A DNA stretch of 64,000 nt, from contig URHI01000002.1 of assembly GCA_900547565.1 (NCBI GenBank), positions 793-64,792 of the forward strand, given 5' to 3'. The number at the start of each line of letters is the position of its first letter. Position 1 is the stretch's first letter. Positions 1 to 64,000 of the stretch are shown one piece after another. This DNA comes from an uncultured Eubacteriales bacterium (lineage in GTDB: Bacteria > Bacillota > Clostridia > Oscillospirales > CAG-272). The position numbers and the translations under genes were made by a program. The notes below the pieces were generated by a model. The model was given only the letters and a program-made list of their open reading frames with translations. It had not been told where the DNA came from and ran no database searches.

Positions 1-93
1 GTAAGTCTGATACGGCTTTGCAGCACTTACGGGGAGCGAGAACAGCATGACGATCACGAATACGAGACATATAATAGATGTAACCTTTTTCAT
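1..93 (-). CDS. First 31 codons of a secreted protein; the gene runs off the left edge
   Basis: ATG at 93..91 with a GGAGGA SD (rev-comp of 101..106). It reads MKKVTSIICLVFVIVMLFSLPVSAAKPYQTY, a typical signal peptide. It lies directly downstream of the two permease genes. Confidence 0.5.
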   Translation of the reverse strand, partial: MKKVTSIICLVFVIVMLFSLPVSAAKPYQTY

Positions 94-111
94 TTGTTTC
101 TCCTCCTCTCT

Positions 112-984
112 TTAGTCTTTCATACCGCTGGAGCCGTAGGTTTCGATGATGTTGGACTGGTTGATAACGAACACCGTGATAGGAACCAGCATCATTATAA
201 CCGTTGCAGCTGCGCTGGCACCGGCACGCTTGATACCACCTGCGGTGATCTGGGAAATTGCGTAGTTGAAGGATTTCAACTGCTCGGAATGAATGTATAT
301 GGAAGCGCCTGCGTTCCACAGATCCTGGAAGCTGTAAATGATCAGCGTCAGCCATGCCGGTTTGACCATAGGCATTGCGATCGTCCAGAATGTGCGGAAC
401 TCGCCTGCGCCGTCAATACGTGCACTCTCAAGCACGGAATCCGACACGTTGGTATCCATAAAGTTTTTCATCAGGTAAAGCCCCAGCGTTGTGCAGAACG
501 CGGGAATGATGATCGCCCAGTAGGTATCTATCCAGTGGAAGACACTCATAATAATGAAACGGGTAACAGCGGTAACGGTGGCGTGGAACATCAGCGAGGT
601 ACGCACCAGCTTGAACATCCACTTGTGACCGGGGAATTTGATCTTCGCCATGGCGTATGCGCACATGGAGGCGCAGAACAGATGTCCCACAGTACCGGAT
701 ACTGATGTAAACACTGTGTTGAATATGTACCGTGTGAAGGGCACCCAGGAAGTGTTCATAAGGTTGAACAGATCCTTGAAATTCTTGAACGTCGGGCTTG
801 TAACAAAGAAACGGGGCGGGAATCTCCACAGCTCGTCAAGCGGCTTGAGCGACTGCATGACAACATACAGCATGGGGAGAAACATGAACGCGCCGAGTAT
901 GGCAAGAATAATGGTAATACCGGTATCGCCGCCCACTGAACGGGCAAGTACGACTTTATGCTTTCTTGTTCTCAGTTTTGCCAT
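112..984 (-). CDS. Carbohydrate ABC transporter permease (CUT1, LplC/AraQ-like)
   Basis: 290 aa, multi-TM, with a binding-protein-dependent transport inner-membrane signature (…FRTFWTIAMPMVKPAWLTLIIYSFQDLWN…). Abuts the upstream permease gene. Confidence 0.9.
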   Translation of the reverse strand: MAKLRTRKHKVVLARSVGGDTGITIILAILGAFMFLPMLYVVMQSLKPLDELWRFPPRFFVTSPTFKNFKDLFNLMNTSWVPFTRYIFNTVFTSVSGTVGHLFCASMCAYAMAKIKFPGHKWMFKLVRTSLMFHATVTAVTRFIIMSVFHWIDTYWAIIIPAFCTTLGLYLMKNFMDTNVSDSVLESARIDGAGEFRTFWTIAMPMVKPAWLTLIIYSFQDLWNAGASIYIHSEQLKSFNYAISQITAGGIKRAGASAAATVIMMLVPITVFVINQSNIIETYGSSGMKD

Positions 985-985
985 C

Positions 986-1933
986 TTACTGCCCTACCTT
1001 CGAAAGAACTTTACGCACTATGCCGTTGGCTCCTATCATTATTACAAATAGTATAACAGCGATAGTGGATGAGTAACCGTATTCAAGTCGTTGACTTCCG
1101 TAGTCCTCGAGATGGTGCATTATTGTGTGCGCGCAATAGTCGACGGACGGGAATCCGCACAGCGCGGTAACAATTCCGCCAAAGCCGAACGACTGTGTAA
1201 TGGACATGACCGCACCGAACATAAGGTGCTGCTGCATCTGAGGAAGCGTTATGTACCACAGCTCCTGCCAACGGTTTTTGACGCCGTCCACCGCACCGGC
1301 CTCGTAAAGCTCCTGACGGACGCCCTGCAAGCCGGCGATGAATGATAGGAACGAGGTACCCAGCGAGGTCCACAGTGCAACGACTATACACAGCGGCATT
1401 ACGTATTTTTTATCCTCAAAAAACTGGATTTCCTTATCGATAAGCCCCAGCTGGAGCAGCCATGCGTTGACCCAGCCGTAGGAGTCACCCGAGAACAGCG
1501 TACCCCAGATAAGGTACACCTGACCCGAAATGGAAGGTGCGTAGAATATCAGGGTAACGATAGCTCTGATTTTTGGGGACAGCTCATTGATAAACCAAGC
1601 GACCAAAAATGACATAAGGTAGGACGCCGGGCCGACTATAACCGCGAACACGAACGTGTTCTTGCAGCAAAGCAGGAATATGTCGTCGTCAAGGAACAGC
1701 CGTATGTAGTTGTCAACGCCGACAAAGTTGGGTATCTGCATCATATTGAAGTCGGTGAAGCTGATTACCACCGACAGCAGAACCGGCGTGACTGTGAATA
1801 TAGTGAACAGTATCATGTAAGGCGCGATAAGCAGATAAGCTACCTTATTGCGCTTCATTTCCTTCCATATCCACTCACGGCGAGTCATATCCTTGCGGGA
1901 AACCGCTTTCTTTTCTGCCGTTTTCTGTGACAT
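986..1933 (-). CDS. Carbohydrate ABC transporter permease (CUT1, LplB/MalF-like)
   Basis: 315 aa. The N-terminus …KRNKVAYLLIAPYMILFTIFTVTPVLLSVVISFTDF… is typical of LplB-type permeases. SD aaggag upstream. Confidence 0.9.
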   Translation of the reverse strand: MSQKTAEKKAVSRKDMTRREWIWKEMKRNKVAYLLIAPYMILFTIFTVTPVLLSVVISFTDFNMMQIPNFVGVDNYIRLFLDDDIFLLCCKNTFVFAVIVGPASYLMSFLVAWFINELSPKIRAIVTLIFYAPSISGQVYLIWGTLFSGDSYGWVNAWLLQLGLIDKEIQFFEDKKYVMPLCIVVALWTSLGTSFLSFIAGLQGVRQELYEAGAVDGVKNRWQELWYITLPQMQQHLMFGAVMSITQSFGFGGIVTALCGFPSVDYCAHTIMHHLEDYGSQRLEYGYSSTIAVILFVIMIGANGIVRKVLSKVGQ

Positions 1934-1976
1934 GTGCTCTTTCTCCTTATATAGATTTCTTCATTAATATTATATA

Positions 1977-4900
1977 TCAGTCCACATACGAGTTAAGGGC
2001 GTCAGCGGCGTCTGTCAGGTACTGACGAATGTAGTACAACGCCGTAGCGGTTTCCTTGACATATTCATATGCTTCGTAGGATGCACAGCCTCTTGAGCTT
2101 CTTACCGAAGCAATTTCCTCGGAGGCAATGGTCCCGCTCGGATCAACGCTTGCAATAAGGGCGGCATACTTTTCTGCCAGAACCAGCATAGCAGCGGCTT
2201 CCTTGTTTTTCAGAACCGATCTTGTATCCTTGACGATCTCGTCATAGCTTGCATTGTAGCCAGATGACTTTTCAAGCGTTTCAAGCAGAGTGGTTATCTG
2301 ATCCATACGCTTGCCGGCCTTGGTCTGACCCGTTTCAAGGGTTTCAAGCTTGAATTCCTGACGCTTTTTGGTTATTTCCTTATTGATAGTAGGAATGTAG
2401 CTGAGCAGCTCGGTAACGGGGTTGGCCTTGTCGTTGTATGCGGACAGGAAGGCGAAACGTGTGTAACGCCCGATAATGTAGGAGCCGGGATAGTTGGGAA
2501 TGGAAGCAAGATTGCTGAACTGAAGGGCCACATTCCTGTACTCCTCAGTTGTCCAGGGCAGACTGGAAAGAGCGTTGAGGTTTGCGGTGGAGTGCTTTGC
2601 GGAGTCACCCAGAATGGCAACCATTTCATTTGCATAATCGCTCTGGCACTTGGCACCGACATGCCATGTCATAAACGACCATGCGTTTTCGACATTACTG
2701 CATCCGCTTATCATAACGATAGCGGAAACGGTGGAAACGGACACATTATTTATATTACCGTCAGCATCCTCAATACCGGGCAGCGGAACGAACTGCCACA
2801 TACCGCGTATTTCGGTTGCATAAACGACCAGCTTATTGTAGGTAGCGATGTAGGAGGCGATACCTATGGGCATTTCACCGGTACGGAAACGGTTCTCAAA
2901 GTCGTACTTGTAGGGGAAGGAATACATGGTAAACATGTTACACATGGTCTGGAAGGAGTTAAGCGCGGTGTTGGAATCGAGGTTGATTCTCATACCGTCG
3001 TCGGCAAACAGCGTTCCGCCCATCTGATACAGGAATATCTTGTAGTCAGTTGAAAGACCTATCTGCATGTTCTGCGACTGTAGCACAGGAACAGCCTCCA
3101 GTATATCGTCCCATGTCTTGGGTATCTCGAGGTTAAGATCAGCCAGAATATCGGTACGGATGAACATCATGGGGAATGACTGATTCTCGGGCAGGCCGTA
3201 GTAATGGTAGTCCCCCTCGGCGTCCTCAATACCAAGCACCAGCATTGCCGCCTCGTTGAACTGACGCGTCTCCTCGTTGATCGCCAGGTCATAGAAGCCT
3301 TCGCAATTCTCGATTTCCATCAGCGCACCGCGGATAGCGTAGTTGATAACGTTATCCTCACCGAGTCCGATATAGACATCAGGACCGGCACCGGACAGTA
3401 TGGAGGGCAGCAACGTCGAGCCGGCAACCAGCTTGAGGTTTACGGGGACGTTGTACACTGGCGTGAAGTCATTATTAATAAGGTTGCGAACCACCTGAGC
3501 CTGGTCACGACCGGTAGCCAGCCAGACCTCGACGGTATCTTCTGTATCGACATCCTCGCTTGTAGCGCCCATACGGTTGTAGTTACGCACAAAGCTCATG
3601 AAGAAGCTGGACATCTCGTGCACAAAGGACTGGAAGAAGTTGGGCTTTGCCTTGGGAATAGCCTCATCAGAGGACTGGATCACGATATAGTCAAACTGAA
3701 CCGGCTGCGTCTTGACATCGCTGAGCAGTGTACCGAGCGTACCGAGGTAGCTCTTGAGCTGGTCAAGGTTGCGGGCAATCTCGTCCTCATCGCCGTGCAT
3801 ACGGCGGAGCAGGACCACGATCTTGTTCAGCGTAGCCGAGTTCGTACTCTTAACGCCGGCAGTCGCCGCCATGTCGTTGGCGATTCCCTCAAGTATGTCA
3901 GCCTGACGCTTGAGATCGATAATAGTATCGGGCATTATACGGTAGAAACCGTAGTCGCGGTACTTATCGGGATTTGCACCGGTCAGCTGAAGAATATCAA
4001 GGTAATCGCTGTTGATAGCCTCAAGTGACTCGTTTATCTGACGCACGACATCGCCCATGGAACCGAGCGTTACCTCAAACTTGATGTTGTATGTCACACC
4101 GGCTTCAAAGTAAAGCTCAATGTCATGATAATCGGTCGACAGCTTGCCGTTCTCGTCATATTGCTTGGTTATGTACTGGACCGCTCCGCTCTGCCAATCG
4201 GTAGAGTAGTTGAACACCAGCTCGGTCGCCTCCGTGAAGGGTATGCCGTTGTAATATCCTTTAGCTCCGGGCTCAAGGCCTTCACTGTAGATATACAGTG
4301 CGCGGGAAGTGTAAACACCGTCAAGCAGGTTCTGGCGGAAACGGGTCACGATGTTGTACATACCCGACGAATTCACCCTGAAGGTGTATTCAAGCGCCTG
4401 CCCCGAAGTCTGCCACTTGTCTCCGCCGATGGTGTTAAGCACGGTATGAGCTGTGCTGCTCGGGGAGTTGATAGCGCAGGTCCTGTCCTCGACGGGGTAT
4501 ACAGTCTGTGTGGTGGAAGCACTCGGGAACTCAGCCTCGAGCTTGACGCGGTCGGTACCCTTGGACTCACCGGCATACTTTGCGCTGTAATCGGCGTAAG
4601 AGGTAAGATCGGTGTGCGGGACGAGGCGTATGGACTTTATGGAAGCCGGCTCGTTGGTGGATTCAAACGAGACCGAATGCTCACCCTTTGTGAACACAAA
4701 TTCAAAGCTCTCGGCATAGTATCCGTCGACATCCTTCATCTCAAAGGTGCACCATTTGGGCGCCTGCTTCATGGAATTGCGGATCTCGTTGTCATCAACG
4801 TCGATCTTGAAAAAGCGTATGACGTTTTCCTCAACCAGCTGCGCGTTGTCTGACGTCCAGACCTCGGGGATGGTGTAAATTATGTACGTACCGTCCTCGC

Positions 4901-5480
4901 GGGTCTCTGATCTGGCTTCAATACCGGCAGCCGCGGCGTTTTTCAGCAGCTCGTCGGCGCTCTGCTTTTTGCCGACTTTAAGCTCGCCCTCCGTGTAAAC
5001 GCTCTTCCAGACCTTGGGCATGGTGATATACCGTGCCTCCGAGAAAGGAATCGAGTTGTCAATCCGGAAGATACGCTGCACAGAGGAGGACTTGCCCTCA
5101 TTGGGGTAATACTCCACAATTATGCTGTATTTCGCGGTTTCGGGGATAGTGACATTCCATGTCACGATACCGTCGCCGGGTGTATAAAGGGCTTCAACAC
5201 CATCGTAGGTTCCTACGCTGACCTCGGCAGTGGTGTTGTCCTTATCATAGTCGATGCCTTTAATGGTAATTTCATCTGTGGCACGCTTGACATCGGAATA
5301 CTTCTGACGGTATTCCTCATACGAAATTGCGTTAAGCTGCTCTTTTACATCTGCAATAGTCTTGTCCGTGACGGACTGTGACGCAGTATCCTCAGCCGAG
5401 GCGACTACCATGCCGCCGGGGATAAGGAACAGTACTGCAAGGAAAAGAGCACATAACCTTTGAAATTTCGTTCTTTCCAT
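1977..5480 (-). CDS. Giant extracellular solute-binding protein: signal peptide, two CBM-like beta-sandwich modules, then a family-1 SBP domain
   Basis: 1167 aa. Signal peptide MERTKFQRLCALFLAVLFLIPGGMVVASA. The C-terminal ~500 aa are SBP_bac_1-like (VEVWLATGRDQAQVVRNLINNDF…GAGPDVYIGLGEDNV). The N-terminal half has CBM6/35-like signatures (VTWNVTIPETAKYSIIVEYY; LEYTFRVNSSGMYNIVTRF). SD GGAGGA. Confidence 0.8.
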   Translation of the reverse strand: MERTKFQRLCALFLAVLFLIPGGMVVASAEDTASQSVTDKTIADVKEQLNAISYEEYRQKYSDVKRATDEITIKGIDYDKDNTTAEVSVGTYDGVEALYTPGDGIVTWNVTIPETAKYSIIVEYYPNEGKSSSVQRIFRIDNSIPFSEARYITMPKVWKSVYTEGELKVGKKQSADELLKNAAAAGIEARSETREDGTYIIYTIPEVWTSDNAQLVEENVIRFFKIDVDDNEIRNSMKQAPKWCTFEMKDVDGYYAESFEFVFTKGEHSVSFESTNEPASIKSIRLVPHTDLTSYADYSAKYAGESKGTDRVKLEAEFPSASTTQTVYPVEDRTCAINSPSSTAHTVLNTIGGDKWQTSGQALEYTFRVNSSGMYNIVTRFRQNLLDGVYTSRALYIYSEGLEPGAKGYYNGIPFTEATELVFNYSTDWQSGAVQYITKQYDENGKLSTDYHDIELYFEAGVTYNIKFEVTLGSMGDVVRQINESLEAINSDYLDILQLTGANPDKYRDYGFYRIMPDTIIDLKRQADILEGIANDMAATAGVKSTNSATLNKIVVLLRRMHGDEDEIARNLDQLKSYLGTLGTLLSDVKTQPVQFDYIVIQSSDEAIPKAKPNFFQSFVHEMSSFFMSFVRNYNRMGATSEDVDTEDTVEVWLATGRDQAQVVRNLINNDFTPVYNVPVNLKLVAGSTLLPSILSGAGPDVYIGLGEDNVINYAIRGALMEIENCEGFYDLAINEETRQFNEAAMLVLGIEDAEGDYHYYGLPENQSFPMMFIRTDILADLNLEIPKTWDDILEAVPVLQSQNMQIGLSTDYKIFLYQMGGTLFADDGMRINLDSNTALNSFQTMCNMFTMYSFPYKYDFENRFRTGEMPIGIASYIATYNKLVVYATEIRGMWQFVPLPGIEDADGNINNVSVSTVSAIVMISGCSNVENAWSFMTWHVGAKCQSDYANEMVAILGDSAKHSTANLNALSSLPWTTEEYRNVALQFSNLASIPNYPGSYIIGRYTRFAFLSAYNDKANPVTELLSYIPTINKEITKKRQEFKLETLETGQTKAGKRMDQITTLLETLEKSSGYNASYDEIVKDTRSVLKNKEAAAMLVLAEKYAALIASVDPSGTIASEEIASVRSSRGCASYEAYEYVKETATALYYIRQYLTDAADALNSYVD

Positions 5481-5727
5481 TGGGTTGTTCCTCCTGCAAT
5501 TTTTAGGCCGTGTCCGGAAAGTGACTCGGCCGTTTGGGCTTTATGCCGGGGATTGCTCCCCGTCGGGGTTCGCCGTGCTGACCACGGTCGGCTGCCGCCG
5601 AGAGTGACTTGAAATTTCTTTGTGTAAAATGCCCTATCGGCAAACTGCCGCGGACGCCTCACACCGGCAACAAGCCATTTCGGTTCGCACAGCGAGGGGA
5701 CCGAACGCATTTTTGCCCTGAAGTGAT
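5481..5727 (-). promoter_or_regulatory. ~245-nt GC-rich, hairpin-dense 5' leader of the binding-protein operon (function unknown)
   Basis: Lies between the predicted promoter (5734..5762) and ATG 5480. Several short GC stems are readable by eye (ccgtg-gtcag-cacgg; ggccg…cggcc; gttcg…cgaac). It is much more GC-rich than the AT-rich spacer 5770..6200. Confidence 0.3.
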
Positions 5728-5733
5728 AGAGTA

Positions 5734-5762
5734 ATAATACCATATCGGCGGTGCGTTGTCAA
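5734..5762 (-). promoter_or_regulatory. Sigma-A type promoter for the SBP/permease operon
   Basis: Reverse strand: TTGACA (5762..5757), 17-nt spacer, TATTAT (5739..5734). Confidence 0.5.
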
Positions 5763-6331
5763 GCATAGTTTTTCTTTAATATTATTATATAAATACTTGA
5801 AAAAACATAACTTTTCCATTGGTTTTCCCTGTGTCTTCCATGGAAAACTTTGAGATTAGTGCAAAATTACTTTCAGGCAGGCAGTTGACGTCAAAAAGGT
5901 AATTTTAATTTACTCATTTTCCGCATAATTGCGTCGTATCAGCCCCGTATATGCTCAAATTTCTGCGTGTTTTTGGTATATTTTTTTCACATTTTGCGTG
6001 TGGTAATTTTTATTTACCTGACCGTTTTCGATTAATTGCAGGCGCAACCAATTGCCCGTCATTTCAGTTTGTGAAATCTGCACAATTTTCGGGCTGAAAT
6101 TTCTACACCTTCATTCACATAAAATTTTCCGGGAATTTTGTTGGAATTTCCTTATTATCACCTAAAATATCTATTATTATCCAATTGTTCGCACAGTCTT
6201 CACACAGAATACAAATAATCCGGGCATGTTCCCCGTCCCGTTCGGAACAGGTGGACATGTCCGGACATTTCACAGGCAAAGCCTCATGCCCCGGCAACTT
6301 GACGCTGTGGCGGGGCCTTGCGTGCATACGT

Positions 6332-6766
6332 TCAGTGCTTATGGTCACATTCACAGCCGCAGCAGTGCGGCTCGGCTTCGGGAACCTGCTTGTCAATTCC
6401 CTGCTTTTTGTAATAGTCGGCAATAGCGGCCTTGATAGCCTCCTCGGCCAGCACCGAACAGTGAATTTTTACGGGAGGCAGTCCCTCCAGCGCCTCGACG
6501 ACCGCGGCGTTGGTCAGCTTGAGCGCATCATCAATGCTTTTGCCCTTGATAAGCTCGGTCGCCATGGACGAGGTGGCAATTGCGGCGCCGCAGCCGAATG
6601 TCTTGAACTTGACGTCGGTAATAATTCCGTCGTCAACCTTGATGAACATCTGCATTATATCTCCGCATTTTGCATTGCCGACCGTGCCTATGCCATCGGC
6701 GTTCTCTATCTCGCCCACGTTGCGGGGGTGAGTAAAATGATCCATTACTTTTTCACTGTAAAGCAT
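6332..6766 (-). CDS. nifU: Fe-S cluster assembly scaffold NifU/IscU with a Cys/His-rich C-terminal tail
   Basis: 144 aa. MLYSEKVMDHFTHPRNVGEI…GNAKCGDIM…FKTFGCGAAIATSS…KIHCSVLAEEA gives the three scaffold cysteines. Tail: PHCCGCECDHKH. Confidence 0.93.
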   Translation of the reverse strand: MLYSEKVMDHFTHPRNVGEIENADGIGTVGNAKCGDIMQMFIKVDDGIITDVKFKTFGCGAAIATSSMATELIKGKSIDDALKLTNAAVVEALEGLPPVKIHCSVLAEEAIKAAIADYYKKQGIDKQVPEAEPHCCGCECDHKH

Positions 6767-6787
6767 ATTTATAACTCCTTTCTTATA

Positions 6788-7969
6788 TTAGCATTCAGCA
6801 TTTCCGGGGTAGATCGGACTCATAGCGCGAAGCTGTGTCACAACCTCCCGGACAGTTTCGATTATTCTGTCGACCTCCGCCTCGGTATTGGCGTGCGACA
6901 GCGAAAAGCGCAGCGAGCCGTGTGCCATTTCGACCGGCAATCCGGTTGCCAGCAGCACATGAGACGCCTCAAGCGACTTGGACGAGCAGGCCGAGCCTGT
7001 CGACGCCGCGATTCCCTTTATATCAAGCCACAGAAGCAGACTCTCGCCCTCAACATATTCAAAAGACACATTGACATTGCCGGGCAGACGCTGTGTAGGG
7101 TGTCCGTTAAGATGTGAGTGAGGAATTTCGCACAGACCGGCAATCAGTCTGTCGCGCATTGCGCGCACACGGTCCATATCGGCCAGCCTTTTGTGTGCGA
7201 CGGTCGCCGCCTCGGCCAATCCGACAATGTAAGGAAGGTTTTCGGTTCCTCCGCGCTTGCCTCGCTCCTGGCCTCCGCCGTCGATAAGATTGGCAATACG
7301 CACGCCACGGCGTATATACAGCGCACCTATGCCTTTCGGAGCGCCCAGCTTGTGCCCCGAAAGTGACAGCATATCCACGCCCAGCTCGTCCACCGTGAAC
7401 GGCAGAGCACCGTATGCCTGAACGGCATCGGTAAAGCACAGCGCGCCTGCATTATGCGCAATTTCCGCTATCTGCTTAACCGGCTCGATAGTGCCGATCT
7501 CGTTGTTGGCAAACATAACGGCCACCAACGCCGTGGTATCGTCAGCCTCGCGCCGGAGCTGGTCGAGATCGACAAGTCCGGTGCTGTCTACATCGAGGTA
7601 AACAATGCTGAACCCCTCACGTTCGAGGGATTCGCAGGTGTGCAGTACAGCATGGTGCTCAATTTTGCTGGTAATGATTTTTTTTCGACCGGGCTTTGCC
7701 AGGTGAGCCGCGCCCTTGATAGCCCAGTTGTCCGACTCAGAGCCGCAGGAGGTGAAATAAATCTCCCGTGCGGTGCAGCCGAGCGTTGCGGCAATACGGT
7801 CGCGAGCCGTGTCAAGCAGCTCCTTGGCAAGCTGTCCCTCGTGGTGCAGGCTTGACGGATTTCCCCAATAGGTGTTGAACACGGGCAGCATTGCGTCCAC
7901 GACCTCGGGCAGAACGGGGGTCGTCGCCGCATTGTCGGCATATATTCTGTTTTGATTTTGTTCGTTCAT
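6788..7969 (-). CDS. nifS: Cysteine desulfurase NifS/IscS (PLP-dependent, class V aminotransferase fold)
   Basis: Start moved to ATG 7969 (MNEQNQNRIYADNAATTP…), which has the aaagagg SD. The tracked ORF start at 8080 has none. PLP-Lys motif SLSGHKLGAPKG and active-site loop STGSACSS. Confidence 0.93.
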   Translation of the reverse strand: MNEQNQNRIYADNAATTPVLPEVVDAMLPVFNTYWGNPSSLHHEGQLAKELLDTARDRIAATLGCTAREIYFTSCGSESDNWAIKGAAHLAKPGRKKIITSKIEHHAVLHTCESLEREGFSIVYLDVDSTGLVDLDQLRREADDTTALVAVMFANNEIGTIEPVKQIAEIAHNAGALCFTDAVQAYGALPFTVDELGVDMLSLSGHKLGAPKGIGALYIRRGVRIANLIDGGGQERGKRGGTENLPYIVGLAEAATVAHKRLADMDRVRAMRDRLIAGLCEIPHSHLNGHPTQRLPGNVNVSFEYVEGESLLLWLDIKGIAASTGSACSSKSLEASHVLLATGLPVEMAHGSLRFSLSHANTEAEVDRIIETVREVVTQLRAMSPIYPGNAEC

Positions 7970-8005
7970 ATGAATTGCCTCTTTTTCGGTCATTTTATCG
8001 CTAAT

Positions 8006-8034
8006 ATTGTATACCAAATTCGTGTATTTTTCAA
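8006..8034 (-). promoter_or_regulatory. Sigma-A type promoter for nifS-nifU
   Basis: Reverse strand: TTGAAA (8034..8029), 17 nt, TACAAT (8011..8006), about 35 nt upstream of the nifS ATG. Confidence 0.45.
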
Positions 8035-8178
8035 TAGCAGTTTTCAATTTTTCGCAAAACCGTGATTTGCGACGCAACATGTACTGTCTTGTTATATTTT
8101 TATGTGATTTTTATACAAAAGCCGGCGTAGCTGTTATACACGAATGAATATGTCTATATGCAAAATTTCCTGTTTTTC

Positions 8179-8207
8179 TTGACAAAGCACCGGCATTGGT
8201 TTAAAAT
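8179..8207 (+). promoter_or_regulatory. Sigma-A type promoter for the C_GCAxxG_C_C / MBL-1 pair
   Basis: TTGACA 8179..8184, 17-nt spacer, TAAAAT 8202..8207. Confidence 0.45.
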
Positions 8208-8238
8208 AAATTATCTTAAATAATATAACGAGGACGTA

Positions 8239-8745
8239 ATGGAGTACACAAAGAGAATGACCGCTGCCAGAGATAATTTCCTGGCCGGCTACAATTGCGC
8301 TCAGTCGGTACTGCTGGCTTTCGGAGATGTCACGGGCCTTGATGACGACACCGCGGCTCGGCTTGCATCCTCTTTCGGCGGAGGAATGGCACGTATGCGG
8401 GAGGTCTGCGGGGCAGTAAGCGGAATGTTCATGGCCGCAGGACTGATTTTCGGCTACGGAACTCCCGAGGTGGGCGACATAAAAGCAAGACACTATGCCT
8501 TTATCCGTTCGCTTGCGGACGAATTCAAGGCTATGTACGGCAGTATAATATGCCGAGAGCTGTTGGCAGGAATTGAAACCACACCGGGTGGAAACCCCGA
8601 AGCCCGCACGTCTGCATATTACAAAAAGCGCCCGTGCGCACAGTATATTGCCGCCTGCGCAGGCATACTCGAACGGCATCTGGACGAACATACCGGGCAG
8701 AGCCAACAAATTTTATATAAAACCGAGGTGAACAATAATGCTTAA
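8239..8745 (+). CDS. C_GCAxxG_C_C family (putative redox-active) protein
   Basis: 168 aa with the family cysteine pattern: GYNCAQSVLLAF…, EVCGAVSG, IICRELL, RPCAQYIAACAG. Confidence 0.85.
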   Translation: MEYTKRMTAARDNFLAGYNCAQSVLLAFGDVTGLDDDTAARLASSFGGGMARMREVCGAVSGMFMAAGLIFGYGTPEVGDIKARHYAFIRSLADEFKAMYGSIICRELLAGIETTPGGNPEARTSAYYKKRPCAQYIAACAGILERHLDEHTGQSQQILYKTEVNNNA

Positions 8746-10522
8746 ATTTTTCAAATTCCGGTACATATTGACCTTGGCAGTGATACTGGCAGTATGCTGT
8801 TTTATTGTATCCTGCGGCAAAAACAGCGGTTCCAAAGATGATACCTCCGATACAGGCACCGTCTCATCCTCCACACAGCAAACTACCGCTCCACCCGACG
8901 CCGGCTTAGATATAGACTTTGACTCGCAACACGATTTCTGCATAGTCAAAGACGGTGCTGCGGCCTGCCGTATCGTGTGTACCGCCGGAGCCTCCTCGTC
9001 CGATATTACGCTGGCATCGACAATAGTCAGCACGGTCAGTGAGGCAACCGGCGTGACGCTTGAGGTGGTCAGCGAGTGCGGCCCCGATACCGAATACGAA
9101 ATAGTCGTCGGCCTTGGCGTTTATGACAAGGCATCGCAGCTATACGAGCGCGTGACCTACGGACAATGGTCGGTAGCTACCTGCGGCCGCAAGCTGATAG
9201 TTTTTGCCACCGACACCTCGTCATTCACCGGTGCGGGAAACCGGCTCCGCCGCTACCTGTCGGGAGCGGACAACGGCTCGCTGGTGCTGTCATCAAAGAT
9301 CATGGGCACCGAAACAAGCACTGCAATACCGGTTTACATACCAATCATCGAGCCGGGGCTTTACCCCGCTTACATACAGAATGTCGGCGGCCCGGATACA
9401 TTGAAAAAATGCACTCAGGTTGCTTTCAAAAGTGTCAACTCAGTTGTGTATCCGCAATATATATCACGGCTTGAAGCGCTGGGCTACGAAAAAATCTCCG
9501 AAAACGAGATAAGCCAGAACCTTTTCACGACGCTGGTCAAGGACAAGCATATGCTGACTGTCGGGTATCTTCCGACAAGCCGCCTTATGCGCGTTATTTC
9601 CGAGCCCGCGTATGATACTTATATCGGGGATCTGCTGTCCGGTGAAAGGACCGGCGCCGTCAAGGTGATGCAGGTGCGCGACCCCGAGCACGGGCACCCC
9701 GGTGCGTATGTCATAACGCTGGCAGACGGCCGGTATTTCCTGTATGACACCGGCTACGGAGCAACAAGCGAAACGTCAACCGCGCCCCAGCTTATGGAGT
9801 ATATGCGCAAAAACAACATCTTCACAGACGGAAAAGTCCACATAGCCGGTATATTCATCAGTCACCCGCACCCTGACCATATGGGCGGCATTACGCATCT
9901 GGCAAGCGCCTACGCCGATGAAATCGTCTGTGACGCCGTAATGTACAATTTTGTCTCAGTCGACATGCAGAGTGTGATGAGCGACAGTACACTTATACAA
10001 AATCAAGTCTCAATCAATCATGCGGCAGAAAAGCTGGGCGCCAAGGTGTACTGCGTCCGTGGCGGACAGAGCTTTACGCTGTCGGGAACAGTTTTCAGCG
10101 TGCTGTTCACTCCCGATGAGCTGGGTGACTATCCGCTGACCGGAAAGAACGCCAAGGGCGAGAGCGATACCAACTATGATATGAACAATTCGTCGGTTAT
10201 ACTCACCATGAGCGAACAGGGGCAGAGCGTCACATTCACCGGCGACTGCCGCGGCGGTGAAGCGGCAAAGGTCCGCACGATGTATTCCCGCGGATTCCCC
10301 GGAGACATCATGACGGTGGCACATCACGGGTACAACGTAGTAGCAACGCTGGAGCTGTATAAGCTGGCACAGCCAAGCGTTCTGCTGTGGCCGATACGTC
10401 AGGACGACGCTGAAGTCTCGCGATCGTTTGTAAAACAGCTTCAGGCAGCAAGCTATGTCAGTGAGCATTATTACGAGGACGAACAGGTCGAGCTGACGTT
10501 GCCATATACACCGAAAGGGTAA
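8738..10522 (+). CDS. Lipoprotein: unknown N-terminal domain plus MBL-fold metallo-hydrolase (paralog 1 of 3)
   Basis: Lipobox FIVSCG. MBL motif ISHPHPDHMGG, later FTGDCRGGE and VAHHGYN. Overlaps the upstream gene by 8 nt. Confidence 0.8.
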   Translation: MLKFFKFRYILTLAVILAVCCFIVSCGKNSGSKDDTSDTGTVSSSTQQTTAPPDAGLDIDFDSQHDFCIVKDGAAACRIVCTAGASSSDITLASTIVSTVSEATGVTLEVVSECGPDTEYEIVVGLGVYDKASQLYERVTYGQWSVATCGRKLIVFATDTSSFTGAGNRLRRYLSGADNGSLVLSSKIMGTETSTAIPVYIPIIEPGLYPAYIQNVGGPDTLKKCTQVAFKSVNSVVYPQYISRLEALGYEKISENEISQNLFTTLVKDKHMLTVGYLPTSRLMRVISEPAYDTYIGDLLSGERTGAVKVMQVRDPEHGHPGAYVITLADGRYFLYDTGYGATSETSTAPQLMEYMRKNNIFTDGKVHIAGIFISHPHPDHMGGITHLASAYADEIVCDAVMYNFVSVDMQSVMSDSTLIQNQVSINHAAEKLGAKVYCVRGGQSFTLSGTVFSVLFTPDELGDYPLTGKNAKGESDTNYDMNNSSVILTMSEQGQSVTFTGDCRGGEAAKVRTMYSRGFPGDIMTVAHHGYNVVATLELYKLAQPSVLLWPIRQDDAEVSRSFVKQLQAASYVSEHYYEDEQVELTLPYTPKG

Positions 10523-10674
10523 AAGCACACATCTGTGGCTCTGCTGCACCAACACAAAAGCTACTTATCGGTTAAAGATGTTATCATCATTTCGTCTGCG
10601 CAGACACGGAATGTTGCGCCGGATGTTTGAAGAAACGCCTGTAAAATAACCGGGCTCCGACATAACAACATAAA

Positions 10675-10712
10675 GATCCCCGGCTCAAAATGAGCCGGGG
10701 ATCTGCGTTTTA
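10675..10712. terminator. Bidirectional intrinsic terminator between convergent genes
   Basis: 13-bp stem gatccccggctca / tgagccggggatc with loop aaa, followed by tgcgtttta. Confidence 0.7.
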
Positions 10713-10718
10713 TTCAGC

Positions 10719-12350
10719 TTACCAGGCAACGGGGGTAGTTTCACTTGCATCTGCATAATGCCAGCAACCGCTCTTTGCAGTATCGCTGTAGTAATACAGT
10801 GTAGCTGTAATTGTCAGAGCAAAGTTGTTGGAGGGATGCACGTTGATGCGGCTCCAGTGATCCTGGTATGTTAAGCCCTTATAGTATACGCTCTTGAGCG
10901 AATTGCAGAACGCAAACGCATTTTCACCGATCGTATCGACCTTGGACCCGATCACGACCTCTGTCATGCCGGTGCAGTTGTTAAAGGCGTAAGCCTTGAT
11001 CTCGTAGACCGTATCGGGAATGATCAGCGACTTGATGGCAGTACAGCCGTCAAACGCATGTGCGCTGATTGTATCAAGTCCTGCACCGATGCTTACAACA
11101 GACAGTCTGGAGCAGTTTGCGAACGCATAGTCACCAAGTTTGACCACCGAGTTGGGCAGTGTGACCCATGTCAGAAAGCTGCAGCCGTCGAAAGCATGTG
11201 CGCCGATAGTGGAAAGCCCGGTATTGAGCGTCACGGAATCCAGCTTCTTGGCACCGTAGAAGGCGTAATCGCCGATAGCGGTAACAGAAGAAGGAATATT
11301 GAACGATGAAACCGTCTTGCCTGCGGGATAAGCAACAAGAGTTGCGGCAGCACCGCTTGCGTTGAGCTTGTAAAGCACGCCGTCAGAGACGTAGAAATAT
11401 TTGCTGGAGGTATCGGCCAGCTTGAACTGTGTCAGGTTGACACAGCCAGCGAAGGCGGAAGGACGGACGTCGGTAATCGTAGAAGCAACGCTGTACTCAG
11501 TCAGCGCTTTGCCGGCAGGGAACGCAACTATTGTCTTGGCGTCCTTGGTATAAAGCACATCGTTGACCGAGGTGTAATACTTATTATCGGCCTCAACCGT
11601 GATAGAGTTGAGCGAGGTGCAACCAGCAAAGGCACCCTCACCGATTGAAATAACGCTGGCAGGCAGGTAGATGGACTTCACAGTCGTATTGCCCGCAAAC
11701 GCACCCTCGGCAATAGCGGTAACATTCTTACCGTCGGCATTGGTGGAATAAATTATGATCTCGGTATCAAGGCACAGACCGGTACCCGTGACGGTCAGAG
11801 TGCCGTCCGCATTCTGCGAATAGGACAGGCCGAGCGAGCCGGTAGCGTTAGTGTAGGAATCCGAGTAGTTGTACTTGCAGACCGAGCAGGTGTGAACCGT
11901 ATAGCCCTGAGTGGTCTTTGTAGGTGCGATCACGCTGTCCACAAACTTGTGCCCGGCAGCGGCGATCTTCTGGGTCTCGCTTGTACCGCAAACGGTGCAC
12001 TTACGTGTCTGGATGCCCTCTGCGGTGCAGGTAGGTGCTGTGGTCGTTTCCCACTCACCGTATGTATGAGCGGCAAGGGGGGTGGGGGTGTCGACGTACT
12101 GATCGCCGCAGTCACACATGTGAAGCGTGTAGCCCGCAGCAGTACAGGTAGCCGGATAAACGGTATCCTTATAGGAATGAACATGCGCGGTAGTTGTTTC
12201 GGGCGGTGTGGTCTGAGGTTCAGCGGTAGTCGTATCCGGTGCGGAAGTTCCTATAATAGACGGATTGTCGTTGCCCTTACAGGAGGCCAGCGTGAGCATC
12301 ATGACCAGTGCCAAAACAGGCAGCGCCAGACGTAAAATTTTGTTTTTCAT
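10719..12350 (-). CDS. Surface lipoprotein with Cys-knuckle modules and BspA-type leucine-rich repeats
   Basis: Lipobox LASCKG and a Thr/Pro linker. Three C-x3-G-x5-6-C-x(1-2)-C modules. Repeated LRR_5-like units (IYLPASVISIGEGAFAGCTSL; FNIPSSVTAIGDYAFYGAKKL; VTLPNSVVKLGDYAFANCSRL; LIIPDTVYEIKAYAFNNCTGM). Confidence 0.8.
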   Translation of the reverse strand: MKNKILRLALPVLALVMMLTLASCKGNDNPSIIGTSAPDTTTAEPQTTPPETTTAHVHSYKDTVYPATCTAAGYTLHMCDCGDQYVDTPTPLAAHTYGEWETTTAPTCTAEGIQTRKCTVCGTSETQKIAAAGHKFVDSVIAPTKTTQGYTVHTCSVCKYNYSDSYTNATGSLGLSYSQNADGTLTVTGTGLCLDTEIIIYSTNADGKNVTAIAEGAFAGNTTVKSIYLPASVISIGEGAFAGCTSLNSITVEADNKYYTSVNDVLYTKDAKTIVAFPAGKALTEYSVASTITDVRPSAFAGCVNLTQFKLADTSSKYFYVSDGVLYKLNASGAAATLVAYPAGKTVSSFNIPSSVTAIGDYAFYGAKKLDSVTLNTGLSTIGAHAFDGCSFLTWVTLPNSVVKLGDYAFANCSRLSVVSIGAGLDTISAHAFDGCTAIKSLIIPDTVYEIKAYAFNNCTGMTEVVIGSKVDTIGENAFAFCNSLKSVYYKGLTYQDHWSRINVHPSNNFALTITATLYYYSDTAKSGCWHYADASETTPVAW

Positions 12351-12576
12351 AATATCTCCTTATACTTTCTCATGAGATTGTTTTTTGAGACAGAGCCGAT
12401 AACCGGGCATTATCAGCATGGCATAGTATATCATACCTCGAATTTTTTTTCAAGGGAATTCAAAAAAATATCACGGTTATTTCGTAGAAAGTTAACAATT
12501 TGGGCAATATATCTCCGGCAGATCGCAGGAAACAGGGATTTTTTGCCTCTTTCTGGCAGCGCAGCATTATTTATAA

Positions 12577-12605
12577 TTGATTTTAACCGTGATATGTGGT
12601 ACAAT
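12577..12605 (+). promoter_or_regulatory. Sigma-A type promoter for the hydrolase-ruvX pair
   Basis: TTGATT 12577..12582, 17-nt spacer, TACAAT 12600..12605. Confidence 0.45.
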
Positions 12606-12636
12606 AACCATAAACAAACGCAAGGAGGATATTTTC

Positions 12637-13578
12637 GTGATACACTCAACCGGAAGCTATGCGTCATCTGACGGGCGCAGCACTATAATCTACAGCCTTT
12701 GGGCACCGGAAACTCCGCCGCGCGCCGTGCTTCAGATAAGTCACGGAATGTGCGAATATATAGAAAGGTATGCCGCCTTTGCCGAATACCTCACCGGGCA
12801 TGGCTTTGCCGTTGCCGGAAATGACCACATCGGACACGGACGCAGTGCCGCGGCAGCAGAGGAGCTCGGATATATCCCGCGTGCGGCCGGCGGTGATGCA
12901 CTGGTGGCTGACCTGTGGACGCTGACCGGCATCATTAAACAAAAATACCCCGGTCTGCCGTATTTTCTGCTGGGACACAGCATGGGGTCTTTTATAGCAC
13001 GGCTGTATCTGGCGGCGCATGGCGAAGCACTTGACGGTGCGGTCATAATGGGCACCGGCGGTCCGGGCAATCCTACCGGTCCGGCAAAATTCATGGCCCG
13101 GGCCGACGCTACATTTCATTCCGGGCACCATCGTTCGTCCTTCATAAATGATCTTGCCTTCGGATCCTACACCAAGCATTTCGGCAAGAACGCCACACAA
13201 TACGACTGGCTGTCGCGTGACGAGGACAACAAGCGGCGCTATGCTGCCGATCCGTTCTGCACCTTCACCTTTACCGCAGACGGATTTTATACCTTGTTTG
13301 ACATGCTCGGAAGGGTATCGGACAAAAAATGGCCCGAGATGCTGCCGAAATCGCTGCCGGTGCTTATGGTCAGCGGTGCCGACGACCCTGTCGGAGACTA
13401 TGGACGCGGTGTGGAAAAAATATACCGGCGCCTGACTGCGGCGGGACTGACAGACGTGACGCTGCGGCTGTACCCCGAGGATCGCCACGAAATACTCAAC
13501 GAGATCGACCGCGACCGGGTATATGCCGACATTTTAGCATGGTTTGAATCAAAGCTGAACAAAAGCAAGGATAATTAA
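12637..13578 (+). CDS. Alpha/beta hydrolase (lysophospholipase / monoacylglycerol-lipase-like)
   Basis: Start moved to GTG 12637, 7 nt after AAGGAGG. Nucleophile elbow GHSMGS. The lysophospholipase-like N-terminus is …VLQISHGMCEYIERY…. Confidence 0.85.
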   Translation: MIHSTGSYASSDGRSTIIYSLWAPETPPRAVLQISHGMCEYIERYAAFAEYLTGHGFAVAGNDHIGHGRSAAAAEELGYIPRAAGGDALVADLWTLTGIIKQKYPGLPYFLLGHSMGSFIARLYLAAHGEALDGAVIMGTGGPGNPTGPAKFMARADATFHSGHHRSSFINDLAFGSYTKHFGKNATQYDWLSRDEDNKRRYAADPFCTFTFTADGFYTLFDMLGRVSDKKWPEMLPKSLPVLMVSGADDPVGDYGRGVEKIYRRLTAAGLTDVTLRLYPEDRHEILNEIDRDRVYADILAWFESKLNKSKDN

Positions 13579-13581
13579 AAC

Positions 13582-14031
13582 ATGGTAGATAACATCAGAA
13601 AAACCACCGGGCGGGTGCTTGCAGTTGACTTCGGAGACACGCGGACAGGTCTTGCCGTATCGGACAGCGGGCGGTTTCTGGCATCCGGGCTGGGGTATGT
13701 ATCACCCGGCGGAATAGTAAAGACAGCTGATGCGGTAGCCGTGCGGGCGCGCGAGCTCGGCGTGAGTGCGGTCGTGGTGGGACTTCCTGTCAATATGAAC
13801 GGCACAGAGGGGGCGCGCGCGGGGCGCTGCCGCGAGTTTGCCGATCTGCTGGCCGAAAGACTGCCCGGAGTCGCCATTGACATGGTTGACGAGCGGCTGA
13901 CAACTATGGAAGCGGCGCGTTACCTCAACGCCACCGACACACGCGGCAAAAAGCGAAAAGGGGTAATTGACTCGCTTGCGGCCGAGATAATTCTGCAGAG
14001 CACGCTTGACAGACTGAAAAACGGAACATAA
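13582..14031 (+). CDS. ruvX: Holliday-junction resolvase-like RNase H-fold protein RuvX/YqgF
   Basis: 149 aa. GRVLAVDFGDTRTGLAVSD is the YqgF N-terminal motif, and VVGLPVNMNGTEG is also present. Confidence 0.9.
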   Translation: MVDNIRKTTGRVLAVDFGDTRTGLAVSDSGRFLASGLGYVSPGGIVKTADAVAVRARELGVSAVVVGLPVNMNGTEGARAGRCREFADLLAERLPGVAIDMVDERLTTMEAARYLNATDTRGKKRKGVIDSLAAEIILQSTLDRLKNGT

Positions 14032-14094
14032 GTGTCAGTAGCCCGACACTTGACAGTCCCGGTAATGCGAATCGTTGCCGATATAAAAACGCAA

Positions 14095-14132
14095 AACAGC
14101 ACCTGAATAGAAAATTCAGGTGCTGTTTTTTT
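14095..14132. terminator. Bidirectional intrinsic terminator (ruvX on + and the ceramidase-like operon on -)
   Basis: 14-bp stem aacagcacctgaat / attcaggtgctgtt. T-run 14126..14132 on the + strand and TTTT on the - strand. Confidence 0.7.
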
Positions 14133-14177
14133 AATACGGTCAAGCCTTGTTTTTGTCCGTAGGCCGGCATACCGGGG

Positions 14178-15674
14178 TCAATCTGACACAAACATTTTAC
14201 GGATCATGTCAAGGGTCTGCTCGGCAAGCTGATAGCCGCCCTCATGTCCGACAAAACCGCTTGAAACATAGCCCGAATAATGTCCGCCGCGCTCAGCCTT
14301 CTCGGTCGGGAGATAGCCCAGTCCGTCGCAGGCAAGCTGTATCAGAAAAGTCTGACAAGCCGCACTTCTTGCACGGATTATGTTGGCAAAGTCGAGAAAC
14401 AGCTCAAAAGGACTGCTTGCTATGGCGATATCCCCGAGCCGGACGACATGCACCTCGGTGCTGACCGTAGTTACTGTCTTCTGCATATCATAACGCTCTG
14501 CAATACCGGCGCAGACATGCATACGTGCGCTGTCAACAAAATTGAGCGCGGATTTGTCGTGGGTTTGCACAAACTCACTGAGCTTTGCACGGGCCTCGGC
14601 ATTCTCCTGCTCGCTCACGCGGCGGAGAGGAAGCGCCAGATCCACCGCAATATGCTCAAATTCAGCCTGATCCACAAGCGTCTGCTTATCCTCCTCAAAT
14701 ACCGCGATGACCTCAGACGCAATACGGCGTCCTATCTTCCATGAGCCGCGGATATCGAACATTGACGGATCTGCGTGACGGACCGGAGGATCGGAACGAA
14801 TGACATTCGGGTCCTCGATGGGAGTTTCCGGCTCAACCCAACGGATAAGATCTCTCGGGCACTGATCTCCGGCCGGCGCACAGAGCGCGAGCACCTTAAA
14901 GTCCTCCCCGAAGTGCTCACGAAGCAGGATCTTTACCTTGCCCCAGTAATCTGAGGAAATGAAATAGCGCTGTTCAAGCACCTGCGCCGGGCAGGCGATG
15001 TTAATGACTGCGCCGGTCGGCTTTTTTGCCTCATCATATGTAAACAGCAGCTCAATGCCGTTGTCATTACCGCCCTCAAGGGCAAAGAAATCCTCGGTTG
15101 CAGTGTCACCCCACATTTTCGCGCTGCCGTCCTTATAGCAGACACGACGGCACATGCCGACTGCAGCGCGGCCAAATGCCGCAGAGTAGTACGCCGGTCT
15201 GCGCCCTCTCCATGCCGCGACGATGATATCCGCCAGTCTGTCCGCAAGATAGAGCGCCGCCTCGTCCGGCTCCATTAGACAATCCGTTTTGATATTGCCC
15301 GCACCGAACATGGGGGCACTTTCAAGTCCCAGATATTTGTTCAACGCATCGAGTCCCAGCTCGCGTTCGGAGGAGTACAGAAGCGAGTTATGTGTGTGTG
15401 TCGCAGAAATAATTATCTTGGAAGTATCGACGTCCGGCTCCGCAGCCTTGACTCTGTGACGGACCGCTCTTATAAGATCGCAAAAAATATGCGTTTCATC
15501 TACAGAGCATATTATCGTCTGTTCATCACCCGCCTCAATGGCGAGCGCGGTTGCCGTCACCGGCGTCTCAACATACTGAGAAATACGGTCATAGAACTGT
15601 CCCGCAAGACGGATGCGCCTGCCTTCCGGTGTTATACTGCCCTCTGCCCAGCCCAGTTTTATTGTTTTCTTCAT
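14178..15674 (-). CDS. Neutral/alkaline-ceramidase-like superfamily protein (function uncertain)
   Basis: 498 aa with no signal peptide. The N-terminal layout (…GWAEGSITPEG…, IISATHTHNS) resembles the Ceramidase_alk N-domain (SATHTHSGP-type motif). I did not recognise the rest. Confidence 0.45.
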   Translation of the reverse strand: MKKTIKLGWAEGSITPEGRRIRLAGQFYDRISQYVETPVTATALAIEAGDEQTIICSVDETHIFCDLIRAVRHRVKAAEPDVDTSKIIISATHTHNSLLYSSERELGLDALNKYLGLESAPMFGAGNIKTDCLMEPDEAALYLADRLADIIVAAWRGRRPAYYSAAFGRAAVGMCRRVCYKDGSAKMWGDTATEDFFALEGGNDNGIELLFTYDEAKKPTGAVINIACPAQVLEQRYFISSDYWGKVKILLREHFGEDFKVLALCAPAGDQCPRDLIRWVEPETPIEDPNVIRSDPPVRHADPSMFDIRGSWKIGRRIASEVIAVFEEDKQTLVDQAEFEHIAVDLALPLRRVSEQENAEARAKLSEFVQTHDKSALNFVDSARMHVCAGIAERYDMQKTVTTVSTEVHVVRLGDIAIASSPFELFLDFANIIRARSAACQTFLIQLACDGLGYLPTEKAERGGHYSGYVSSGFVGHEGGYQLAEQTLDMIRKMFVSD

Positions 15675-15689
15675 AATGCAATAAATCCT

Positions 15690-17465
15690 TTATTTAATGA
15701 ATCCTGATGAGGTCGCATGATACGGAAGATCCCATGAGGTTATTCTTGTCGCCGAGTTGTAGTACTCCCTGACGTGAAGCTGATTGATCAGATAATAATT
15801 ATATGTGAATTTCTCCAGATACACCGGAACAAGTGCATCGGAAGTGGTGAAGAGCGCTATCTCAGGGTCTATTGCGGCATATATCGCGTTTGTTCCGCCG
15901 ACACCGCCGTGGTGAGCGACCTGAACAATATCGCTCTTGAGATAAGAGCCGAATATCTTGGCGGTCAGGTTGTTCGGATCCTCCTGCGCGTCGCCGAGGA
16001 ACATGATACGCTCGCCTGCAATATCCACACTGAATATGAGCGACGAATTGTTCCAGTTCTTGCTTGACGCAATGGTACGGGTTTTTGTTACATAGTCCTC
16101 ATGCGTATAGAATATTTCAATAACCGCATCGCCGATATTATAGACATGGCCGGTGTGCGCCTTATACATCGGAGTACCCTTGTAATAATTGCTCACCTGC
16201 CCGAAAAAGCGGGAGTATGCGTTCTTTTCGTCATTGGAAACATTTGAATCGCCCTCGGACGGGAAATTGAGAATTATGCTCTCCAGCCGGACCTGCTTTG
16301 AATAGACGGCGCTGAAGCTGCAAAAGCCGCCGATATGGTCGGAATGTGAGTGCGTGAATATCCATGCGGCGATGACAATATTGTTTTTGTCCACCGCCTG
16401 ATCCAGCATACAAGCATAAAGCGCCTGGGAATATGAGCCCCAGCTGCCGTCCGAAACGCCGCCGTCGATAACAATAAAGCGACCGTCAGACAGACGTATC
16501 AGAAAACACATCAGCCCGGAATCCGCCTCAGTGCCGAGATAGGTATTGCCGTCTGCATACTTACGCCCGATCATTGTGAGCTTGGGTGTGGTAACGGCCT
16601 TACCGGTACTTGTCTCGGAGACAAAATAGTTGCTTTCCGGCTCAACTATCACGCGGGTGGTCTTGTTGGACGGGGTGTGGTAGACAGTGACCGCCGAATC
16701 GTTGCCGGTATAAACCGAAAACAGGTTGTTGTTCACCGTTCTTTGGCTGACGGATACAAAACCGCTCCGTTCCAGCTCAGAGGTGATTCCGGTATAGGTC
16801 CCGGTGTCAGTTGATGACATGAAAAGCTGATATGCCGAATCCCCGCAGTTGACTATACTGTCGGGGCGGATATTACCGAACACCGGAATCTTGCTGAGCG
16901 TCGGGACAATGGTCGTTGTGAAGCAATCCTCACTTTTAAGCGTCAGCGTTTTCTTGTCGGCACTGAGTGACTTTGTAACAAGATCGCAGAAGCGTTGGGC
17001 AAGCAGCGACATTGACGTGTCCTGCCAGCTTGTAACGACGACCTTGTTTCCGACTATCACGACTCCGAAATCGCCGTATGAAATAGAGTCAAGTACCTCT
17101 TGTGTCTGATGGTAACCGGTACGCCCCACCAAAATCTCCACTGTGCTGTCATCGTAAACACCGTCCCGGCTGAAATCATCGGTAAAAACAAAGGTTTCAC
17201 CGGGGCAAAGGCCGACCAGATGCTCGCGGATCTTGATTGCGGCATCTATCTCCTCGTCAGAGGCATCATCCGGGCGGATAAGGCGGAAAAGCGGTTTTCC
17301 GTTGTCGATAAGCGTGATCTCGGATGACGGCGGCGCTGTTTCCGCCGCCGCAGTGGTGGTGGTCTGACTGCTGTCAGGGGCGTTGTTTTCGCAACCGAAG
17401 ACAAGCACAGCCGCCGCAAGGCAGACAAACAATATACATATTAGTTTAATATACCTGTTTCTCAT
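15690..17465 (-). CDS. Lipoprotein: unknown N-terminal domain plus MBL-fold metallo-hydrolase (paralog 2 of 3)
   Basis: Lipobox LVFGCE. FTHSHSDHIGG, FLGDAQED, VAHHGGVGG. Long collinear identity blocks with paralog 3 (IRLSDGRFIVIDGG / IRLSDGSFLVYDGG). Confidence 0.8.
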   Translation of the reverse strand: MRNRYIKLICILFVCLAAAVLVFGCENNAPDSSQTTTTAAAETAPPSSEITLIDNGKPLFRLIRPDDASDEEIDAAIKIREHLVGLCPGETFVFTDDFSRDGVYDDSTVEILVGRTGYHQTQEVLDSISYGDFGVVIVGNKVVVTSWQDTSMSLLAQRFCDLVTKSLSADKKTLTLKSEDCFTTTIVPTLSKIPVFGNIRPDSIVNCGDSAYQLFMSSTDTGTYTGITSELERSGFVSVSQRTVNNNLFSVYTGNDSAVTVYHTPSNKTTRVIVEPESNYFVSETSTGKAVTTPKLTMIGRKYADGNTYLGTEADSGLMCFLIRLSDGRFIVIDGGVSDGSWGSYSQALYACMLDQAVDKNNIVIAAWIFTHSHSDHIGGFCSFSAVYSKQVRLESIILNFPSEGDSNVSNDEKNAYSRFFGQVSNYYKGTPMYKAHTGHVYNIGDAVIEIFYTHEDYVTKTRTIASSKNWNNSSLIFSVDIAGERIMFLGDAQEDPNNLTAKIFGSYLKSDIVQVAHHGGVGGTNAIYAAIDPEIALFTTSDALVPVYLEKFTYNYYLINQLHVREYYNSATRITSWDLPYHATSSGFIK

Positions 17466-17483
17466 TTCAGCTCAAAGCCTCTT

Positions 17484-18980
17484 TCAGTTGATATCTGAGA
17501 CAGCCGCCTCGATATCACTGCGTATCTTTTTGTCTATCATCTTGAAGGTAGACGAAATAGTTGTAGAGCCGTAGACATTAAGGTTATTGAGAATGGAAGT
17601 GCAGGTACCGAAGTCGTTGGCCATTGCAGTGTCGACCGCACCGCTTGCATAGGCAAGGTTGATCATTTCAATTGCCGTGGGATCCTTGGAGACTTTATAG
17701 TGAAGCACGGTACCTATGTGCTTATCAACAAGATTCTGATAAGAGAGCGCTCCGAGCGTCTCGAGGATCAGCGCGGTACGCTCGACATCGCCTGCGCTTG
17801 TGGGGATAACAAAGCCTTCCGTAGCGCTGTAAACGGGAGTTACATAGTCAGCCTGGCTTTCATCAAACTTAGGAACCACAACGATACCATACTCGGTCTC
17901 AGAGTCGCGCAGCGTCGTAACTTCGTTTGTTCCTGTTGTCAGGAAAAGCGAACGTCCTTCCGTGAACACCTGAATATAGTTGGCAATACCGCTTGTGCTA
18001 GTATATCCGGCATAGGGAGAAGGCTGCTTACCGGCGATAGCGCAGTAGGGGCTGTTGATAAAGTACTCAGTGAACTTTTCAAAGGCAGTGATATACTGTG
18101 AGGACAGACCGTTCCATACCGGCAGCCCGTCTGTGTCCCGGGTAGTCAGGGTAATACCCGAGCTGAGTATGAGGTTGCGGGAATGATTTATGTGACCGGT
18201 AAGTCCCATAATATCCTCTCCGGGAGAAAACATTCCGTCGCCGTTATTGTCTGTAGCAGCTGTCTGCATCATGGTGTATGCCTTTTCCCATGTCCACTTG
18301 CCGTCCGAAACCAGCTCATACGGATCCTCAAGTCCGTAAGAACCGATCATTTCCTTGTTGAAGCAGAAAATATAGAAGCTGCTGTAATAGATAAGATTGG
18401 CATTTCCGAATGTAATATAGCGCTTGTTTCCGATGTTGACATCGGCATTGAAGCTCTGCTCCCACCAGGGATTGGATAGGTCAAGTCTGTCCAGTTGGGT
18501 CTGATCATATATGTAGTTTTTCTTGTACAGATTCAGAGCGTTGTAGGTCTGGAGAAGTGCAAGGTCGTAAGAATCATCGCCGGATGCTATCGCAAGCTCC
18601 ATAAGTCTCTGAGAGATATCATTGGTGGTTATTGTCTCTTCAAGGCGTATGCGGAGTCTCTCTTCGATGTCTATCTGACGCTGGTAAATGGTATCCTGTA
18701 TCGTGTCGCCTGTTATATCGGATGCGGTCATGTTGACGATAGCCCAGGTGCGGGACGGTGTCAGAATACTGAATGTGTAGTTGTTGAAATCCTCCACGGG
18801 AATATCGGCAAGAGGATCATATGAGGTTTCCTCCGGCACGGTTTGTTCGCCGGTGGCAGAGGTAGTCGTATCATTTGTGTCATTGTTTTTGTCGGATGGA
18901 TTTGTACAGGCTGTCAACAATGTAGCAACGAGAATGATAACAGCGACAAGCATAATCAAAAGTTTCTTTTTCGTTTTCAT
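17484..18980 (-). CDS. Extracellular solute-binding lipoprotein (large LplA-like SBP) with no cognate permease genes nearby
   Basis: Start moved to ATG 18980 (MKTKKKLLIMLVAVIILVATLLTACTN, lipobox LTAC), which has the AAGGAAGG SD. ~498 aa, a size and composition typical of CUT1 polysaccharide SBPs. Confidence 0.8.
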   Translation of the reverse strand: MKTKKKLLIMLVAVIILVATLLTACTNPSDKNNDTNDTTTSATGEQTVPEETSYDPLADIPVEDFNNYTFSILTPSRTWAIVNMTASDITGDTIQDTIYQRQIDIEERLRIRLEETITTNDISQRLMELAIASGDDSYDLALLQTYNALNLYKKNYIYDQTQLDRLDLSNPWWEQSFNADVNIGNKRYITFGNANLIYYSSFYIFCFNKEMIGSYGLEDPYELVSDGKWTWEKAYTMMQTAATDNNGDGMFSPGEDIMGLTGHINHSRNLILSSGITLTTRDTDGLPVWNGLSSQYITAFEKFTEYFINSPYCAIAGKQPSPYAGYTSTSGIANYIQVFTEGRSLFLTTGTNEVTTLRDSETEYGIVVVPKFDESQADYVTPVYSATEGFVIPTSAGDVERTALILETLGALSYQNLVDKHIGTVLHYKVSKDPTAIEMINLAYASGAVDTAMANDFGTCTSILNNLNVYGSTTISSTFKMIDKKIRSDIEAAVSDIN

Positions 18981-19005
18981 AGCGTTCCTTCCTTGAATCT
19001 GTATT

Positions 19006-19038
19006 TGTTTCGAAGCTTTTTGGCGATTATTCGAAACA
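19006..19038. promoter_or_regulatory. Candidate LacI-family operator pair in the leader of the SBP operon
   Basis: TGTTTCGAA (19006..19014) and its inverted copy TTCGAAACA (19030..19038). Both lie downstream of the predicted -10 on the reverse strand. Confidence 0.4.
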
Positions 19039-19050
19039 GGATTCATTCTT

Positions 19051-19079
19051 ATTATACACAAAGTTTTTGCATGAGTCAA
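19051..19079 (-). promoter_or_regulatory. Sigma-A type promoter for the SBP / MBL-2 / ceramidase-like operon
   Basis: Reverse strand: TTGACT (19079..19074), 17 nt, TATAAT (19056..19051). Confidence 0.55.
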
Positions 19080-19205
19080 GTATATTTTCAAAATTAATTT
19101 GCAATCCGGGTAAAAATATTGACGCAAATTTGTCAAAAACGCCTTGACAAAAGCTCGAAAATATGATAATCTTTTAAATAGATATTATGCTCGCTTATTT
19201 GCAAA

Positions 19206-19215
19206 GTTTCGAAAC
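19206..19215. promoter_or_regulatory. Candidate LacI auto-operator (perfect 10-bp palindrome)
   Basis: GTTTCGAAAC, with the same half-site as 19006..19038. It sits between a TTGACA box (19145..19150) and the lacI-family ATG at 19228. Confidence 0.4.
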
Positions 19216-19227
19216 ACGGAGGAACGC

Positions 19228-20229
19228 ATGCCAACGATCAAAGACATTGCCGCATCTGCCGGAGTCTGTCCGTCAACGGTTTCAAAGGCTCTGCGCGGGA
19301 GCACGGATATCCAACCTGAAACAATATCCCGCATACGACTGATCGCCGAGCAGATGGGGTACGATCTCAGCCGTCTCAACAGCAAAGTCACCAACAGCAA
19401 AACTGTAGGCGTTGTCTTTGTTGAACTTAACAGTGAGTACTACAGCAATATCTTCAATAATTTCAAGCAGTTTATGGAGTCCGCAGGATACCGCGTCATA
19501 ACCATAATCACCGATTTCAGGTCGGTAGAGAAGCAGCAGGATGCCATAGAATACCTGCTCAGCTGCCGTGTGAGCGGCATACTTTATCTGACAGAGGCCG
19601 CATTCAACATTGAAAAGCTCCGTGAAAGAATATCGTCATGTGGCACGGGATTTGTAATGATAACCCGTATGAGCTGCATCGACTTCTGCGACATCATAAG
19701 CGTCAACCATGCACTGGGAGCGCGCATGGCAGTAGAGCATCTGTACGGACTGGGACACCGGCGGATAGCTTTTATCGGAGAGCCCAACACCCATGCACGC
19801 GAAGATGCCTTCCGCGACACCATAAAAGAGCTGGGCATCACCCCGGACGAGGATTACATAATCGTCCGCAACGAGCGCAACTGTACAGGCGGTTATGAGG
19901 CAACAAAGGAGCTGCTCAGAAAGACGGCCGGAAAACGCCCCACCGCAATTTTCGCGGCATATGACCAGCTCGCGTACGGTGTTATGCGAGCAGTCAGAGA
20001 GGCGGGACTGCGCATCCCGGAGGATATTTCTATCATCGGTGTAGATAATAACCAGGTGTCCGATTACATTACTCCGGCTCTGACCAGCATCGAAACCACT
20101 GCCGATGAGGTCGGCAAGATAGCCGGAGAAATGCTTCTCGGACGTATACAAGGCGATACGTCCACATATCAGATGGTTTACCTCAGCCCGAGACTCTGTC
20201 CCAGAGCTTCGTGCCGTAGAATAATATAA
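19228..20229 (+). CDS. LacI/PurR family transcriptional regulator
   Basis: Start moved to ATG 19228 (MPTIKDIAASAGVCPSTVSKALRG, the canonical LacI HTH), which has the ACGGAGGA SD. The rest is a periplasmic-binding-fold sugar-sensor domain. Confidence 0.9.
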   Translation: MPTIKDIAASAGVCPSTVSKALRGSTDIQPETISRIRLIAEQMGYDLSRLNSKVTNSKTVGVVFVELNSEYYSNIFNNFKQFMESAGYRVITIITDFRSVEKQQDAIEYLLSCRVSGILYLTEAAFNIEKLRERISSCGTGFVMITRMSCIDFCDIISVNHALGARMAVEHLYGLGHRRIAFIGEPNTHAREDAFRDTIKELGITPDEDYIIVRNERNCTGGYEATKELLRKTAGKRPTAIFAAYDQLAYGVMRAVREAGLRIPEDISIIGVDNNQVSDYITPALTSIETTADEVGKIAGEMLLGRIQGDTSTYQMVYLSPRLCPRASCRRII

Positions 20230-20246
20230 ACAAAGGAGATCTCATA

Positions 20247-21899
20247 ATGAATAAGGTTTGTTTCACATTTGAGAACATCTCGCTGACAAAAGAAAGCTTT
20301 GACGAGCTATGCCGTGTCCTGAGAGTTCGCCTTGAGGCGCGTCGTTGCCAGGTCGGAAGCCTGGGACTGACGCTCAGCTTCGATATCCGCCCCGACATGG
20401 ACTGCGACAGCTTCCATGTATATAATAATGATGGCAAGATCATGCTGGAGGCCAACAATCTCTGCACGCTATATGCCGCCGCAGGCAGACTGATGACGCT
20501 CGGCCGCTTTGACGGCGAGGGCGGCTTCACACTGCCGGCACTCCCCATAAGGCATAAAATGAAGAAGTCACTTCGCGGTATGTATCTCGCGTCGCACTTC
20601 TTTAACTATCACCACGCCGCCCCCTTTGAGGAGTCGCGGGAGATCATCGCCGACCTGGCACTGCGCGGCTACAATACTCTGATGATGATCATCGGAGTTC
20701 AGCACTATGAATCATATTCCGACCCCGAAGCGGTCGAAATGATCGAGCTGGTCAAACGAATCCTGGCTTACGGCACACTCTGCGGAATGGTACCTGCAAT
20801 GGTCATGTACTCCAACACCGGCTTCAAAACCATACCCGAAGGACTTGAAGCTCAGTCAAAAATTGATGACAGCGGTCGCTACCGCCGTGACCTTATCGCC
20901 GTTTACAACACCGAGATCTGCCCCTCCAACCCCGAGGGCATGGCAGAGATCGAACGTCAGCACCGCGCGTTCTTCGAGGCATTCCGCGGTACGCCGATCA
21001 AATATTTCTTCGAATGGGCATATGACGAGGGCGGCTGTCTTTGCAAGGACTGCTACCCCTGGGTCACCAACGGCTTCATGAAGGTCGCCGAGCTTGACCG
21101 CCGTCTTATCCCGGAATACGGCTTTGACGCACAGCTCTGTATTTCCACATGGCACTTCGGGCTCGCAATGGAGAACGAGTGGGAGATCTTCTACGACAAG
21201 CTGGTTGCCGGTGAATACAGCTGGGCACCTTACATCATGACCGCGTTCCAGAGCGGAAGACTTCCGAAAGTATTTGTGGAGAGAGGCGTACCGGAGGGTG
21301 TCCGCTTCATCGACTTCCCCGACATAAGTATGTGCGGTGCCTACACCTGGGGCGGCTTTGGCGCTAACCCGATTTCTATGTTCCTCGACAACGCCGAAAA
21401 GAACTGCGGCGCAATGCACGACGGCGGCTTCCCCTACTCGGAGGGCATTTACGAAGATATCAACAAGTGGATCTGCGCAGGCTTCTACTGCGGTTACTAC
21501 GATAACTCGGCTGACGCCGTCCGCGATTACATACGCTTCGAATACGGCTTGGAGGACACAGAGACGCTGCTCCGCGCCATTCAGCTCATGGAAAGCTCGC
21601 TTCCGCGAACTGTTGAGCGCAATCCCGACAAACCTTGGGCTGTCAGAATCCGTTGGGGGACGGCGATCCCTGAGGTATATCGTATCCTGACCGAGATCGA
21701 GCCTAAGGTACCCGAGGCATACCGCCACACATGGAAGTGGAGATGTCTCTATCTGCGCGCCGTCATAGATTACCGGCTCTATCTCAACCTCGGAGTCGTT
21801 AAGAATGACGAAATCGCTCAGGAATGTTACCGCGAGATTCGGGATATGTTCCATCTTGAGAACGCGATATTCCATGTCAGCACACTCTGCGACAAATGA
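20247..21899 (+). CDS. Uncharacterised cytoplasmic glycoside-hydrolase-like protein, tandem paralog A (Cys4 motif)
   Basis: 550 aa. A GH20b-like N-terminal lobe (…IMLEANNLCTLYAAAGRLM…) is followed by LRGMYLASHFFNYHH…. Cysteine motif EICPSNPEG…x39…YDEGGCLCKDCYPW, and GFPYSEGIYEDINK. Confidence 0.55.
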   Translation: MNKVCFTFENISLTKESFDELCRVLRVRLEARRCQVGSLGLTLSFDIRPDMDCDSFHVYNNDGKIMLEANNLCTLYAAAGRLMTLGRFDGEGGFTLPALPIRHKMKKSLRGMYLASHFFNYHHAAPFEESREIIADLALRGYNTLMMIIGVQHYESYSDPEAVEMIELVKRILAYGTLCGMVPAMVMYSNTGFKTIPEGLEAQSKIDDSGRYRRDLIAVYNTEICPSNPEGMAEIERQHRAFFEAFRGTPIKYFFEWAYDEGGCLCKDCYPWVTNGFMKVAELDRRLIPEYGFDAQLCISTWHFGLAMENEWEIFYDKLVAGEYSWAPYIMTAFQSGRLPKVFVERGVPEGVRFIDFPDISMCGAYTWGGFGANPISMFLDNAEKNCGAMHDGGFPYSEGIYEDINKWICAGFYCGYYDNSADAVRDYIRFEYGLEDTETLLRAIQLMESSLPRTVERNPDKPWAVRIRWGTAIPEVYRILTEIEPKVPEAYRHTWKWRCLYLRAVIDYRLYLNLGVVKNDEIAQECYREIRDMFHLENAIFHVSTLCDK

Positions 21900-21914
21900 T
21901 AACCGGAGAAAAAT

Positions 21915-23570
21915 ATGAAATTCTGCTTCAAAAATAATAATATGGGCAGTGAGAGCTATGAAGTTCTCTGCCACACCGCGGTTCGTGTCCTCTCTGTGCG
22001 CGGCTCAGAGCTGCTTGACGCACCGGACAGAGATGCCTTCACAGTCACACTGCGCAAGGACGCATCCTTTAAGGACGACCGCTTCACCGTAACACCCGCC
22101 GACGGCGGCGTTGAGCTTATCGGCGCAAACGATCTGGCACTCCACGCGGCTTTTGGAAGATTCATTCTCTCCTCGGGCTTTGACGGTCGCGGCGGCTTCT
22201 CGCCCGTTGACAAAGCCATTGACTTCACGCCCAGATCGCCCTTGCGCGGAATGTACTTTGCAACTCATTTTTACAATTTTTATCATGTAGCACCAATAGA
22301 GAAGGTATATGAGGTAATAGAGGACCTTGCACTGCGCGGATGCAATAACCTGCTCGTATGGTTCGATATGCACCACTTCAATTCCATGCAGGACGAAGGC
22401 GCACAGGTTCTTGTAAAGCGTCTGCGCGCCATGCTCGGATACGCAAATAAGATCGGCATACACGGCTCGCTGACAATGCTGTCAAACGAGGCATTTGCTT
22501 CGTCGCCGGTTGAGTTGCGCGCCGAATGGGAGGCGATCGGCGGCTATCACGCCAAACCCGATGACCACTTTCACCTCGAGATCTGTCCCAGTAAAAAGGG
22601 CGGAATCGAAGAGATCCTTCGCGAACGCCGCGAAATGCTTTCGTATTTCCGCGACCTCGATATTGCCTATATCTGCTACTGGCCCTATGACCAGGGCGGC
22701 TGCACCTGCATGCAATGCCAGCCCTGGGGCTCCAACGGATTTATCAAGCTGTTGCCGCATTTTCAGGAGCTCGTTGCCGAGATGATGCCGAACGCAAAGC
22801 TCATTCTCTCCACATGGTATTTTGACAAATTCATAGACGGGGAATGGGATTCATTTTACCCCAAGCTCACTGACGGCACTATCAGGGACGTTCCCTATAT
22901 CATGTCCTTCTTCTTCAACGGAGAAATGCCGAAATGCGTCGCCAAAGGGGGAGTTCCCAAGGGATATAAATTCATCGACTTCCCCGAGATAAGTATGTAC
23001 TCCTGCAGCCCCTGGGGCGGCTTCGGCGCGAGCGTGCTGTCACGCTTTCTCGACCGTACAAACAAAAAAACTGCCGGGCTCTACTCCGGCGGCTTCCCGT
23101 ATTCCGAGGGTATTTTCGAGGACATAAACAAGTTCATCGAGCTTACATGGTACTCAGGTCTTTACACCGATGCCGCAGATGCCGTCCGTGCGTACGTCCG
23201 CTCGGAATTCTGCGTTGAAGGAGAAGCACTTGATGAGTTAACCGACGCAATTATCCGCACCGAAACGGCTATAGCACGCGGGAAGGTATACGGCGGCGAG
23301 TCCAATCGCTATGAGATCGCAGACACAAGCGACGTTGAGTATGTATATCGGGTCCTCACAAAATACAACGCAAAGCTGCCCGAGGCTATCCGCAGCAGCT
23401 ATCGCTTCAGACTGTTTTATCTCCGTGCCGTCATCGACCGCGAGCTGGTAAGCTGTGATGGGTATCCGCTCCGTTCCGAAATATGCCAGGCGGCCATGCG
23501 TGAGGTAAACGAGATCTACTTTGCCACCGACGCCACAAAGCGTTGGGTCAAGGCTCCCGTGGGAGTATAA
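21915..23570 (+). CDS. Uncharacterised cytoplasmic glycoside-hydrolase-like protein, tandem paralog B (Cys4 motif)
   Basis: 551 aa, collinear with paralog A: LRGMYFATHFYNFYH, EICPSKKGG…YDQGGCTCMQCQPW, GFPYSEGIFEDINK. Confidence 0.55.
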   Translation: MKFCFKNNNMGSESYEVLCHTAVRVLSVRGSELLDAPDRDAFTVTLRKDASFKDDRFTVTPADGGVELIGANDLALHAAFGRFILSSGFDGRGGFSPVDKAIDFTPRSPLRGMYFATHFYNFYHVAPIEKVYEVIEDLALRGCNNLLVWFDMHHFNSMQDEGAQVLVKRLRAMLGYANKIGIHGSLTMLSNEAFASSPVELRAEWEAIGGYHAKPDDHFHLEICPSKKGGIEEILRERREMLSYFRDLDIAYICYWPYDQGGCTCMQCQPWGSNGFIKLLPHFQELVAEMMPNAKLILSTWYFDKFIDGEWDSFYPKLTDGTIRDVPYIMSFFFNGEMPKCVAKGGVPKGYKFIDFPEISMYSCSPWGGFGASVLSRFLDRTNKKTAGLYSGGFPYSEGIFEDINKFIELTWYSGLYTDAADAVRAYVRSEFCVEGEALDELTDAIIRTETAIARGKVYGGESNRYEIADTSDVEYVYRVLTKYNAKLPEAIRSSYRFRLFYLRAVIDRELVSCDGYPLRSEICQAAMREVNEIYFATDATKRWVKAPVGV

Positions 23571-23628
23571 TTCAGTATTTCCCGCGCAAGCGGACAAATA
23601 AATATAACAAAAAAAGAAAGGGAAAAAC

Positions 23629-24708
23629 ATGAAACGCTTTATTTCTTTATTCCTGACGGTATTCGTAGCAATGTCAGTATTCGTCACTGTTACATACGCA
23701 GCCAATGACACTCTCGCTCCCGAGGAGCATGTTGCAAAGGCTATCTACGGTACACCAACTATTGACGGTGAGGCAGACGGCATCTGGGACTACGCACAGA
23801 TCAACTATGTTACCAACGTATTCCAGAACGACGAGATCACACCTCCTTCCACCTGCCAATTCCGTGTAATGTACGACGATACCTACCTTTATTTTCTCGT
23901 TGAAGTAAAAGACGAAACCATGGGTGATGCCGAATGGGAGGCCCTTTCTCTCGGCGGCAATCTTTGGAAGAGAGACGGTGTCTCATTAACGTTTTCACCC
24001 GACAACAACCGCGATGTAACCAACGGCCAGGTTGCTCCCGCATTCTGGTTCATCATCGGCGCATTCGGAAACACGGCAAACTTCAACACTGTTCCGAGCA
24101 ACGTATTCATTTCAGAGGATGAGGGCGCAACAAAGATGTTCGCTATCTCCTACCTTACCGACTATACCACAGGTGTCAATTCCGGGTACACCATTGAGCT
24201 TAAGGTCAACCTCCAGCCCCGCTACGCCGACATAAAAATGCAGGCCGGCACCGAGATCGGGTTCGATATCTACCTCAACGATAACAACAATATCATCATG
24301 TCCGCAAACCGTAACTACGGTCTGACATGGACAGGCGAAGTCAACTCCTATAAAAACAACGCAGTCAAGGGTGTGATCGAGCTGCAGGACAAGGACGTAA
24401 AATTCGAAAACGAGCCTCAGACCACCGCTCCCACAGACACCACCCCCGAAGAACCCACCACTACCGAGCCCATAGATACTACTCCGAAGGATACCACAAC
24501 TGAGGCTCCAAAGGATACCACAACTGAGGCTCCAAAGGATACCACAACGGCAGTGTCCAAAGACACCACAACTGTGGCTACCAAGGACACCACCACTGCG
24601 GATCCCGGCTCCAAGGGAGGATGCGGATCTGTCGTCGCGGCATCTGCACTGATACTCGCTGTTGCTGTCTTCGGCGGAGCTGTAATTTGCGGCAAAAAGG
24701 AGAACTGA
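23629..24708 (+). CDS. Secreted CBM9/DOMON-like carbohydrate-binding protein with a Thr-rich repeat stalk and a C-terminal TM anchor
   Basis: Signal peptide …VTVTYAAND. PTIDGEADGIWDYAQ…FRVMYDDTYLYFLVEVKD is CBM9-like. Five KDTTTxxx repeats. The C-terminus is GGCGSVVAASALILAVAVFGGAVICGKKEN. Confidence 0.6.
   Translation: MKRFISLFLTVFVAMSVFVTVTYAANDTLAPEEHVAKAIYGTPTIDGEADGIWDYAQINYVTNVFQNDEITPPSTCQFRVMYDDTYLYFLVEVKDETMGDAEWEALSLGGNLWKRDGVSLTFSPDNNRDVTNGQVAPAFWFIIGAFGNTANFNTVPSNVFISEDEGATKMFAISYLTDYTTGVNSGYTIELKVNLQPRYADIKMQAGTEIGFDIYLNDNNNIIMSANRNYGLTWTGEVNSYKNNAVKGVIELQDKDVKFENEPQTTAPTDTTPEEPTTTEPIDTTPKDTTTEAPKDTTTEAPKDTTTAVSKDTTTVATKDTTTADPGSKGGCGSVVAASALILAVAVFGGAVICGKKEN
24487..24606 (+). 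repeat. 5 x 24-nt in-frame tandem repeat (KDTTTEAP-type stalk)
   Basis: aaggataccacaactgaggctcca occurs twice exactly, followed by three diverged copies. Confidence 0.85.
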
Positions 24709-24714
24709 TCCGTT

Positions 24715-26388
24715 ATGTCCCTGTTTAAAATTAATTCGGACGAAACATTGTATGTGGTCTACCCCGCAGCAATAACAAGTCATGAATTTGAACAGGCGGA
24801 GACAATAATGAACCGGATACGGGCGCTTGGCGGCGTCCGCCCGGTTCTGCTTTGCGACCGCAACAAATCCCCGGAAAACATACTTCCGGACAACGCTCCG
24901 GCTATTCTCGTCGGTAACACCATCGCCACTGAAAGCCGCCGGGTCCTGTCGGAGCTGACATACGGAGAGGCCGAGCTGCGCCTGGTCGGAAGACGGGTAG
25001 TTGTTGCCGCGCATACCGACGACCTGCTCCCTGCCCTGATATCGTCTCTGGCTGACAGCATGAAGCTCGACGGCGACACTCTCATCATGGATGTTGACAA
25101 GCGCCGCATCAAGGGAACAAGATTTCTGCACAGACTGCCGCTTTGTGACGGTGGGCGGCTGATCGCCTACCGCAAGAGCTGTGATGAATGTGATATGGTG
25201 GTCCTCGCGGATACCGATGAAAATATGTACCGAGCATATCTCAATAAGCTCGGTGGGATGTTCCACATGGAATGGGAGCGCGAGCTGCACGGAAATCTCT
25301 TTGCCGCCTTCTCAGATGACACCGTGGCGATACATGTATATTACACCCCTCACAATCATTTCATACGCGCGCTGATCGAGCCGGTCTCCAATTTATATGT
25401 TCAATGCAACGAGAGCTTCAGTACCGTCACGACCCCGCAGCTTACCTTTATGGGCCGTCGCTTCGGTGATAACTTCCGCTATCTCGGCAAAGATGCCGGG
25501 GCCGGTCAGATGAGCTACTGCATCAGACTTTCCGACGGTAGCTTTTTGGTATACGACGGAGGTCTTGCAACCGACGCTTTTGCCGACGCAATATATGATG
25601 TCATGTGCGACCAGGCTCCAGATCCCCAAAAGCTCGTGATCGCCGCCTGGGTAATCACACATTCCCACGCAGACCATATCGGCGGTTTTCTCAAATTCTC
25701 CGAGAAATATTCCGATAAGGTCAAGCTTGAGCGGCTTATGTTCAACTTTCCATCCATGCAGGACGCCGAGGCGTTCCGTGAGGCCTGGAACATTCGCCTG
25801 ACTAAGGAGGCACTCTACAACCGCTTCCCCGATGCAATTTTCTCCAAGCTGCACAGCGGCGATGTTGTCAAGGTCCGCGACGCCGAGATCGAAGTGCTTT
25901 ACACACACGAGGATTTCGTGATTCAGTACATTTCAATGCTGAATACTCATATTTATAACAACTGCTCGCTTGTCTCACGAATGACGCTTGGGGGAACAAA
26001 ATTCATGTTCATGGCAGATTCTCAGGAGGACGCCAACGCTATCATAGTGGCAATGTACGGCGATTATCTCAAAAGCGATATGCTGCAGGTCTGCCACCAC
26101 GGTGGGTGCGGGGGAACTGTTCCGCTTTATGAAGCCATCGACCCCGAAGTTGCAATTTTCAGCACTACCGACGCCCTTCTCCCCGAATATCTGTCTGTCA
26201 TTTACAACTATCATTTGGTATATGAACAGCACGTCCGCCAGATATTCAACTCAGCTGAAAACACCATAACCCTTCCCCTGCCCTACACTCCGGGCGAGTG
26301 CAACATTCCTCCATTCGAAGGCACTATCGTTGAAAAGCTTTCAAGCACAAAGGGATGCGTTATCAAAACCGCCAATAAGGAATCATAA
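24715..26388 (+). CDS. Cytoplasmic (no signal peptide) N-terminal domain plus MBL-fold metallo-hydrolase (paralog 3 of 3)
   Basis: ITHSHADHIGG, FMADSQED, VCHHGGCGG. Close paralog of 15690..17465. Confidence 0.8.
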   Translation: MSLFKINSDETLYVVYPAAITSHEFEQAETIMNRIRALGGVRPVLLCDRNKSPENILPDNAPAILVGNTIATESRRVLSELTYGEAELRLVGRRVVVAAHTDDLLPALISSLADSMKLDGDTLIMDVDKRRIKGTRFLHRLPLCDGGRLIAYRKSCDECDMVVLADTDENMYRAYLNKLGGMFHMEWERELHGNLFAAFSDDTVAIHVYYTPHNHFIRALIEPVSNLYVQCNESFSTVTTPQLTFMGRRFGDNFRYLGKDAGAGQMSYCIRLSDGSFLVYDGGLATDAFADAIYDVMCDQAPDPQKLVIAAWVITHSHADHIGGFLKFSEKYSDKVKLERLMFNFPSMQDAEAFREAWNIRLTKEALYNRFPDAIFSKLHSGDVVKVRDAEIEVLYTHEDFVIQYISMLNTHIYNNCSLVSRMTLGGTKFMFMADSQEDANAIIVAMYGDYLKSDMLQVCHHGGCGGTVPLYEAIDPEVAIFSTTDALLPEYLSVIYNYHLVYEQHVRQIFNSAENTITLPLPYTPGECNIPPFEGTIVEKLSSTKGCVIKTANKES

Positions 26389-26403
26389 CCGTACAAATCA
26401 AAG

Positions 26404-26436
26404 GCCGCATGAGTGAAATACGCTCATGCGGCTTAT
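26404..26436 (+). terminator. Probable terminator of the lacI-to-MBL-3 operon
   Basis: 10-bp stem gccgcatgag / ctcatgcggc with a 9-nt loop. The T tract is weak (ttatcatt). Confidence 0.45.
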
Positions 26437-26676
26437 CATTATTCATGCGTGATCATTATTCGGTATATAAAAAATCATCGAAGCACAGACCGTTTTCACC
26501 GATAAAATGAAGGCGGTATTCCAAAAGCGGGCGCTCCAATGGCTCTCTGTGGCGGAAGAGCTTCGGCCTGAGCACCGGAGAATGCAGTAAGATTGACGCG
26601 CTGGGGGACAGTGTCGGCGAACAAACCTTCGCTTTTCCCTACCCACAAGCACCCGGGGCTCTTTCTGCCGCAGTTT

Positions 26677-27039
26677 TTACCGAATTTCCAGGTTGCCGCT
26701 GGAACTGCTGACTGTAATCTTGCTTTCTCCCTTGCCGAAAACATAGATCACCTTTTCTCTCAAAAGCCCCCGTTATATGAAGTCTGCACTGCTTGCCGTA
26801 TAGGCAAACACAGTGCCGCTTTCCCGGACGCTTAATTCAGCACTGTCCGATTCTACGATCTCAACATCACCGGAGCGCCAGTAGATTTCTATGCGCTCCA
26901 TTTTATCCGCCTCATAAGTAAATGCGCCGGTCAGATAGTCATCAATACCGATAGAAATATTCAACCGGCATCCTGACAGCAGTACCGCAACCAAAAAGAT
27001 CAACGGAAGTATTGCAAGTATTCTTTTACGGCTTTTCAT
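26677..27039 (-). pseudogene. Degraded DUF4097-like (putative adhesin) lipoprotein gene with an in-frame stop
   Basis: 88-aa ORF (lipobox LLSGC; IEIYWRSGDVEIVESD). Reading through its TAA at 26773..26775 in the same frame gives 31 more family-like codons (…KITVSSSSGNLEIR) before a second stop. Family members are usually >200 aa. Confidence 0.45.
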
Positions 27040-27060
27040 GAGCTCACCTCCGGATAATAA

Positions 27061-27744
27061 TTAAGACTGACCGTTTACGATCTTTGCATAGATCTCCTCG
27101 GGGATCATGGGAGAGCCGATCTGTCCCAGTAATCCTGTGTCTATAGTGCCGTTTGTGGCGTATTGCCGTCCGGCCTCCCGGACCAGCTCCAATCTCGGGA
27201 CGGTAACGACCGCCGCCTCAGGCGCGTTAAACATTGGGCTTTCCGGGACGGTGATGATGGTGTGGTTGCATGGGAACAACAGCCTGAACTGCGCTACTGC
27301 GGGTTCAAAATTATGCGTGCTGTTGGGAAATCCGCAACCGCATATCATTATGTACTTCAGGTAGGAGAAATCCGCCTGACCGACATGCTCATAGCGGTCA
27401 CCGACCTTCCGCATAGCCATGCTTGACAACGGCAGGGTACGGTCGATCAGGTTTTTAAGCATAGCGGGCATCCCATAGCCGTAAAGCGGAAAGCTGAACA
27501 GCAGAAGGTCAGACGCGAGTATCTGCTCCAGAATTGAGCGCATGTCATCATTGTGGTGGCACACACCGCCGTTTTTCATACAGGCAAGGCAGCCTGAACA
27601 AAATTCAATATGCCAATCAATGACATTAATCACCTGAATATTCTGGGGCGTCGCTTCATTCATCCCGTCCAGAAAGGCGCGGGTGATGTGCAGTGTATCG
27701 CTTTTCTCTTTTTTGGGGCTTCCGTTGAAGACAAGTATTTTCAT
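27061..27744 (-). CDS. Flavodoxin-like NADPH-dependent FMN reductase / iron-sulfur flavoprotein-like
   Basis: MKILVFNGSPKKEKSDT… is an FMN_red N-terminus. A compact Cys cluster is present: CSGCLACMKNGGVC (C-x2-C-x2-C-x6-C). Confidence 0.8.
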   Translation of the reverse strand: MKILVFNGSPKKEKSDTLHITRAFLDGMNEATPQNIQVINVIDWHIEFCSGCLACMKNGGVCHHNDDMRSILEQILASDLLLFSFPLYGYGMPAMLKNLIDRTLPLSSMAMRKVGDRYEHVGQADFSYLKYIMICGCGFPNSTHNFEPAVAQFRLLFPCNHTIITVPESPMFNAPEAAVVTVPRLELVREAGRQYATNGTIDTGLLGQIGSPMIPEEIYAKIVNGQS

Positions 27745-28132
27745 GTTCTGAGGTCCTTCCTTGAAAAATTGACTGTGTGTTTGCGCTGTAGTATCGTCTT
27801 ATAAGGTGAATTACCAGTTCCTCCAGAGACGCAGCCGCCGCAACCGCACAGACAGCCCGACAATAAACGACCGCATACGCAGTGGCAAGCAGAAAAGGAA
27901 CCATGAAGACCGCCATTCCCGTCAGCTTGTTCAGATATGTATGTACAGAAGCAAACAGGCGGTATTTTACCGCTGCGATCAGATACGCCGAAATCCTTAT
28001 AATCAATATGACCGCCACCGCATACCAGATATCGCCCGGCAGTGTATTCCAAAGATGCGGGGAGAGTCTGAACAGCATTACTGCGTAGAACAACAGGTCT
28101 GCTACAGGTATTGTAGTGGTTAATGATAAACT
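27656..28132 (-). pseudogene. 5'-truncated CDP-alcohol phosphatidyltransferase-family gene (C-terminal TM portion only)
   Basis: …VADLLFYAVMLF…VHTYLNKLTGMAVFMVPFLL… matches the C-terminal two-thirds of small clostridial CDP-alcohol transferases. The DG(x2)AR…D(x3)D start is missing. The frame opens only at 28132, where composition changes abruptly. The tail overlaps the flavodoxin gene start by 89 nt. Confidence 0.5.
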
Positions 28133-28237
28133 CTACCTCATCTCCGGAGGTAAGAAACATATCCGCGATAACTCCGTTAGCGTGGAGGATCTCTAAATCC
28201 GGAGCCTCTAGCACTTTACATATTAAGCTCTGATCAA

Positions 28238-28582
28238 TCATACACCTACCCTCCTATCTCCCCCTATAATTTCTACTATCTGTGAGGAGCCCAGCACTCT
28301 ACCAGAGATACGACCTCCCAGCTCCTCCTTAAGCTCCTCCTTAAGCTCCTCCGGAGAGAGGTTACTTGTATAAATCGTAGCCAGATTATTACTCACTCTG
28401 GTATTTATGATACTAACCATACGCTCTCTTACCCATTCGGAAACTCTTTCCGCTCCTATATCATCCACGATAAGGAGCTTACAATCCTTTACCATAGAGA
28501 GCACCTGCTCAAAATCCGGATCCTTATTATCGTAGTAATTCCTAAGATCCTCTAGGAAAGTAGGGAGGATATATAAAGCCCC
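28238..28582 (-). pseudogene. DnaC/IstB-like AAA+ helper ATPase, C-terminal fragment (remnant of a phage or IS21-type element)
   Basis: Walker B and downstream motifs are present (CKLLIVDDIGAER…, TIYTSNLSPEEL, GGRISGRV). No Walker A is present, and the frame is closed by TGA at 28583..28585. The block is AT-rich. Confidence 0.55.
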
Positions 28583-28650
28583 TCATTTTCCAGCCCTGTA
28601 TCAAAAGCCACCTTTCTATAGAAGATAATACTAAAAGTTTTGAAAGCCAA

Positions 28651-28679
28651 TTGACAAAATATGTGCTGTATGTTACAAT
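28651..28679 (+). promoter_or_regulatory. Near-consensus sigma-A promoter of the LexA-like operon
   Basis: TTGACA 28651..28656, 17-nt spacer, TACAAT 28674..28679. Confidence 0.6.
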
Positions 28680-28718
28680 AGCAAAACAAAGAGTTCTATA
28701 ATAATTAAAGGTGTCGTT

Positions 28719-29330
28719 ATGAGAGTCATGAGTGAAGAAAAATTGCAAAAGCTCGCAGAGTTTATCAAGCAGTATGCGAGAGACAATAACGGTGCTTCCC
28801 CCGGCCTTTCCGACATCATGGATCATATGGGCATGGTCAAATCCACGGCGTATCGCTACATGCTGGAGCTTGAGCGGCGCGGTGTCGTTTCATATTCCGG
28901 CAAACGAACGCTGGAGTCGGAGCAGCAAAGAAAGATGAAATGCGGATTTCGCAGGATACCACGTGTGGGAATGCTCGTCTGCGGTACGCCCGACGAGCAG
29001 GAGCAACACATAACGGGCTATCTTGCCGTCCCCGAGGAGTGGGTAGACGGCGAATGCTTCATTCTGGAAGCATTCGGCGATTCCATGACGGATATCGGCG
29101 TGGATGAAGGGGATCTTTTGTTAGTGAAAAAGACCGGATCAGCGCTTGACGGACAGGTCATCGTGGCGCTGACCAAGGACGGCAACACGCTCAAACGGTT
29201 GCAATACGAAAACGGCAAGCCGGTGCTTTACGCCGAAAACAGCAGCTACCCCGACGAAAAGCGGATGATCCGCCCGACGGAGCTGCAGATTCAGGGCGTG
29301 GCGCTGAAGGTCATTAAGGATATAGTTTGA
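28719..29330 (+). CDS. lexA: LexA-like repressor (wHTH plus S24 autopeptidase) with a Cys-Gly cleavage site
   Basis: 203 aa. The S24 catalytic Ser is in FGDSM and the Lys in NTLKRL. The cleavage-site position reads VGMLVCGTP instead of the usual …AAG.P. Confidence 0.8.
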   Translation: MRVMSEEKLQKLAEFIKQYARDNNGASPGLSDIMDHMGMVKSTAYRYMLELERRGVVSYSGKRTLESEQQRKMKCGFRRIPRVGMLVCGTPDEQEQHITGYLAVPEEWVDGECFILEAFGDSMTDIGVDEGDLLLVKKTGSALDGQVIVALTKDGNTLKRLQYENGKPVLYAENSSYPDEKRMIRPTELQIQGVALKVIKDIV

Positions 29331-29357
29331 AAATCTCACCATAAGAGAGGCAGTCAG

Positions 29358-29777
29358 GTGGAACAGAATAAATATCCCCCCGCAGAACTAAAGTACGGTG
29401 AAAACCTTATTGCAATAGAATATTTCGATTTTTCCATGAGAGATGCTGACATGGGGAACCCCTACAACACTACATTCGGAGTCAGGGTAAAATCCGGGGC
29501 TTTTCAGGGGTATGCTTCATGTGAATATGACATAAAAGAATTTCGCAATTTCGTGGAACAGCTGCGGGAGATGTATGCATTCAAGCGTAACAATGTGTCA
29601 CTTTCCGAAATATATTACGGCAGCAATATTGCATTATCACTGAAAAAAACAGGTCAGATGGAAGTATCGGGTAAAATCTTTAGCGATGGAATGGATCAAA
29701 ATTTAACTTTTACTTTCAAAGCCGACCAAAGCGTGTTGTTGCCGTTTATAAAAAGTCTGGAAAATATGATTCAGTAA
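29358..29777 (+). CDS. Hypothetical 139-aa cytoplasmic protein
   Basis: GTG start 8 nt after AGAGAGG, tightly packed between the lexA-like and radical-SAM genes. I recognised no motif. Confidence 0.55.
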   Translation: MEQNKYPPAELKYGENLIAIEYFDFSMRDADMGNPYNTTFGVRVKSGAFQGYASCEYDIKEFRNFVEQLREMYAFKRNNVSLSEIYYGSNIALSLKKTGQMEVSGKIFSDGMDQNLTFTFKADQSVLLPFIKSLENMIQ

Positions 29778-29790
29778 CAGGTAGAAACGC

Positions 29791-30657
29791 ATGCACAACA
29801 TACAAGCCAAAACCATCCTCTCCGCAAAAAACGGCATAAACATTTACCGAGGTTGCACTCACGGGTGCATCTACTGCGACAGTCGGTCTGACTGTTACCA
29901 ATTTGATCACCGTTTTGAGGATATTGCGGTAAAGCAAAATGCCCCCGAACTGTTGGAGGACGCTCTGCGAAGAAAGCGCAAGCCCTGTATGGTCGGCACT
30001 GGCTCGATGTGCGACCCGTATATGCATTGTGAGGAAACGCTCGGATACACGCGCAAATGTCTTGAGATCATCGACAAGTACAATTGCGGTGCGACGGTCA
30101 TTACGAAATCGGACCGCATTCTGCGAGACATTGATTTGTTGGTGCAGATCAACCGTCATTCCAAAGCCGTCGTGCAGATCACGCTGACAACCTATGATGA
30201 GGCACTTTGCCGTATCATCGAGCCGAATGTGTGTACCACCAAGCGCCGATACGAGGTGCTGAAAGAGTGTCAGAAGCGCGGGATTCCCACCGTCGTTTGG
30301 CTCTGCCCCATTCTTCCGTACATCAACGACACCGAAGAAAATCTGCTCGGGATCCTTGATTACTGCTTTGATGCGGGCGTGGTCGGCATCATCAATTTCG
30401 GCTTTGGTGTGACGCTTCGGAGCGGAAGCCGGGAGTATTTGTATCAGAATCTGGACGGGCATTTTCCGGGAATTAAGGAACGATATATCCGGAGTTTCGG
30501 GGATTCTTACGAATGCCCGTCAGACAATTCCGCAAATCTGTGGAGCATCTTCAAAAGGGAATGTCGGTCGCACGGCGTGATGTCGGACCCGAATGAAATA
30601 TTTGCGTATCTGAACGAATACCCGGTTCAGAATCAGCAGCTCAGCCTGTTTGACTGA
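29791..30657 (+). CDS. Radical SAM protein, SplB/'DNA repair photolyase' (COG1533)-like
   Basis: 288 aa. The N-terminal YRGCTHGCIYCDSR contains a C-x3-C-x2-C motif. Its length and layout match the small SPL-related family. Confidence 0.75.
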   Translation: MHNIQAKTILSAKNGINIYRGCTHGCIYCDSRSDCYQFDHRFEDIAVKQNAPELLEDALRRKRKPCMVGTGSMCDPYMHCEETLGYTRKCLEIIDKYNCGATVITKSDRILRDIDLLVQINRHSKAVVQITLTTYDEALCRIIEPNVCTTKRRYEVLKECQKRGIPTVVWLCPILPYINDTEENLLGILDYCFDAGVVGIINFGFGVTLRSGSREYLYQNLDGHFPGIKERYIRSFGDSYECPSDNSANLWSIFKRECRSHGVMSDPNEIFAYLNEYPVQNQQLSLFD

Positions 30658-30665
30658 AAGGACGA

Positions 30666-31241
30666 ATGATGAGCGAAAACACCTTTTACACCTCCGACCG
30701 TGCAGAATGGCGTGCGTGGCTTTTGGAGCATTTTGAAAGTGAAAAAGAAATATGGTTCGTCTTTCCAATGAATGAGACGGGAGAGGCGTGCCTTTCCTAT
30801 AACGATGCGGTGGAGGAAGCGCTGTGCTTCGGCTGGATCGACAGCACCATCAAACATATCGACACTCTGCACCGCGCGCAGCGTTTCACGCCGAGAAAGC
30901 CCGGCAGCGCCTATTCACGCCCGAATATCGAGCGGCTTATCCGGCTTGACAAGCAGGGACTCATTCACCCGAAGGTGCGGGAGAGCGTTGCGGAAATGAT
31001 CAGAGCACCGTATGTCTTTCCGCCGGATATTATGGAAAAAATCGAGGCAGATCCCCTCACGTGGGAGAACTTCAAGGCATTTCCGGGAGGCTACAAACGC
31101 ATTCGTGTTGCCTATATCGACGCGGCGCGCAAACGCCCTGCTGAATTTGAAAAACGCCTCGGTAGTTTTCTTGCCAAGACGAGGGCAGGCAAAATGATCC
31201 CGGGCTTCGGCGGGATCGATAAATATTACGCAAGTAACTGA
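30666..31241 (+). CDS. YdeI/OmpD-associated family protein
   Basis: …RAEWRAWLLEHFESEKEIWFVF…EEALCFGWIDSTIKHID…RFTPRKPGSAYS… is a characteristic YdeI pattern. Confidence 0.7.
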   Translation: MMSENTFYTSDRAEWRAWLLEHFESEKEIWFVFPMNETGEACLSYNDAVEEALCFGWIDSTIKHIDTLHRAQRFTPRKPGSAYSRPNIERLIRLDKQGLIHPKVRESVAEMIRAPYVFPPDIMEKIEADPLTWENFKAFPGGYKRIRVAYIDAARKRPAEFEKRLGSFLAKTRAGKMIPGFGGIDKYYASN

Positions 31242-31260
31242 AAACAGAGGAGAATTTGCC

Positions 31261-31725
31261 ATGGAACCTGAAAAATCAGCAAGTGAAATACAAAATGAAA
31301 GGATCGCACAGATTGAAGCCGATGCCTCGTCACTGGTGGACAGTGTACGCATCGCTACATTGACTTCTGTCAATGAAAACGGATACCCTCGTACCTGTGT
31401 GATGTCGAAATATAAAAACGCGGGTTTCTCCGACATTTATTTTGTGTCATCCAAGCGCTCCGGACTAAACGGCAAGGTAACGCATTTTGAGAACAATCCG
31501 AAGGCAAGCGTTTGCTGTTTCCGTGACAGCGACAGCGTGACGCTCATCGGCAATGTAACGTTTGTGACCGACCGTAAAACGCTTGAAGGCATCTGGGATG
31601 AATCCGACCGACGCTTTTTCGGAAAAGGCATTGATGATCCGAAATTTCGTCTTCTGAAATTCCACACGCTCGAGGCAACCTTCTGGATCGGCGGAAAATT
31701 CAGAACCTGCAAATACAGGGATTGA
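31261..31725 (+). CDS. Pyridoxamine 5'-phosphate oxidase-family (general-stress-protein-26-like) flavoprotein
   Basis: IATLTSVNENGYPRTCVM…YFVSSKRSGLNGKVTHFENNPKASV…KFHTLEATFW is a PNPOx-like split-barrel pattern. Confidence 0.7.
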   Translation: MEPEKSASEIQNERIAQIEADASSLVDSVRIATLTSVNENGYPRTCVMSKYKNAGFSDIYFVSSKRSGLNGKVTHFENNPKASVCCFRDSDSVTLIGNVTFVTDRKTLEGIWDESDRRFFGKGIDDPKFRLLKFHTLEATFWIGGKFRTCKYRD

Positions 31726-31741
31726 GCTAACGGAGGAAAAT

Positions 31742-32122
31742 ATGGAATTATCAGCATTTTTCAAAAGCGTGATCGATCAGGACACGGCATCCGTTGTGCT
31801 GTGCGATCCCAAGCATACTATTCTCTATATGAATCCCGCCGCTATTCGTAACTACGCAAAACGCGGAGGAGAAAAGCTAATCGGTAAAAGTCTCCTGGAC
31901 TGCCATAATCAGCACTCTCAGAAGCTGATCAAAAAGACCGTAGCTTGGTTTGCCGAAAGTCAAGATCACAATCGCATCTTTGAATTTCATCACGAAAAAG
32001 ACAACCGCGATGTGTACACGGTTGCCCTGCGGGACGGTGACGGAACACTGATCGGGTACTACGAAAAGCACGAATACCGGTGTCCCGAAACGGCTCAGCC
32101 GTTTGATTTCGGTAACGTCTGA
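31742..32122 (+). CDS. Stand-alone PAS domain protein
   Basis: 126 aa. …ASVVLCDPKHTILYMNPAAIRNYAK…GKSLLDCHN… is a PAS-fold signature. Confidence 0.65.
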   Translation: MELSAFFKSVIDQDTASVVLCDPKHTILYMNPAAIRNYAKRGGEKLIGKSLLDCHNQHSQKLIKKTVAWFAESQDHNRIFEFHHEKDNRDVYTVALRDGDGTLIGYYEKHEYRCPETAQPFDFGNV

Positions 32123-32202
32123 AAGCCAAAAACTAAAGTGAGCCATCGGTACGGCGGTGTCCTGCCATGCCGATCGTCAGAATATAAGGAACGGGTGAAA
32201 AT

Positions 32203-32937
32203 ATGTCAATGTGGAATCCGTGGCATGGATGCCATCGGTACAGCGAAGGCTGTAAATATTGCTATATCCATAAGGGCGACGCTAAGCGCGGTGTCAACAC
32301 AGAAGAGATCGTAAAAACCGATAATTTTTACGCCCCCGTTGCCAAAACAAAAAAGGGCGAATACAAAATGAAGGGCGGGCAGACTTGTTATCTGTGCTTC
32401 TCTTCCGACTTTCTGCTGGAAGAAGCAGACAAATGGCGTGCGGAATGCTGGCAGATGATGCGAGAGCGGCAGGATATTAATTTTCTGTTTCTGACCAAAC
32501 GTATCGAGCGTTTTATGTCAGTTGTTCCTGATGATTGGGGAGACGGATATGACAACGTAACGGTATGTTGCACCGTGGAGAATCAGGACAGAGCCGATTT
32601 TCGTCTGCCCCTATTCAGCCAAATGCCTATCAAACATAAGTGCATTACGGCGCAGCCGCTTATCACGGATCTTGAGATCGAGACGTATCTTGACGGTATT
32701 GAGCTTGTCGTGGTCGGTGGAGAATCAGACCGGGATGCAAGAGTGCTTGATTATGCTTGGGTGCTCAATATCCGGGACCAGTGTGTGCGAAAGAATGTTT
32801 CGTTTGAGTTTCGTCAACTTGGCACGCACTTTCTCAAAGACGGTAAAATGTATACTGTAAATCCGTTCAACCTTTGCAAGCAGGCAAAGGAAGCGGGAAT
32901 CAATTATCAGCGGGTGTTATCATCAAAAAGTGAGTGA
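32203..32937 (+). CDS. DUF5131 / phage Gp37-Gp68 family protein (three-Cys motif)
   Basis: MSMWNPWHGCHRYSEGCKYCY is the family-defining N-terminus. 244 aa. Confidence 0.8.
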   Translation: MSMWNPWHGCHRYSEGCKYCYIHKGDAKRGVNTEEIVKTDNFYAPVAKTKKGEYKMKGGQTCYLCFSSDFLLEEADKWRAECWQMMRERQDINFLFLTKRIERFMSVVPDDWGDGYDNVTVCCTVENQDRADFRLPLFSQMPIKHKCITAQPLITDLEIETYLDGIELVVVGGESDRDARVLDYAWVLNIRDQCVRKNVSFEFRQLGTHFLKDGKMYTVNPFNLCKQAKEAGINYQRVLSSKSE

Positions 32938-32989
32938 ACTATGGCATCATTGTTTACATCTAAAAACTGCATACAATTATAAAACACTC

Positions 32990-34468
32990 CTATTTCTGAT
33001 AATCTCTTATTAAACGGACCGTTTTGTCCCGCATTTTTCTGTTACATAAGAATTTAATAAATCGTACCACCCAGAACACAGGTAAAAGCAACGGAGTATA
33101 AGTAAGGATATGATACCGCTCTTTCATAAGTCTGTACGGCGGGAATAATCGACTTAAAACATATTTTATTTTCCCCTGCTTCCGTATACCGTTGCTAACA
33201 CTGTTCTCAAATGAGCCGTAAGCTCCGCTTATATAAATGTAATGTAATATGTCCTTATCGACCGAGCCGGGATCATCGAATAAAACAGAAACCGTATCGG
33301 AAAGAAATTTGAAAAACTCATATATGCCCGCGTCTTTCATCAGGGCAACGATATATTTACTGTTATATTCAGGTTTGCTTTCAAAGTATCTTTTTATCAG
33401 ATAAAAATCCGCAAAGCTTCTCAGCCCGGCTCCCCCGTTATTATAATGTTTAAAAAAGTGAGCTGTATAATATGTGTAGAAATCCTCATCAGACATATGA
33501 TATGCGTATTCCTTGTTTTCGTCCCTTACGGCTCTTTCCCAGATATCCTTAAAAAATGAATTGCTTGCGTCCGTAAAAAGCGCTTTGTGCATCTCAAAAT
33601 TATATACCGGCTCCTTATAGTACGCATTATGTACCGATGATGGTTTTACGCTGTAATTACGCCCGGTCATTATACCGTTTACTTTTGCTTCATCTTTCTT
33701 TTGAATCAAAATGTCAATATCAGCGGCTTCACGAATAAAAGGGCTGTACAGAGCTTTAATTATAATGCCCTTGAGCGGCATATATGGTATATGCTGCTTT
33801 TCAAATTCTCCGGTTACCGTATCAAATTCCGAGCAAAGCAATAATTCGCGCTTTCTTGCATGATCGTTGTATCTCTGCCATTCCGCATATATTTCTTTCG
33901 GGATGTCGGATTTGTTGAGTACGGGAAAAACGGTAGCCGCAATGCGGTGATGCTTTGCTATTTGAAAAAGCTTTCTGTAATCAAGTGTGTCCGGCGCCTT
34001 CTGAGTGCGGGAGTGATCCAATACAGCCTTGACAAGAGAGATGAGGTACAAAAATTCGGAATAAACGGGCGGATCGTGTTGTTTTTCGGTAACGAGATTT
34101 CTTTTATTGCTTTTACGAGAGAAGTGTCTCATTGCCCTTTTATCCGTACAGGCATAGTATATGCCGTTTTTATATATGCCTTCTGCAACGGCAATGATCT
34201 GTTCCTTACGGACAAATTCGCCGGTTGTACAGTTATCACCACGTATATAATAACCGTCTTTATTTACACAAATAATACGGTGAAGCACAAGCGTTCCGTC
34301 TGCTCTGCGGAATAAAACAATGTCTTTTTTCTTAAGAGCAGCTACAACCGGAACCAAGCGTACCGAATCTTCATTTTCATTAAGAAGCGGCATCATGCTT
34401 GTGCCTTGTATACTGTGAACAGCAAAGCCGTTTTCTTTTATTACCTCATCGATCGATAAAATGCTCAT
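32990..34468 (-). CDS. Fusion protein: S24/S26-type peptidase domain plus uncharacterised nucleotidyltransferase (NTP_transf_5-like)
   Basis: The N-terminus HSIQGTSMMPLL…DIVLFRR…LVLHRII…IRGDNC is a signal-peptidase/LexA-fold Ser protease. The remaining ~370 aa are PF14907-like (…EAADIDILIQKKD…). Its start overlaps the pqqD-like stop (ATGA). Confidence 0.65.
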   Translation of the reverse strand: MSILSIDEVIKENGFAVHSIQGTSMMPLLNENEDSVRLVPVVAALKKKDIVLFRRADGTLVLHRIICVNKDGYYIRGDNCTTGEFVRKEQIIAVAEGIYKNGIYYACTDKRAMRHFSRKSNKRNLVTEKQHDPPVYSEFLYLISLVKAVLDHSRTQKAPDTLDYRKLFQIAKHHRIAATVFPVLNKSDIPKEIYAEWQRYNDHARKRELLLCSEFDTVTGEFEKQHIPYMPLKGIIIKALYSPFIREAADIDILIQKKDEAKVNGIMTGRNYSVKPSSVHNAYYKEPVYNFEMHKALFTDASNSFFKDIWERAVRDENKEYAYHMSDEDFYTYYTAHFFKHYNNGGAGLRSFADFYLIKRYFESKPEYNSKYIVALMKDAGIYEFFKFLSDTVSVLFDDPGSVDKDILHYIYISGAYGSFENSVSNGIRKQGKIKYVLSRLFPPYRLMKERYHILTYTPLLLPVFWVVRFIKFLCNRKMRDKTVRLIRDYQK

Positions 34469-34731
34469 TCTGACATCAATCCGGCAGATCGAAATTTTTC
34501 AAGGACCGACAGTACGGCATGCCGCGCCTGCTCGGGTGTTACTTCATATTTTTCAAGGAGCCTGTCAATCAAACTTTCTTCGGTTGTTTCCGACTGAAGA
34601 AGCTCCGCTATAAAAGCCGCCGTGCTGTTCATTTTGATCATTCCGGAAAACATTTGTCCGGCTTCTCCGGCGGCAACAATAATATGTTCATCGCCGTTTT
34701 TTGTAATAATGACACCGTCTTTAAACTTCAT
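34465..34731 (-). CDS. PqqD-family protein (RiPP recognition element, RRE)
   Basis: 88 aa. …MNSTAAFIAELLQSETTEESLIDRLLEKYEVTPEQARHAVLSVLEKFRSAGL… is a winged-helix PqqD pattern. 4-nt overlaps on both sides. Confidence 0.75.
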   Translation of the reverse strand: MKFKDGVIITKNGDEHIIVAAGEAGQMFSGMIKMNSTAAFIAELLQSETTEESLIDRLLEKYEVTPEQARHAVLSVLEKFRSAGLMSE

Positions 34732-35459
34732 ATTTTTTCTCCCGTCATGGTTTCATAGGATAGCCGTGCCGCCTCGGTTGATATATTGCAGCCAAGTGAA
34801 TATAACGGCACTTTATTTATCAATCTGATAATCGTTTCCACGGCTTTTTTACATTGCGCGGTTCCTTCCGGCTTCAAGGTCTGAGGATACGCCCATCTGA
34901 AGGCTTCGGAGGAGGTAACCATCTCGATGCTGTTATCACGGCTCTGGTGCAGAAAACAGATGCCGGCAATCTCAGCACTACCGTTATAACTCAGATGTTC
35001 TTTCCCGTCAAAAGGACTGCCGTATGCATACGGTATATCTCCCATAAATTTGATAAAAGGTTTATCTCCGTTCAGTATTTTGACCTTTTTGCCGAGAAGC
35101 TTGCACCATAAATCCGCATGCGTGCTTTTTCCCGTACCCGACGGCGCGGTAAACAGATATGCCTTTTCATCGCAGACAACGGCGCATGAATGGAATAGCA
35201 CAATACCGTAATCGGCGGCACGAGAGCAAAATTTCCTTAAAAACGCAAGAGATTCAAGATAATAATCCGGATATATTGCGTCGGATTTTTCTTTTTCGTA
35301 ATCTATATCACCGGTAGTGATGTCAATTTCGATATCAGTTGGGCAGGTGATCAGATAATCTGACAGAAATTTTGTCAGATTAGCATACTTATGAAACACG
35401 GACACCTTCAATCCGGCAAAGCAACAGTCGGTAATGTATTTTTGCATATCAATCCTCAT
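34728..35459 (-). CDS. HPr-kinase-related P-loop protein (putative peptide Ser/Thr kinase)
   Basis: VLFHSCAVVCDEKAYLFTAPSGTGKSTHADLW is an HprK C-terminal-domain-like P-loop. An alternative start at ATG 35447 has a better SD (GAGGA). Confidence 0.6.
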   Translation of the reverse strand: MRIDMQKYITDCCFAGLKVSVFHKYANLTKFLSDYLITCPTDIEIDITTGDIDYEKEKSDAIYPDYYLESLAFLRKFCSRAADYGIVLFHSCAVVCDEKAYLFTAPSGTGKSTHADLWCKLLGKKVKILNGDKPFIKFMGDIPYAYGSPFDGKEHLSYNGSAEIAGICFLHQSRDNSIEMVTSSEAFRWAYPQTLKPEGTAQCKKAVETIIRLINKVPLYSLGCNISTEAARLSYETMTGEKI

Positions 35460-35465
35460 TTTTTG

Positions 35466-35494
35466 AAACAGGGCGGGAATCTCCCGCCCTGTTT
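35466..35494 (-). promoter_or_regulatory. 13-bp GC-rich hairpin between the structural genes and the enzyme genes (attenuating or stabilising stem)
   Basis: aaacagggcggga-atc-tcccgccctgttt starts at the lipoprotein stop codon. It has no long U-tract on the coding strand, so it is unlikely to be a full terminator. Confidence 0.5.
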
Positions 35495-35904
35495 TAAAAA
35501 GGTATCTTCGGTAAATATACTTCGCTATTAACAGTTGTTGTTTCCGCCGGAACGGTGGTTTCCGCAGTCACGGGTGTTGTTTCCGGTGGAACTGTGGTCT
35601 CCGCAGTCACGGGTGTTGTTTCCGGTGGAACGGTGGCTTCTTCTGTCACAGCTGTTGTTTCCGCCGGAACGGTGGTCTCCGGTTGAGAAATTTCCCCGGT
35701 TGTTGACGTTGAATCAAAAGGTATTTTCGGCAATTCAACTTCACTGTTATCCGCGGTATATTCCGATACATCCGATGTCTCCTGCTGATCGCGTATTGAA
35801 TCATCGGATATATCATTGCCGGACTTGGAGCACGATGACACAAAAAGTATTGAAACGGCAACTGTTATTGCAAAAACGGTTATTTTAAATGGAGAATTTT
35901 TCAT
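35494..35904 (-). CDS. Repeat-containing lipoprotein that ends in a duplicated NSEV[EY]LPKIPF motif
   Basis: ATG 35904 (MKNSPFKITVFAITVAVSILFVSSCSK, with a lipobox). ETT(V/P)P-rich 13-aa repeats. The motif NSEVELPKIPF occurs at residues ~53-63 and NSEVYLPKIPF forms the exact C-terminus. Confidence 0.7.
   Translation of the reverse strand: MKNSPFKITVFAITVAVSILFVSSCSKSGNDISDDSIRDQQETSDVSEYTADNSEVELPKIPFDSTSTTGEISQPETTVPAETTAVTEEATVPPETTPVTAETTVPPETTPVTAETTVPAETTTVNSEVYLPKIPF
35533..35680 (-). repeat. 39-nt in-frame tandem repeats (two full copies plus two partial copies)
   Basis: ccgcagtcacgggtgttgtttccggtggaac[t/g]gtgg… at 35562..35600 and 35601..35639, with diverged flanking copies. Confidence 0.85.
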
Positions 35905-36053
35905 CAAAATTCATCAAAAACGCCGCTAAAACCGCCCAAACCGCTTGTGTAAATATCGGTAGAAACAATTTCAAACTCGATAATTTCTATCTCGGGTTGT
36001 ATAAATTGTTCTTTCTTGACGATATTATTATGTTCATTGTTCTTGTTTACCAT
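35904..36053 (-). CDS. Untracked 49-codon ORF: candidate RiPP-type precursor peptide
   Basis: Hand translation gives MVNKNNEHNNIVKKEQFIQPEIEIIEFEIVSTDIYTSGLGGFSGVFDEF. It starts 13 nt after the stop of the 943-aa gene. Its TGA overlaps the ATG of the lipoprotein gene (TGATG). It contains F-x2-P-x-I-x3-E-x5-T-x, resembling the Y-x2-P-x-L-x3-G-x5-T-x leader motif bound by PqqD-type RREs. The SD is weak. Confidence 0.4.
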   Translation of the reverse strand: MVNKNNEHNNIVKKEQFIQPEIEIIEFEIVSTDIYTSGLGGFSGVFDEF

Positions 36054-36066
36054 ATTATACCCTGCC

Positions 36067-38898
36067 TTATTTGTTGTTGAATTCTACGGCAGACACACCG
36101 TAATTATATGCAGCTCTTGCAAGCGCTTTCATAGTGGCATTTTCGCTGTTCTGCATCGCATATACATAAGAGTTAACACTATAGGTGACAATGGCACCTG
36201 CAACATCATCTGTGTAAATCGTTGCAGTGTAAACTGTATCAAATGCCGTTGCGTATATGCCATCGGTCATTACAGTATATTGGTTCTCACCGGCCGGGGT
36301 AAACGAAGTATAATATACTTCAGCCCCGTCGCCCGCTTTGATACCCACCTTGACATTGGCTGTATCGGCGGCGGTGAATCTGAATATCAACTTATTTACG
36401 CTATCAAACCAAAGGCTCATACCGGTGAATTTCACCGCGCCGTAATTGTTTGCAACCGTTTTGGCTGTAGACATAAGTTCCGAAAAATCGCTTCCGGTGA
36501 TGCCGTCGGATACAAGATCACCCGTGTTATGTCCAATGTAGGTCTGTGCCGCGCCGCCGTAAACGAGCAGGTCTTTGATCAGTTTAACCATAGCGGTGTA
36601 TTTTTCCTCGGAATATCCGAGTTCTTCCGCCGTCATGCCGCTCAGAGTTTCAAGATATGTTTTTACCGTATAAGTTTTGATGTTCAATACGGTGCCGCCT
36701 TTGATGATCTCAGCTGTTATCGTATCGCCGATACACTGCGGTGCAACACCCGTATAAACGAATTTATATGTAGAACCTTCGACCGGCGTTCCCGATACGG
36801 TCTTGCTGACGCCGTTCATAGTAAAGCGCATTTCCGCATCCTCATAGCCTTCGGGCAGTGTTGCGTAGTAATTGACTGTAATGTCTGTGCCGAGAGATAC
36901 GCTGACTTCGGAGAATGCTCCCGCAACGGATTCCAGTATAACGACATCGGAAAACTCCGTGATCTCAAACACAACATATGTGTTGCCGCTTCCGTCATAG
37001 ATCATGGAGAATGTTTTTTCGCCGTTTTGTGCTTCTTCGGAACTTTCATGATAGAAGATCTCCAGTGTTCCGTCCTGCTTTTCATGAATGATCTTATACG
37101 GGTTCAAGGAGCCGACAAACAGGGTAACCGTCATCGGAGAACCGTCGAAGTCCTCGTCCGAAAGCGGGAAGGATGTGTCGGTTCCGACAACGTTCATGGT
37201 GGGAGAAAGCGAAACTCTCATACTTCCGCCTTCGTTCTTGCTTTCGTCGGGAGAATATCCCTTGACAGTAACCGCAACATTCACATTCAGTTTTACATCG
37301 GTTGAGCCGGTAATGCGGCTGACATAACTGTCAATCGCACTTTGCTTCATTGCGGAGGTTACGCCGGTAACGGTGGTGCCTGCTTCTGCTTCCGCTCCGC
37401 TTTCAGCGTATTCGGTATAATCGGTCGTTGATTTTCCGTTGATCAGCTGATAACTGACATCGTTTACCGTACCGATGTCAACAAGGCGGTAAAGATATAC
37501 TTTACCCACAGTGCTATATGACTCATTGGAGGAATAGTCGCACATGGTGAATATTTTATCGCCGATTACTTCACCGTTATCTCTGCGGTAGGAGCGGAAG
37601 AAGTAATCCGGATCATATGCGGAGTTTATTTTCACGCTTCCGTCTTCGTTAAGACCGATATAATATCCGTATTTAGCCGAGCCGCTGCTGTATGTATCCC
37701 AATAAAATGAGCCTTCATAGTCGGGAGCAAGCTCCGCCTGAAGCTTATTGAATGAAGATATGATCCCGTATCTTATTCCGTTTCCCCATTCGGTGCAACC
37801 GGCGGCAAATCTCAGTTCAAAGTTTGCACATTTCTTAGCGCTTTGAAATGCAATCTTGCCGTCCGTCACGGTCACCGGTGCAGCCGGAAAATCACAACCG
37901 TACTGATTGGTGCCGACTGCCATGGCATAGCTGTCGGAAACAAGAATATATTCGCCGCCCGCGACGATCTCATCTTCCGAGGTGACAAGGGAATATACGG
38001 ATATATTTCTTCCGCAACTGTCGCACTTTTTGTCGCCGTCTGCGTCGTCGCATCCGAGTTTCGCCAGCGTATCTGCGCTTGTGTACGTTACACCAAATTC
38101 GTCTGCATAATAGGAAGTACAATCCGGGCAGAAGTAGTAGGCGTTTGTTCCGGTTTTGTTGCAGGAAGGTGACACCTCTGCATGGTATTCCATATTCGCA
38201 TGGTCACAGCATTCATACGTATAGATGCGATACGCGGTAACGAAGGTGTCGGTCGAAGTGAAATCTTCGTAGATTGGGCAGGTTGTAAAATACGGATCAT
38301 CACCGTTTTCCGGAATACGCAATGCGATGTCTGCATAATAACCGGAAATGTATGGATTTCCGCTTTCGTCCGTATAGAGGTCCCATTCCTTTGCGCCGCT
38401 TTCATCGGTAACTGTCAGTCCAAGCGACTCACCACGTTTCTTTTCCTCGTTATATACGACGGATTCACCTATATAGGCGTCCTCGCCTGAATAATTGATC
38501 CCCGGCAATTTCAGTTTTACATAATACGTACTGTCTGTCTGGTTGCGGACGACCGGCGCTACCTTGTCTGCCGGTACACGCAGATAATCATAAAAATCGC
38601 CTGCTTCGGCAGAACCGCCGGTCAGTCTCTCCGCAGGAATCGCCGAGAAGCCATACAGAGCCTCATTATATTCATTGCCCATGACATAAATATGCTCGAT
38701 TCCTTCTGAATCGGTATACGACGCGCTGATCAGCTCGTTTCTTTCACCCGGCCAGTATGCCCCTATCGTTTTTGAAAAACGCCTGTACACGGTTCCCGCT
38801 TCGGGTTCTGTTGCCGACGCGCCGAGCGGTAATAAAAGCAGCAACATTACGGTTGCCAGCAGCATTGAGATGACGCGCCTTGAAAACTTGTTTTTCAT
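36067..38898 (-). CDS. 943-aa secreted protein of unknown function
   Basis: Signal peptide …LLLLPLGASATEPEAG and a GGAGG SD. Contains a Cys-knuckle module (SPSCNKTGTNAYYFCPDC…CDDADGDKKCDSCG). I recognised no catalytic motif. Confidence 0.8.
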   Translation of the reverse strand: MKNKFSRRVISMLLATVMLLLLLPLGASATEPEAGTVYRRFSKTIGAYWPGERNELISASYTDSEGIEHIYVMGNEYNEALYGFSAIPAERLTGGSAEAGDFYDYLRVPADKVAPVVRNQTDSTYYVKLKLPGINYSGEDAYIGESVVYNEEKKRGESLGLTVTDESGAKEWDLYTDESGNPYISGYYADIALRIPENGDDPYFTTCPIYEDFTSTDTFVTAYRIYTYECCDHANMEYHAEVSPSCNKTGTNAYYFCPDCTSYYADEFGVTYTSADTLAKLGCDDADGDKKCDSCGRNISVYSLVTSEDEIVAGGEYILVSDSYAMAVGTNQYGCDFPAAPVTVTDGKIAFQSAKKCANFELRFAAGCTEWGNGIRYGIISSFNKLQAELAPDYEGSFYWDTYSSGSAKYGYYIGLNEDGSVKINSAYDPDYFFRSYRRDNGEVIGDKIFTMCDYSSNESYSTVGKVYLYRLVDIGTVNDVSYQLINGKSTTDYTEYAESGAEAEAGTTVTGVTSAMKQSAIDSYVSRITGSTDVKLNVNVAVTVKGYSPDESKNEGGSMRVSLSPTMNVVGTDTSFPLSDEDFDGSPMTVTLFVGSLNPYKIIHEKQDGTLEIFYHESSEEAQNGEKTFSMIYDGSGNTYVVFEITEFSDVVILESVAGAFSEVSVSLGTDITVNYYATLPEGYEDAEMRFTMNGVSKTVSGTPVEGSTYKFVYTGVAPQCIGDTITAEIIKGGTVLNIKTYTVKTYLETLSGMTAEELGYSEEKYTAMVKLIKDLLVYGGAAQTYIGHNTGDLVSDGITGSDFSELMSTAKTVANNYGAVKFTGMSLWFDSVNKLIFRFTAADTANVKVGIKAGDGAEVYYTSFTPAGENQYTVMTDGIYATAFDTVYTATIYTDDVAGAIVTYSVNSYVYAMQNSENATMKALARAAYNYGVSAVEFNNK

Positions 38899-39024
38899 CT
38901 GTTACCTCCGATGAATATTTGATTCTTAAAGAGTGTAGGTTAACGCTGTCAGATTAGCGATTGAGATATATACGCAGAATCGCAATTATATTTAGAATAT
39001 TATACCTTATTTGATCTCAAAATA

Positions 39025-39044
39025 CACTACCCATATGGGTAGTG
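39025..39044. promoter_or_regulatory. Perfect 20-bp palindrome containing inverted NarL-type heptamers; candidate response-regulator site
   Basis: cacTACCCATATGGGTAgtg. TACCCAT fits the NarL heptamer TACYYMT. It abuts a poor -35 region 17 nt upstream of a TATAAT box (39004..38999, reverse strand) and lies ~130 nt upstream of the 943-aa gene. Confidence 0.5.
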
Positions 39045-39054
39045 CGGAAAATTT

Positions 39055-39090
39055 TTATAAAAAAGCGCCCGGATCTTCATCCGGACGCGC
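39055..39090 (-). terminator. Intrinsic terminator after the response-regulator gene
   Basis: Reverse strand: gcgtccggat-gaag-atccgggcgc (one mismatch), followed by TTTTTT. Confidence 0.6.
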
Positions 39091-39107
39091 ATGAATATGT
39101 ATTTCAA

Positions 39108-39731
39108 TCAAAAACCGTTGACGATCAGTTTTTTGCTGACCACACCCGCCGCAAGCTTTGTCTTTGAAGTGAACCCCGTTTTGGACAGCATACTGCTGAT
39201 ATGTGCTTTGACACCGTCGGTTGTTATATTGAGCTTTTCTGCCATTTGTTTATATGTCATACCCTCCACAAGCAATCGCAGTACGCGTATCTCGGCTTCG
39301 GAAAACGCATAACTGGTCGTATTTCCGAGCTTTACCTCCGGCGCTTTGTCCGGAAAGACCGATTCGCCTGCCATCGTCCGGTCGATCACGGTCATAAGCT
39401 CCTCGCAGCTGACATCCTTGAACCAGATGCTGTCTGCGCCGACTTGCTTCGCACGATCAATATAGCTGTAATCAAGCATGGAGGTCACAATAATTATCTT
39501 GATACCGGGATAATGTGCTTTTATCCTTTTCGCGGCTTCAAAGCCGCTCTCGTCGTTCTCCGTGCAGATATCCATCAGTATCAGATCAATAGAATGTACG
39601 GAGCAGCTCATTTCCGCAAGCCCTGCGTTGGCTATTGATAAAGCAAGCGAATACTTATTGCTTTGATTGATATAGTGTTCCATGCTCTCACGCGCCAGGC
39701 GCTGATCTTCCACGATCATAACTTTTATCAT
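39108..39731 (-). CDS. NarL/LuxR-family response regulator (REC plus HTH_LuxR)
   Basis: MIKVMIVEDQRL…DLILMDI… is the REC domain. The C-terminal …FSEAEIRVLRLLVEGMTYKQMAEKLNITTDGVKAHISSMLSK is the LuxR HTH. Confidence 0.9.
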   Translation of the reverse strand: MIKVMIVEDQRLARESMEHYINQSNKYSLALSIANAGLAEMSCSVHSIDLILMDICTENDESGFEAAKRIKAHYPGIKIIIVTSMLDYSYIDRAKQVGADSIWFKDVSCEELMTVIDRTMAGESVFPDKAPEVKLGNTTSYAFSEAEIRVLRLLVEGMTYKQMAEKLNITTDGVKAHISSMLSKTGFTSKTKLAAGVVSKKLIVNGF

Positions 39732-40699
39732 TGCAATTCCTCCGTGATCTCGGGTACCATAACCGTTAGTTCAAAGCGCGGGTAACTTGTGACTGTCATG
39801 CTACCGCCCGCTTTTTCGATACGCGACCGCAGAGTGGAAAGTCCACCACCCTCTACGATCTCACCGTCCGGCGCATTGCCGTTATTGCGGATGATCGCCG
39901 AGCAGAAACGGTCACAGCTCTTAAGCTTCACATATAGCTCGGTACTTTTCGCATGGCGCGCCGCATTTGTCACACATTCACGCATTGCGGTTATCAAATG
40001 ATAAGCCGAAGCCTTGTTTTGCGGCAGGTTGCCTTCCAAAATGATTCTGATCCCGATCTCATTCGCGGCGTCCTTAAGCTGTGTAAGCGCGTCACGGTCA
40101 TCGTCGCTTTCGCTGTCGTGACGAAGCAGATGAACCGCATGTTTCCATGCCGTCAAGTCCAGTTCATCGGTCGGATAATGTCCGGTCAGCAGCCTCCTTG
40201 CCGCAATTACACTTCGGCCGATGTCGTCGTGGATGCGCATTTTCATATTCAATACTTCTTCTTCGCGGATCAGCGCCGCTACGTTGGCGGAAAGCCGGCG
40301 TAAGCGTTCCCCGACTTGTTGCAGCTGACGGTTCTTTTGCTGCAATTCCGTCTTACGACGATACAACTCAGTTACATCTGATGCTGTAATCTCAGTATAA
40401 ATGTTTTTGTACTTATCGGTGATGGTTTTTTCATTGAATTGCCAGATATCGCCGCTGTCCATAACAAACAGCGTTCCTTCACGAACGGCATGCTGCGGTG
40501 TGCCGTGCATAACCTCGCGCAATTCATCAACCGCTTGCAGATCTCTCCCGGTCAACTCAAAAACAAGCCGGTACATTTGACGGTTACAAAGCGTTACTGC
40601 GCCGTTCTGATTGAAAAAGCAGATCCCGCTCGGAAGGTTATCAAAAGCTTGCTTAGTCATGCGTTTCAGTGAAGGTTGAATTATCCGAAGCGATCTCAT
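39728..40699 (-). CDS. Cytoplasmic PAS-containing sensor histidine kinase (HisKA_3 type)
   Basis: No TM segment. The PAS-like N-terminus is followed by a coiled coil. H-box MRIHDDIGRS. The HATPase_c region is …ECVTNAARHA…NNGNAP…GGGLSTLRSRIEKAGG. Confidence 0.85.
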   Translation of the reverse strand: MRSLRIIQPSLKRMTKQAFDNLPSGICFFNQNGAVTLCNRQMYRLVFELTGRDLQAVDELREVMHGTPQHAVREGTLFVMDSGDIWQFNEKTITDKYKNIYTEITASDVTELYRRKTELQQKNRQLQQVGERLRRLSANVAALIREEEVLNMKMRIHDDIGRSVIAARRLLTGHYPTDELDLTAWKHAVHLLRHDSESDDDRDALTQLKDAANEIGIRIILEGNLPQNKASAYHLITAMRECVTNAARHAKSTELYVKLKSCDRFCSAIIRNNGNAPDGEIVEGGGLSTLRSRIEKAGGSMTVTSYPRFELTVMVPEITEELQ

Positions 40700-42345
40700 T
40701 CCGATTCACCTCCGATATACGCAGTGATCTGCCATTCGCCGTCCTCATCCTGTGAAACCTTCATAAAGTCGGACGAAAGCCGGTTGACATCAGCATCAGC
40801 GTCCGTGTTCACCGTCATCTGAAGTCCCGCACGCTTTCTTGTAATCAAAACGATGATTGCCTGCATTTTATCAAGTGCGCACTCGACGATATTTTCAAAC
40901 ACATCATACAGCTTCATTACACATTCAGCCGGGACAGCTCCATCTATATCCGAGTGAAAGCCGCAGGAAATTCCGTACAACTCCATGTTATCAAGCGATT
41001 CCCTGAATGTCAGGGCGATCTCTCCGGCATCAAGCAGCGGTTCCTTATCCGCAAGAAGTATCAGGTTGCTTTTTCGTTTGAGATATGCGCCGATCACAAC
41101 CATTTTTCCGAGCAGCCTGCGCTTTTCGTCCTCACTTTCCGAAGCGTCAAACCGGTCTGTCAACTCAGTTAAAAGTTTGATCTGCCCCTCTGTCTGCTTC
41201 TGGATCAGGTCGTACAGTCTGTCCTGCTCGGCAACATGTGCTTCTTTGACCTTCAGGGCATATTCCTCGCGGATCAGATCGTTCTCGTCTGCAAGATATT
41301 CGTTTGTGTCGTGAAGCTCATCAAGAACCGCCAGCAGCTCCGAGACATTGTCTGTCCAGAGCACGTGCCCGCCGGAAATTTCCTTTCCGGATAACCTTAG
41401 CCCACCGTCGAGCAGAACACTTCCGTTTTCCGCCTGACGCAGAGTGTCCGGTGTAACATCCACGGCTACGGCAGATGACAATCGGGGGGTGTAATCGTTA
41501 TCGGTTACCCATACACCTGTTGAACATGCGGTCAGAAGTTCTGTGTAGTGTGTGTTTGACTGAATCAAACCACAGGCGATGAAGCTCTCGAAAATGATGA
41601 TGAACAGCACACAGTACGTTATGGTGATGTCGGCGGCATAATACAATACGGCCGGTATCTGCATCGCATATAATGCCGAATACACAATTGCTATCGCCAT
41701 CGGAATAACCGGCATCCACAGATACCGTTTACTCCTCGGGAGCCTGCATTTTACGAGCATGATGGCAAATGCCGCAAGCGTGTTCAGAACGATGTATCCG
41801 AAAACAATATAATAACCGAACCCGTAGCTGTACTGATCGTCCGTCCATACTGTCGAATTTGCGGGAAATTCAAAAACATGCATATGCAGATCATTTGTCA
41901 TTACCATTGCAAACAGTAAAACAGCCGGAACAAGTAACAGCAATGTTCGCTTAGGAAGCCGATAGAATTCCGGCTTTCCGAGTGAAAGTGCCGCAAATAC
42001 AGCGAGGACCGGGATGAACAAAAGCGGCAGATAGTACAAATACCACATATAGCGTACAACATTCAGGTTCGACTCAATATTATATTTCAAGGTTCTGAAT
42101 AATAGCCATAAAATCATTAAGACAGCGACAGAAGACAGGTATTTCCGCACCTCCACCTGAATGATGCGAGCACGCAAAGATATATACCATGCAGAAAACA
42201 GCGATAAATAAATGAAACTTCTTATGTATCCGCATACAGCGGGAGTGTATGCACAGATGTGCGGCAACCGGCACAGATATGCTACGATCACCAACAATGA
42301 AACTATGATAATATTGCGGGCAATATATTTATTCACCTTTATCAT
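40696..42345 (-). CDS. Polytopic membrane sensor-like protein with a degenerate kinase-like C-terminal domain
   Basis: Start moved to ATG 42345 (MIKVNKY…), 5 nt after GGAGGG. It has ~7-8 TM helices, then a coiled coil and an ATPase-lid-like tail (…VFENIVECALDKM…) with no clear H-box. Its stop overlaps the kinase start. Confidence 0.65.
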   Translation of the reverse strand: MIKVNKYIARNIIIVSLLVIVAYLCRLPHICAYTPAVCGYIRSFIYLSLFSAWYISLRARIIQVEVRKYLSSVAVLMILWLLFRTLKYNIESNLNVVRYMWYLYYLPLLFIPVLAVFAALSLGKPEFYRLPKRTLLLLVPAVLLFAMVMTNDLHMHVFEFPANSTVWTDDQYSYGFGYYIVFGYIVLNTLAAFAIMLVKCRLPRSKRYLWMPVIPMAIAIVYSALYAMQIPAVLYYAADITITYCVLFIIIFESFIACGLIQSNTHYTELLTACSTGVWVTDNDYTPRLSSAVAVDVTPDTLRQAENGSVLLDGGLRLSGKEISGGHVLWTDNVSELLAVLDELHDTNEYLADENDLIREEYALKVKEAHVAEQDRLYDLIQKQTEGQIKLLTELTDRFDASESEDEKRRLLGKMVVIGAYLKRKSNLILLADKEPLLDAGEIALTFRESLDNMELYGISCGFHSDIDGAVPAECVMKLYDVFENIVECALDKMQAIIVLITRKRAGLQMTVNTDADADVNRLSSDFMKVSQDEDGEWQITAYIGGESE

Positions 42346-42661
42346 ACATGCCCTCCGTAATAGCCGCAAAAATAAACTTTATTTTACCTCAAAGCAAAAA
42401 AACTTGCTTGAAAAGCATTTTTGCGAGACCGTCATTGCCGCAGGTGCGCAGAGTGCACACAGGGCGAAGCCCAAAGACTTGCGCATGAAGTCTTTCTGCG
42501 GGTATTATATCATAAAATCAGCATTATTTCAAGTTAAGGGCTTTAATTATAGGCAAACATAACACATCAGAACAAAAAATCAGGATCATGCCTCCGCACT
42601 CCGGCTGATTTTCCCTGATGTCGTACAGCCGTTCTGCCGTCACTGTGGCAGAATGCAGGGT

Positions 42662-43081
42662 TTATGAAAATCTGATCTTCATATCCTGCAACATATCTAA
42701 TACCTTGCAGGCGTTTTTCCACGCCTCGGATAAGGAAATGATCAGCCTGTCGCAGACAGAAATAATATCAGCTGATTGTTTGGGTGTATTCAAGGTCGCC
42801 CGGACATCTGTATCGGGATTTTGGGATAATTGCCGTAACAGTCGCAGGATGGCTTCCAGCGAATAATTTGCGCACCGCAAGGAACGAATGATCTTCAACC
42901 GTCTGATATCTTCATCAGTATATACGCGATAACCGTTGTTTTTTCTCTTATCAGTAAACACGCGATAGCCGTTTGCCCGCCGTTCGGGCTTGGGGATGAG
43001 TTTTAACTCCTCATACAGTCGTACTGTATTGGGATGTATGCCGATCATTTGGGCAACCTGTGCAGTTTTATAGGTTGTCAA
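42662..43081 (-). CDS. MerR-family transcriptional regulator with an internal 12-aa duplication
   Basis: MTTYKTAQVAQMIGIHPNTVRLYEE… is the MerR HTH. NGYRVFTDKRKN / NGYRVYTDEDIR is duplicated. Confidence 0.9.
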   Translation of the reverse strand: MTTYKTAQVAQMIGIHPNTVRLYEELKLIPKPERRANGYRVFTDKRKNNGYRVYTDEDIRRLKIIRSLRCANYSLEAILRLLRQLSQNPDTDVRATLNTPKQSADIISVCDRLIISLSEAWKNACKVLDMLQDMKIRFS

Positions 43082-43151
43082 AGATCATCACCTCTCTTCC
43101 CTTCGCTGATATGCTGATATCATTATAGCGCAATGAAAAGGTATGATGTGA

Positions 43152-44363
43152 TCATTTTGTAACTTTTGCTCCGCTAAGATAAAACTTTCTGCCCGACAGT
43201 ATGATCACCGACATTGCCAGAAGCAACACACCGGATGCGATCATCAGCAGTCGCAAGCAAATGACATCTGCCAGCGGTCCGAACACAGCCATCCCGAGCG
43301 GCAGAAAGCCGGAATACATCGCACCGAACAGACCAAACACTCTCCCCTGCATTTCCGGGGATGACTGTTCCTGTAAAAGCGTCGTCGAAGCGGTCTGTAC
43401 CATCGTCAGCGCCACACCGTAAAGTGCCATCAGGATGAGATAAACGACAAAATTATTAACGGAGCCCATGCCTATGGCAAGTGTGCCGAAGGCGATCAGA
43501 CCGACCACAAGTGTTTTCATGCGATTTTTAAAACCGCCCCACATGCCGATGAGGATGCCGCCTGCAGTCATGCCGATAAAGCCGATGACCTCCACCAACG
43601 TCATATACCAATAGGTATCTCCATAATACCGGTTTACGAACAGCGTCGCCATAAACCCTGCGGGAACACACAGGAATATGAATATCCCGAAAACAAGCAA
43701 CAGCCGACCGATAAACGCTTCTTTTACCGCATATACAATACCAATCTTCATCTCCGTCAACATCGACGGAGTATTCTCTTTTTTCTCAAACGGGATCGCC
43801 ATGGCGAGGAGTATTCCGATACCGACTATGGCAGTCGCAATATCTATCATCAGAGCTGCACGCAGCGTTCCCCATGAGAGAATGGCACCCGCCGCCGCAG
43901 GTGCCGCAAACTGTACGAGCGACTGTACTGTGGAATTGACCCCGTTAAACTTCATCAGCTTATCTTCCGGCACAAGCTGAGGGACAGCCGCGTTCACGGC
44001 GGGAGTCTGTATCCCCGTCCCGACAGAGCGAATTACCGATATTGCAACAAGCGACAGCATCACCGGAGTACCACCCGGAATCAGCGGGAACAGGACCGCA
44101 AGCATAAGCGTTGCCATGGCTATCAGCGCATCCGACAGGATGATCAGTTTTTTGCGTGAATACCTGTCCGCCCACACACCCGAAAAGAACGAGATCAAAA
44201 ATTGCGGAAGATAAGCCGCTACCGTCATGGCAGACACCCAAACGCCGGAAGAAGTCTGCATGGTGACATACCAGATCATCGCAAACTGCACAAGCGATGA
44301 ACCGAACAGCGTGATACCCTGACTTGTAAGGAAGAGTGCGGCCTTCTTTTTATAGTTGTTCAT
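43152..44363 (-). CDS. MFS transporter (drug/metabolite efflux type)
   Basis: Start moved to ATG 44363 (MNNYKKKAALF…), 8 nt after AGGAGG. 12 TM-like segments and the MFS loop motif GVWADRYSRKK. Confidence 0.9.
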   Translation of the reverse strand: MNNYKKKAALFLTSQGITLFGSSLVQFAMIWYVTMQTSSGVWVSAMTVAAYLPQFLISFFSGVWADRYSRKKLIILSDALIAMATLMLAVLFPLIPGGTPVMLSLVAISVIRSVGTGIQTPAVNAAVPQLVPEDKLMKFNGVNSTVQSLVQFAAPAAAGAILSWGTLRAALMIDIATAIVGIGILLAMAIPFEKKENTPSMLTEMKIGIVYAVKEAFIGRLLLVFGIFIFLCVPAGFMATLFVNRYYGDTYWYMTLVEVIGFIGMTAGGILIGMWGGFKNRMKTLVVGLIAFGTLAIGMGSVNNFVVYLILMALYGVALTMVQTASTTLLQEQSSPEMQGRVFGLFGAMYSGFLPLGMAVFGPLADVICLRLLMIASGVLLLAMSVIILSGRKFYLSGAKVTK

Positions 44364-44686
44364 ATACCCCACCTCCTTTTCTTTTACGCTAAGTATAGCA
44401 TAAAATCAAAGTTTGGTGTGATACTGTAGGGTTAAAAAGTTTCTCTCTTTTTTCGAAACATTGATCTGAGTTCAGATGAATCCGACAAAAGCAAAAATTT
44501 GCGCAAAAAATAAGGACCGCCATCTCGACATACTTTGTATCAAAATTACGGTTATCCGGGCAAAAGAAGAGGGATTCGCCTCCATATGGGGTTGCCCATT
44601 TGGAATAAAAAACCAAATTATTCTGCGGTATATGTACCAAAATACGTTTTCTCTTGACCCGTTCGACAGATCATGATAATGATATG

Positions 44687-45136
44687 TTATTTATTATCAA
44701 TCCCAGCTACACATTTCTCAAGGCTATTGCTTATGATGTTCAGGCAACGGTAGAATTCAATTCTTTCTTTCTCCGTCAGACCAACGCAGATCTCATCAAG
44801 CACATAATTGATTTTATCTGCAATCTTTTTGCCGACATCCTTACCCTTTTCGGTTAGAGACAGAGGACTTTTATATCGTTTTGCAAGCTTGGATTCACAG
44901 GTAATATAATTATTTTCTTCAAGATAATCAAGAGCGCGTGATATCGTAGCCTTGTCTTCCTCGCAGCGTTCACAAAGCTCTGTCGCCGTTAAGAAGCCCG
45001 CAGAATACAGATAGTACAAACAGGAAATATGAGCGCTGCGAAGTCCGTATTCTGCCATTTCCTGATTCTTGATTCTTCTGATGTTTCGACTGATCTTTGC
45101 AATCAATACCGTAAATGTCTCAAAGCGTTCTTTCAT
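44687..45136 (-). CDS. MarR-family transcriptional regulator
   Basis: Start moved to ATG 45136 (MKERFETF…), after AGGAG. The winged HTH is …GLRSAHISCLYYLYSAGFLTATELCERCEEDKATISRALDYLEE…. Confidence 0.9.
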   Translation of the reverse strand: MKERFETFTVLIAKISRNIRRIKNQEMAEYGLRSAHISCLYYLYSAGFLTATELCERCEEDKATISRALDYLEENNYITCESKLAKRYKSPLSLTEKGKDVGKKIADKINYVLDEICVGLTEKERIEFYRCLNIISNSLEKCVAGIDNK

Positions 45137-45161
45137 TTTCGACTCCTTTCGGATTCTGTTT

Positions 45162-46865
45162 TCAGTCAATCCGCGTATCGAGCTTGAATCTCATGATCTT
45201 ACGTAGCGTGTTTTTGGGAAAGTCCTCGCGACGCACCTTGAGCACGGATATCTTCTTATAAGGAACTGCCGTCTTGTTGTATTGATTGACTTGTCCCTGC
45301 AGATATGACTTTACGTCGGTAATTCCGTTCTTTTCGATATAATCTTTATCGGGAAATATCTCTGCAACTATTGCGTTATACTCCATACCTCTGCTGCTCT
45401 GTCCCTCATACACAATGATATCCTGTACACCGGGAACAGAGATCAGTTCGTTCTCAATTTCCTCGGGGTAAACATTTTTGCCGTTTGAAAGAATGATAAG
45501 GTTTTTCTTTCTGCCCGTGATATAGAGTATCCTATCCTTGGTCAGCTTGCCGTAATCTCCTGTTCTGAAATAGCCTTCTTCATCAATTGCTTCAGCAGTT
45601 GCTTCATCATTTTTATAATATCCGAGCATTACGTTGGGACCCTTTACACATATCTCGCCTTCGCCGTCCTCGTTGGGATCAAGTATCTTGACATCATCCA
45701 TATCAAGTACTGTGCCAACGCTTCCTTTTACAACATTACGGCTTCTGTTTACCGATATAAGAGGAGCGCACTCGGTAATACCGTATCCGTTAAGAACGGA
45801 AATACCCATTCCTTCGAAGAACTCAACTATATCCTGGTTTATGGGAGCACCACCTGTTACGATCATTTTGATCTCTCCCCCAAAAGCATTTCTTATTTGA
45901 GCAAAGAGAGTTTTTCTCATATCAAGAAGACCGAAGCTTGCTTTTCTTGTCATGTTGCTGATCTTCAGCATTTTATTCACAAGCTTATCCTTGCCTTGGT
46001 TCTTAAGATTTGCTTGAATTTTACGATAGAACGTTTCAAGATAGAGAGGAACTAAAATAAGATGTCCCGGCTTTTCGGACCTGAGCTCCTTTTGTACGTA
46101 CTTGAGTCCGTCAGAAATATACACCTCAGTTCCTATCATCACGTGTGCGATGAGCATGACCGTAGAACCGTATGTATGGTGTGGCGGAAGGACCGAAACC
46201 GTATTCTCCGCGAAATCAATATAGTGTATAATGTCAGCCATATCCCGGATAATGGAGTCTGTGCAAAGCATAACTCCCTTGCCCTTACCGGTGGTTCCGG
46301 AAGTATATACGAGCAGCGAAAGCTGTCTGTTGTCAAACTCAACGTCAAAATACGGTCTTTTATTTTGAGAGAACTTAACACGTCCGGAAGCTATCATAGC
46401 TTGAAGTCCTTGATCGCCTTGAGCACCAAAAAGGACTACGGGTGTATTGAGCGCACATATCCTGACGATCTCTTCACTCTTATCCGAAAGCTCGTAATCA
46501 CAAAACAGATAATCAATATCCGCATTTTTCGCAGTATCTGCAAGCTCAGCAGCTCCCCAATCCTTATCAAGAGGAACAAGAACTGCTCCGATGAGAAGCG
46601 TAGCATAATAGGTTACAATAAAATCATAGGACATTTTAGCAACAACGACAACATGCTTTCCGTTCATTCCTCGGGAAAGCATCTCCGTTGCGAGTGCTCT
46701 TACATCATCTCTAAACTCAATATAGCTAATGCTTATTTTTTCTTCATCGTGTGGGTCTTGCCTATAAGAGAAGGCGATACGATTGCCGTATGTTCTCGCA
46801 GCATACTCAACAATATGACGTATGCTCTTGAATTCTCTTTTTGGGTGTAATTGATCCTTATTCAT
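45162..46865 (-). CDS. AMP-dependent acyl-CoA synthetase (long-chain-fatty-acid-CoA ligase-like)
   Basis: 567 aa. AMP-binding motif LVYTSGTTGKGKGV, with GYGITEC and …TGDYG… also present. Confidence 0.9.
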   Translation of the reverse strand: MNKDQLHPKREFKSIRHIVEYAARTYGNRIAFSYRQDPHDEEKISISYIEFRDDVRALATEMLSRGMNGKHVVVVAKMSYDFIVTYYATLLIGAVLVPLDKDWGAAELADTAKNADIDYLFCDYELSDKSEEIVRICALNTPVVLFGAQGDQGLQAMIASGRVKFSQNKRPYFDVEFDNRQLSLLVYTSGTTGKGKGVMLCTDSIIRDMADIIHYIDFAENTVSVLPPHHTYGSTVMLIAHVMIGTEVYISDGLKYVQKELRSEKPGHLILVPLYLETFYRKIQANLKNQGKDKLVNKMLKISNMTRKASFGLLDMRKTLFAQIRNAFGGEIKMIVTGGAPINQDIVEFFEGMGISVLNGYGITECAPLISVNRSRNVVKGSVGTVLDMDDVKILDPNEDGEGEICVKGPNVMLGYYKNDEATAEAIDEEGYFRTGDYGKLTKDRILYITGRKKNLIILSNGKNVYPEEIENELISVPGVQDIIVYEGQSSRGMEYNAIVAEIFPDKDYIEKNGITDVKSYLQGQVNQYNKTAVPYKKISVLKVRREDFPKNTLRKIMRFKLDTRID

Positions 46866-46917
46866 TAGAAAACTCCTTACATGATCAAATTATTGCCAGG
46901 GCTTGCATTTGTTGAAT

Positions 46918-46964
46918 CTTCAACAAGCACCGCTATAGTATACCACATGCTTGTTGAAATGTCA
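46918..46964 (-). promoter_or_regulatory. Promoter of the acyl-CoA synthetase/marR operon embedded in an 11-bp inverted repeat (candidate MarR operator)
   Basis: Reverse strand: TTGACA (46964..46959), 17 nt, TATACT (46941..46936). The inverted repeat ttcaacaagca (46918..46928) / tgcttgttgaa (46947..46957) brackets the -10 box. Confidence 0.55.
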
Positions 46965-46975
46965 ACATTTATTTC

Positions 46976-47018
46976 GATATTGACATTTTTAAAATTTCTA
47001 TATTGACATTTTTAAAAT
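46976..47018. repeat. Two exact 20-bp direct repeats, 23-bp period
   Basis: atattgacatttttaaaatt at 46976..46995 and again at 46999..47018. Confidence 0.9.
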
Positions 47019-47140
47019 TCATATCGTTTTATTTTCTTTATTTTTTCGCTATATCTTTTGGTTTACCCCAACATTCATTACAGAACAAAAAAATAACGAC
47101 ATCGCCGAAGGCTCTGAAAAATTAGCGGTAAACTAAAAAT

Positions 47141-47254
47141 CCTTCCCCAGTGGGGGAAGGGGGACGCGTTAGCAGTGGATGAGGTGTTAAAACAAACGAA
47201 ACATACTCCTCATCCGTCAGCCTTCGGTTGCCACCTTCTCCCACAGGAGAAGGC
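47141..47254. repeat. GC-rich palindromic interspersed element, copy A
   Basis: Hairpins ccttcccc-agt-ggggaagg (47141..47160), ggatgagg…cctcatcc, and ccttctcc-caca-ggagaagg (47234..47253) followed by TTTTTT. Collinear with copy B. Confidence 0.7.
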
Positions 47255-47275
47255 TTTTTTGATATACTGAAAGCA

Positions 47276-47301
47276 AATAAAAGCCCCGCGTAAGGCGGGG
47301 C
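47276..47301 (-). terminator. Intrinsic terminator of the XRE-TPR gene
   Basis: Reverse strand: gccccgc-cttac-gcggggc followed by TTTTA, starting 6 nt after the stop codon. Confidence 0.7.
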
Positions 47302-47306
47302 GAGGA

Positions 47307-48362
47307 TTACAGCTCTGCAAGCCGTTCTTTGATGTTCAAATAGCGAGGCATATCCTTGATCGAGGCAAACACCGCATCATTATTATTGAGATATCTCAAA
47401 TAAACGTGACCGAGCGTTTCTGTGCTGCTCTTGGCAATATTGGTTTGATCGATTTTAATTCTATTGACAAGCAAGGACGAATGCGAAATATTAGTAAAGG
47501 TTTGTTCCTTTTCGATATGAGCAAGCATTTGTTCAAGCTCGCAGGTGGCTCTTTCAAACGCTTCTGCCTTTCCGCTTTCCAGTGCCATAAAGAAGTTGAT
47601 TCGAGCCAAGCGGTCATGCCAAAATCCGAAATCTTTATTTGGGAAAATCATATGGAACATATTATAAAGCGTTTCCCACATTGCATGTTTTTCTTCGTGA
47701 GTATATTCGGCGTCTGTGCAATCAAGCAAGTACTTCATATAGAGGTACATTCTGTCACAAACCTTCCAGAAATAATTCTGACAATGCTCAACAAGCTCAT
47801 TACCTTCTAAAACGTGTAAGTGTAGATCTTCTGTCGGAGGAATCATATCCGCATACTGTAAAGCTTTAGCTCTGTTACCCTTGTGCAAATAGGTAAAGCA
47901 CAGACCGCGAATGGCTCCCATTCGATATTCCATATTTGTGGATTCCATGAGCTGTTCACCGAGCATAACAATCTCATCAAAGCTTTCGTCGATATATCCA
48001 TTTTGCAATACTCTCATCAAGTAGTAACGCACGGTTTCATCGTTCGGATATTTTTTCTGCATTGAACGGCATAGATTTAATCTTTCTTCAGTTTTTCCTT
48101 GACTGTGAAATTCATGGTACTTGGCTGTAAATTCCTTGATCTCAGATTGCTTTTTACTCTTGGCAATATCGATTTCAAGAAGGACATCAGCACTAACCTC
48201 AAAAATATTTGCTAACACGGGAAGGTGTGAAATATCGGGAGCGGTCTTGTCACATTCCCATTGGGAAACAGCATTGGTGGATACACCGAGTAATTCGGCA
48301 AGTTGTTCTTGCGTAATATTTCTGTCGCGTCGCAGTTTTTTAATTGTTGTTCCGATAGACAT
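47307..48362 (-). CDS. XRE-family HTH regulator with a C-terminal TPR-like helical domain (RNPP-like architecture)
   Basis: MSIGTTIKKLRRDRNITQEQLAELLGVSTNAVSQWE is a Cro/C1 HTH. The ~280-aa all-helical repeat region contains …ALQYADMI…. Confidence 0.85.
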   Translation of the reverse strand: MSIGTTIKKLRRDRNITQEQLAELLGVSTNAVSQWECDKTAPDISHLPVLANIFEVSADVLLEIDIAKSKKQSEIKEFTAKYHEFHSQGKTEERLNLCRSMQKKYPNDETVRYYLMRVLQNGYIDESFDEIVMLGEQLMESTNMEYRMGAIRGLCFTYLHKGNRAKALQYADMIPPTEDLHLHVLEGNELVEHCQNYFWKVCDRMYLYMKYLLDCTDAEYTHEEKHAMWETLYNMFHMIFPNKDFGFWHDRLARINFFMALESGKAEAFERATCELEQMLAHIEKEQTFTNISHSSLLVNRIKIDQTNIAKSSTETLGHVYLRYLNNNDAVFASIKDMPRYLNIKERLAEL

Positions 48363-48546
48363 AATATTCTCCTTTGTAATAATTCAAAAGCGCTTTTGTA
48401 CCCTAATTATACATTTCCTTTAAGAATTTTTACACCAAGCATTTAACCAGCATAATTAAATCAAGGCTTTAATTATTACAGTAACAGTTTAACATAAAAA
48501 GATAAAAAAGTCAAATTACGAACTCTCATTTTTCCGCTTTTCCGAC

Positions 48547-48772
48547 GCTTGCGTCTCGGGCAAGCATAGCGCGTGGCAGTCCGCGCACCATTGGGCAGAA
48601 GCCCGAACCCACTATCCGCAGAGGAATGACACGCAAAAGCCTTCCTCCGGGAGGAAGGTGGCACGCGCAGCGTGACGGAAGGAGCCCGCGGAACTTTGGT
48701 TTTACACGAGCTTTTCGGTAACGCGCTCTCCCTCAGTCGCCTGCGGCGACAGCTCCCTCCCGGAGGGAGCCT
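48547..48772. repeat. GC-rich palindromic interspersed element, copy B (longer)
   Basis: Hairpins gcttgc…gcaagc, gcgcg…cgcgc, ccttcctc-cgg-gaggaagg (48640..48658), and gctccctc-ccg-gagggagc (48752..48770). The segment tggcacgcgcagcgtgacggaaggag aligns with gggacgcgttagcagtggatgaggtg of copy A. Confidence 0.7.
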
Positions 48773-48884
48773 TTCAAATAATTCATCCCGATAGAAAAAC
48801 ACCACCAAAGAAAATTCCTTAGTGGTGTTCGTGTTTTCTCCGCTAAAGATGCATAGCAGAGGCGGTGTCGTTATTGCTTTTATA

Positions 48885-49994
48885 TTATTTGAATGCCTTC
48901 TGATTCAGAACGAGCGCGCTGTAGATAAATAGAACATCCTTGCCTTCAAAGTCGATAAGCTGACCGAGATAGTCCGGCACAACATAACGTATATCTACAA
49001 CATATATGCTCTTATATCCCTCTGCAAGAAGAGGCGTAAGACTTGAGCCGAAGGAATCGCGGAAGACGACCAATTCCTTATCGGTCGTGGCATTAGGATT
49101 GTCGATACGCAGAAGCGCACGCGTACCGGAAAGGAAAACATCATAGCCGTCTGTTCCCTCGAACAGCTCGAGATTGTATATACTGCCTGTCTTGCCTGTC
49201 TCGTAGTCATAGACGGTGCAAGCGTTCAGGATATCGTTGGTCAGATAGACAAGTGTATCCGGCTTCGGATGAAGCGCGCTCTGACCGTAATACACGCCCT
49301 TGAAGCCTTCCAAACGGTTTTCGGTGTAGTTACCCGATAGGCTGTCCGAAACGCCGAGAGCGGCGGCCAGCTTATCTACAACGGCGGATATTTTGTCCTG
49401 ACTCCAGTGAGTGTCAGTACGGTAATAATCCTCCAGCTTTAGGCAATCGAAAATGTCAATGTATTCAGCCTCCGGAAGCGCCGCCTGAAACTTTTCGGCA
49501 AGTGCTTCATAGTCCGGAGACGGATAACCGTAATCTCTGCCGAGATAGTAGTTCTTATCCGGAACTAAAGAAATATAAGTCTTGCAGCCATTGTTGATCA
49601 GAAACTTTGTATTGATGTACTGAAGTCTCGACAGCGAGTAATCGACAAGCTCATCGGTAAATGCCGGATCGATCTTTGCAATATAATTATTCTGGAAAGC
49701 GAGACCGTTATACTCCTTCAGATGGAGGACGTTGATCTGATAGTTTGCCTTCAGAGAGCGGAAGAACTCACGGAATGGGAACTGATCGACGGTATAGTCT
49801 TCGAATTCCTCTATGACCGTTTTATCAATAATTCCCTCCCACGTGATATCGGTCGGGAACTGGGCAAGCGGACGGCGCTCTGACTCGGACATCTCGACGG
49901 GATTGAAAAACTGAATTGCGCAAAAGACAGCAAAAAATGCGATAAAGACGCAGAAGGTCACTGTTACAACAATATTTCTAATTGAATTTTTCAT
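48885..49994 (-). CDS. DHHW-family (AlgX/AlgJ-like SGNH) membrane-anchored protein, MBOAT partner
   Basis: N-terminal TM anchor and YYRTDTHWSQ (D-x-H-W motif). It lies immediately downstream of the MBOAT gene. Confidence 0.75.
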   Translation of the reverse strand: MKNSIRNIVVTVTFCVFIAFFAVFCAIQFFNPVEMSESERRPLAQFPTDITWEGIIDKTVIEEFEDYTVDQFPFREFFRSLKANYQINVLHLKEYNGLAFQNNYIAKIDPAFTDELVDYSLSRLQYINTKFLINNGCKTYISLVPDKNYYLGRDYGYPSPDYEALAEKFQAALPEAEYIDIFDCLKLEDYYRTDTHWSQDKISAVVDKLAAALGVSDSLSGNYTENRLEGFKGVYYGQSALHPKPDTLVYLTNDILNACTVYDYETGKTGSIYNLELFEGTDGYDVFLSGTRALLRIDNPNATTDKELVVFRDSFGSSLTPLLAEGYKSIYVVDIRYVVPDYLGQLIDFEGKDVLFIYSALVLNQKAFK

Positions 49995-50008
49995 AATAAC
50001 CCTCCTTA

Positions 50009-51412
50009 TCAGAATCTAAAGTAGAGGAACGGGCTGAACGAACCGTCAACGAAATACGCGGTGGTGATCAGCAGGACCGCTACATGGAATACCGGTTCAA
50101 GCACATTGATAACACGGCATATATTCGCCTTCTCCTTGAGCTTGAGAATAGCGTTCTTTACCAACGGCGTTGCTCCGACGATCGCAATTATCAGGACAAA
50201 AATATAACTCAGCAGATTGTAGGTTGTCTCGCTCGACCAGAACGGCAGGTTCGCTGCGCCGAACATACTTCCGAGGTCGGAGATAGCACCGGACATACCC
50301 ACACCGTGAAAGATGACAAAGCTGATAAGGATTGCTATAGTTACGTAAATGTGCGAGAAAAATCGGGGAAGCTTTGCGAAAAACTTGTTGAGAACAAATT
50401 TTTCAAGGACGAGGAATACTGCAAAATAAAGTCCCCAAACGATAAACGTCCAGTCTGCACCGTGCCAGAAGCCTGTTAAGAACCAGACGACAAGAATATT
50501 GAACATCCAGCGAAGCACCGGAACACGGTTGCCGCCCAGCGGAATATAGACATAATCTCTGAACCATGAACCGAGCGAAATATGCCATCTTCTCCAGAAC
50601 TCAGCTACATTGCGGGATATAAAAGGATAGTTGAAGTTCTCGAGAAAATGGAATCCGAAGATACGGCCGAGACCGATCGCCATATCCGAATAGCCGGAAA
50701 AATCAAAATAGGTATAGAGAGAAATTGAGATGGCATAAAGCCACATTCCTCCGACAGACGCTTCATTCATTGTGTGAAGAGAAGTCGCCATAGCGTAAAG
50801 AGTATCTGCGATCAGCACCTTTTTGCCAAGTCCTATGATAAAACGATTTACGCCATAGGAGAAGTTCTCAAAAGAGTGCTTACGGTTTGAAAGCTCTTCT
50901 TCAACCGTCGTATAGCGGACGATAGGTCCGGCGATAAGCTGAGGAAAGAGCGCGACATATGTTGCGAGACGAATAAAGCTCTTCTGAACCTTAGCTTCCC
51001 CGCGATATACGTCTATTGTGTAGCTGAGAGTCTGGAAGGTATAGAAGGAAATACCGATAGGAAGCGCCAGACCCAAAAACGATATTTTCGTGTGGAAAAT
51101 GCTGTTTACATTGCTTATAAAGAAGTCCGAATACTTGAAGAATCCAAGCACCAGAACACTTGTGATAACCGAGGACCAAAGGAATACCTTTGACAGTTTT
51201 CGCCCGCGGAAGTGATCAATAAGAAGACCGTGGATATAGCTGGAAAAGGCTGTCCCGAGCATGAGCAATGTGTATACGGGCTCACCGTAGAAGTAGAATG
51301 CCAAGCTGGCAACAAGCAGCACAAGGTTCTTGAATTTGAACGGTACGATAAAATAAATTATCAGCGATGCTGCAAGGAAGTAATAGAGAAAGCTGATACT
51401 TGAGAAAAGCAA
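50009..51412 (-). CDS. MBOAT-family membrane-bound O-acyltransferase (AlgI/DltB-like)
   Basis: 467 aa, polytopic. TTG start 7 nt after GGGGAGG. MLFSSISFLYYFL…, FWRRWHISLGSWFRDYVYIPLGGNR and the catalytic-His region FLTGFWHGA. Confidence 0.9.
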   Translation of the reverse strand: MLFSSISFLYYFLAASLIIYFIVPFKFKNLVLLVASLAFYFYGEPVYTLLMLGTAFSSYIHGLLIDHFRGRKLSKVFLWSSVITSVLVLGFFKYSDFFISNVNSIFHTKISFLGLALPIGISFYTFQTLSYTIDVYRGEAKVQKSFIRLATYVALFPQLIAGPIVRYTTVEEELSNRKHSFENFSYGVNRFIIGLGKKVLIADTLYAMATSLHTMNEASVGGMWLYAISISLYTYFDFSGYSDMAIGLGRIFGFHFLENFNYPFISRNVAEFWRRWHISLGSWFRDYVYIPLGGNRVPVLRWMFNILVVWFLTGFWHGADWTFIVWGLYFAVFLVLEKFVLNKFFAKLPRFFSHIYVTIAILISFVIFHGVGMSGAISDLGSMFGAANLPFWSSETTYNLLSYIFVLIIAIVGATPLVKNAILKLKEKANICRVINVLEPVFHVAVLLITTAYFVDGSFSPFLYFRF

Positions 51413-51500
51413 AGGTATACCTCCCCTTGTCGGAATTAGTCAAGTGTTTTCATTAAATCGGGGAAGGCTTTGTGCCATCCCCGGTATGTTTTTAAGAGAA

Positions 51501-52109
51501 TCAGTTAACGCCGGCAGGGCACATTACGAAGAAAACGTAATTGCCGCAAGAACCTGCAACAGTCTGATCTGCCTCAACGCAGATATTCCAACGGGGGTTG
51601 GCGGAATCGGTAAGATTCTTGACGAACGCCGCGACATCAGAGCCTTCCTCAAGCTGGAAAATATAGCCTATGAAAGGAATGGAACCAATCATCGGACCAA
51701 ATGTAAAGCCCGACTTGAAGCCCTTGATCTCAGTATTGTCAAATCCGCCAAGGTATCCGGGTTCAATTTCTGCTACCATTTTCATAAACTGAATTTCAGG
51801 TATAGAAGAAACAGCGTTTGCGATCTCTTCGGTGGTTGCAGAGGAATTAGCCTTGCAAGTGTCAACAAAGCTTGCCCAGAGCTTACCGCCGAGAGTATTC
51901 TCGTCAACGGTGGGAACTACATCATCGGGAGTCTCGACAACTGTCGTGTCCTCGACTGTAGATGTGTCTACGGGGGTTGCTGAGGTCGTATCAGCGGGGG
52001 TGGTTGTATCAGCGGGGGTGGTTGTATCATCACCGTTGTTGCCGTTACCGCAAGATACGAGGACTACGAGCATAATTGCCGCAAGAATAATTGCTACGAT
52101 TTTTTTCAT
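51501..52109 (-). CDS. Lipoprotein of unknown function (possibly DUF4358-like)
   Basis: Lipobox LVSCGNG and a Thr/Pro-rich linker (TTTPADTTTPADTT). The C-terminal domain ends …GNYVFFVMCPAGVN. The DUF4358 assignment is from memory of similar gene neighbourhoods only. Confidence 0.6.
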   Translation of the reverse strand: MKKIVAIILAAIMLVVLVSCGNGNNGDDTTTPADTTTPADTTSATPVDTSTVEDTTVVETPDDVVPTVDENTLGGKLWASFVDTCKANSSATTEEIANAVSSIPEIQFMKMVAEIEPGYLGGFDNTEIKGFKSGFTFGPMIGSIPFIGYIFQLEEGSDVAAFVKNLTDSANPRWNICVEADQTVAGSCGNYVFFVMCPAGVN

Positions 52110-52128
52110 TTTGGGAATCTCCTGTTTT

Positions 52129-52704
52129 TTAATTATTTTTTTGATTTACAAGATTAATGTACCACTGTTCAATATTTTCGCCTTTTGTAAGAACGATATC
52201 ATAACCACGATCGGTTGAAATCGTGACGTCCGACATCTCATCCGTCAGTGGCAAACGGATGATTGTCTTCCCTTCTGCCATATAACCGTCGCCCGTGTGA
52301 ACGATATCGCCGTCATCGTTTATAACGATCATTTCAGCCGTCGAGCAAGAGAGCTTTGTTGCTTTACTAAAGCTGAATGCCAGCTCGATCGGGTAAGAGT
52401 AGGACGATTTGGCAGGTTGATAAGTCTGACTGTGTGTGCCGATAGAAATATCGCGAGGCTCAGGAACAACGATCGTCAATTCTCTGGGTTCGCGGGTCAG
52501 CTTTTGACCATCCAAAAGGATAAGGTCCTGCTTCCCGGCCAGGATAAATATTCCGACAACAAGAATAAGACACGCCGCAAGGCTTCCGAACCTTGTAAAG
52601 GAACGCAGGATTCGCGCTTTGCGGTCAATCCTTGTAATATTCGCTTCGTCAATCAGTCGATCGTCGATGTTTGTCATGGCTCTTGCCATTTTTTCGTTTT
52701 TCAT
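52129..52704 (-). CDS. Single-pass membrane protein, probable anti-sigma factor
   Basis: The cytoplasmic N-terminus is …MTNIDDRLIDEA…, with one TM (FGSLAACLILVVGIFILAG) and an extracytoplasmic domain. It starts 19 nt after the sigma-factor gene. Confidence 0.55.
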   Translation of the reverse strand: MKNEKMARAMTNIDDRLIDEANITRIDRKARILRSFTRFGSLAACLILVVGIFILAGKQDLILLDGQKLTREPRELTIVVPEPRDISIGTHSQTYQPAKSSYSYPIELAFSFSKATKLSCSTAEMIVINDDGDIVHTGDGYMAEGKTIIRLPLTDEMSDVTISTDRGYDIVLTKGENIEQWYINLVNQKNN

Positions 52705-52723
52705 GGTAATACAACGTACTTTT

Positions 52724-53269
52724 CTAAATATTTATGTCACGCTCGGCAAGGAAACTCTGCAGACGTTGCCTTGTGCGATGAAGCATGGATTTTATGCGAC
52801 TTTCCGACATGCCGAAAAGCTTGCTTATATCAGCGATAGAATCGCTGTAAAAATAGCGGCGCACAAAAACCTGCCGGACATCCTTAGGTTGAGAAAAGAG
52901 AAATTCGCTGATGTACTTGCCGAGTTGTTCCGTGTCGTCGATGTTTTCGGCGACGCAATCCTCAAGTTCATCAAGTGACAGGGCGAATTCCCCACCCCCG
53001 CGCTTTGACGCTTTCATTGATTTGAGTCGATTCAGAGAAAGATTTCGCGTCAGCTTTCCGAGATAGGCGGAAAGTCTTTCGGGTCTGTTCGGTGGGATCG
53101 AATTCCACGCGGCAAGATATGCATCATTGACACATTCCTCACTGTCCTCGCGGTTTTCGAGTATGTTCATGGCGATCTGCATACAGTAGCTTTGGTACTT
53201 GGATGACGTAAGGCTTATTGCCTGTTCATCACGTTGAAAATACAGATCAACAATATCCCTATCTTCCAT
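52724..53269 (-). CDS. ECF-type sigma-70 family RNA polymerase sigma factor
   Basis: Region 2 is …EECVNDAYLAAWNSIPP…. Region 4 HTH is …YSDSIADISKLFGMSESRIKSMLHRTRQRL. Confidence 0.9.
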   Translation of the reverse strand: MEDRDIVDLYFQRDEQAISLTSSKYQSYCMQIAMNILENREDSEECVNDAYLAAWNSIPPNRPERLSAYLGKLTRNLSLNRLKSMKASKRGGGEFALSLDELEDCVAENIDDTEQLGKYISEFLFSQPKDVRQVFVRRYFYSDSIADISKLFGMSESRIKSMLHRTRQRLQSFLAERDINI

Positions 53270-53476
53270 TGCACCTCCATTCTGCCGCAGTGCCCTTCAC
53301 CTATATACACAACTTTTTTTGCGTTTGGTTGCACGGACAGAAAAATTTTTGAATAAAATAATGTTGCACTATTATAACATTATTTTCGGAATAATTCAAT
53401 ACTTAAACAATGTTCATATGCTAAAAACTGTTTTTCGGCACAAATCTACAGAATTTATAAAAAAGTTACTATTGAC

Positions 53477-54001
53477 ATTTTCCGCAAATCCGATAAACTC
53501 ACCTTTGAAAAAGAGGGCATGATAGTAATGCTCGACAACGGCTGCAAGCAGATCGTTCCTTTTGAGCGTTCTGATCTGCTCGACCTATATGACTATCGGC
53601 ATTACATCGAAACGAACGCAGTGAGGGATATATTCAGACGTGAACGCAAATACGCCCCGCTGGTGCGTCTTATGGAGTTGCTTGACGGAAGCTCCTCCAC
53701 CGGAGGCATTGCGGATGACATTGCCTTTCACGGCGCGGTAATAGAAATGTCGGGCAACAGATACATGGTAAACGCATATGCAACGATAGCCCCAACCCTC
53801 TATACCATTTTTTCAATTAACGTCCCGCTTTACGAGCGTCAGTTTACCGACGAATACAATAGCCGTCATATGACACTCGCACAGTCTCTGATGAACGATA
53901 CACTTGATGTCTGCCTCCAGAAATTCAACGAACATCACGATTACGCGCTTAAAAAAGCGCTTATGGCTATGGATCTGATAGAAGACAACTGTCAGAATTA
54001 A
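53477..54001 (+). pseudogene. GntR/FadR-family regulator lacking its N-terminal wHTH (FCD domain only)
   Basis: The frame opens only at 53477 (…LTFEKEGMIVMLDNG… is the last strand of the wHTH). The FCD domain follows (…DIAFHGAVIEMSGNRYM…). Upstream sequence is AT-rich non-coding. A 160-aa FCD-only product from ATG 53519 is possible. Confidence 0.5.
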
Positions 54002-54003
54002 AA

Positions 54004-54047
54004 ATACCGAACGAAAGCCTTTCTAAAGTTTCGTTCGGTATTTTTTT
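54004..54047 (+). terminator. Intrinsic terminator
   Basis: 13-bp stem ataccgaacgaaa / tttcgttcggtat followed by T7. Confidence 0.8.
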
Positions 54048-54195
54048 ACTTTTTTATTCCGTAGGAGCCTGCGGATCACGGAGTAGCGGCTGAGGCGCCC
54101 TTCCTGTACTCCGAAAGCATCTCCGGTCAATAGGGAGTCTTTGTTTTTTTGCCTCTCTTGCGGTGTTATAGCTCCAGTAATCCGCCCATTTGTAG

Positions 54196-54375
54196 TCAGA
54201 ACGACACGCGGGACGGCGCGGTAACGGTGCTCATATGATACTCTCCTGAGGGTATATACACCTCGTCATTTTCGGCAAGGGCTGCCGTAAGTGCCGGAGC
54301 CCAGTCGCCGCCGCGCACGAGCGCGCGCTTTGAAAGTACACTGCACCCTTTACCATTATCGATTGTGTATGTCAT
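54196..54375 (-). pseudogene. 59-codon fragment paralogous to the N-terminus of the beta-helix lipoprotein at 55992..57486
   Basis: GDWAPALTAALAENDEVYIPSGEYHMSTVTAPS aligns with GNWAMALTAALSECDSVYLPAGTYRMSAVTVPS. It ends after 59 codons with no beta-helix body. Confidence 0.6.
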
Positions 54376-54383
54376 AGTAGCAC

Positions 54384-55139
54384 TCACGCAAGTGAGCTGA
54401 GCTTTTCGCCGATACCGATGAGCCCGCCGGAGAGCAGCCGTGTTTCGCTGCCCATGCAGAAAACGCTCATGCCGAACCCACGGCAAGCGCTTATCAGCCC
54501 CATGTTTCCGGTAATAATGCCTGATACCTTTCCGGCTTTGGCGGCTGCCTCCGCAACACGGCGGCAGGCGTCTAGCAGAACGGGCGAATCCAGCTTATTG
54601 AATACTCCGAGCGCCATGGAAAGATCGGTCGGACCGACAAAAAGGCCATCAATACCGTCCACAGCGGCAATATTTTCCGCATCCTCAAGCGCGCTTAGCA
54701 GTTCTATCTGAGCGTATATCCTTACGCGTCGGTTAGCCTTGGCAAGATATGCGTCAAGGTCACCGGGGCTATACCTGCTGTGCGCACGGTTTATCGACAG
54801 TCCGCGATTTCCGACCGGTGGGTATTTTCCGAAGCCGACAAGCCTTGCGGCGTCGGCGGAATCCTTTACCATAGGCGCCAACAGCCCGTCGCCACCCATA
54901 TCAAGATATTTCGTTACAGGTTCACGCCTTATCTCCGGAATGCGGACTATCGCCCGTACACCGGAAAGGCGGAACGCCGTGACCGCAGCCGCGACCTGAC
55001 TGTAATCGAACGCGCCGTGCTCGCAGTCAATGATAGAAAAATCCAACCCGGCGTTGCTATACATCATCGCGATGTTTGGGAAACACACCTCGCTGAGCAT
55101 ACTTCCCTTTTCAAGATCTTTTTTATCTGTTTCCTTCAT
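54384..55139 (-). CDS. HpcH/HpaI-family 2-keto-3-deoxy-sugar-acid aldolase
   Basis: 251 aa. …LDFSIIDCEHGAFD…VRIP…LDMGGDGLLAPMV…PPVGNRG… is the class II aldolase pattern. Confidence 0.85.
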   Translation of the reverse strand: MKETDKKDLEKGSMLSEVCFPNIAMMYSNAGLDFSIIDCEHGAFDYSQVAAAVTAFRLSGVRAIVRIPEIRREPVTKYLDMGGDGLLAPMVKDSADAARLVGFGKYPPVGNRGLSINRAHSRYSPGDLDAYLAKANRRVRIYAQIELLSALEDAENIAAVDGIDGLFVGPTDLSMALGVFNKLDSPVLLDACRRVAEAAAKAGKVSGIITGNMGLISACRGFGMSVFCMGSETRLLSGGLIGIGEKLSSLA

Positions 55140-55140
55140 T

Positions 55141-55995
55141 TTAATTTATATCCTTGTTCCGACCAACGAGCATTCCAAGCCCCCGAAAACTGTTATCCGC
55201 ATCCGGTGCAATCCCAATGTCATATCTGCGTGCATTCGGCAGTACGCGCAAATGTTCGCGCACAACTTCTCCGAATTTTCCGGATATCACTATCCTCCCG
55301 GCATCGCCCGACGTATCTATAACGGGAATAATACTGTCATATACGCGAGCAAGGTCGGCAAATGCCCCAGAGGCAAGCTCGCGACAATTCAGATTTGACG
55401 AGTCAATTCCCTTTATCGCGCCCTCGTTGTAGAGCAATCCGCGGAAAAATCCTGTTTTTACTTCCAGCGTTGCGTCCGTATCCCCTGCAATCGTCATAAT
55501 GATATCCCACACCTGCGGCGGAGTCATGTTGATTCCGGTAAAGGTACGCACGGCGTCGGCAAAAAAATCGGCAATGACCTGAAGTGACCTGCCGCCGGGC
55601 AACTTTGTGACGGTTCTTAAGAATTTTCCTCCGAAATATGGGCGTAATTCGTATATACTGTTATAGAATTCTGACTCCCAGTCTGTGCAGACGGATGACA
55701 TCTGCGTAGCTGTTCCTATATTTATATTCAGGCTGCCGCAGTCAAGCCCGTCACCGAGGATACATATCTGCTGATCTCCGACATCCGGATAGACCGGTAT
55801 GCCTACTGCCGCCCCGGCGGGACGGTATTCCCCACACGGGGAAAAACCGTCCGTGACCTCCGGAAGGCAAAGCCCCTCCATACCGAGCAACGCGAGCAGC
55901 TCGCGGTCAGGCACGCCTCCCGCCTGCAGATTATAAAACCCGGTAGGCACAGCGCTTGTGATATGAGTGATGTTTCTGCCACAAAGAGAATTTAC
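55141..55995 (-). pseudogene. FGGY-family carbohydrate kinase lacking about 180 N-terminal residues
   Basis: The GDQQICILG motif normally sits near residue 250 but is at residue ~60 here. The frame is closed at 55996..55998 inside the upstream gene. Confidence 0.55.
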
Positions 55996-57486
55996 TCAAA
56001 AATGTTTGTTTCCTCATAACCGTCGCGAATAAGAAACGCCGTCGTCGCTTCCGCCACAAGGTTGTTCTCAACCAAAGAATCAACCGAACAGCCTTCAATA
56101 AGCGCTATGCCCGCCGTTCCTCCGGACTCGCGCCGGACGTAATAGTAATCGGTCTGCGGACTGAGCGAAAGTGTAACGTTATTGTCAGCAATATAATTTT
56201 TCCGTCCCGCGACAACGATACCGCGCCCTGAATTATTTACGGTATTTCCGGTTATTACTGTGTTATAACAGCCACCGGAAACATAAACGCCACCCCATAT
56301 CGAGTTTTCAGCTGTACAGTTTCTGACGTAACAGCCGTATGACGTTCCTTTTTGTGCGCTTTTCCGATAAGAAATGCATGAGTTGAAAAGTCTGAATAGC
56401 ACCCGTCAAAGCCGCTGCGATAGCTGCGCGTTATACGAGCAATATTGTAGTCGCCGTAGTTTTCGCTTTTTTGATGAAGCGATACCGCGGTTTTTTTCGG
56501 TATCAGGAAGCTGCAATCTTTGACCTCACAGTCAAGAGCCTCTGAGAGTCTCAGCAGGCAAAGCCCTGCCTTAGGAGTTGATTTTTCCTCGCTACACATT
56601 GTCACACGCTCTATGCGGCAGTCGCGCATCCAGCTTCCCACGATTGCAGGCGCCGTGCATTCTATCACCTTAAGGTCGCGTATCACCACATCGTGTGCAG
56701 GACTTACAAGCCTCACCGTCGCTGCATCACGCATATACGGATAGTCCGCTACTGTGCCCGCCGGCTTTCGCGGAACAGATTCCTGCGTGCCGTCGGCGCG
56801 GTAAAACGGAAATACCGTGGCACATGTCGTCCTTAACGTCTTTCCGTCGTCAGAAACCTCCGCAACGGTCAGGAATTCGGCATAAAAGCATGCAACTCCG
56901 CTTTTATAGGTCCTGCCAAGCACCCAGTCATATGTGCAATCCTCAAGAATCGTACAGTTGCGCTGACTCATAAGGTATATAAGGTCGCCCGGCTTAGCTC
57001 CCGCGGATCTTGTCAGCTTTATTGTATCGGAAAAATCGGCCATATTCTCCGAAAGCTTAATCTCCTCGCCCACAGTCCCGGTAATATTGAAAACCGTTGT
57101 ACCGAGTGGATATATCACGGTGTCATCTCCGTCTCCGTACACAGTCTTCCCGGACGGCACTGTAACGGCAGACATACGGTAAGTCCCCGCAGGCAGATAC
57201 ACCGAATCGCACTCCGAAAGCGCAGCGGTCAGCGCCATAGCCCAGTTACCGGCTTGGACCTTGTTCCTCCAGCGCCTGATGTCGTTCTCTGCAAGAACAG
57301 ACAAGTCCTCCGTCGTTTTCTCGGCAGCAGTCGTCTGCTCACCGGTAGACGAAGATACCGGCTGGTCGGAAACGGACATCGTGTCCGCTCCATTTTTTTA
57401 CATGATGAAAAACTCATAATAAGCATGATAAATACTGTTGCCAGAGCCAGCGCCCCGGCGCAAATACATTTGTTATTGTTATACAT
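55992..57486 (-). pseudogene. Right-handed beta-helix (pectin-lyase-fold) lipoprotein gene split by two frameshifts
   Basis: Three consecutive reading frames. (1) 57486..~57400: signal peptide plus lipobox (…IMLIMSFSSCKK). (2) 57379..56255: Ser/Thr linker and beta-helix N-terminal part. (3) 56402..55992: beta-helix repeats (…NSIWGGVYVSGGCYNTVITGNTVNNSGRGIVV…). Confidence 0.65.
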
Positions 57487-57499
57487 TTCTCAATTTAGG

Positions 57500-58075
57500 T
57501 GATCTGCTTCCTTGTCTTTTGCAATCATATTTATTTTATATATATTTTGCAAAGCACAGAAAGGCTGCACCATTTGTACTTCCGGATATTATCAGACCAA
57601 GTGCTTTATTAATATCCCTTACACCAAAATTCGCGGTTTCGGTATGCGAACTTCATGTTTCCGTATTTCTGGAATATCAGCAATGCGCTTTTTCCTTTGA
57701 GGTATCCCATGAACCCCGAAACGCTCATTTTGGGCGGGATACTGACCAGCATATGTATGTGGTCTGGGCACACCTCTCCTTCAATTATTTCTACTCCTTT
57801 CCATTGGCAGAGTTGGCGAAGTATTTCTCGTATCTCCAGGCTTTTCTCGGCGAAAAATACTTTTCGCCTATATTTTGGCGCAAACACAATATGGTACTTG
57901 CAATTCCAACTCGTATGTGCTAAACTATTATTGTTTATGGGTGCTTTTTTCATAGATAAATCCTCCAAATATGTTTTTAGTTTTGACTGGCATGTCGATC
58001 TTATTATATCATATTTGGAGGATTTCGCCTCATCGGTTAACCTTTATAGAACCACGCGACTATAGCGTGGTTTTC
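57500..58075 (-). mobile_element. IS200/IS605-family element remnant (approximate ends)
   Basis: Contains tnpA, a 14-bp stem that sequesters its SD (57959..57972 / 58011..58024), and a subterminal hairpin aaccacgc-gactata-gcgtggtt (58050..58072). I could not define the ends precisely. Confidence 0.45.
57609..57953 (-). pseudogene. tnpA: IS200-type Y1 (HUH) transposase TnpA truncated by TAA-TAA
   Basis: MKKAPINNNSLAHTSWNCKYHIVFAPKYRRK…CPDHIHMLVSIPP… contains the HUH motif. It ends …REFWCKGY at two in-frame stops, and family-like codons (STWSDNIRKY) continue after them. Confidence 0.7.
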
Positions 58076-58296
58076 GTCTTACAACAGTCTGAGCGGCCTG
58101 AGAACTCAGGCCGCTGTTTCCATGCGTCTTATCATCACAGCAACAATTCGTTCTCTTTTTTTCAGAGAACCTGCTTCCTTAATTGCCATTGCCGCAACGG
58201 AATATTTCGTGTCCATTTTTTGCCCTCTTCTACTAATTCCAAGCGGCATCCTCTTTCTCCGACACAATCATTTAACAAAGTCGTTTGTGAATAAAG

Positions 58297-58343
58297 GAAA
58301 AAAGGGCGGTTTCCGAAGAGAAAAACTCTCCCAAAACCGCCCT
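58297..58343 (-). terminator. Intrinsic terminator of the fru-pts operon
   Basis: Reverse strand: agggcggttt…(21-nt loop)…aaaccgccct followed by TTTTTT, ~140 nt after the ptsI stop. Confidence 0.6.
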
Positions 58344-58484
58344 GAAATGGCGTTACACCGGTCGGGGTACGCGAAGCAGGTCGAAATCGGCGTTTGGCAT
58401 CTTTTAGGTGGGGTTAAATGAGCCCGTCCGGAAAAGACGGATTTGATTTCATGATCCTAATCCTTGTATTCCGTTGTCGCAATA

Positions 58485-60200
58485 TCACACATTTATATAT
58501 CTGCTAAGTTCGGAAACGATCTGTTTTTCGGTTTCCAACGCCATAACGTTCTCGGCGATCTTGTCCGCTTCCTTCTTGCTCCACCGGGAAATTTCCCTTC
58601 TGGTAGCCAGTAAGGAGGTCGGATTCACGCTGTACTCATCGAGACCGAAAGAGATCAGCAAAGGGATCAGAAGCGGATCTGCGGCGGCTTCTCCGCACAT
58701 ACCGACCGGTATGCCGGCTTTTTTCCCTTCGGAAATAATGTGCCGGAGCATTCGCAAAACCGCCGGAGAGAACGCAGAGTAAAGATACGCCACATCCGCA
58801 TTGCCACGATCGACCGCCATAACATAGCCGGTAAGATCATTTGTGCCGATGCTGAAGAAGTCCACTTCTTTGGCAATCACATCCGCAAGGATCGCGGCAG
58901 ACGGGGTCTCAATCATCACGCCGACCTTGAGATCCTTGTTATACGCAATCACCTTTTCGTCCAGTTCCGCCTGGATTTCCCGGATCAGCGTTTTTACCTG
59001 ACGCACTTCATCCACACCGGTAACAAGCGGAATCATGATCTGCAAATCGCCATAAGCACTGGCGCGCAGAAGTGCGCGCAACTGCGTTTTGTACATCGCA
59101 CTGTTTTTCAGACAATAGCGCACCGCCCGGAAACCCAAGAACGGATTCTCTTCTTTTTTCAGACCTAAATACGGGATTTCCTTATCGCCGCCGATGTCCA
59201 ACGTTCGGATGATGACGGTTTTGTTCTTCATGATCAGAAGCGCTTTTTTGTAGGCCTCGAACTGTTCGTTCTCATCGGGCATGGTACTTCTGTCCATAAA
59301 CAGGAACTCAGTTCTGAAAAGTCCAACCCCTTCGCCGTCATACGTGATAACTTGACTTGCGTCCTCCGGCGTCCCGATGTTGGCAAACAGCTGCACCTTT
59401 TCGCCGTCCTTCGTGCGGGTCTCAAGACCCACGAACTTTGCCAGAGCGGCGCGTTCCTTCTCAAAATCCATCCGCAGCCGGATGTATGCTGCGACGGTCT
59501 CCTGTTTCGGATCTGTCAGGACTTCACCCCGGATCCCATCCACGATGACAAGTTGGTTATCCTTGAAGTTTTCGGTTGCGTTTTCCACACTCAAAACCGC
59601 CGGGATCCCCATCGCCCGTGCGAGGATGGCGGCGTGCGAAGTTTTGGAACCGACTTCCGTGATAAAGCCGACCACATTTTTCCGGTTGATGCATGCGGTC
59701 ATCGATGGCGTAAGTTCCTTTGCGACCAGAACGGTATCTTTTGGCAAATCTGACAGATCTACCGTGTGTACTCCTAAAAGCAGTGCCAGCATCTCGGATT
59801 TGATGTCCTTTACGTCTGTCGCTCTCTGCTTTGTCATCTCGTCGTCCACGGCGCTGAACATGGCAATAAACAGATCGCATACAGCTTCCACCGCCATTTC
59901 GGCACACTGCCCGGCATCAATGCGTTTTTCTATCTCCGAACACATATAAGGATCCTTCATCATCATCATATGTCCGAGGATGATCTCCGCCGCCGATTCC
60001 CCTGCGGTTTCCCGCACGCGTGCACTCAACCGTTCGTTCTTCTCAAAAAAGAGTTTGAGCGCATCGTTCAGCCGCAATTTCTCTATCTGTGCATCGCAAT
60101 CGGTTCTCGGCGTATAGCGCAGATCGGCATCGCGGTAAATAATCACCCTGCCGATACCGTAACCCTTGGAAGCCCCGATTCCATGATACATGTCTTTCAC
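58485..60200 (-). CDS. ptsI: Phosphoenolpyruvate-protein phosphotransferase (PTS enzyme I)
   Basis: 571 aa. The active-site His region is GSKTSHAAILARAMGIPAV, followed by the PEP-utilising C-terminal TIM barrel (FFSIGTNDLTGY). Confidence 0.95.
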   Translation of the reverse strand: MKDMYHGIGASKGYGIGRVIIYRDADLRYTPRTDCDAQIEKLRLNDALKLFFEKNERLSARVRETAGESAAEIILGHMMMMKDPYMCSEIEKRIDAGQCAEMAVEAVCDLFIAMFSAVDDEMTKQRATDVKDIKSEMLALLLGVHTVDLSDLPKDTVLVAKELTPSMTACINRKNVVGFITEVGSKTSHAAILARAMGIPAVLSVENATENFKDNQLVIVDGIRGEVLTDPKQETVAAYIRLRMDFEKERAALAKFVGLETRTKDGEKVQLFANIGTPEDASQVITYDGEGVGLFRTEFLFMDRSTMPDENEQFEAYKKALLIMKNKTVIIRTLDIGGDKEIPYLGLKKEENPFLGFRAVRYCLKNSAMYKTQLRALLRASAYGDLQIMIPLVTGVDEVRQVKTLIREIQAELDEKVIAYNKDLKVGVMIETPSAAILADVIAKEVDFFSIGTNDLTGYVMAVDRGNADVAYLYSAFSPAVLRMLRHIISEGKKAGIPVGMCGEAAADPLLIPLLISFGLDEYSVNPTSLLATRREISRWSKKEADKIAENVMALETEKQIVSELSRYINV

Positions 60201-60256
60201 CTCACTGACTCAAGTTTTGAAAAATTCCCTGCAACCCTGCATTTTGCTTTGCGGAT

Positions 60257-60520
60257 TTATTCGCCGAAGCCGCCTGCAATCATAGTGACTGCTTCGTTCA
60301 GCGCCTCTTCCTCGCGTTCACCGTTGCAGGAAATCTCGATTTCCATGCCACACTTAATGCAAGCCGCAATGATATTCATAATGCTCTTGCCGTCGGTTGT
60401 AATTCCGTTCACACTGATTGTCACATCGCACGGATATTTAGTCATCGCGTTTGCAAAACTCATTGCGGGACGCATATGAAAGCCCATTGCGTTTACTACT
60501 GTTACTTTTTTGGATACCAT
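60257..60520 (-). CDS. ptsH: HPr-family phosphocarrier protein
   Basis: 87 aa. His-15 is in context (NAMGFHMRPA) and there is a Ser-46-like GKSIMN. Confidence 0.9.
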   Translation of the reverse strand: MVSKKVTVVNAMGFHMRPAMSFANAMTKYPCDVTISVNGITTDGKSIMNIIAACIKCGMEIEISCNGEREEEALNEAVTMIAGGFGE

Positions 60521-60543
60521 GATCGTTTCTCCTTTTCATTCTT

Positions 60544-62448
60544 TTATTCCGTAACTTTTTTCTTCAAGATGCCGAGCATCAGCATACCGACCACCGCTCC
60601 GATGGCCAGAGACAGCAGATAAAACGGCCAGTTGCCAACGACCGCAAATACGAAGATACCGCCGTGCGGAGCCATCAAGGTGCAGTTGAAAAGCATCGAG
60701 AGACCGCCGGCAACTCCGGCGCCGACCATGCAGGACGGAATGACACGTAGCGGATCGGAAGCCGCATAGGGAATTGCACCTTCGGTGATAAAGCTGAGAC
60801 CCATGATGTAGTTTACAGGACCGCTCTTTCTTTCCTGCGCGGTGAACTTGTTTTTGAAAAATGTGGTTGCCAGTGCGATCGCAATCGGGGGAACCATACC
60901 GCCGATCATAACCGCTGCCATAATATCATAGTTGCCGGAGGTGATGGCAGCTGTGCCGAAGACATATGCGGCTTTGTTGAACGGACCGCCCATATCAATG
61001 GACATCATCGCGCCGAGAACCACGCCGAGCAGAACCTTGCTGACGCCTCCCATGGAATTCAGCATATTGGTCAGTCCCGTGTTAAGTGCGCCCATGATCG
61101 GGTTGACCGCACACATGATGAGGGCGATCATTCCAAGACCCACAAGCGGATAAATCAGAACGGGTTTGATGCCTTCCAATGATTTCGGCAATTTGTCACA
61201 CAGTTTTTCAAGACCAAGCATCAAATAACCGCCGACAAAGCCCGCAAAGAGTGCACCGAGAAATCCGGAGGGCACATCACCGCCGATCGATGCAAAGGTA
61301 GCGCCCGTCGTTGCGAGGAAGCCGCCTACAATGCCGACCAAGAAGCCGGGACGGTCTGCAATGGATTTGCCGATGAAGCCGGCAAGGATCGGGATCATGA
61401 AGCTGAATGCGTGACCGCCGATGGTCTTAAAGAAAGCGGCAACCGGTGTGTTAGTACCGAAATTCGAATCCTGCGGTGCTCCCAGCAGGGTGTCGATCAG
61501 AAAAGCGATCGCAATAAAGATACCGCCCGCAACCACAAACGGCAGCATATTTGATACGCCGTTCATCAGATGCTTGTAGATCTTTCTGCCGAAACCTTCT
61601 GTTTTGTCTTGATCGTCAAAATTCTTAGTGCCTGTATGGTGATAGATCGGCGTCTGATCGCTCAGAACTCGATCAATCAGTTCCTTTGGCTTTTTGATTC
61701 CGTCGGAGACCTTAACGCTGATCAGCTTTTTGCCGTCAAAACGTTCCATTTCAACGCTCTTGTCAGCGGCGATGATGATTCCGTCCGCTGCGGCGATCTC
61801 TTCCTTCGTCAGCACGTTTTTCGCGCCTCCGGAGCCATTGGTTTCGGCTTTGAGAGGGATCCCCATATCCGCACCCGCTTTTTCAAGTGCTTCCGCAGCC
61901 ATGTATGTGTGGGCGATGCCTGTAGGGCAAGCGGTTACTGCCAGGATCCGATAGCCTTCCTTTTTCACTTCTGCTTTCGGCTCTTCCGGATATTTCTCCG
62001 ATTCTCTGCGATTGATGACATCCAGGAATTCATCCGCTGTTTTTGCGGTCAACAGCTCGTTCCTGAACGATTCGTCCATAAGAAGTGTCATCAGTCTGGA
62101 AAGCACCTCCAGATGCAGGTTTCCGTCTTCGGGAGCGGCGATCATAAAGAGCAGGTTTGTGGGATTGCCATCCAGTGACTCATAGTCAACACCCGCAGGC
62201 GCGGTGATCGCGGAAAGACCGGGCCTTGCGACTGCCGAAGTCTTAGCATGGGGAATTGCAATGCCGTTTCCGACAGCGGTCGAGCCTTGTGCTTCTCTTG
62301 CAAGGATCTCTTTTTTGTATGCTTCCTTGTCGCTGAGGTTTCCGGCCTTTTCATGCAACTCGATCAGGGCATCGATTGCATCCGACTTTGAGGCTAGTGC
62401 ACGGTTCAGTGAAATGCTTTCTTTCTTCAAAAGATCGGTGATGCGCAT
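60544..62448 (-). CDS. fruA: PTS fructose-family transporter, fused EIIA-EIIB-EIIC
   Basis: EIIA(Fru/Mtl) is GNGIAIPHAKT, EIIB is ILAVTACPTGIAHTYMAAEAL, followed by a polytopic EIIC. Confidence 0.9.
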   Translation of the reverse strand: MRITDLLKKESISLNRALASKSDAIDALIELHEKAGNLSDKEAYKKEILAREAQGSTAVGNGIAIPHAKTSAVARPGLSAITAPAGVDYESLDGNPTNLLFMIAAPEDGNLHLEVLSRLMTLLMDESFRNELLTAKTADEFLDVINRRESEKYPEEPKAEVKKEGYRILAVTACPTGIAHTYMAAEALEKAGADMGIPLKAETNGSGGAKNVLTKEEIAAADGIIIAADKSVEMERFDGKKLISVKVSDGIKKPKELIDRVLSDQTPIYHHTGTKNFDDQDKTEGFGRKIYKHLMNGVSNMLPFVVAGGIFIAIAFLIDTLLGAPQDSNFGTNTPVAAFFKTIGGHAFSFMIPILAGFIGKSIADRPGFLVGIVGGFLATTGATFASIGGDVPSGFLGALFAGFVGGYLMLGLEKLCDKLPKSLEGIKPVLIYPLVGLGMIALIMCAVNPIMGALNTGLTNMLNSMGGVSKVLLGVVLGAMMSIDMGGPFNKAAYVFGTAAITSGNYDIMAAVMIGGMVPPIAIALATTFFKNKFTAQERKSGPVNYIMGLSFITEGAIPYAASDPLRVIPSCMVGAGVAGGLSMLFNCTLMAPHGGIFVFAVVGNWPFYLLSLAIGAVVGMLMLGILKKKVTE

Positions 62449-62473
62449 ATTATATTCTCCTTTTATTTTATAA

Positions 62474-63385
62474 TTATTGAGACTGCATTTGGTTCATCAG
62501 TCTGAATATTTCGTCTCTTGTGGCAAGTCCTTCGCTGAACGCGGTTGCTCCCCCCGCCGCTGTGCCGAGCTTCAGGGCGTAGGCATAGTCCGCTTTCTGC
62601 GCATATCCCGCAAGAAAACCCGCCACCATGGAATCTCCGGCGCCTACCGTATTGACGACCTTGCCGTTTATCGCGGGCATATAATACTCTTTTCCGTTTT
62701 CGTCTACCAACACGGCACCCTTTCCCCCCATGGAAACCAGAACGTTCAAGGCGCCCATTTCCCGGAGTTTCCCGGCATACCGGATCGCGTCTTCCGGCGT
62801 GTCGATCCTAACACCGAAAATCTCACCCAATTCATCGTTATTCGGTTTGATGAAAAAAGGTCGGTATTTCAGGGAATTCAGCAGCAGGTCCTTGGTGGCG
62901 TCCACCACAAACCGAACGCCCGTTCCGCTGAGCAGTTCCATTATCTTTTCATATATATCGGAAGGCACCGTATTAGGGATACTACCTGCAAACACCAGTG
63001 TATCACCTTGTTTCAAACCTTTCAGTTTTCCAAGCAGAGCTTTGATGTCGTTTTCGGAAATTGCAGGTCCCTGTCCGTTAATATCCGTCTCGTATTCCGA
63101 ACGGATCTTGACATTGATCCTGGTCAATCCTTCCTTTAAGTGTACAAAATCCGTATGGATCATTCTGCCGCCGAGTGCCTGCTCAATCGCACTTCCGGTA
63201 AACCCGGCGATAAATCCCATGGCAGTGGATTTTATTCCGAGTTCCTGTAAAACAAGCGATACATTGATTCCCTTTCCGCCACAGAATGTTTTTTCTTTTT
63301 CCGAACGGGTGATACTGCCGACCTTAAGTTCCGGTACGTAGACCAGATAATCAATCGCCGGGTTAAAAGTTACCGTATAGATCAT
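62474..63385 (-). CDS. fruK: 1-phosphofructokinase (PfkB family)
   Basis: Start moved to ATG 63385 (MIYTVTFNPAIDY), after AAGGAGG. It forms an ATGA overlap with the fruR stop. PfkB motif NTVGAGDSMVAGF. Confidence 0.9.
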   Translation of the reverse strand: MIYTVTFNPAIDYLVYVPELKVGSITRSEKEKTFCGGKGINVSLVLQELGIKSTAMGFIAGFTGSAIEQALGGRMIHTDFVHLKEGLTRINVKIRSEYETDINGQGPAISENDIKALLGKLKGLKQGDTLVFAGSIPNTVPSDIYEKIMELLSGTGVRFVVDATKDLLLNSLKYRPFFIKPNNDELGEIFGVRIDTPEDAIRYAGKLREMGALNVLVSMGGKGAVLVDENGKEYYMPAINGKVVNTVGAGDSMVAGFLAGYAQKADYAYALKLGTAAGGATAFSEGLATRDEIFRLMNQMQSQ

Positions 63386-64000
63386 TCGCCCACCTCCTTG
63401 ACAACTGTACATTCTTTATACCGATCGTCCGGCAATTTATCCGTCAGGATACAGGCATTTCCTATGTCTGCAAAGGTGACGGCTGCCGACTTTCCGAATT
63501 TCGAATGGTCTGCTAAAATGTATGTCACATAACTTTTTTGAACAGCAGTGCGCTTCACGCTTGCCTCGTCGATATTGTGCGTGGTATACCCGATCTCCGT
63601 ATGGATGCCGTTGGTTCCCAGAAAGCATTTGGTAAAGTTATACCGGTTGATCGTTTCCACACAACTGACACCCACCAATGCCTCTGTTGTCGTTTTTACT
63701 TCTCCGCCGGTCAGATATACCTTAAATCCTCTGCGAGCAAGAAGATGTGCATGATTGAACGCATTCGTCACGAACGTGACATCCTTTTGGGTAATATACG
63801 CAATCATTTTTCCGGTCGTTGTACCTGCGTCGATAAAAACAAAATCGTTGGGGCGAATCGTTTCTGCGGCATACTTGGCAATGCGTTCCTTCGCAGAAGC
63901 ATTCAGCTTCATTTTTTCGTCCACATCCGGTTCTTGCAACAGAATGCTCGGTTCCATAGTCACCGCACCGCCGTGCACCTTTTTCAGTTTACCCATCTTT
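63382..64000 (-). CDS. fruR: DeoR-family repressor (FruR-like), N-terminal HTH beyond the right edge
   Basis: DeoR C-terminal sugar-phosphate-binding domain (…VFIDAGTTTGKMIAYI…TNAFNHAHLL…ILADHSKFG…). The frame is open to the window end. Confidence 0.8.
   Translation of the reverse strand, partial: KMGKLKKVHGGAVTMEPSILLQEPDVDEKMKLNASAKERIAKYAAETIRPNDFVFIDAGTTTGKMIAYITQKDVTFVTNAFNHAHLLARRGFKVYLTGGEVKTTTEALVGVSCVETINRYNFTKCFLGTNGIHTEIGYTTHNIDEASVKRTAVQKSYVTYILADHSKFGKSAAVTFADIGNACILTDKLPDDRYKECTVVKEVGE

Follow-up and report, generated by a model that had tools for sequence, protein, structure and literature searches.

Two tandem paralogs with a conserved Cys4 site as probable members of a large unclassified TIM-barrel glycosidase family remotely related to GH20

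Two adjacent genes in the window, i.e., the whole stretch of 64,000 nucleotides that was analysed here, encode the paralogous proteins A and B, which we think are probably two subtypes, separated long ago, of a single large TIM-barrel glycosidase family that is as yet unclassified. Profile–profile comparison shows the family to be a true remote homolog of GH20, and we would place it within the GH20 superfamily, yet outside GH20 itself. Once its activity is assigned, thousands of genes could be annotated, and a new CAZy family would probably stand beside GH20, GH163 and GH185. The substrate of a gut-bacterial operon that is conserved but otherwise opaque would come to light as well; this operon brings together MBL-fold enzymes, a ceramidase-like amidohydrolase, a CBM9-like surface protein, an AraA-like isomerase and a XylB-like kinase.

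The Paralogs and Their Locus

A and B are collinear paralogs with a similarity far past chance: BLASTP aligns them end to end over 541 columns with 38% identity (E 1e-120). The genes are separated by 15 nt, and a purine-rich stretch resembling a ribosome-binding site lies upstream of each. The tandem of collinear 550-aa proteins described in the first-pass annotation is borne out, and so is their cytoplasmic location, neither protein having a signal peptide. All the motifs quoted there are found in the translations: LEANNLCTLYAAAGRLM (A) and LIGANDLALHAAFGRFI (B) in the N-lobe, LRGMY(L/F)A(S/T)HF and EICPS in both proteins, and the Cys loop YDEGGCLCKDCYPW in A and YDQGGCTCMQCQPW in B. The interval of 39 residues given for the last motif is right as the offset from the upstream Cys to the CxC in A and B, with 38 residues in between, but not as the distance from EICPS to YD.

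Table 1. Coordinates of the paralogs, their key residues and the surrounding features in the window.
Feature	Coordinates	Strand	Remarks
Terminator-like hairpin	14129-14093		3' of the 498-aa protein gene
498-aa protein	14178..15674	-	No Pfam match of its own; the family's commonest neighbour (15 loci)
MBL-fold lipoprotein, 591 aa	15690..17465	-	HSHSDH metal motif intact
Solute-binding lipoprotein, SBP_bac_8	17484..18980	-	Probable ATG 18980; first gene of divergent operon
Divergent promoter region	19007..19217	.	Two copies of GTTTCGAAAC-type palindrome
Palindrome copy	19007-19018		Differs from the 12-mer at one position; lies 5' of the sbp ATG
Palindrome copy	19204-19215		Perfect 10-bp palindrome 19206-19215; just upstream of lacI
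LacI-family regulator	19228..20229	+	Probable ATG 19228; first gene of + operon; Pfam LacI and Peripla_BP_3
Paralog A, A-type subfamily	20247..21899	+	550 aa; ORF list, BLASTP, AlphaFold, Foldseek, hhalign
A, domains			GH20b-like N-terminal α/β, about residues 1-100; TIM barrel, about 101-420; C-terminal helical, about 421-550
A, T191	20817..20819	+	Loop after β3; covaries with 261 (Thr/Ser when 261 is Glu)
A, Cys4 motif and active-site loop	20919..21053	+	From coordinate mapping
A, Cys4: C225; C264; C266; C269	20919-20921; 21036-21038; 21042-21044; 21051-21053	+	
A, Y259-D260-E261	21021-21029	+	
A, second-half barrel acids	21321..21443	+	From model and alignment
A, D359	21321-21323	+	After β7
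A, Y397-S398-E399	E399 21441-21443	+	After β8
Paralog B, B-type subfamily	21915..23570	+	551 aa; commoner form of the family
B, active-site and Cys4 residues	22488..22718	+	
B, E192; C224; D259-Q260	22488-22490; 22584-22586; 22689-22694	+	E192 corresponds to A position 191; C224 is the upstream Cys
B, C263, C265, C268	22701-22718	+	Remaining Cys of Cys4
CBM9_1-like protein	23629..24708	+	Pfam CBM9_1, E 8e-19; conserved neighbour in 9 loci
Cytoplasmic MBL-fold protein, 557 aa	24715..26388	+	Last gene of + operon
Terminator-like hairpin	26402-26434		3' of the cytoplasmic MBL-fold gene

The surrounding genes are arranged as operons with short intergenic gaps, and terminator-like hairpins lie at both ends of the locus. 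The LacI regulator and the solute-binding lipoprotein each have a 46% identical ortholog in a syntenic locus (L001). Judged from sequence alone, the two palindromes of the divergent promoter region are candidate LacI operators; across the window, the 12-mer shows no enrichment when up to 2 mismatches are allowed. The CBM9_1-like protein, probably a surface glycan binder, carries a signal peptide and a C-terminal membrane anchor as well as a linker rich in Thr and Pro, in which 'KDTTTEAP' is repeated. The two MBL-fold proteins share 37% identity, and the 498-aa protein has homologs with weak matches to the neutral-ceramidase N-terminal domain. No permease genes are present in the locus, despite the solute-binding protein.

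Together, these genes probably form a roughly 12-kb LacI-controlled glycan-uptake locus with A and B as intracellular enzymes. The surface CBM9-like protein and the MBL-fold lipoprotein would act on the external glycan and the solute-binding lipoprotein would capture its fragments, which A, B, the second MBL-fold enzyme and the ceramidase-like amidohydrolase would then dismantle inside the cell. Across the loci of the family, the neighbours comprise solute-binding proteins, LacI regulators, CBM9, GH127, GH2, the AraA-like isomerase and the XylB-like kinase, with sulfatases near family members in 6 loci. A carbohydrate role of the family is shown by association, through these neighbours and through the domain fusions given below.

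Three single observations were counted towards a 2-acetamido sugar as substrate. On a haloarchaeal plasmid, a protein annotated with the ceramidase N-domain adjoins a sulfatase and a true GH20; one A-type gene has genes for a MurQ-like SIS protein and a BadF-type kinase in its vicinity; and an aminoglycoside N-acetyltransferase domain is fused to one family member.

Fold and Homology

The AlphaFold model (pLDDT 95.7) consists of an N-terminal α/β domain, a (β/α)8 barrel and a C-terminal helical domain, in agreement with the GH20-type N-lobe and the barrel-like region that had been proposed from the letters of the sequence. The first-pass annotation also failed to find a family for either protein, and this stands: A and B have no Pfam match, no NCBIfam match and no PDB sequence match. 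The term unclassified refers here to Pfam, NCBIfam, PDB sequences and full-text searches, taken as proxies for CAZy.

The Foldseek comparison that had been suggested puts GH20 nearest, with GcnA/GH20C as best matches (E 6e-17), followed by GH138, GH89, GH84 and GH115, and leaves GH42 outside the top 50. With the barrel alone, GH20, GH84 and GHL10 rank at the top. The likeness to all solved families is moderate (TMq 0.5–0.62, 10–14% identity), and no PDB chain exceeds a TMq of 0.62 with either the whole protein or the barrel.

Profile methods point to GH20 as well. The family HMM matches GH20 PDB chains across the N-domain and β1 with E 1e-3, and hhalign against the GH20 profile gives a probability of 94.9% (E 4e-8) over 256 columns, which cover the N-domain and β1–β4. 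In this alignment R110 is paired with the GH20 β1 Arg, and the GGDE of GH20 falls in the WPYD[QE]GGC stretch, where it is paired with GGCT across an insertion of 5 residues; for the second half of the barrel, no sequence alignment to GH20 was obtained. In a Pfam scan of 59 aligned members at E≤0.1, 13 families were matched, among them the N-domain models GH20b, NAGLU_N and GH67N, with weak matches in 8–9 of the 59 (PF02838 in 8, NAGLU_N in 9). The GH20 catalytic domain PF00728 was not among these families, nor was it found in A or B at E≤1. The HxGGDE motif of GH20 is absent, W-P-Y-D-[Q/E]-G-G-C standing in its place. A GH20b-type α/β domain, a (β/α)8 barrel and the β1 Arg are all present, together with the general features of TIM-barrel glycoside hydrolases, i.e., the barrel itself, acidic residues conserved at the C-terminal strand ends and a carbohydrate gene context. 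For GH89, GH84, GH138, GH115 and GH67 there was no catalytic-domain sequence match and no close structural match (TMq ≤0.62, 8–14% identity), only the weak N-domain ones to NAGLU_N and GH67N.

The Family and Its Carboxylate Switch

At E≤1e-10 the family comprises 1037 clusters at 50% identity and is found in at least 582 species genomes. It occurs commonly in bacteria from guts and from the environment; among its hosts are Clostridia that live in human, ruminant and horse guts, as well as Planctomycetota, Verrucomicrobiota, Chloroflexota, Armatimonadota and even Bathyarchaeia. A single B-type protein cluster contains 413 sequences, some of them on contigs of Hadza gut metagenomes. About 33 of 244 full-length members look secreted, and fusions to GH3, GH43, Laminin_G_3 and esterase domains occur.

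Conservation was counted over the same 244 members, in the numbering of A. D260, G262, W302 and E399 are present in every one, and position 359 is always acidic (Glu in 232, Asp in 12). The Cys4 site noticed earlier is indeed conserved, each Cys being kept in 242–243 members; two of the four rare sequences with Cys loss lack two or three Cys together. Gln occupies position 261 in 128 members and Glu in 78, with other residues in the remaining 38, and exactly one carboxylate is found at 191 or 261 in 226. A neighbour-joining tree shows at least eight independent switches of the carboxylate between the two positions. With this either/or arrangement, nature offers a clean experiment on the plasticity of an active site.

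It had been suggested that D-E in A and D-Q in B might mark a difference in catalytic competence or specificity. The difference is not a sign of lost competence: D-Q is the majority state, always paired with Glu at 191, and is no defect in B. Both types retain every invariant polar residue. Of 91 genome copies, 66 are of the B-type, which occurs by itself in 52 loci; therefore, B is not merely a partner of A, even if the tandem A→B order is found again in 6 other loci.

Proposed Mechanism and Substrate

The catalytic centre would lie at the C-terminal face of the barrel, with the invariant D260 after β4. The carboxylate beside it would come from position 261 in the A-type (T/S191 with E261), or from position 191 on β3 in the B-type (E191 with Q261), and R110 (β1), Glu/Asp359 (after β7) and Y397/S398/E399 (after β8) would complete the pocket. 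Of the four Cys, one precedes helix α3 in the model and the CxCxxC directly follows D260-x-G-G. They most likely hold one structural metal, probably Zn, for which the joint losses of Cys and the single Zn bound by the same pattern in GH42 are indirect evidence; as in GH42, it would make the catalytic β4 loop more rigid. We infer a retaining, neighbouring-group mechanism in which a β-linked 2-acetamido sugar assists in its own hydrolysis, as in GH20, GH84 and GH185; D260 would be the general acid/base and residue 261 would polarise the acetamido group, Glu directly in the A-type and Gln backed by Glu191 in the B-type.

A 2-acetamido sugar is the leading guess for the substrate. The support is circumstantial: the Asp and Gln/Glu parallel with GH185 (PMC10570127), and the ceramidase-like amidohydrolase as the commonest neighbour, in 15 loci. 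Other neighbours point instead to a neutral aldose or pentose, namely the recurrent downstream AraA/SftI-like isomerase, XylB-like kinase, TIM-like, SIS and transaldolase/FSA proteins, and the associations with GH43, GH3 and GH127 fit pentose-rich plant glycans too.

The same family might, as a less probable alternative, consist of Koshland-type retaining glycosidases acting on a neutral sugar, e.g., a plant-glycan pentose or hexose. The role of acid/base would then fall to the 191/261 carboxylate or to D260 (β3/β4), and that of nucleophile to Glu/Asp359 (β7), as in clan GH-A. The universal acidic residue after β7, the clan-A-like β4/β7 geometry of the AlphaFold model, AraA-like isomerase and XylB-like kinase neighbours in 14 loci, the GH43 and GH3 fusions, a member adjoining a GH127 gene and the lack of nagA/nagB-type amino-sugar genes in the family's loci and syntenic operons all speak for it. 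However, GH20 is the sole significant sequence homology given by hhalign, the nearest folds are those of neighbouring-group enzymes (GH20, GH84, GH185-like space), clan GH-A families lie outside the top 50 structural matches, and the D + Q/E pattern mirrors that of GH185. We keep substrate-assisted hydrolysis as the preferred reading.

A bolder version, a new CAZy family whose essential carboxylate has moved repeatedly between two adjacent β-strands, giving rise to two enzyme types side by side, and whose Cys4 site might be a redox or Fe-S switch or a catalytic metal site, seems unlikely to us.

It is still somewhat less likely that the family is not new, being part of a characterised CAZy family that lacks both a Pfam model and a solved structure, or an outlying part of DUF4838 (GH163/GH185). 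GH163 and GH185 are likewise distantly related to GH20, include cytoplasmic proteins and depart from the canonical catalytic residues (PMC10570127), and one of the 59 aligned members has a weak DUF4838 match (E 0.016). Yet A and B do not match PF16126 (DUF4838) at E≤1 nor any NCBIfam model, no PDB chain rises above the TMq limit given above, and full-text literature searches for such a family returned no match and no characterised member. Few members carry source names, and all those seen read 'hypothetical protein'.

We consider it very unlikely that one or both proteins are not hydrolases, with B as a dead partner or sugar-binding subunit or with Cys4 as an Fe-S or redox centre. The recurrent tandem order, the predominance of anaerobes among the hosts and the ability in principle of a CxCxxC with a remote Cys to ligate Fe-S would agree with this. 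Against it stand the frequency and independence of the B-type, the invariant polar residues kept in both types and the fusions to bona fide GH domains. In addition, there are secreted-looking members and host phyla with many aerobes; therefore, zinc fits better than an oxygen-labile cluster.

Comparison with Known Systems

With GH20, represented by GcnA (2EPK–2EPO) and GH20C of S. pneumoniae (5A6A etc.), the family shares the order of α/β domain, (β/α)8 barrel and helical domain, the β1 Arg and, in the A-type, what would be the acidic pair after β4 (D260-E261). GH20 enzymes are β-N-acetylhexosaminidases that act with retention through an oxazoline intermediate. The identity is merely 10–14% at a TMq of about 0.56, most family members have D-Q rather than D-E, with the carboxylate moved to β3, and an invariant Cys4 site is, to our knowledge, not a feature of GH20. 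GH89 (CpGH89/NAGLU), GH84 (O-GlcNAcase), GH138 and GH115 have the same general three-part architecture (Foldseek E 1e-12 to 1e-14, TMq up to 0.62), but their catalytic motifs are unlike those of the family and we know of no Cys4 site in them.

GH185 and GH163 are also cytoplasmic and devoid of HxGGDE (PMC10570127). For GH185 (Sp_0475, a 6-sulfo-β-GlcNAcase) an Asp acid/base and a Gln that a minority of members replace by Glu have been proposed, which closely parallels D260 with Q/E261, and conserved Tyr and His residues nearby are common to both; no Cys4 site is mentioned in the section of that paper considered here. However, Q174 and D309 of GH185, as given there, are far apart in sequence, whereas the pair is adjacent in the family.

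The resemblance to GH42 is at the motif level only. By hhalign, the probability is just 2.7% and the score 29.5, against 13–24 for column-shuffled profiles, over 156 columns with both Cys elements in register, and the alignment is gone once the four Cys are masked. GH42 enzymes have the acid/base Glu in NEY after β4 and the nucleophile Glu in ME after β7; the family lacks both motifs and has YD[Q/E]GG and FPEISM there. Despite the common Cys pattern, it is very unlikely that the family consists of distant GH42/clan GH-A β-galactosidase relatives with an inherited GH42 structural Zn site, the homology to GH20 being far stronger by hhalign, GH42 being outside the top 50 Foldseek matches with the whole protein and with the barrel, and the domain architecture being different, with no match to Glyco_hydro_42 (PF02449) and without the GH42 trimerisation and C-terminal domains. 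The GH42 Cys site itself had been described correctly in the first-pass annotation: in the Bacillus enzyme, Cys113, Cys153, Cys155 and Cys158 bind one Zn and the acid/base Glu148 adjoins them, five residues before the CxC (PMC8573354), and our inspection of the Thermus A4 sequence (1KWG) found the Cys4 pattern next to the acid/base. In 1KWG and Bacillus 3TTS, as in the family, there is an upstream Cys and a CxCxxC right after the β4 catalytic residue, with nearly equal Cys-to-CxC spacing (39 in the family, 40–44 in GH42). The cluster is variable within GH42 (PMC8573354), whereas in the family it is near-invariant.

The gene pair and its locus

Genes A and B are separated by a gap of 15 nt, and each is preceded by a purine-rich, ribosome-binding-like stretch. 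The first-pass annotation had described them as adjacent, collinear paralogs, and the ORF listing, the translations and BLASTP confirm this: the two proteins align end to end with 38% identity over 541 columns (E 1e-120), far beyond chance, and all the motifs quoted for them are present in the translations. A signal peptide is absent at the N-terminus of both. The four cysteines of the Cys4 motif are C225, C264, C266 and C269 in A, and C224, C263, C265 and C268 in B; residue numbers below follow A unless B is stated.

The locus is compact, formed by two divergent operons between terminator-like hairpins. The + operon encodes, in this order, LacI, A, B, a CBM9_1-like protein and a cytoplasmic MBL-fold protein, and the - operon a solute-binding protein (SBP) lipoprotein, an MBL-fold lipoprotein and a 498-aa protein. 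The CBM9_1-like protein is predicted to be an unusual surface glycan binder, tethered to the membrane and not by a sortase motif. In the divergent promoter region, one palindrome of the GTTTCGAAAC type is found 12 nt before the ATG of lacI and the other between a strong promoter-like TTGACT-17-TATAAT and the sbp start; both are plausible candidates for LacI operators.

Features of the A/B locus and its surroundings (positions in the window unless a locus of another genome carrying family genes, L001 etc., is named)
Feature	Position	Strand	Remarks
A	20247-21899	+	550 aa; ORF listing and translation
B	21915-23570	+	551 aa; ORF listing and translation
lacI	19228-20229	+	first gene of + operon
CBM9_1-like protein	23629-24708	+	signal peptide, Thr/Pro-rich 'KDTTTEAP' repeat linker, C-terminal hydrophobic anchor
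MBL-fold paralogs	8738-10522 (+), 15690-17465 (-), 24715-26388 (+)		~560-590 aa; two lipoproteins, one cytoplasmic
SBP lipoprotein (sbp)	17484-18980	-	
498-aa protein	14178-15674	-	no Pfam match of its own; homologs at L001 2056-3471, L003 497-1984, L101 4083-4730
Terminator-like hairpin	26402-26434	+	end of + operon
Terminator-like hairpin	14129-14093	-	end of - operon
GTTTCGAAAC-type palindromes	19007-19018, 19204-19215		divergent promoter region; one upstream of each operon
Promoter-like TTGACT-17-TATAAT	19079-19051	-	
Nearest permease pair	112-984, 986-1933	-	within region 112-5480 (-), with the 1167-aa protein
BspA-type LRR_5 protein	10719-12350	-	near the A/B locus
LRR_5 protein of L017	11687-12463		directly 3' of a B-type gene
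Operon continuation of L001	12797-18239		

The MBL lipoprotein of the - operon is 37% identical to the cytoplasmic MBL-fold protein, and its HxHxDH motif is intact. The N-terminal 'ILVG.T…' pattern of the MBL proteins resembles the N-domain of GH20b/DUF4838-type proteins, and their best named relatives are ComEC/Rec2 nuclease-type MBL domains only. It is possible that they act as phosphodiesterases, sulfatases or esterases on a decorated glycan. The L001 homolog of the 498-aa protein is 32% identical to it and gives a weak match to the N-terminal domain of neutral/alkaline ceramidases, and this ceramidase-like protein may be a sugar N-deacylase; as a third A/B paralog it was rejected (hhalign Prob 0.1%). 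ABC permease genes were not found in the A/B locus, although the SBP lipoprotein is present. The nearest permease pair adjoins the 1167-aa protein, a fusion of an SBP domain with a long region at the N-terminus that matches Golvesin_C weakly.

Fold and relation to GH20

An AlphaFold2 model based on a 59-sequence alignment of the family (pLDDT 95.7, pTM 0.94) consists of an N-terminal α/β domain (~1-100), an eight-stranded (β/α) barrel and a C-terminal helical part (~421-550). The barrel strands are β1 109-114, β2 144-148, β3 182-188, β4 253-257, β5 296-300, β6 330-332, β7 354-356 and β8 391-394. The barrel had been proposed to begin at LRGMY(L/F)A, and this motif coincides exactly with β1 of the model. 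In Foldseek comparison with the PDB, the three-domain GH20 enzymes GcnA and GH20C rank first (E 6e-17, TMq 0.56), followed by GH138, GH89 (TMq up to 0.62), other GH20s, GH84 and GH115, all with 8-14% identity. When the barrel was modelled alone (residues 96-436, pLDDT 87.4), GH20 again led with lacto-N-biosidase, hexosaminidases and dispersin, ahead of GH84 O-GlcNAcase, the GHL10 protein Cwp19 and GH138 (TMq 0.5-0.6). On both rankings, the predicted fold is that of a TIM-barrel glycosidase in the GH20/GH84 neighbourhood, with no solved structure close to it.

Sequence profiles lead to the same neighbourhood. The family HMM matches GH20 chains of the PDB across the N-domain and β1 (E 1e-3), and the Pfam N-domain models GH20b, NAGLU_N and GH67N match 8-9 of the 59 members. 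Against a GH20 profile assembled from six annotated plasmid genes, hhalign aligns 256 columns that extend from the N-domain up to and including β4 (Prob 94.9%, E 4e-8). R110 pairs here with the invariant Arg of GH20 β1, and the GH20 'HxGGDE' stretch falls on 'WPYD[Q/E]GGC' of the family with a 5-residue indel that leaves the exact residue equivalence ambiguous. The GH20-type N-lobe recognized by eye is thus supported by Pfam, the family HMM and hhalign. At E≤0.1 the GH20 catalytic domain model PF00728 gave no match among the 59 members, and by these comparisons the relation to GH20 is one of remote homology, not membership.

The Cys4 motif and GH42

The likeness of the Cys4 motif to the zinc site of GH42 was only partly sustained. 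The GH42 site itself had been described correctly: in a Bacillus enzyme zinc is bound by Cys113, Cys153, Cys155 and Cys158, and the acid/base is Glu148 of NEY (PMC8573354). The sequence of the Thermus GH42 enzyme 1KWG reads …DNEYGCHDTVRCYCPRC…, and the spacing in the family, C-x38-C-x-C-xx-C, is almost the same as in GH42. With a GH42 profile rebuilt from nine plasmid-borne genes, hhalign places both Cys elements in register over 156 columns (Prob 2.7%, E 0.017), and its score of 29.5 exceeds those of all 20 column-shuffled profiles (13 to 24). Once the four family cysteines are masked, this alignment is lost and an unrelated one appears instead. GH42 is also missing from the top 50 Foldseek matches of both the whole model and the barrel, and neither GH42 nor clan GH-A surfaced after removal of the N- and C-domains. 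Taken together, the shuffles, the masking and the Foldseek absence put the likeness at the level of the motif, so that it is not evidence for GH42 kinship; given the low Prob and the effect of masking, we reject it as evidence of common descent. The shared motif is probably convergent, or at most very ancient.

Each cysteine is kept in 242-243 of the 244 full-length members. Two of the four exceptions lack C266 alone; the other two are the members P0258, without C225 and C269, and P0263, without C225, C264 and C269, and such joint loss suggests that the cysteines form one site. Signal-peptide-like N-termini occur in ~33 of the 244 members and the hosts include phyla with many aerobes, which suggests that zinc fits the site better than an oxygen-labile cluster. 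Most likely, the predicted Cys4 site holds structural zinc. As it comes directly behind D260-x-G-G, zinc bound there would fix the catalytic loop. As a separate observation, a 54-aa query approximating the GH42-style zinc loop (~80% identical to 1KWG 133-186) matched Bacillus β-amylases (1B90 etc., E 3e-5), and B. cereus β-amylase is also among the barrel-only Foldseek matches of the family.

Two forms of the predicted active site

In the 59-sequence alignment, the A-type signature is [G/A]150, Q152, T/S191 and E261, and the B-type signature is D150, M151, H152, E191 and Q261; the two never mix. A third, small type has D191 with N261. Among the 244 full-length members, exactly one Asp/Glu is found at 191/261 in 226 cases, against ~134 expected from the single-position counts if the positions were independent; both positions are acidic in 5 (~51 expected) and neither in 13 (~59 expected). 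By parsimony on a neighbour-joining tree, the carboxylate has switched between the two positions at least eight times independently. Position 191 follows β3 and position 261 follows β4, on adjacent strands of the model. Most simply, a single functional carboxylate would fill the same spot of the active site from either strand.

The D-E versus D-Q contrast between A and B, which had been taken as a possible difference in competence or specificity, is therefore real, but it is no sign of lost activity in B. The B-type is the commoner form, with 66 of 91 genome copies, and stands alone in 52 loci. The A-type is a Clostridial offshoot with 10 copies, placed in tandem A→B in 6 other loci and alone in 3. 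D260 and E399 are each present in 244/244 members, and Y397, S398, N190, N120, H117 and R110 are likewise universally kept.

Genomic neighbours

The complete A/B locus has syntenic counterparts in a lineage of the human gut, of which L001 and L002 are representatives. L002 comes from a Hadza gut sample, and the B-type protein cluster of the two loci has 413 member sequences. In this lineage the operon continues with genes for an XylB-like FGGY kinase, a 452-aa AraA/FucI/SftI-like isomerase, a TIM-like protein, a 202-aa SIS protein, YjbQ, a 228-aa transaldolase/FSA and LacI; further syntenic loci are L021, L023, L024, L030, L048, L025, L055 and L003. The isomerase matches the NCBIfam sulfoquinovose isomerase model at E 1e-8, far below its cut-off. 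The continuation has the look of a catabolic pathway, as yet undescribed, for the monosaccharide that is released. Its genes are absent from the window, where the isomerase, kinase and transaldolase were searched for. Neighbours of ~495 aa in L004 and L015 proved unrelated to the 498-aa protein, and a 496-aa protein in L001 is an SBP.

Clustering of genes over 85 loci gave ceramidase-like proteins as the commonest neighbours (15 loci), followed by FGGY kinases, AraA-like isomerases and LacI (14 each), MBL-fold proteins (13, with 25 genes), SBPs and CBM9 proteins (9 each), GFO/IDH/MocA oxidoreductases (8) and S1 sulfatases (6: L035, L036, L037, L041 and L083 in Eubacteriales MAGs, L078 in Brocadiia). 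These sulfatase genes, from two unrelated phyla, adjoin single B-type genes or are close to them; this hints that some members may act on sulfated glycans. Multidomain members are fused to GH3, GH43, Laminin_G_3, α/β-hydrolase esterase, Big_5/HpiC1-like and aminoglycoside N-acetyltransferase domains. Locus make-up, neighbour counts and fusions place the family in glycan breakdown.

Possible catalytic mechanism

The carbohydrate context, the GH20-superfamily fold and homology and the strictly conserved acids at the C-terminal face of the barrel have been shown above, and we infer a glycosidase activity for the family. Tentatively, and giving it somewhat less than an even chance, we prefer a neighbouring-group mechanism with a β-linked 2-acetamido sugar as substrate. 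The nearest folds and the only significant homology, those of GH20 and GH84, point this way, and so does a parallel with GH185. This cytoplasmic, distant GH20 relative without HxGGDE is reported to use Asp D309 with Gln Q174 (PMC10570127). In a few of its members Q174 is replaced by Glu, and a His and a Tyr are close by; the counterparts in the family would be D260 with Q/E261, H152/153 and Y397. Residue 261 would polarise the acetamido group, either directly, where it is Glu, or with the backing of a carboxylate, where it is Gln, and the rule of E191 with Q261 versus T191 with E261 is what would be expected in that case. Neighbours with an amide- or amino-sugar flavour also recur, the ceramidase-like amidohydrolase being the commonest. 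On a plasmid of Halomontanus rarus, a protein annotated with the ceramidase N-domain is encoded beside a true GH20 and also a sulfatase, and MurQ-like and BadF-type genes lie near one A-type gene.

Other observations count against a 2-acetamido substrate: nagA/nagB genes are not present in the loci, the isomerase-kinase-transaldolase module suggests that the sugar is a neutral aldose or a pentose, and the associations with GH43, GH3 and GH127 would fit pentose-rich plant glycans. The main rival, which we think only slightly less likely than the favoured mechanism, is classical double displacement with E/D359 on β7, an acid that is always kept after this strand, as the nucleophile.

Extent of the family and comparison with known families

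No Pfam-A or NCBIfam model matches A or B (the top Pfam hit is NAGLU_N, E 0.25), and phmmer against all PDB sequences returned noise alone; the PDB rows obtained, fucoxanthin-binding proteins and designed SAKe repeat proteins, are spurious. The description of the family as unassigned is thus upheld. A word-indexed search gave 383 relatives, and among the best 120 of them one carries a precomputed Pfam domain, PF02838 (Glyco_hydro_20b). Few bear a source name, and that name is 'hypothetical protein', as it is throughout a cluster look-up of ten members. Over 1.84 billion cluster representatives, the family HMM finds 1541 clusters at E≤1e-3, 1037 at E≤1e-10 and 493 at E≤1e-30, and in a one-genome-per-species scan at least 582 relatives were confirmed among the 600 matched stretches listed. 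The hosts are mostly uncultured: Clostridia/Eubacteriales of human, goat, cattle, yak, deer and horse guts, together with Victivallis, Verrucomicrobiota, Kiritimatiellae, Planctomycetota, Chloroflexota, Armatimonadota, Acidobacteriota, Bacteroidales and one Bathyarchaeia genome. That so few hosts are in culture may be why the family is unstudied. A full-text literature search yielded the GH42 zinc-site reference and the GH185 precedent but no description of the family, and no characterised or solved relative was found. GH123 (DUF4091) was set aside, with no Pfam match and its solved structures missing from the Foldseek list. We consider it quite improbable that the family already has a CAZy assignment lacking a Pfam model or structure.

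In our opinion, the pair is a solid, testable lead towards what is probably a new CAZy family and towards the function of a gut operon that is widespread, but no new kind of biology. By Pfam, NCBIfam, PDB, profile and Foldseek comparisons, A and B lie outside GH20, GH42, GH163/185, GH84, GH89, GH115, GH123 and GH138. Among the GH20-like TIM-barrel glycosidases the family is a new family-level variant, which stands out by an invariant Cys4 motif beside the catalytic Asp, a replaced catalytic motif and a carboxylate repeatedly moved between two strands.

Follow-up and report, generated by a model that had tools for sequence, protein, structure and literature searches.

Gene content of the operon

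The window (the whole 64-kb stretch of DNA that was analyzed) contains on its minus strand, at 32990-36053, a genuine peptide-modification gene cluster. The products of its five co-directional genes are a 49-aa peptide, a lipoprotein with repeats, an HprK/ScmC-like P-loop protein, an 88-aa PqqD-type RRE, and a 492-aa fusion protein. All ORFs listed in an earlier sequence-only reading lie where it placed them on this strand, with 4-nt ATGA overlaps at 34728-34731 and 34465-34468; their translations contain the motifs APSGTGKST, GTSMMP, and RGDN, as well as LHRI. The block is AT-richer, as had been claimed (41.6% G+C vs. 48.6% for the window), and is among the lowest 3.3% of equal-sized windows, some of which are lower still. 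The operon extends past 36053 and is larger than first noted: the gene for a 943-aa secreted protein with a signal peptide (36067-38898, minus strand) also forms part of the conserved arrangement, stopping 13 nt short of the peptide gene. No LppD-type ABC exporter is encoded in the operon or elsewhere within the window.

The lipoprotein (136 aa; 35494-35904, minus strand) has a signal peptide with the lipobox FVSSC; its ORF spans 35494-35907, and the real start is the ATG at 35904, which overlaps the TGA of the peptide gene. The linker is acidic, repetitive, and rich in Thr, Pro, and Glu, and in the gene a 39-nt unit is repeated 3.7 times in tandem (83% matches). EVELPKIPF occurs internally and EVYLPKIPF forms the C-terminal tail; between strains, protein length varies via the linker (136 vs. 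175 aa) while the tail is retained. Contrary to the earlier suggestion, the lipoprotein probably does not serve as an RRE-dependent substrate, since it carries a Sec/lipobox signal but lacks a leader motif. It looks like a membrane tether bearing a peptide-like C-terminal tail.

The gap separating the lipoprotein stop codon from the start of the kinase gene contains a hairpin with a perfect 13-bp stem and a 3-nt loop (35466-35494, minus strand; fold energy -25.9 kcal/mol, z = -7.0; 0 of 200 shuffles equally stable). Its function can only be suggested because no U-tract follows 3' of the stem; possibly it acts as a partial terminator or mRNA stabilizer that sets the precursor-to-enzyme ratio.

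Modification enzymes and precursor peptide

The linear polyphosphorylated peptide (LPP) family of RiPP pathways was first described by Popov et al. (Nat Commun 2026;17:6633, 20 May 2026; PMC13381572); hence the pathway is not "previously undescribed", as the sequence-only reading had it. BLAST references were the characterized lpp cluster or a relative 97% identical to that cluster. The LppK-like P-loop kinase (34728-35447, minus strand; Walker A APSGTGKST) is of the HprK/ScmC type; its ORF (34728-35459) could encode 243 aa, and the likely real start at ATG 35447 gives 239 aa, as in public gene calls. Family models match it only under threshold (ScmC, 0.0019; HprK_rel_A, 0.04), but its HprK-like identity is confirmed by BLAST against LppK of a Paenibacillus lpp cluster (33% identity, E=1e-10) and by jackhmmer seeded with LppK (2.9e-68) or with a lasso Hpr_kinase_C protein (1e-21); PF27840 is recorded in databases for the kinase and its homologues. 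Among 18 homologues, H86, G104, G106, K107, T109, H110, N126, D128, and K129 are invariant. The discrete LppB-like RRE (88 aa; 34465-34731, minus strand), which has ATGA overlaps on both sides, matches the PqqD family as proposed (PF05402, 60.1 bits vs. a cut-off of 23.4, E=2.7e-16) and, below threshold, lasso PqqD chaperone models; it shares 23% identity with LppB (BLAST E=5e-4).

The fusion protein (32990-34468, minus strand, 492 aa) had been described as an S24/S26 serine peptidase joined to a PF14907-like domain. The serine peptidase and PF14907 assignments stand; S24 does not, the Peptidase_S24 model matching only at E=0.19, under threshold, as does sigpep_I_arch at 3.4e-5. The N-domain (34126-34468), a predicted leader peptidase, is instead an LppS-like SipW/archaeal-type signal peptidase I (S26B) with predicted catalytic residues Ser24, His63, and Asp78, which align with S29/H68/D93 of LppS (BLAST 34% identity, E=6e-13); no transmembrane segment was found in this domain. 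Across 25 homologues, S24 is near-invariant and H63, G77, D78, and N79 are invariant. In the AlphaFold model of the fusion (pLDDT 87), the N-domain resembles the type I signal peptidases SpsB and SipA, and LexA, and the C-domain resembles the nucleotidyltransferases ANT(2'')-Ia, LnuA, and MenT1. The C-domain (32990-34050), LppN/PsmN-like, scores 139.6 bits against NTP_transf_5 (cut-off 31.2) and matches LppN by BLAST (22% identity, E=7e-7). It has the motifs PLKG (232-234) and D250-x-D252, and L232, K233, G234, D250, D252, E292, and H294 are invariant. Besides the window, about 20 loci have a peptidase::nucleotidyltransferase fusion, and P0017 has a kinase::peptidase::nucleotidyltransferase fusion; therefore, the three activities are argued to share one substrate.

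The 49-codon ORF (35904-36053, minus strand; MVNKNNEHNNIVKKEQFIQPEIEIIEFEIVSTDIYTSGLGGFSGVFDEF), which public assemblies also annotate as a gene, is the true LppA-like precursor, as had been supposed: jackhmmer retrieves 50 ORFs in 40 loci (46 distinct peptides), adjoining the same enzymes. A jackhmmer search seeded with LppA retrieves none of the clostridial precursors. The family has a conserved leader (consensus about Y-(E/x)-x-P-E-M-E-V-(I/V)-E-F-E-T-E-D-V-I-T-T-S) followed by a hypervariable core. In the alignment of the 46 precursors, F10 is present in 44, [ED]11 in 37, and S19 in 41, and a small residue is most frequent at position 12. By analogy with LppA Y-16/P-13, F-3/E-2/T-1, and S3, the RRE-binding motif would be F17-x-x-P20-x-I22, the cleavage motif is probably F27-E28-I29, and the phospho-acceptor is probably the conserved Ser37, the likeliest site because its counterpart in the alignment is a Ser that hardly varies within the family. 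At the proposed P1, the window peptide carries Ile instead of a small residue, and its F27 and Ser37 are one residue further apart. Related cores comprise 4-35 residues, are acidic, and often have (D/E)LPxΦP at the C-terminus; the shortest, of 4-8 residues, are in loci L042 and L078.

The cassette is homologous gene for gene, with conserved order, to Paenibacillus lppA-K-B-S-(D)-N, an order also seen in related clostridial loci with unfused genes, and we consider it a likely clostridial variant of the LPP pathway. Counted against this are the missing exporter, the differing leader, the P1 Ile and extra residue of the window peptide, and the classing in the source paper, where clostridial SpI homologues fall into minor network clusters and their RREs into "other", not LPP (PMC13381572).

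In the proposed pathway, the precursor would be made in the cytoplasm and F17-x-x-P20-x-I22 would dock as a beta-strand on the RRE. The kinase would then place one or more phosphates on a serine just past the leader, likeliest Ser37; in Paenibacillus, the kinase polyphosphorylates a core serine, giving a +80 Da series on Ser3 (PMC13381572). The soluble SipW-type domain, with the RRE presenting the substrate, would remove the leader, likeliest after F27-E28-I29, the counterpart of LppA F-3/E-2/T-1; LppS, which is SpI-like, cuts its leader with LppB help through S29/H68/D93 (PMC13381572). The fused PF14907 domain would next modify the phosphopeptide. Nucleotidylation, which the sequence-only reading had envisaged, is not supported: LppN deletion caused no change in the published lpp system (PMC13381572), and PsmN, the only characterized relative, adds hexoses to phosphate (phosphoserine), by analogy with which a sugar or other group may be added to the phosphate. 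The end product would be a short linear acidic peptide with the C-terminus ...GVFDEF. Docking, phosphorylation, and leader removal are shown as a pathway by homology to experiments; we infer the exact residues and the PF14907 step and, because the operon lacks an exporter, the exit of the peptide from the cell. The earlier reading of the locus as a peptide pathway that depends on an RRE and lacks a cyclase, and that employs an HprK-like kinase, a PF14907 nucleotidyltransferase, and a signal-peptidase-clan serine protease for leader removal, is borne out, and release of a phosphorylated linear peptide by a serine peptidase is proven chemistry in the homologous Paenibacillus lpp cluster (PMC13381572).

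Extracellular partners and alternative roles

The 943-aa protein has no Pfam/NCBIfam family match. Its conserved C-terminal ~300 aa (BIG-C; about 36070-36981, minus strand) end otherwise dissimilar proteins, and elsewhere BIG-C is joined to cohesin, LRR_5, or CBM9 domains. An AF2 model of BIG-C (pLDDT 81) has two beta-sandwiches plus helices, for which Foldseek returns only generic Ig/FnIII tandems. A (D/E)LPxΦP tail recurs at the C-termini of peptide cores, of lipoproteins tethered to the membrane, and of small dockerin proteins, and about 24 loci encode tethers with tails analogous to that of the window lipoprotein. The BIG-C protein and the tail-bearing lipoprotein are conserved partners whose role probably involves the peptide C-terminal tail outside the cell. 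The upstream BIG-C protein and the shared tail are both new relative to the searchable literature, and a secreted protein accompanied by a tether with a peptide-like tail may hint at the purpose of LPP-type peptides.

These neighbors raise the possibility, which we regard as unlikely but worth weighing, that the main job of the locus is cell-surface assembly rather than a diffusible natural product: (D/E)LPxΦP or ...DEF tails would be candidate BIG-C ligands, and the LPP enzymes would make a phospho-(glyco)-linked tail. In 18 of 30 loci, the gene immediately preceding the peptide gene encodes a BIG-C protein and stops 13-19 nt short of it, in some cases without nearby enzymes; no BIG-C was detected upstream in the other 12. 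The peptide is found in 22 of 23 BIG-C loci (Fisher p=4e-9) and secreted proteins with such tails are likewise associated with BIG-C (p=1e-5), although these counts are phylogenetically non-independent and contig-length dependent. Peptide and lipoprotein share one tail within L072 (NDLPFLPF) and within L003 (GDDGGFWLPPD), whereas in the window the peptide tail GVFDEF is unlike the LPKIPF of the lipoprotein. Retention of the lipoprotein tail as the linker changes length, the cohesin domains in other BIG-C proteins, and the location of Bacillus LPP clusters in capsule loci (PMC13381572) fit surface assembly; the generic fold match and an unrelated protein upstream of Paenibacillus lppA do not.

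It is improbable that the modified peptide is a quorum-sensing pheromone read by the adjacent two-component system. Genes for a 7TM sensor (40696-42369), a kinase (39728-40699), and a LuxR-type regulator (39108-39731) lie directly upstream on the same strand, and response regulators are near the cluster in about eight further loci; however, there is a strong terminator (39065-39088, 10 bp, T-tail) between the regulator and the 943-aa gene, the association is not kept in most loci, and the window lacks an exporter. Even less credible, and in our judgment very improbable, is accessory tailoring for a lasso pathway with its cyclase and B2 protease genes at another genomic site, yielding a phosphorylated lasso. 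Lasso clusters are known to include HprK-like kinases and PF14907 proteins as accessories, B2::nucleotidyltransferase fusions exist, LPP clusters of Bacilli often occur in genomes that also have lasso clusters (PMC13381572), and locus L037 has a downstream cyclase homologue. Yet that homologue is the only one in 89 related loci, none of which has a B2 protease, in agreement with the absence of both from the cassette as first noted, and no cyclase is present in the ten largest window ORFs scanned outside the operon and its immediate neighbors. Moreover, the cluster encodes its own leader peptidase, the 4-8-residue cores of L042 and L078 are too short for a lasso, and the window core has no Asp/Glu at positions 7-9 under either plausible cleavage site.

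Comparison with known systems

The uncharacterized, TIGRFAM-defined SynChlorMet (SCM) cassette and HPr-rel-A likewise place a P-loop HprK-related protein beside a PqqD-like protein, and the Pfam family of the window kinase takes its name from ScmC; however, scores are well under the equivalog cut-offs (17.6 vs. 125, 13 vs. 200, 19.8 vs. 35), and the operon lacks radical SAM/SPASM partners. SipW and archaeal-eukaryal-type signal peptidases I (S26B) share fold and Ser-His-Asp residues with the window peptidase, with sub-threshold TIGR02228 and SipW matches, whereas the window domain is cytoplasmic, without a membrane anchor, fused to a nucleotidyltransferase and, by homology, would be RRE-dependent and act on a leader, not on a Sec signal peptide. 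Phosphorylated lasso clusters of Firmicutes (paeninodin/pseudomycoidin type) also combine a PqqD B1 RRE, an HprK-like kinase acting on the linear precursor, and a PF14907 protein, and have protease::nucleotidyltransferase fusions (theirs with B2). They differ in having an Asn-synthetase-like cyclase and the transglutaminase-like B2, where the window has a serine signal-peptidase homologue; because the window peptide ends in Phe, its phospho-acceptor is not a C-terminal Ser, unlike theirs.

The LPP clusters of Paenibacillus alginolyticus and other Bacilli (lppA-K-B-S-D-N) share with the window a precursor, kinase, RRE, SipW-type peptidase, and PF14907 protein in the same order, all four enzymes being detectably homologous, and lack a macrolactam cyclase. 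Both precursors have an aromatic-x-x-P RRE motif, an F-E-T-like motif, a conserved Ser, and a variable C-terminus. The window cassette nevertheless diverges. Its host is an Oscillospiraceae-like gut organism of the Clostridia rather than a Bacillus relative; peptidase and nucleotidyltransferase form one polypeptide; and the MsbA-like exporter is missing, while 48 sister loci do have an LppD-type exporter. The clostridial leader consensus has F-E-T three residues nearer the Tyr and the Ser seven residues after it (eight in the window) vs. three in LPP, and the short, acidic, often (D/E)LPxΦP-ended cores contrast with Gly/Asn/Pro/Lys-rich LPP cores of about 45 residues. In the clostridial neighborhoods, secreted BIG-C proteins and tethers with tails take the place of capsule loci.

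Operon structure and enzyme content

Six co-directional genes are encoded on the minus strand: a 943-aa protein with a signal peptide (36067-38898); a 49-aa peptide (35904-36053), the start of which lies 13 nt past the stop of the 943-aa gene; a lipoprotein (35494-35904), the ATG of which overlaps the TGA of the peptide gene; a P-loop protein that represents the kinase (34728-35447); an 88-aa PqqD protein (34465-34731); and a 492-aa peptidase–nucleotidyltransferase fusion protein (32990-34468). The P-loop, PqqD, and fusion genes are linked by ATGA overlaps exactly as described in the sequence-only reading. That reading had bounded the unit at 32990-36053, which is too short: with the upstream 943-aa gene included, it reaches 38898. 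Read-through of the 943-aa gene into the peptide was rejected because the frames differ and 13 nt intervene. The same gene calls, including the 49-aa ORF, are found in public assemblies of the same organism. The block had also been called AT-rich, and its G+C content is indeed low (41.6% vs. 48.6% for the window), although not extreme. A perfect 13-bp hairpin (35466-35494, minus strand; -25.9 kcal/mol, z = -7), with a U-run on its upstream side and an A-run on its downstream side, occupies the gap separating the lipoprotein stop from the kinase start and may attenuate transcription into the enzyme genes.

A strong terminator (39065-39088) parts the 943-aa gene from a two-component system directly upstream (39108-42369, minus strand), which consists of a LuxR-type response regulator and a split sensor (a 557-aa HisKA_7TM membrane protein and a 323-aa PAS/HATPase protein). 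Convergent with the end of the fusion gene is a DUF5131 (phage Gp37/Gp68-like) protein (32203-32937, plus strand), a neighbor that is not common to homologous cassettes. Elsewhere, the window encodes three paralogue-sized proteins of 557-594 aa that carry a metallo-beta-lactamase domain at the C-terminus (8738-10522, 15690-17465, and 24715-26388) and two adjoining proteins of ~550 aa without a family match (20247-23570), with solute-binding proteins interspersed among them.

Two of the proposed enzyme identities were upheld by Pfam matches above threshold: the PqqD-type RRE (PF05402, 60.1 bits) and the nucleotidyltransferase (PF14907, NTP_transf_5, 139.6 bits). The peptidase and kinase domains fell under library thresholds, and other tests were therefore applied. 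The peptidase had been taken for an S24 enzyme; its Ser/His arrangement and best NCBIfam match (sigpep_I_arch) place it instead in clan S26B (SipW/Sec11 type). Across 25 aligned fusion homologues, Ser24 (GxSMxP) is almost invariant, and His63 (LHRI) and Gly77-Asp78-Asn79 are invariant, as are the nucleotidyltransferase motifs L232-K233-G234, D250, D252, E292, and H294. The AlphaFold model of the fusion protein (pLDDT 87) has two domains, of which the N-terminal matches SpsB, SipA, and LexA, and the C-terminal matches ANT(2'')-Ia, LnuA, MenT1, and CCA-adding enzymes. In the kinase family, the homologue alignment has an invariant Walker A motif plus further His, Asn, Asp, and Lys residues. The window kinase has PF27840 (ScmC) on record; the same Pfam family includes LppK, the kinase of the linear polyphosphorylated peptide (LPP) cluster lppA-K-B-S-D-N of Paenibacillus (PMC13381572). 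Queried with the PqqD protein by itself or with a profile of 18 kinase sequences, the PDB returned chance or P-loop matches only, which are thus uninformative on LppB or HprK structures. These enzymes are not mentioned in the RRE-Finder papers, and a full-text literature search for EDVITTS-like peptide motifs, ScmC, and PF27840 found nothing relevant.

Precursor peptides and related clostridial loci

One genome per species was scanned via the conserved nucleotidyltransferase motif, which recovered 512 tblastn-confirmed relatives; of these, the 80 top-ranking loci, all clostridial, were retained, further loci were added by exact-protein look-ups, and the window proteins were searched against all ORFs of the related loci (jackhmmer). 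The cassette is present in most of the best 80 of the 512 nucleotidyltransferase matches, with the closest relatives of the window cassette in Oscillospiraceae MAGs (e.g., Faecousia). The recurrent arrangement begins with the peptide gene, followed by those for the kinase, PqqD, a stand-alone peptidase (~145 aa), an ABC exporter (~565 aa, PF00664 + PF00005), and the nucleotidyltransferase; the peptidase–nucleotidyltransferase fusion of the window is a minority form. In one fusion homologue (P0017, 789 aa), kinase-like, peptidase, and nucleotidyltransferase domains occur in a single polypeptide. From these two-domain and three-domain fusions, we argue that the nucleotidyltransferase works on the same RRE-bound peptide.

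In one fused-type cluster (L001/L007; 7190-12316 in L001), a gene for an inorganic pyrophosphatase occupies the usual kinase position and overlaps the start of PqqD, and a TldD/PmbA pair lies downstream of the fusion gene; a precursor gene was not found near this cluster. Six other loci (L029, L033, L037, L067, L068, and L077) encode the same leader family with Cys-rich cores and an extra radical SAM gene, which suggests that a single leader/RRE system is used for different chemistries. In Ruminococcus-type loci, a family of 227-355-aa membrane proteins encoded downstream of the fusion (f7) was considered as a diverged kinase, and rejected.

The peptide family comprises 46 distinct members from 40 loci (jackhmmer over the ORFs of related loci). 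After the consensus Y-E-x-P-E-M-E-V-I-E-F-E-T-E-D-V-I-T-T-S, in which F10 (44/46), D14 (42/46), and S19 (41/46) are conserved, comes a hypervariable core of 4-35 residues; a conserved leader with a hypervariable core is the classic shape of a RiPP precursor. Because the clostridial cores are short and simple, the final modification should be easier to find by mass spectrometry.

The published LPP precursor consensus is an N-terminal YxxPxVLxHQxIxFETxxS with a variable C-terminus (PMC13381572). The window peptide shares the architecture of this leader (aromatic-xxP, F-[ED]-small, conserved Ser, and hypervariable core) and has F-x-x-P (F17 to P20, a putative RRE-docking stretch) and F-E-I at the positions of the LPP motifs, but spacing and consensus differ. 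In LppA, the Tyr is 13 residues ahead of F-E-T and the acceptor Ser is three residues past the cut, whereas the clostridial consensus places the Tyr 10 residues ahead of F-[ED]-[T/A/V/C] and a near-invariant Ser seven residues later. A jackhmmer search seeded with LppA recovered none of the clostridial peptides. F-3, E-2, and T-1 are important for cleavage in LppA (PMC13381572), and the F, acidic, and small residues at positions 10-12 of the clostridial consensus mirror this triad; thus, we infer cleavage after it, which in the window peptide would be after F27-E28-I29, a position close to Thr36/Ser37 being the less favored candidate. By analogy, EDVITTS would be the conserved N-terminus of the core, a counterpart of xQSWNKG in Bacillus cores, and on this reading Ser37 of the window peptide would be the likely phospho-acceptor.

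Secreted partners and a shared C-terminal tail

The lipoprotein had been put forward as a candidate substrate, but probably is not a substrate of the RRE, as it carries a Sec/lipobox signal and lacks the leader motif. It belongs to a set of secreted or membrane-anchored proteins (tether proteins) in which a long linker of low complexity is combined with a tail at the very C-terminus (e.g., ELPFVPF, ELPIIPV, LPKIPF, or LPPDEF). Many peptide cores and small dockerin proteins of these loci terminate in the same tails, which occur outside the window in L003, L005, L009, L024, L032, L036, L045, L056-L061, L067-L072, L075, L081, L082, and L087. Peptide and lipoprotein tails can be identical, as for NDLPFLPF in L072 and GDDGGFWLPPD in L003. 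The strict C-terminal motif [DE]LPx[IVLFM] was observed 47 times vs. ~15 expected, with nearly all occurrences in the peptide, tether, and dockerin gene classes. The linker of the lipoprotein includes a 39-nt repeat array (35536-35681 in the window; counterpart at 1448-1975 in the related locus L091) that differs in copy number between strains, giving a protein of 136 aa in the window and L092 and of 175 aa in L091, with anchor and tail unchanged. A variable linker between a constant anchor and tail fits a tether role.

The proteins encoded directly 5' of the peptide gene vary in length (360-1939 aa) and N-terminal domains, but share a C-terminal module of ~300 aa, here termed BIG-C; in the window, this is encoded at about 36070-36981 (minus strand), within the 943-aa gene at 36067-38898. 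The BIG-C protein ends just ahead of the peptide gene in 18 of the 30 loci with enough upstream sequence. Close BIG-C homologues include ~460-aa proteins that also carry cohesin, LRR_5, or CBM9 domains; an LppA-like peptide follows the gene by 13-19 nt in all three such loci examined (L087-L089), and in two of these (L088 and L089) the enzymes are not nearby. BIG-C, the peptide, and tail-bearing proteins co-occur (Fisher p 1e-5 to 4e-9), values that are indicative only because the loci are kin and many contigs are incomplete. The AlphaFold model of BIG-C (pLDDT 81) consists of two beta-sandwiches with helices after each, for which Foldseek returned generic tandem Ig/FnIII matches only (TM about 0.2). 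At the Paenibacillus lpp locus (L090), a 573-aa secreted protein without a Pfam match (4937-6658) ends 12 nt before lppA, and lay outside the published expression construct (PMC13381572); hhalign found no relationship between this protein and BIG-C (probability 0.2%).

BIG-C could conceivably recognize (D/E)LPxΦP-type tails, although we rate this as improbable. More broadly, the clostridial LPP-type peptides might be one arm of an unrecognized surface-display system with the tail as a portable ligand bound by BIG-C, a proposal that we put forward as doubtful. Under this scheme, the tail ((D/E)LPxΦP or ...DEF) would be carried by processed phosphopeptides, lipoproteins with long disordered tethers, and small dockerin proteins; BIG-C of large secreted proteins, some with cohesins, would bind it; and the kinase and nucleotidyltransferase would equip the peptide form with a phospho-linked anchor. 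If true, this would provide a biological role for the LPP family. The conserved BIG-C secreted proteins and tail-bearing tethers provide a specific handle by which function could be tested in abundant gut anaerobes.

Comparison with known peptide pathways

The kinase and RRE could suggest a lasso peptide of the paeninodin type, but the absence of a cyclase and B2 protease noted from the sequence alone held up: a cyclase homologue is present in one of 89 related loci (downstream in L037, not in the window) and B2 in none of the 89, and a scan of the ten largest ORFs of the window beyond the operon and its neighbors gave no Asn_synthase match. The cores are also unsuitable, as Asp/Glu occurs in the window core only in the C-terminal DEF, with none at ring-forming position 7-9, and in several family members the core is 4-8 residues long; the lasso reading was therefore rejected. 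A SynChlorMet cassette, defined by ScmC and ScmD equivalogs with the radical SAM/SPASM proteins ScmE and ScmF, was likewise rejected on model scores far under the cut-offs (TIGR04249, 17.6 vs. 125; TIGR04248, 18.9 vs. 100), and the window operon lacks a radical SAM gene. The HPr-rel-A system, another set built on an HprK-like and a PqqD-like protein, was rejected on the same grounds (HprK_rel_A, 13.0 vs. 200; PqqD_rel_X, 19.8 vs. 35; HprK_rel_B, 10.7 vs. 200).

The LPP family, which was defined in 2026 solely on clusters of Bacilli (Popov et al., Nat Commun 2026;17:6633; PMC13381572), is the close counterpart. In Bacilli, SipW-like "SpI" peptidases adjoin discrete RREs, HprK-like kinases, NTP transferases, and MsbA-like pumps. 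Expression of lppA-K-B-S-D-N in B. subtilis gave an LppK-dependent +80 Da series on core Ser3; leader cleavage after Thr-1 needed LppS (catalytic S29, H68, and D93) and the RRE LppB, and deletion of LppN had no effect (PMC13381572). Polyphosphorylation of the core Ser and RRE-dependent leader cleavage have been shown only for the Paenibacillus cluster, and the biological role was stated as unknown by the discoverers (PMC13381572).

Sequences of LppS, LppB, and LppA were taken from the Supplementary Data of PMC13381572, and LppK and LppN were compared via L090, the cluster of a 97%-identical relative. The window peptidase domain is 34% identical to LppS (E=6e-13), with S24/H63/D78 aligned with S29/H68/D93; the PqqD protein is 23% identical to LppB (E=5e-4); the kinase is 33% identical to LppK of L090 (E=1e-10; jackhmmer 2.9e-68); and the nucleotidyltransferase domain is 22% identical to LppN (E=7e-7). 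By sequence comparison, all four LPP enzymes have homologues in the window cassette. The cassette has a SipW-type Ser/His/Asp peptidase, here fused to the nucleotidyltransferase; a discrete PqqD RRE beside it, with its stop overlapping the fusion start codon; an HprK-like kinase; a PF14907 NTP transferase; and neither a macrolactam cyclase nor a B2 protease. An MsbA-like exporter (LppD) was not found in the 64-kb window by jackhmmer with LppD or the clostridial ABC protein, a search that recovered 56 ORFs in 48 loci, nor in Pfam scans of genes neighboring the operon. The window cassette differs further in its clostridial gut host (vs. Bacilli), its fused peptidase and nucleotidyltransferase, and its related but distinct leader. 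It thus has most of the defining LPP features, and the missing exporter and different leader consensus lead us to class it as an LPP variant.

The cassette observation was confirmed as a whole, and the biology proposed for it in the sequence-only reading was right in outline and corresponds to the LPP pathway; the S24 assignment, the extent of the unit, and the lipoprotein as substrate needed revision, and the description as a previously undescribed pathway is out of date, since LPP has been published (PMC13381572). In Supplementary Data 1 of that study, the few clostridial SpIs fall in minor network clusters with RREs listed as "other" and the precursor unassigned, so that the clostridial branch is uncharacterized; one of these, SCH01704.1, shares 36% identity with the peptidase domain of the window (E=7e-19). 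The best 80 of 512 matches show this divergent branch to be widely distributed among gut and rumen Clostridia; with its fusions and conserved extracellular partners, it provides a route to the final product and function of LPP peptides.

Follow-up and report, generated by a model that had tools for sequence, protein, structure and literature searches.

A 49-codon gene beside a PqqD-type recognition element in a gut Clostridial operon, a probable precursor of a linear, lasso-related RiPP

A 64,000-nt stretch of DNA from an uncultured Eubacteriales bacterium, referred to below as the window, carries a minus-strand operon in which the gene of a secreted 943-aa protein is followed by a 49-codon open reading frame and then by genes for a lipoprotein, a ScmC/HprK-fold kinase, a PqqD-type RiPP recognition element (RRE) and a fusion of a signal-peptidase-I-like (SPase-I-like) domain with an NTP_transf_5 domain. 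The arrangement raises the question of whether so short a frame is a gene and, if it is, what is made from its product. A preliminary description had taken it for a small unannotated gene whose peptide carries a lasso-type leader for the adjacent RRE. That central idea is borne out by a peptide family, by covariation between leader and RRE, and by the LPP system, lppA-K-B-S-D-N of Paenibacillus alginolyticus, which makes linear polyphosphorylated peptides (Popov et al., Nat Commun 2026; PMC13381572). The reading preferred here, with a probability of about 0.8, is by analogy that the frame encodes an LppA-like precursor of a linear, lasso-related RiPP; the operon is most likely a gut-Clostridia LPP-like system, and the peptide the precursor of a ring-less lasso relative.

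The open reading frame and its peptide family

Re-translation of positions 35904..36053 (-) gave the 49-aa peptide MVNKNNEHNNIVKKEQFIQPEIEIIEFEIVSTDIYTSGLGGFSGVFDEF, with its ATG at 36053 and its TGA at 35906-35904. Between the stop of the 943-aa gene (36069-36067) and this ATG there are 13 nt, and the frame's own TGA overlaps the start codon of the following gene by its final A (TGATG), exactly as had been described; residues F17, P20, I22, E26 and T32 are also at the positions given before. A purine-rich, SD-like stretch, AAGG..AGGG, can be read in the sequence at 36060..36068 (-), 6-14 nt upstream of the ATG. Both this stretch and the TGATG overlap are kept in all close relatives, where the former is conserved or strengthened (AAGGAAGGG). 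A promoter-like site, ATGAAA-18-TATAAT, was picked up by consensus scan only at 36103..36132 (-), inside the 3' end of the 943-aa gene and about 50 nt upstream of the peptide's ATG; such sites are no more numerous in the region than in shuffles.

In favour of a frame that is open by chance between two genes, and never translated, are its shortness and the lack of statistical significance of the leader motif by itself. The frame nevertheless belongs to a family. With an HMM built from 30 distant peptides, the frame itself being left out, it was the sole significant match in the window (E=4.8e-5), the next best of the 964 window ORFs scoring 0.47. Five alleles from gut metagenomes contain no stops, the presence of which in relatives had been named as evidence against a gene, and differ by one in-frame 9-nt indel. 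The proposed comparison of synonymous with non-synonymous changes was uninformative among close alleles, with pN/pS of 0.3-2.5 on only 1-13 changes per pair, and to that extent leaves the chance reading standing. It was replaced by a codon-position analysis of distant members, which did speak for coding: over a 20-codon conserved block in 29 distant family members, identity at the three codon positions was 0.64/0.73/0.39, and for half of the identical residues the codons differ. A third-position identity of only 0.39 is found together with protein-level conservation across Clostridia orders, Synergistaceae and Streptococcus. Searching for similar short frames, as the preliminary description had proposed, turned up a large family, which at 90% identity forms at least 5,433 clusters in public data (E<=0.01). 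Pfam and NCBIfam hold no model for it, so that thousands of genes are missing from annotations. A family peptide is present at 16 of 26 complete cassette loci as against 5 of 54 partial ones (Fisher p=1.8e-6). Some family peptides are found far from any cassette, and at the L092 cassette (54% kinase identity) no adjacent peptide was found.

The frame stands above chance because of this family membership and its context, not because of the motif alone. Together with the conserved SD-like stretch and stop-start overlap, and the covariation with the RRE described below, these results already effectively refute a chance frame, to which we give next to no weight. The 49-codon ORF is a real gene.

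Leader, recognition element and core

In the family alignment the leader block K14-E28 (KEQFIQPEIEIIEFE; 35970..36014 (-)), which contains the RRE-binding motif FxxPxI (F17, P20, I22), aligns to the consensus KEKYeePEMEVIEFE, and it has zero nucleotide changes in four alleles. It had been claimed that the peptide reproduces the lasso leader motif position for position. This holds for F17, P20 and I22, which are conserved in the family; E26 occupies a variable column, and T32, which is V in a close relative, belongs to an insertion of two residues that only the window's clade has (FE-IVST-D). As stand-alone evidence the motif was rejected, its frequency being not above chance in shuffles: the six-frame translation contains one instance of the relaxed pattern [YF]xxPx[LI]xxx[GE]xxxxxTx, with 0.27 expected (maximum 2), and 171 instances of the core pattern [YFW]xxPx[LIVMFA].

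The putative partner of this leader is an 88-aa, LppB/B1-like RRE of PqqD type (34465..34731 (-); Pfam PqqD, E=2.7e-16). Its family profile matches TbiB1 (2.9e-9), TfuB1 (3.5e-8), LppB (9x8z) and PbaB1 (9x90), LppB being no closer than the lasso B1 proteins. Single-sequence phmmer searches of the PDB with the RRE and the peptide, and a search with the kinase profile, gave no meaningful matches; the identity of the RRE was obtained by profile search and that of the kinase by structure search.

In the LPP system an RRE Asn fixes the kink at the leader Pro, D70 of LppB binds the hydroxyl of the leader Tyr, and binding of LppA to the RRE requires its Y-16 and P-13 (PMC13381572). By column mapping, N33 of LppB corresponds to N35 in the window RRE, and this Asn is invariant in 72 of 72 RREs. 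D70 corresponds to A72 in the window, which thus departs from LPP in both partners, with Phe for the leader Tyr (F17) and Ala for the Tyr-binding Asp. The same pairing is seen more widely: the D70 equivalent is Asp in 16 of 16 loci with a Y-type peptide and some other residue in all four loci with an F-type peptide (Fisher p=2e-4), with at least three independent losses. On these sequences, leader and RRE co-evolve, and the change from Tyr/Asp to Phe/non-Asp can be regarded as an evolutionary replicate of the published mutagenesis on leader choice by the RRE. In ten loci with an Asp-less RRE, F-type or other peptides were sought and none was found.

A second conserved block, D33-G38 (DIYTSG; 35940..35957 (-)), emerges from the family alignments, where it matches D-[VI]-I-T-x-S-G. 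The family's form of the block is D-[VI]-[IMY]-T-x-S-G, and its near-invariant Ser corresponds to S37 in the window. The 16-aa core proposed earlier, IYTSGLGGFSGVFDEF, has to be abandoned as drawn; its boundary cuts through this block, which extends to S37-G38. A junction of leader and core at S37, or immediately ahead of it, is more likely and would leave a core of about 11-13 aa, and by analogy D33-G38 is the predicted region of leader cleavage. S37 is, again by analogy, the likeliest phospho-acceptor, because it is near-invariant in the family, is kept in all four close variants (S44 is not) and resembles the Ser of the FET|xxS arrangement in LppA. Alignment by hhalign with the Bacilli LppA sequences instead puts the cut after F-x-T, that is at F27-E28-I29 in the window. 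The variable, acidic, Gly/Phe-rich tail L39-F49 (LGGFSGVFDEF; 35907..35939 (-)) is predicted to form the main part of the mature peptide. Tails in the family are hypervariable and many are only 7-12 aa long; the most similar one is that of locus L014, from Anaerotaenia torta (SGFGLSVFDG...).

The judgement that the core is not of lasso type was sound. A core starting at I34 has neither Gly/Ala/Ser/Cys at position 1 nor Asp/Glu at positions 7-9, and if S37 is taken as position 1 the acidic residues fall at positions 11-12. That the C-terminal part would serve as a kinase substrate rather than as a lasso core, as had also been suggested, is supported by the family, by the covariation and, by analogy, by the published LPP system.

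Cassette enzymes, surface protein and lipoprotein

The kinase gene (34728..35459 (-), 243 aa) encodes a P-loop, ScmC/HprK-like and LppK-like protein (Pfam PF27840 ScmC). In its family, NCBIfam ScmC and HprK_rel_A match 31 of 31 members, and its AF2 model (pLDDT 96) has PEPCK and HprK/P as best Foldseek matches. The 492-aa fusion gene (32990-34468 (-)) overlaps the RRE gene by 4 nt. Its N-terminus (34139..34468 (-)) encodes a LppS-like, SipW/SEC11-type SPase-I-like domain with a Ser-His-Asp triad, for which the best NCBIfam match is TIGR02228 at E=3.4e-5, below the model cut-off. S24, H63 and D78 are invariant in 28 homologues, the Ser-to-His spacing of 39 equals that between S29 and H68 of LppS, and among PDB entries the family profile matches SPase I and SEC11A/C, His replacing the bacterial Lys. 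The second domain is an LppN-like NTP_transf_5 nucleotidyltransferase (33305..33985 (-); Pfam PF14907, E=1.7e-40), and the same fusion is present in L015, L024, L048 and L092. Kinase, RRE and peptidase/nucleotidyltransferase recur in 80, 71 and 76 of 80 related loci. An exporter was detected in 13 of 26 complete related loci; in the window, no MsbA-like exporter came up when three LppD-like exporters of related loci served as phmmer queries, and neither phmmer nor Pfam on the large ORFs found an exporter or any ABC ATPase. A literature search on PF14907, PF27840 and the peptide motif strings returned nothing relevant.

By analogy with LPP, we infer the same chemistry, sites and product in the window. 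The leader, approximately residues 14-28 (FxxPxIEII), would bind the 88-aa RRE as a beta-strand, and the RRE would present the peptide to the kinase, by which a Ser just after the leader, most likely S37 and alternatively S31, would be phosphorylated, probably several times. Presentation to the SPase-I-like domain of the 492-aa protein would lead to removal of the leader, the cut falling most likely at T36|S37 (P3 = I34, P1 = T36), and the fused NTP_transf_5 domain may further decorate the phosphate. Such a pathway would release a short, acidic phosphorylated peptide, approximately (pS)GLGGFSGVFDEF. Only for the Bacilli system have experiments shown binding to the RRE, polyphosphorylation of Ser and cleavage that depends on the RRE (PMC13381572).

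The same enzymes could instead be tailoring functions around a true lasso precursor, with the cyclase and the B2 peptidase encoded elsewhere in the genome, as kinase and nucleotidyltransferase are in the paeninodin and pseudomycoidin systems. The leader motif and the RRE are of lasso B1 type, kinase and NTP_transf_5 are known tailoring enzymes in Firmicutes lasso clusters, and more than half of LPP hosts encode lasso machinery elsewhere (PMC13381572). This reading is nonetheless very unlikely. An Asn-synthetase-like macrolactam cyclase was found neither in the operon nor among the ten largest other ORFs of the window, and those large ORFs include no transglutaminase-like B2; Pfam and NCBIfam found no such B2 peptidase in the cassette, where the dedicated serine SPase-like domain takes its place. 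The canonical related loci have the composition kinase-RRE-SPase-ABC exporter-NTase, with no cyclase. Many family tails, at 7-12 aa, are too short for a lasso, and whichever plausible start is chosen for the window tail, positions 7-9 hold neither Asp nor Glu.

A signalling pro-peptide is a further candidate, since two-component genes (a 7TM kinase, a kinase and a LuxR-type regulator, 39108-42369) adjoin the operon directly upstream on the same strand and might sense it; an orphan family peptide, L099, likewise adjoins a set of regulator, ABC and kinase genes. Between the two units of the window, however, stands a strong terminator-like hairpin (39065..39088 (-); 10 bp, 7 GC, T-run; consensus scan only). 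The window's regulator and kinases have no homologue in the 80 related loci (E<1e-3), which makes a dedicated sensor unlikely, and the signalling reading as a whole is highly improbable.

The first gene of the operon (36067..38898 (-)) encodes, by its translation, a secreted 943-aa protein that starts with a signal peptide and matches nothing in Pfam or NCBIfam. BLASTP and jackhmmer define in it an unannotated C-terminal domain of about 285 aa (36070..36978 (-)), which is matched by the very C-terminal end of large proteins in 10 distant loci and by 2,521 representative proteins at E<=1e-3. When such proteins were tallied in eight related loci, all 10 were followed by a family peptide, eight of them within <=148 nt; the gap in the window is 13 nt, and in L094, which like L070 has a match outside the tally, the stop of the protein overlaps the start of the peptide. 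The 136-aa lipoprotein (35494..35904 (-); lipobox VSSC, from translation) has a gene with a 39-nt x3.7 tandem repeat, rich in Thr/Pro/Glu codons, at 35536-35681, and contains NSEV[E/Y]LPKIPF twice, once internally and once at its C-terminus. Comparable anchored proteins occur in 13 related loci, and the tails of these low-complexity proteins match the tails of the peptides at the same locus (permutation p=0.0017).

Because the peptide is so tightly coupled to a surface protein and a lipoprotein, its genomic setting points to a role in the cell envelope. More specifically, the modified peptide, with the lipoprotein tail, might not be a free secreted product but work together with the surface protein of the same transcript, for example as ligand, anchor or maturation factor for its C-terminal domain; this is compatible with LPP-type chemistry and differs in the role assigned. 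The tally, the short or overlapping gene spacing, the matching tails and the lack of an exporter in the window all favour such a partnership. The association is purely genomic, however: a C-terminal-domain protein precedes only 10 of 30 family peptides, the lipoprotein tail in the window differs from the peptide tail, and the AF2 model of the domain from a single sequence (pLDDT 48) gives no usable structure. On balance we consider the partnership unlikely. A similarly low weight is given to its extension to the whole Clostridial peptide family as part of a conserved cell-surface module, in which the modified tails would be ligands or anchors for the C-terminal domain. The components of that module, in an equally tentative picture, would be a giant secreted protein with the ~285-aa domain, an RRE-dependent phosphopeptide and an anchored Thr/Pro-rich stalk copying the peptide tail. 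Such a module, if real, would give gut Firmicutes a new way to display or regulate their surface proteins, and LPP-type chemistry its first biological role; the coupling to the C-terminal domain and to anchored proteins with matching tails offers a first testable lead to the function of the phosphopeptide.

Relation to LPP and other known systems

LPP-type RiPPs were first described in May 2026, in Bacilli; even in that reference system no activity of LppN was observed (PMC13381572). Four of the five LPP enzyme types match the window operon. Both systems have a discrete PqqD RRE with the Asn for the Pro kink, an HprK-like kinase (in the window a match at fold/superfamily level only), an archaeal/ER-type signal peptidase I (TIGR02228) and NTP_transf_5, PF14907 being also listed in Supplementary Data 2 of the paper (PMC13381572); a cyclase is absent from both. 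Each has a short precursor with an N-terminal [Y]xxPx[V/I] leader, a Ser-containing conserved block and a hypervariable tail. The precursor families differ, the consensus being MKEKYETPEMEIVEFETEDIITTSG for the window's and YxxPxVLxHQxIxFETxxS for LPP. Only FxxPxI is common to the window leader and the LPP leader consensus, and an HMM of the 11 published LppA sequences gave no match to the window ORF at E<=10. An hhalign comparison of the LppA and Clostridial families is weak (E=0.011), so that the site assignments are uncertain. Further differences are the fusion of peptidase and transferase in the window, the absence there of the MsbA-like exporter that belongs to the LPP core cluster, the C-terminal-domain surface protein and anchored Thr/Pro-rich protein as extra conserved partners, and the host, a gut Clostridium and not a Bacillus or Paenibacillus, with the cassette outside a capsule locus.

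In a small sample, and with no tree, the window peptidase domain scored 70, 64 and 49 bits against SpI SSN clusters 20, 9 and 4, and 45, 45 and 37 against LPP cluster 1. The window RRE, in a similarly small sample, matched an 'RRE others' protein at E=1e-14 and two LPP RREs at E=2.6e-4 and E=0.005. The Clostridial SSN clusters 20, 9 and 4, labelled 'RRE others', were left unanalysed and without an assigned precursor (PMC13381572). Judged from these comparisons, the window system stands beside the published LPP clade as a sister branch and does not belong to it.

Lasso clusters share with the window a B1-type RRE and a YxxPxL leader, which in the window is FxxPxI. The phosphorylated lassos of Firmicutes (paeninodin, PadeK; pseudomycoidin, PsmK/PsmN) resemble it further: beside a B1-type RRE and a [W/Y]xxPx[L/I]E[VI][LI] leader, they have an HprK-like kinase, which loads a Ser with one or more phosphates, and an NTP_transf_5 protein that decorates the phosphoserine. 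Their macrolactam cyclase and B2 cysteine peptidase have no counterpart in the window, which has the serine signal-peptidase-like enzyme instead, and they are phosphorylated on the C-terminal Ser of a threaded peptide, whereas the window peptide ends in Phe. SynChlorMet/HPr-rel-A cassettes (TIGR04249 ScmC, TIGR04248 ScmD, TIGR04352 HprK_rel_A, TIGR04353 PqqD_rel_X) similarly combine a ScmC/HprK-related P-loop protein with a PqqD-family chaperone, and their models supply the best NCBIfam/Pfam names for the window kinase. The scores are far below equivalog level (ScmC, 17.6 bits against a cut-off of 125; ScmD, 18.9 against 100). Radical SAM/SPASM enzymes are found in those cassettes and no radical SAM gene is present in the window operon; a precursor of the window type has not been described for them.

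The sister system is carried by gut and rumen Clostridia, some Synergistaceae and streptococci. Cultured carriers are Anaerotaenia torta DSM 100431, Coprococcus catus and Streptococcus merionis DSM 19192.

Gene context of the 49-aa ORF

The 49-aa ORF (35904-36053) sits within a tightly packed minus-strand operon, in which it is preceded by the gene for a secreted 943-aa protein (36067-38898) and followed by those for a 136-aa lipoprotein with a 39-nt Thr/Pro/Glu-rich tandem repeat (35494-35904), a 243-aa P-loop protein (34728-35459), an 88-aa PqqD protein (34465-34731, E = 2.7e-16) and a 492-aa protein (32990-34468). At its N-terminus the last is similar to signal peptidase I of the archaeal type (TIGR02228, E = 3.4e-5), and its remainder matches NTP_transf_5 (E = 1.7e-40). 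Directly upstream of the operon is a three-gene two-component unit (39108-42369, minus strand; 7TM-domain kinase, PAS/HATPase kinase and LuxR-type regulator), which ends in a strong terminator-like hairpin (39088-39065) lying between the two; the unit is not conserved beside related cassettes.

The hand translation of the reverse strand in the preliminary description is exact: 49 aa, with the ATG at 36053, 13 nt after the stop of the 943-aa gene, and the TGA at 35906-35904, overlapping the next ATG as TGATG. That overlap is kept in every close relative, as is a purine-rich, Shine-Dalgarno-like stretch (AAGG..AGGG) 6-14 nt 5' of the ATG. Residues F17, P20, I22, E26 and T32, which had been likened to the motif of lasso leaders, are also correctly placed. 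Taken alone, the leader motif is weak evidence: in all six frames of the window a relaxed form of the pattern turns up once, against 0.27 expected in shuffles, and the core motif [YFW]xxPx[LIVMFA] occurs 171 times.

When 5.8 billion proteins were searched with the peptide as query, four clusters from gut metagenomes, including pig gut, came up, all with the same gene order of large protein, peptide and lipoprotein. The five alleles contain no stop codons, whose presence in relatives had been named as grounds for discarding the ORF, and a single in-frame 9-nt deletion; the central block is unchanged and the changes are concentrated in the N-terminal extension and tail. The pN/pS ratio among these close alleles is uninformative at such depth. 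At the level of sequence, it is the distant relatives that are decisive evidence that the ORF is a gene. With an HMM built from 30 distant peptides, the window clade being left out, the 49-aa ORF was the sole significant match among the 964 window ORFs with 20 aa or more (E = 4.8e-5, the runner-up having 0.47), K14-E28 aligning to KEKYeePEMEVIEFE. Pairwise comparison of the conserved 20-codon block in 29 distant members gave mean identities of 0.64, 0.73 and 0.39 at the first, second and third codon positions, and half of the identical residues were encoded by differing codons, a clear protein-coding signature.

The peptide family and the cassette enzymes

Eighty loci, each encoding a homologue of the adjacent 243-aa protein, were fetched. 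Small ORFs adjoining the kinase gene in these loci have a leader in common with the window peptide, and iterated HMM searches, as the preliminary description had proposed, detected 41 of them, spread over about 25 loci and, with a single exception, encoded on the same strand as the kinase. The profile built from 31 peptides matches 5,433 clusters at E ≤ 0.01, and no names or Pfam domains were present among the 120 best of these. None of the 31 peptides matched any Pfam-A or NCBIfam model, and a literature search found no paper with the peptide motif. A peptide was detected at 16 of 26 complete and at 5 of 54 partial cassettes (p = 1.8e-6). The association is strong and not universal, as peptide-less cassettes and orphan peptides both occur. 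Five loci (L094-L096, L099 and L100) have family peptides with no kinase/RRE cassette within 7 kb; one such peptide is directly behind a 1,337-aa surface protein and another is beside an acyltransferase, a response regulator, an ABC ATPase and a histidine kinase. In a Synergistaceae MAG (L032, 715-1336) four tandem precursor genes with differing tails are directly upstream of the kinase gene, and one 65-aa protein, P0125, carries two leader copies within a single ORF.

A large family (precomputed Pfam PF27840, 'ScmC') includes the 243-aa protein; 31/31 of the aligned members match NCBIfam ScmC and HprK_rel_A weakly. The AlphaFold model of the 243-aa protein (pLDDT 96) resembles PEP carboxykinase and HPr kinase/phosphorylase. 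Across 28 homologues the protease domain has G22-S24-M25-P27, H63-R64 and G77-D78-N79 without exception; its profile matches SPase I and SEC11A/C, with His replacing the catalytic Lys of the bacterial enzymes. The RRE profile matches the lasso B1 proteins TbiB1 and TfuB1, as well as LppB (9x8z) and PbaB1 (9x90). No ABC transporter was found in the window, and no Asn-synthetase-like cyclase or transglutaminase-like peptidase among the operon genes and the ten largest other ORFs. The peptidase and nucleotidyltransferase are fused (about 500 aa) in the window lineage and in L015, L024, L048 and L092; at most loci the two genes are separate with an ABC exporter gene between them. Nine loci from Christensenellaceae MAGs (L017, L019, L025, L034, L041, L077, L080, L082 and L084) have the kinase-PqqD pair followed by a DUF1846 protein and GroEL, with no peptidase or nucleotidyltransferase after the pair and no family peptide found, and may represent a different use of the kinase-RRE pair.

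Proposed leader recognition and processing, and relation to LPP

The 'linear polyphosphorylated peptides' (LPP) of Bacilli are made by a precursor LppA (leader consensus YxxPxVLxHQxIxFETxxS), an HprK-like kinase LppK, a discrete RRE LppB, a SipW-like peptidase LppS, an MsbA-like exporter LppD and an NTP transferase LppN, the last of which showed no activity when expressed heterologously (Popov et al., Nat Commun 2026, PMC13381572). Core Ser3 receives several phosphates from LppK, and LppS (Ser-His-Asp) cuts after T-1 only when the leader is presented by LppB (PMC13381572). Leader residues Y-16 and P-13 are required for binding, the Tyr hydroxyl being hydrogen-bonded by LppB D70 and the Pro kink fixed by N33 (PMC13381572). 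The enzyme set of the window is the same, the exporter excepted, and to that extent the preliminary description anticipated a mechanism since demonstrated for LPP.

If family peptides bind their RREs as LppA binds LppB, leader Tyr should go with Asp at the D70 position and leader Phe with another residue. LppB residues were transferred to the family RREs via a PDB alignment, and loci with both RRE and peptide were counted. The N33 equivalent (N35 in the window) is invariant in 72/72 RREs. Asp occupied the D70 position at 16/16 Tyr-leader loci and was replaced at 4/4 Phe-leader loci (Fisher p = 2e-4): by Ala (A72, with F17) in the window, Asn in L013 and Ser in L071 and L087, with at least three independent losses of Asp judging from nearest-neighbour RREs. 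This covariation, a comparison of sequences, speaks independently for the 49-aa product as the ligand of the 88-aa protein.

The window peptide escapes the Bacilli LppA profile, the LPP exporter is absent, and, in a small sample of sequences, the protease domain and RRE resemble Clostridial SpI/RRE pairs more closely than they do LPP cluster 1; those pairs (SSN clusters 20, 9, 4 and 'RRE others') are listed without a precursor (PMC13381572). The window is therefore filed not as an LPP member but as a sister variant, which most likely works like LPP. It differs in the peptidase-nucleotidyltransferase fusion, Phe/Ala for Tyr/Asp, a 13-aa N-terminal extension and its extra partners.

In substance the earlier interpretation stands, in the peptide family, the covariation and the LPP parallel, although its core boundary does not. 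Only F17, P20 and I22 of the proposed lasso-type motif are conserved in the family; the E26 column is variable, and T32 belongs to an insertion of two residues that is confined to the clade of the window (FE-IVST-D). D33-G38 align with a second block conserved in the family, D-[VI]-I-T-x-S-G, so the core as proposed (IYTSG...) begins within conserved sequence. The Ser of this block is near-invariant; within the window clade every variant keeps S37, which is not true of S44. An enzyme of the signal-peptidase type would be expected to favour a small P1 and a hydrophobic P3, to which I34-Y35-T36-S37 conforms for a cut at T36-S37, paralleling F-E-T before the cut in LppA. These features together point to a leader cut at or just before S37, with S37 as the probable phospho-acceptor. 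A weak hhalign alignment of the two precursor families would instead place the cut after F27-E28-I29, with S31 as acceptor.

Surface proteins and neighbouring genes

The last ~285 aa of the 943-aa protein (36070-36978, minus strand) have homologues at the very C-terminal end of large secreted proteins from ten distant loci (L027, L060, L061, L062, L066, L070, L079, L087, L090 and L094). In a tally of ten such proteins from eight loci of the kinase-homologue set, which excludes the L070 and L094 matches, 10/10 were followed by a same-strand family peptide, eight within 148 nt or less. At L094, reached via the peptide alone, the stop of the domain protein overlaps the peptide start and there is no cassette within 7 kb. 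Pfam has no model for the domain, which is present in 2,521 representative proteins (1,472 of them at E ≤ 1e-10); it nearly always closes the protein, preceded by LRR, Big_3, Flg_new or MBG modules.

In 13 loci a gene for a membrane-anchored low-complexity protein is immediately 5' of the kinase gene. This Thr/Pro/Glu-rich protein, encoded between peptide and kinase, has a C-terminal tail resembling that of the same-locus peptide (permutation p = 0.0017, n = 7), the shared type being (I)ELPx[IV]P. The loci listed for the protein and its tail, beside the window lipoprotein (35494-35904, minus strand), are L027, L029, L060, L062, L066, L079 and L090. The tails at L090 are APIELPFVPAF in the anchored protein and GELPFVPAE in the peptide; at L062 they are IELPVIPIG and IELPVIPID, respectively. 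The window lipoprotein has the family-wide tail twice, internally as NSEVELPKIPF and at its end as NSEVYLPKIPF; the tail of the window peptide is an alternative Gly/Phe/Asp type not common to the lipoprotein. The surface-protein and anchored-protein links suggest a role at the cell envelope.

Two genes in the opposite orientation (29791-30657 and 32203-32937, plus strand), a short way downstream of the cassette, have Cys-rich N-termini, CTHGCIYC and HGCHRYSEGCKYCY; the former type is typical of radical SAM enzymes. On strand and spacing only, both were judged unrelated to the cassette. Further away, paralogous genes for proteins of about 550-590 aa form a run (8738-26388). Two of these (20247-23570) have no Pfam match, three contain metallo-beta-lactamase-fold domains (8738-10522, 15690-17465 and 24715-26388) and one encodes a solute-binding-like protein (17484-19136). 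A BspA-type LRR protein is encoded at 10719-12350.
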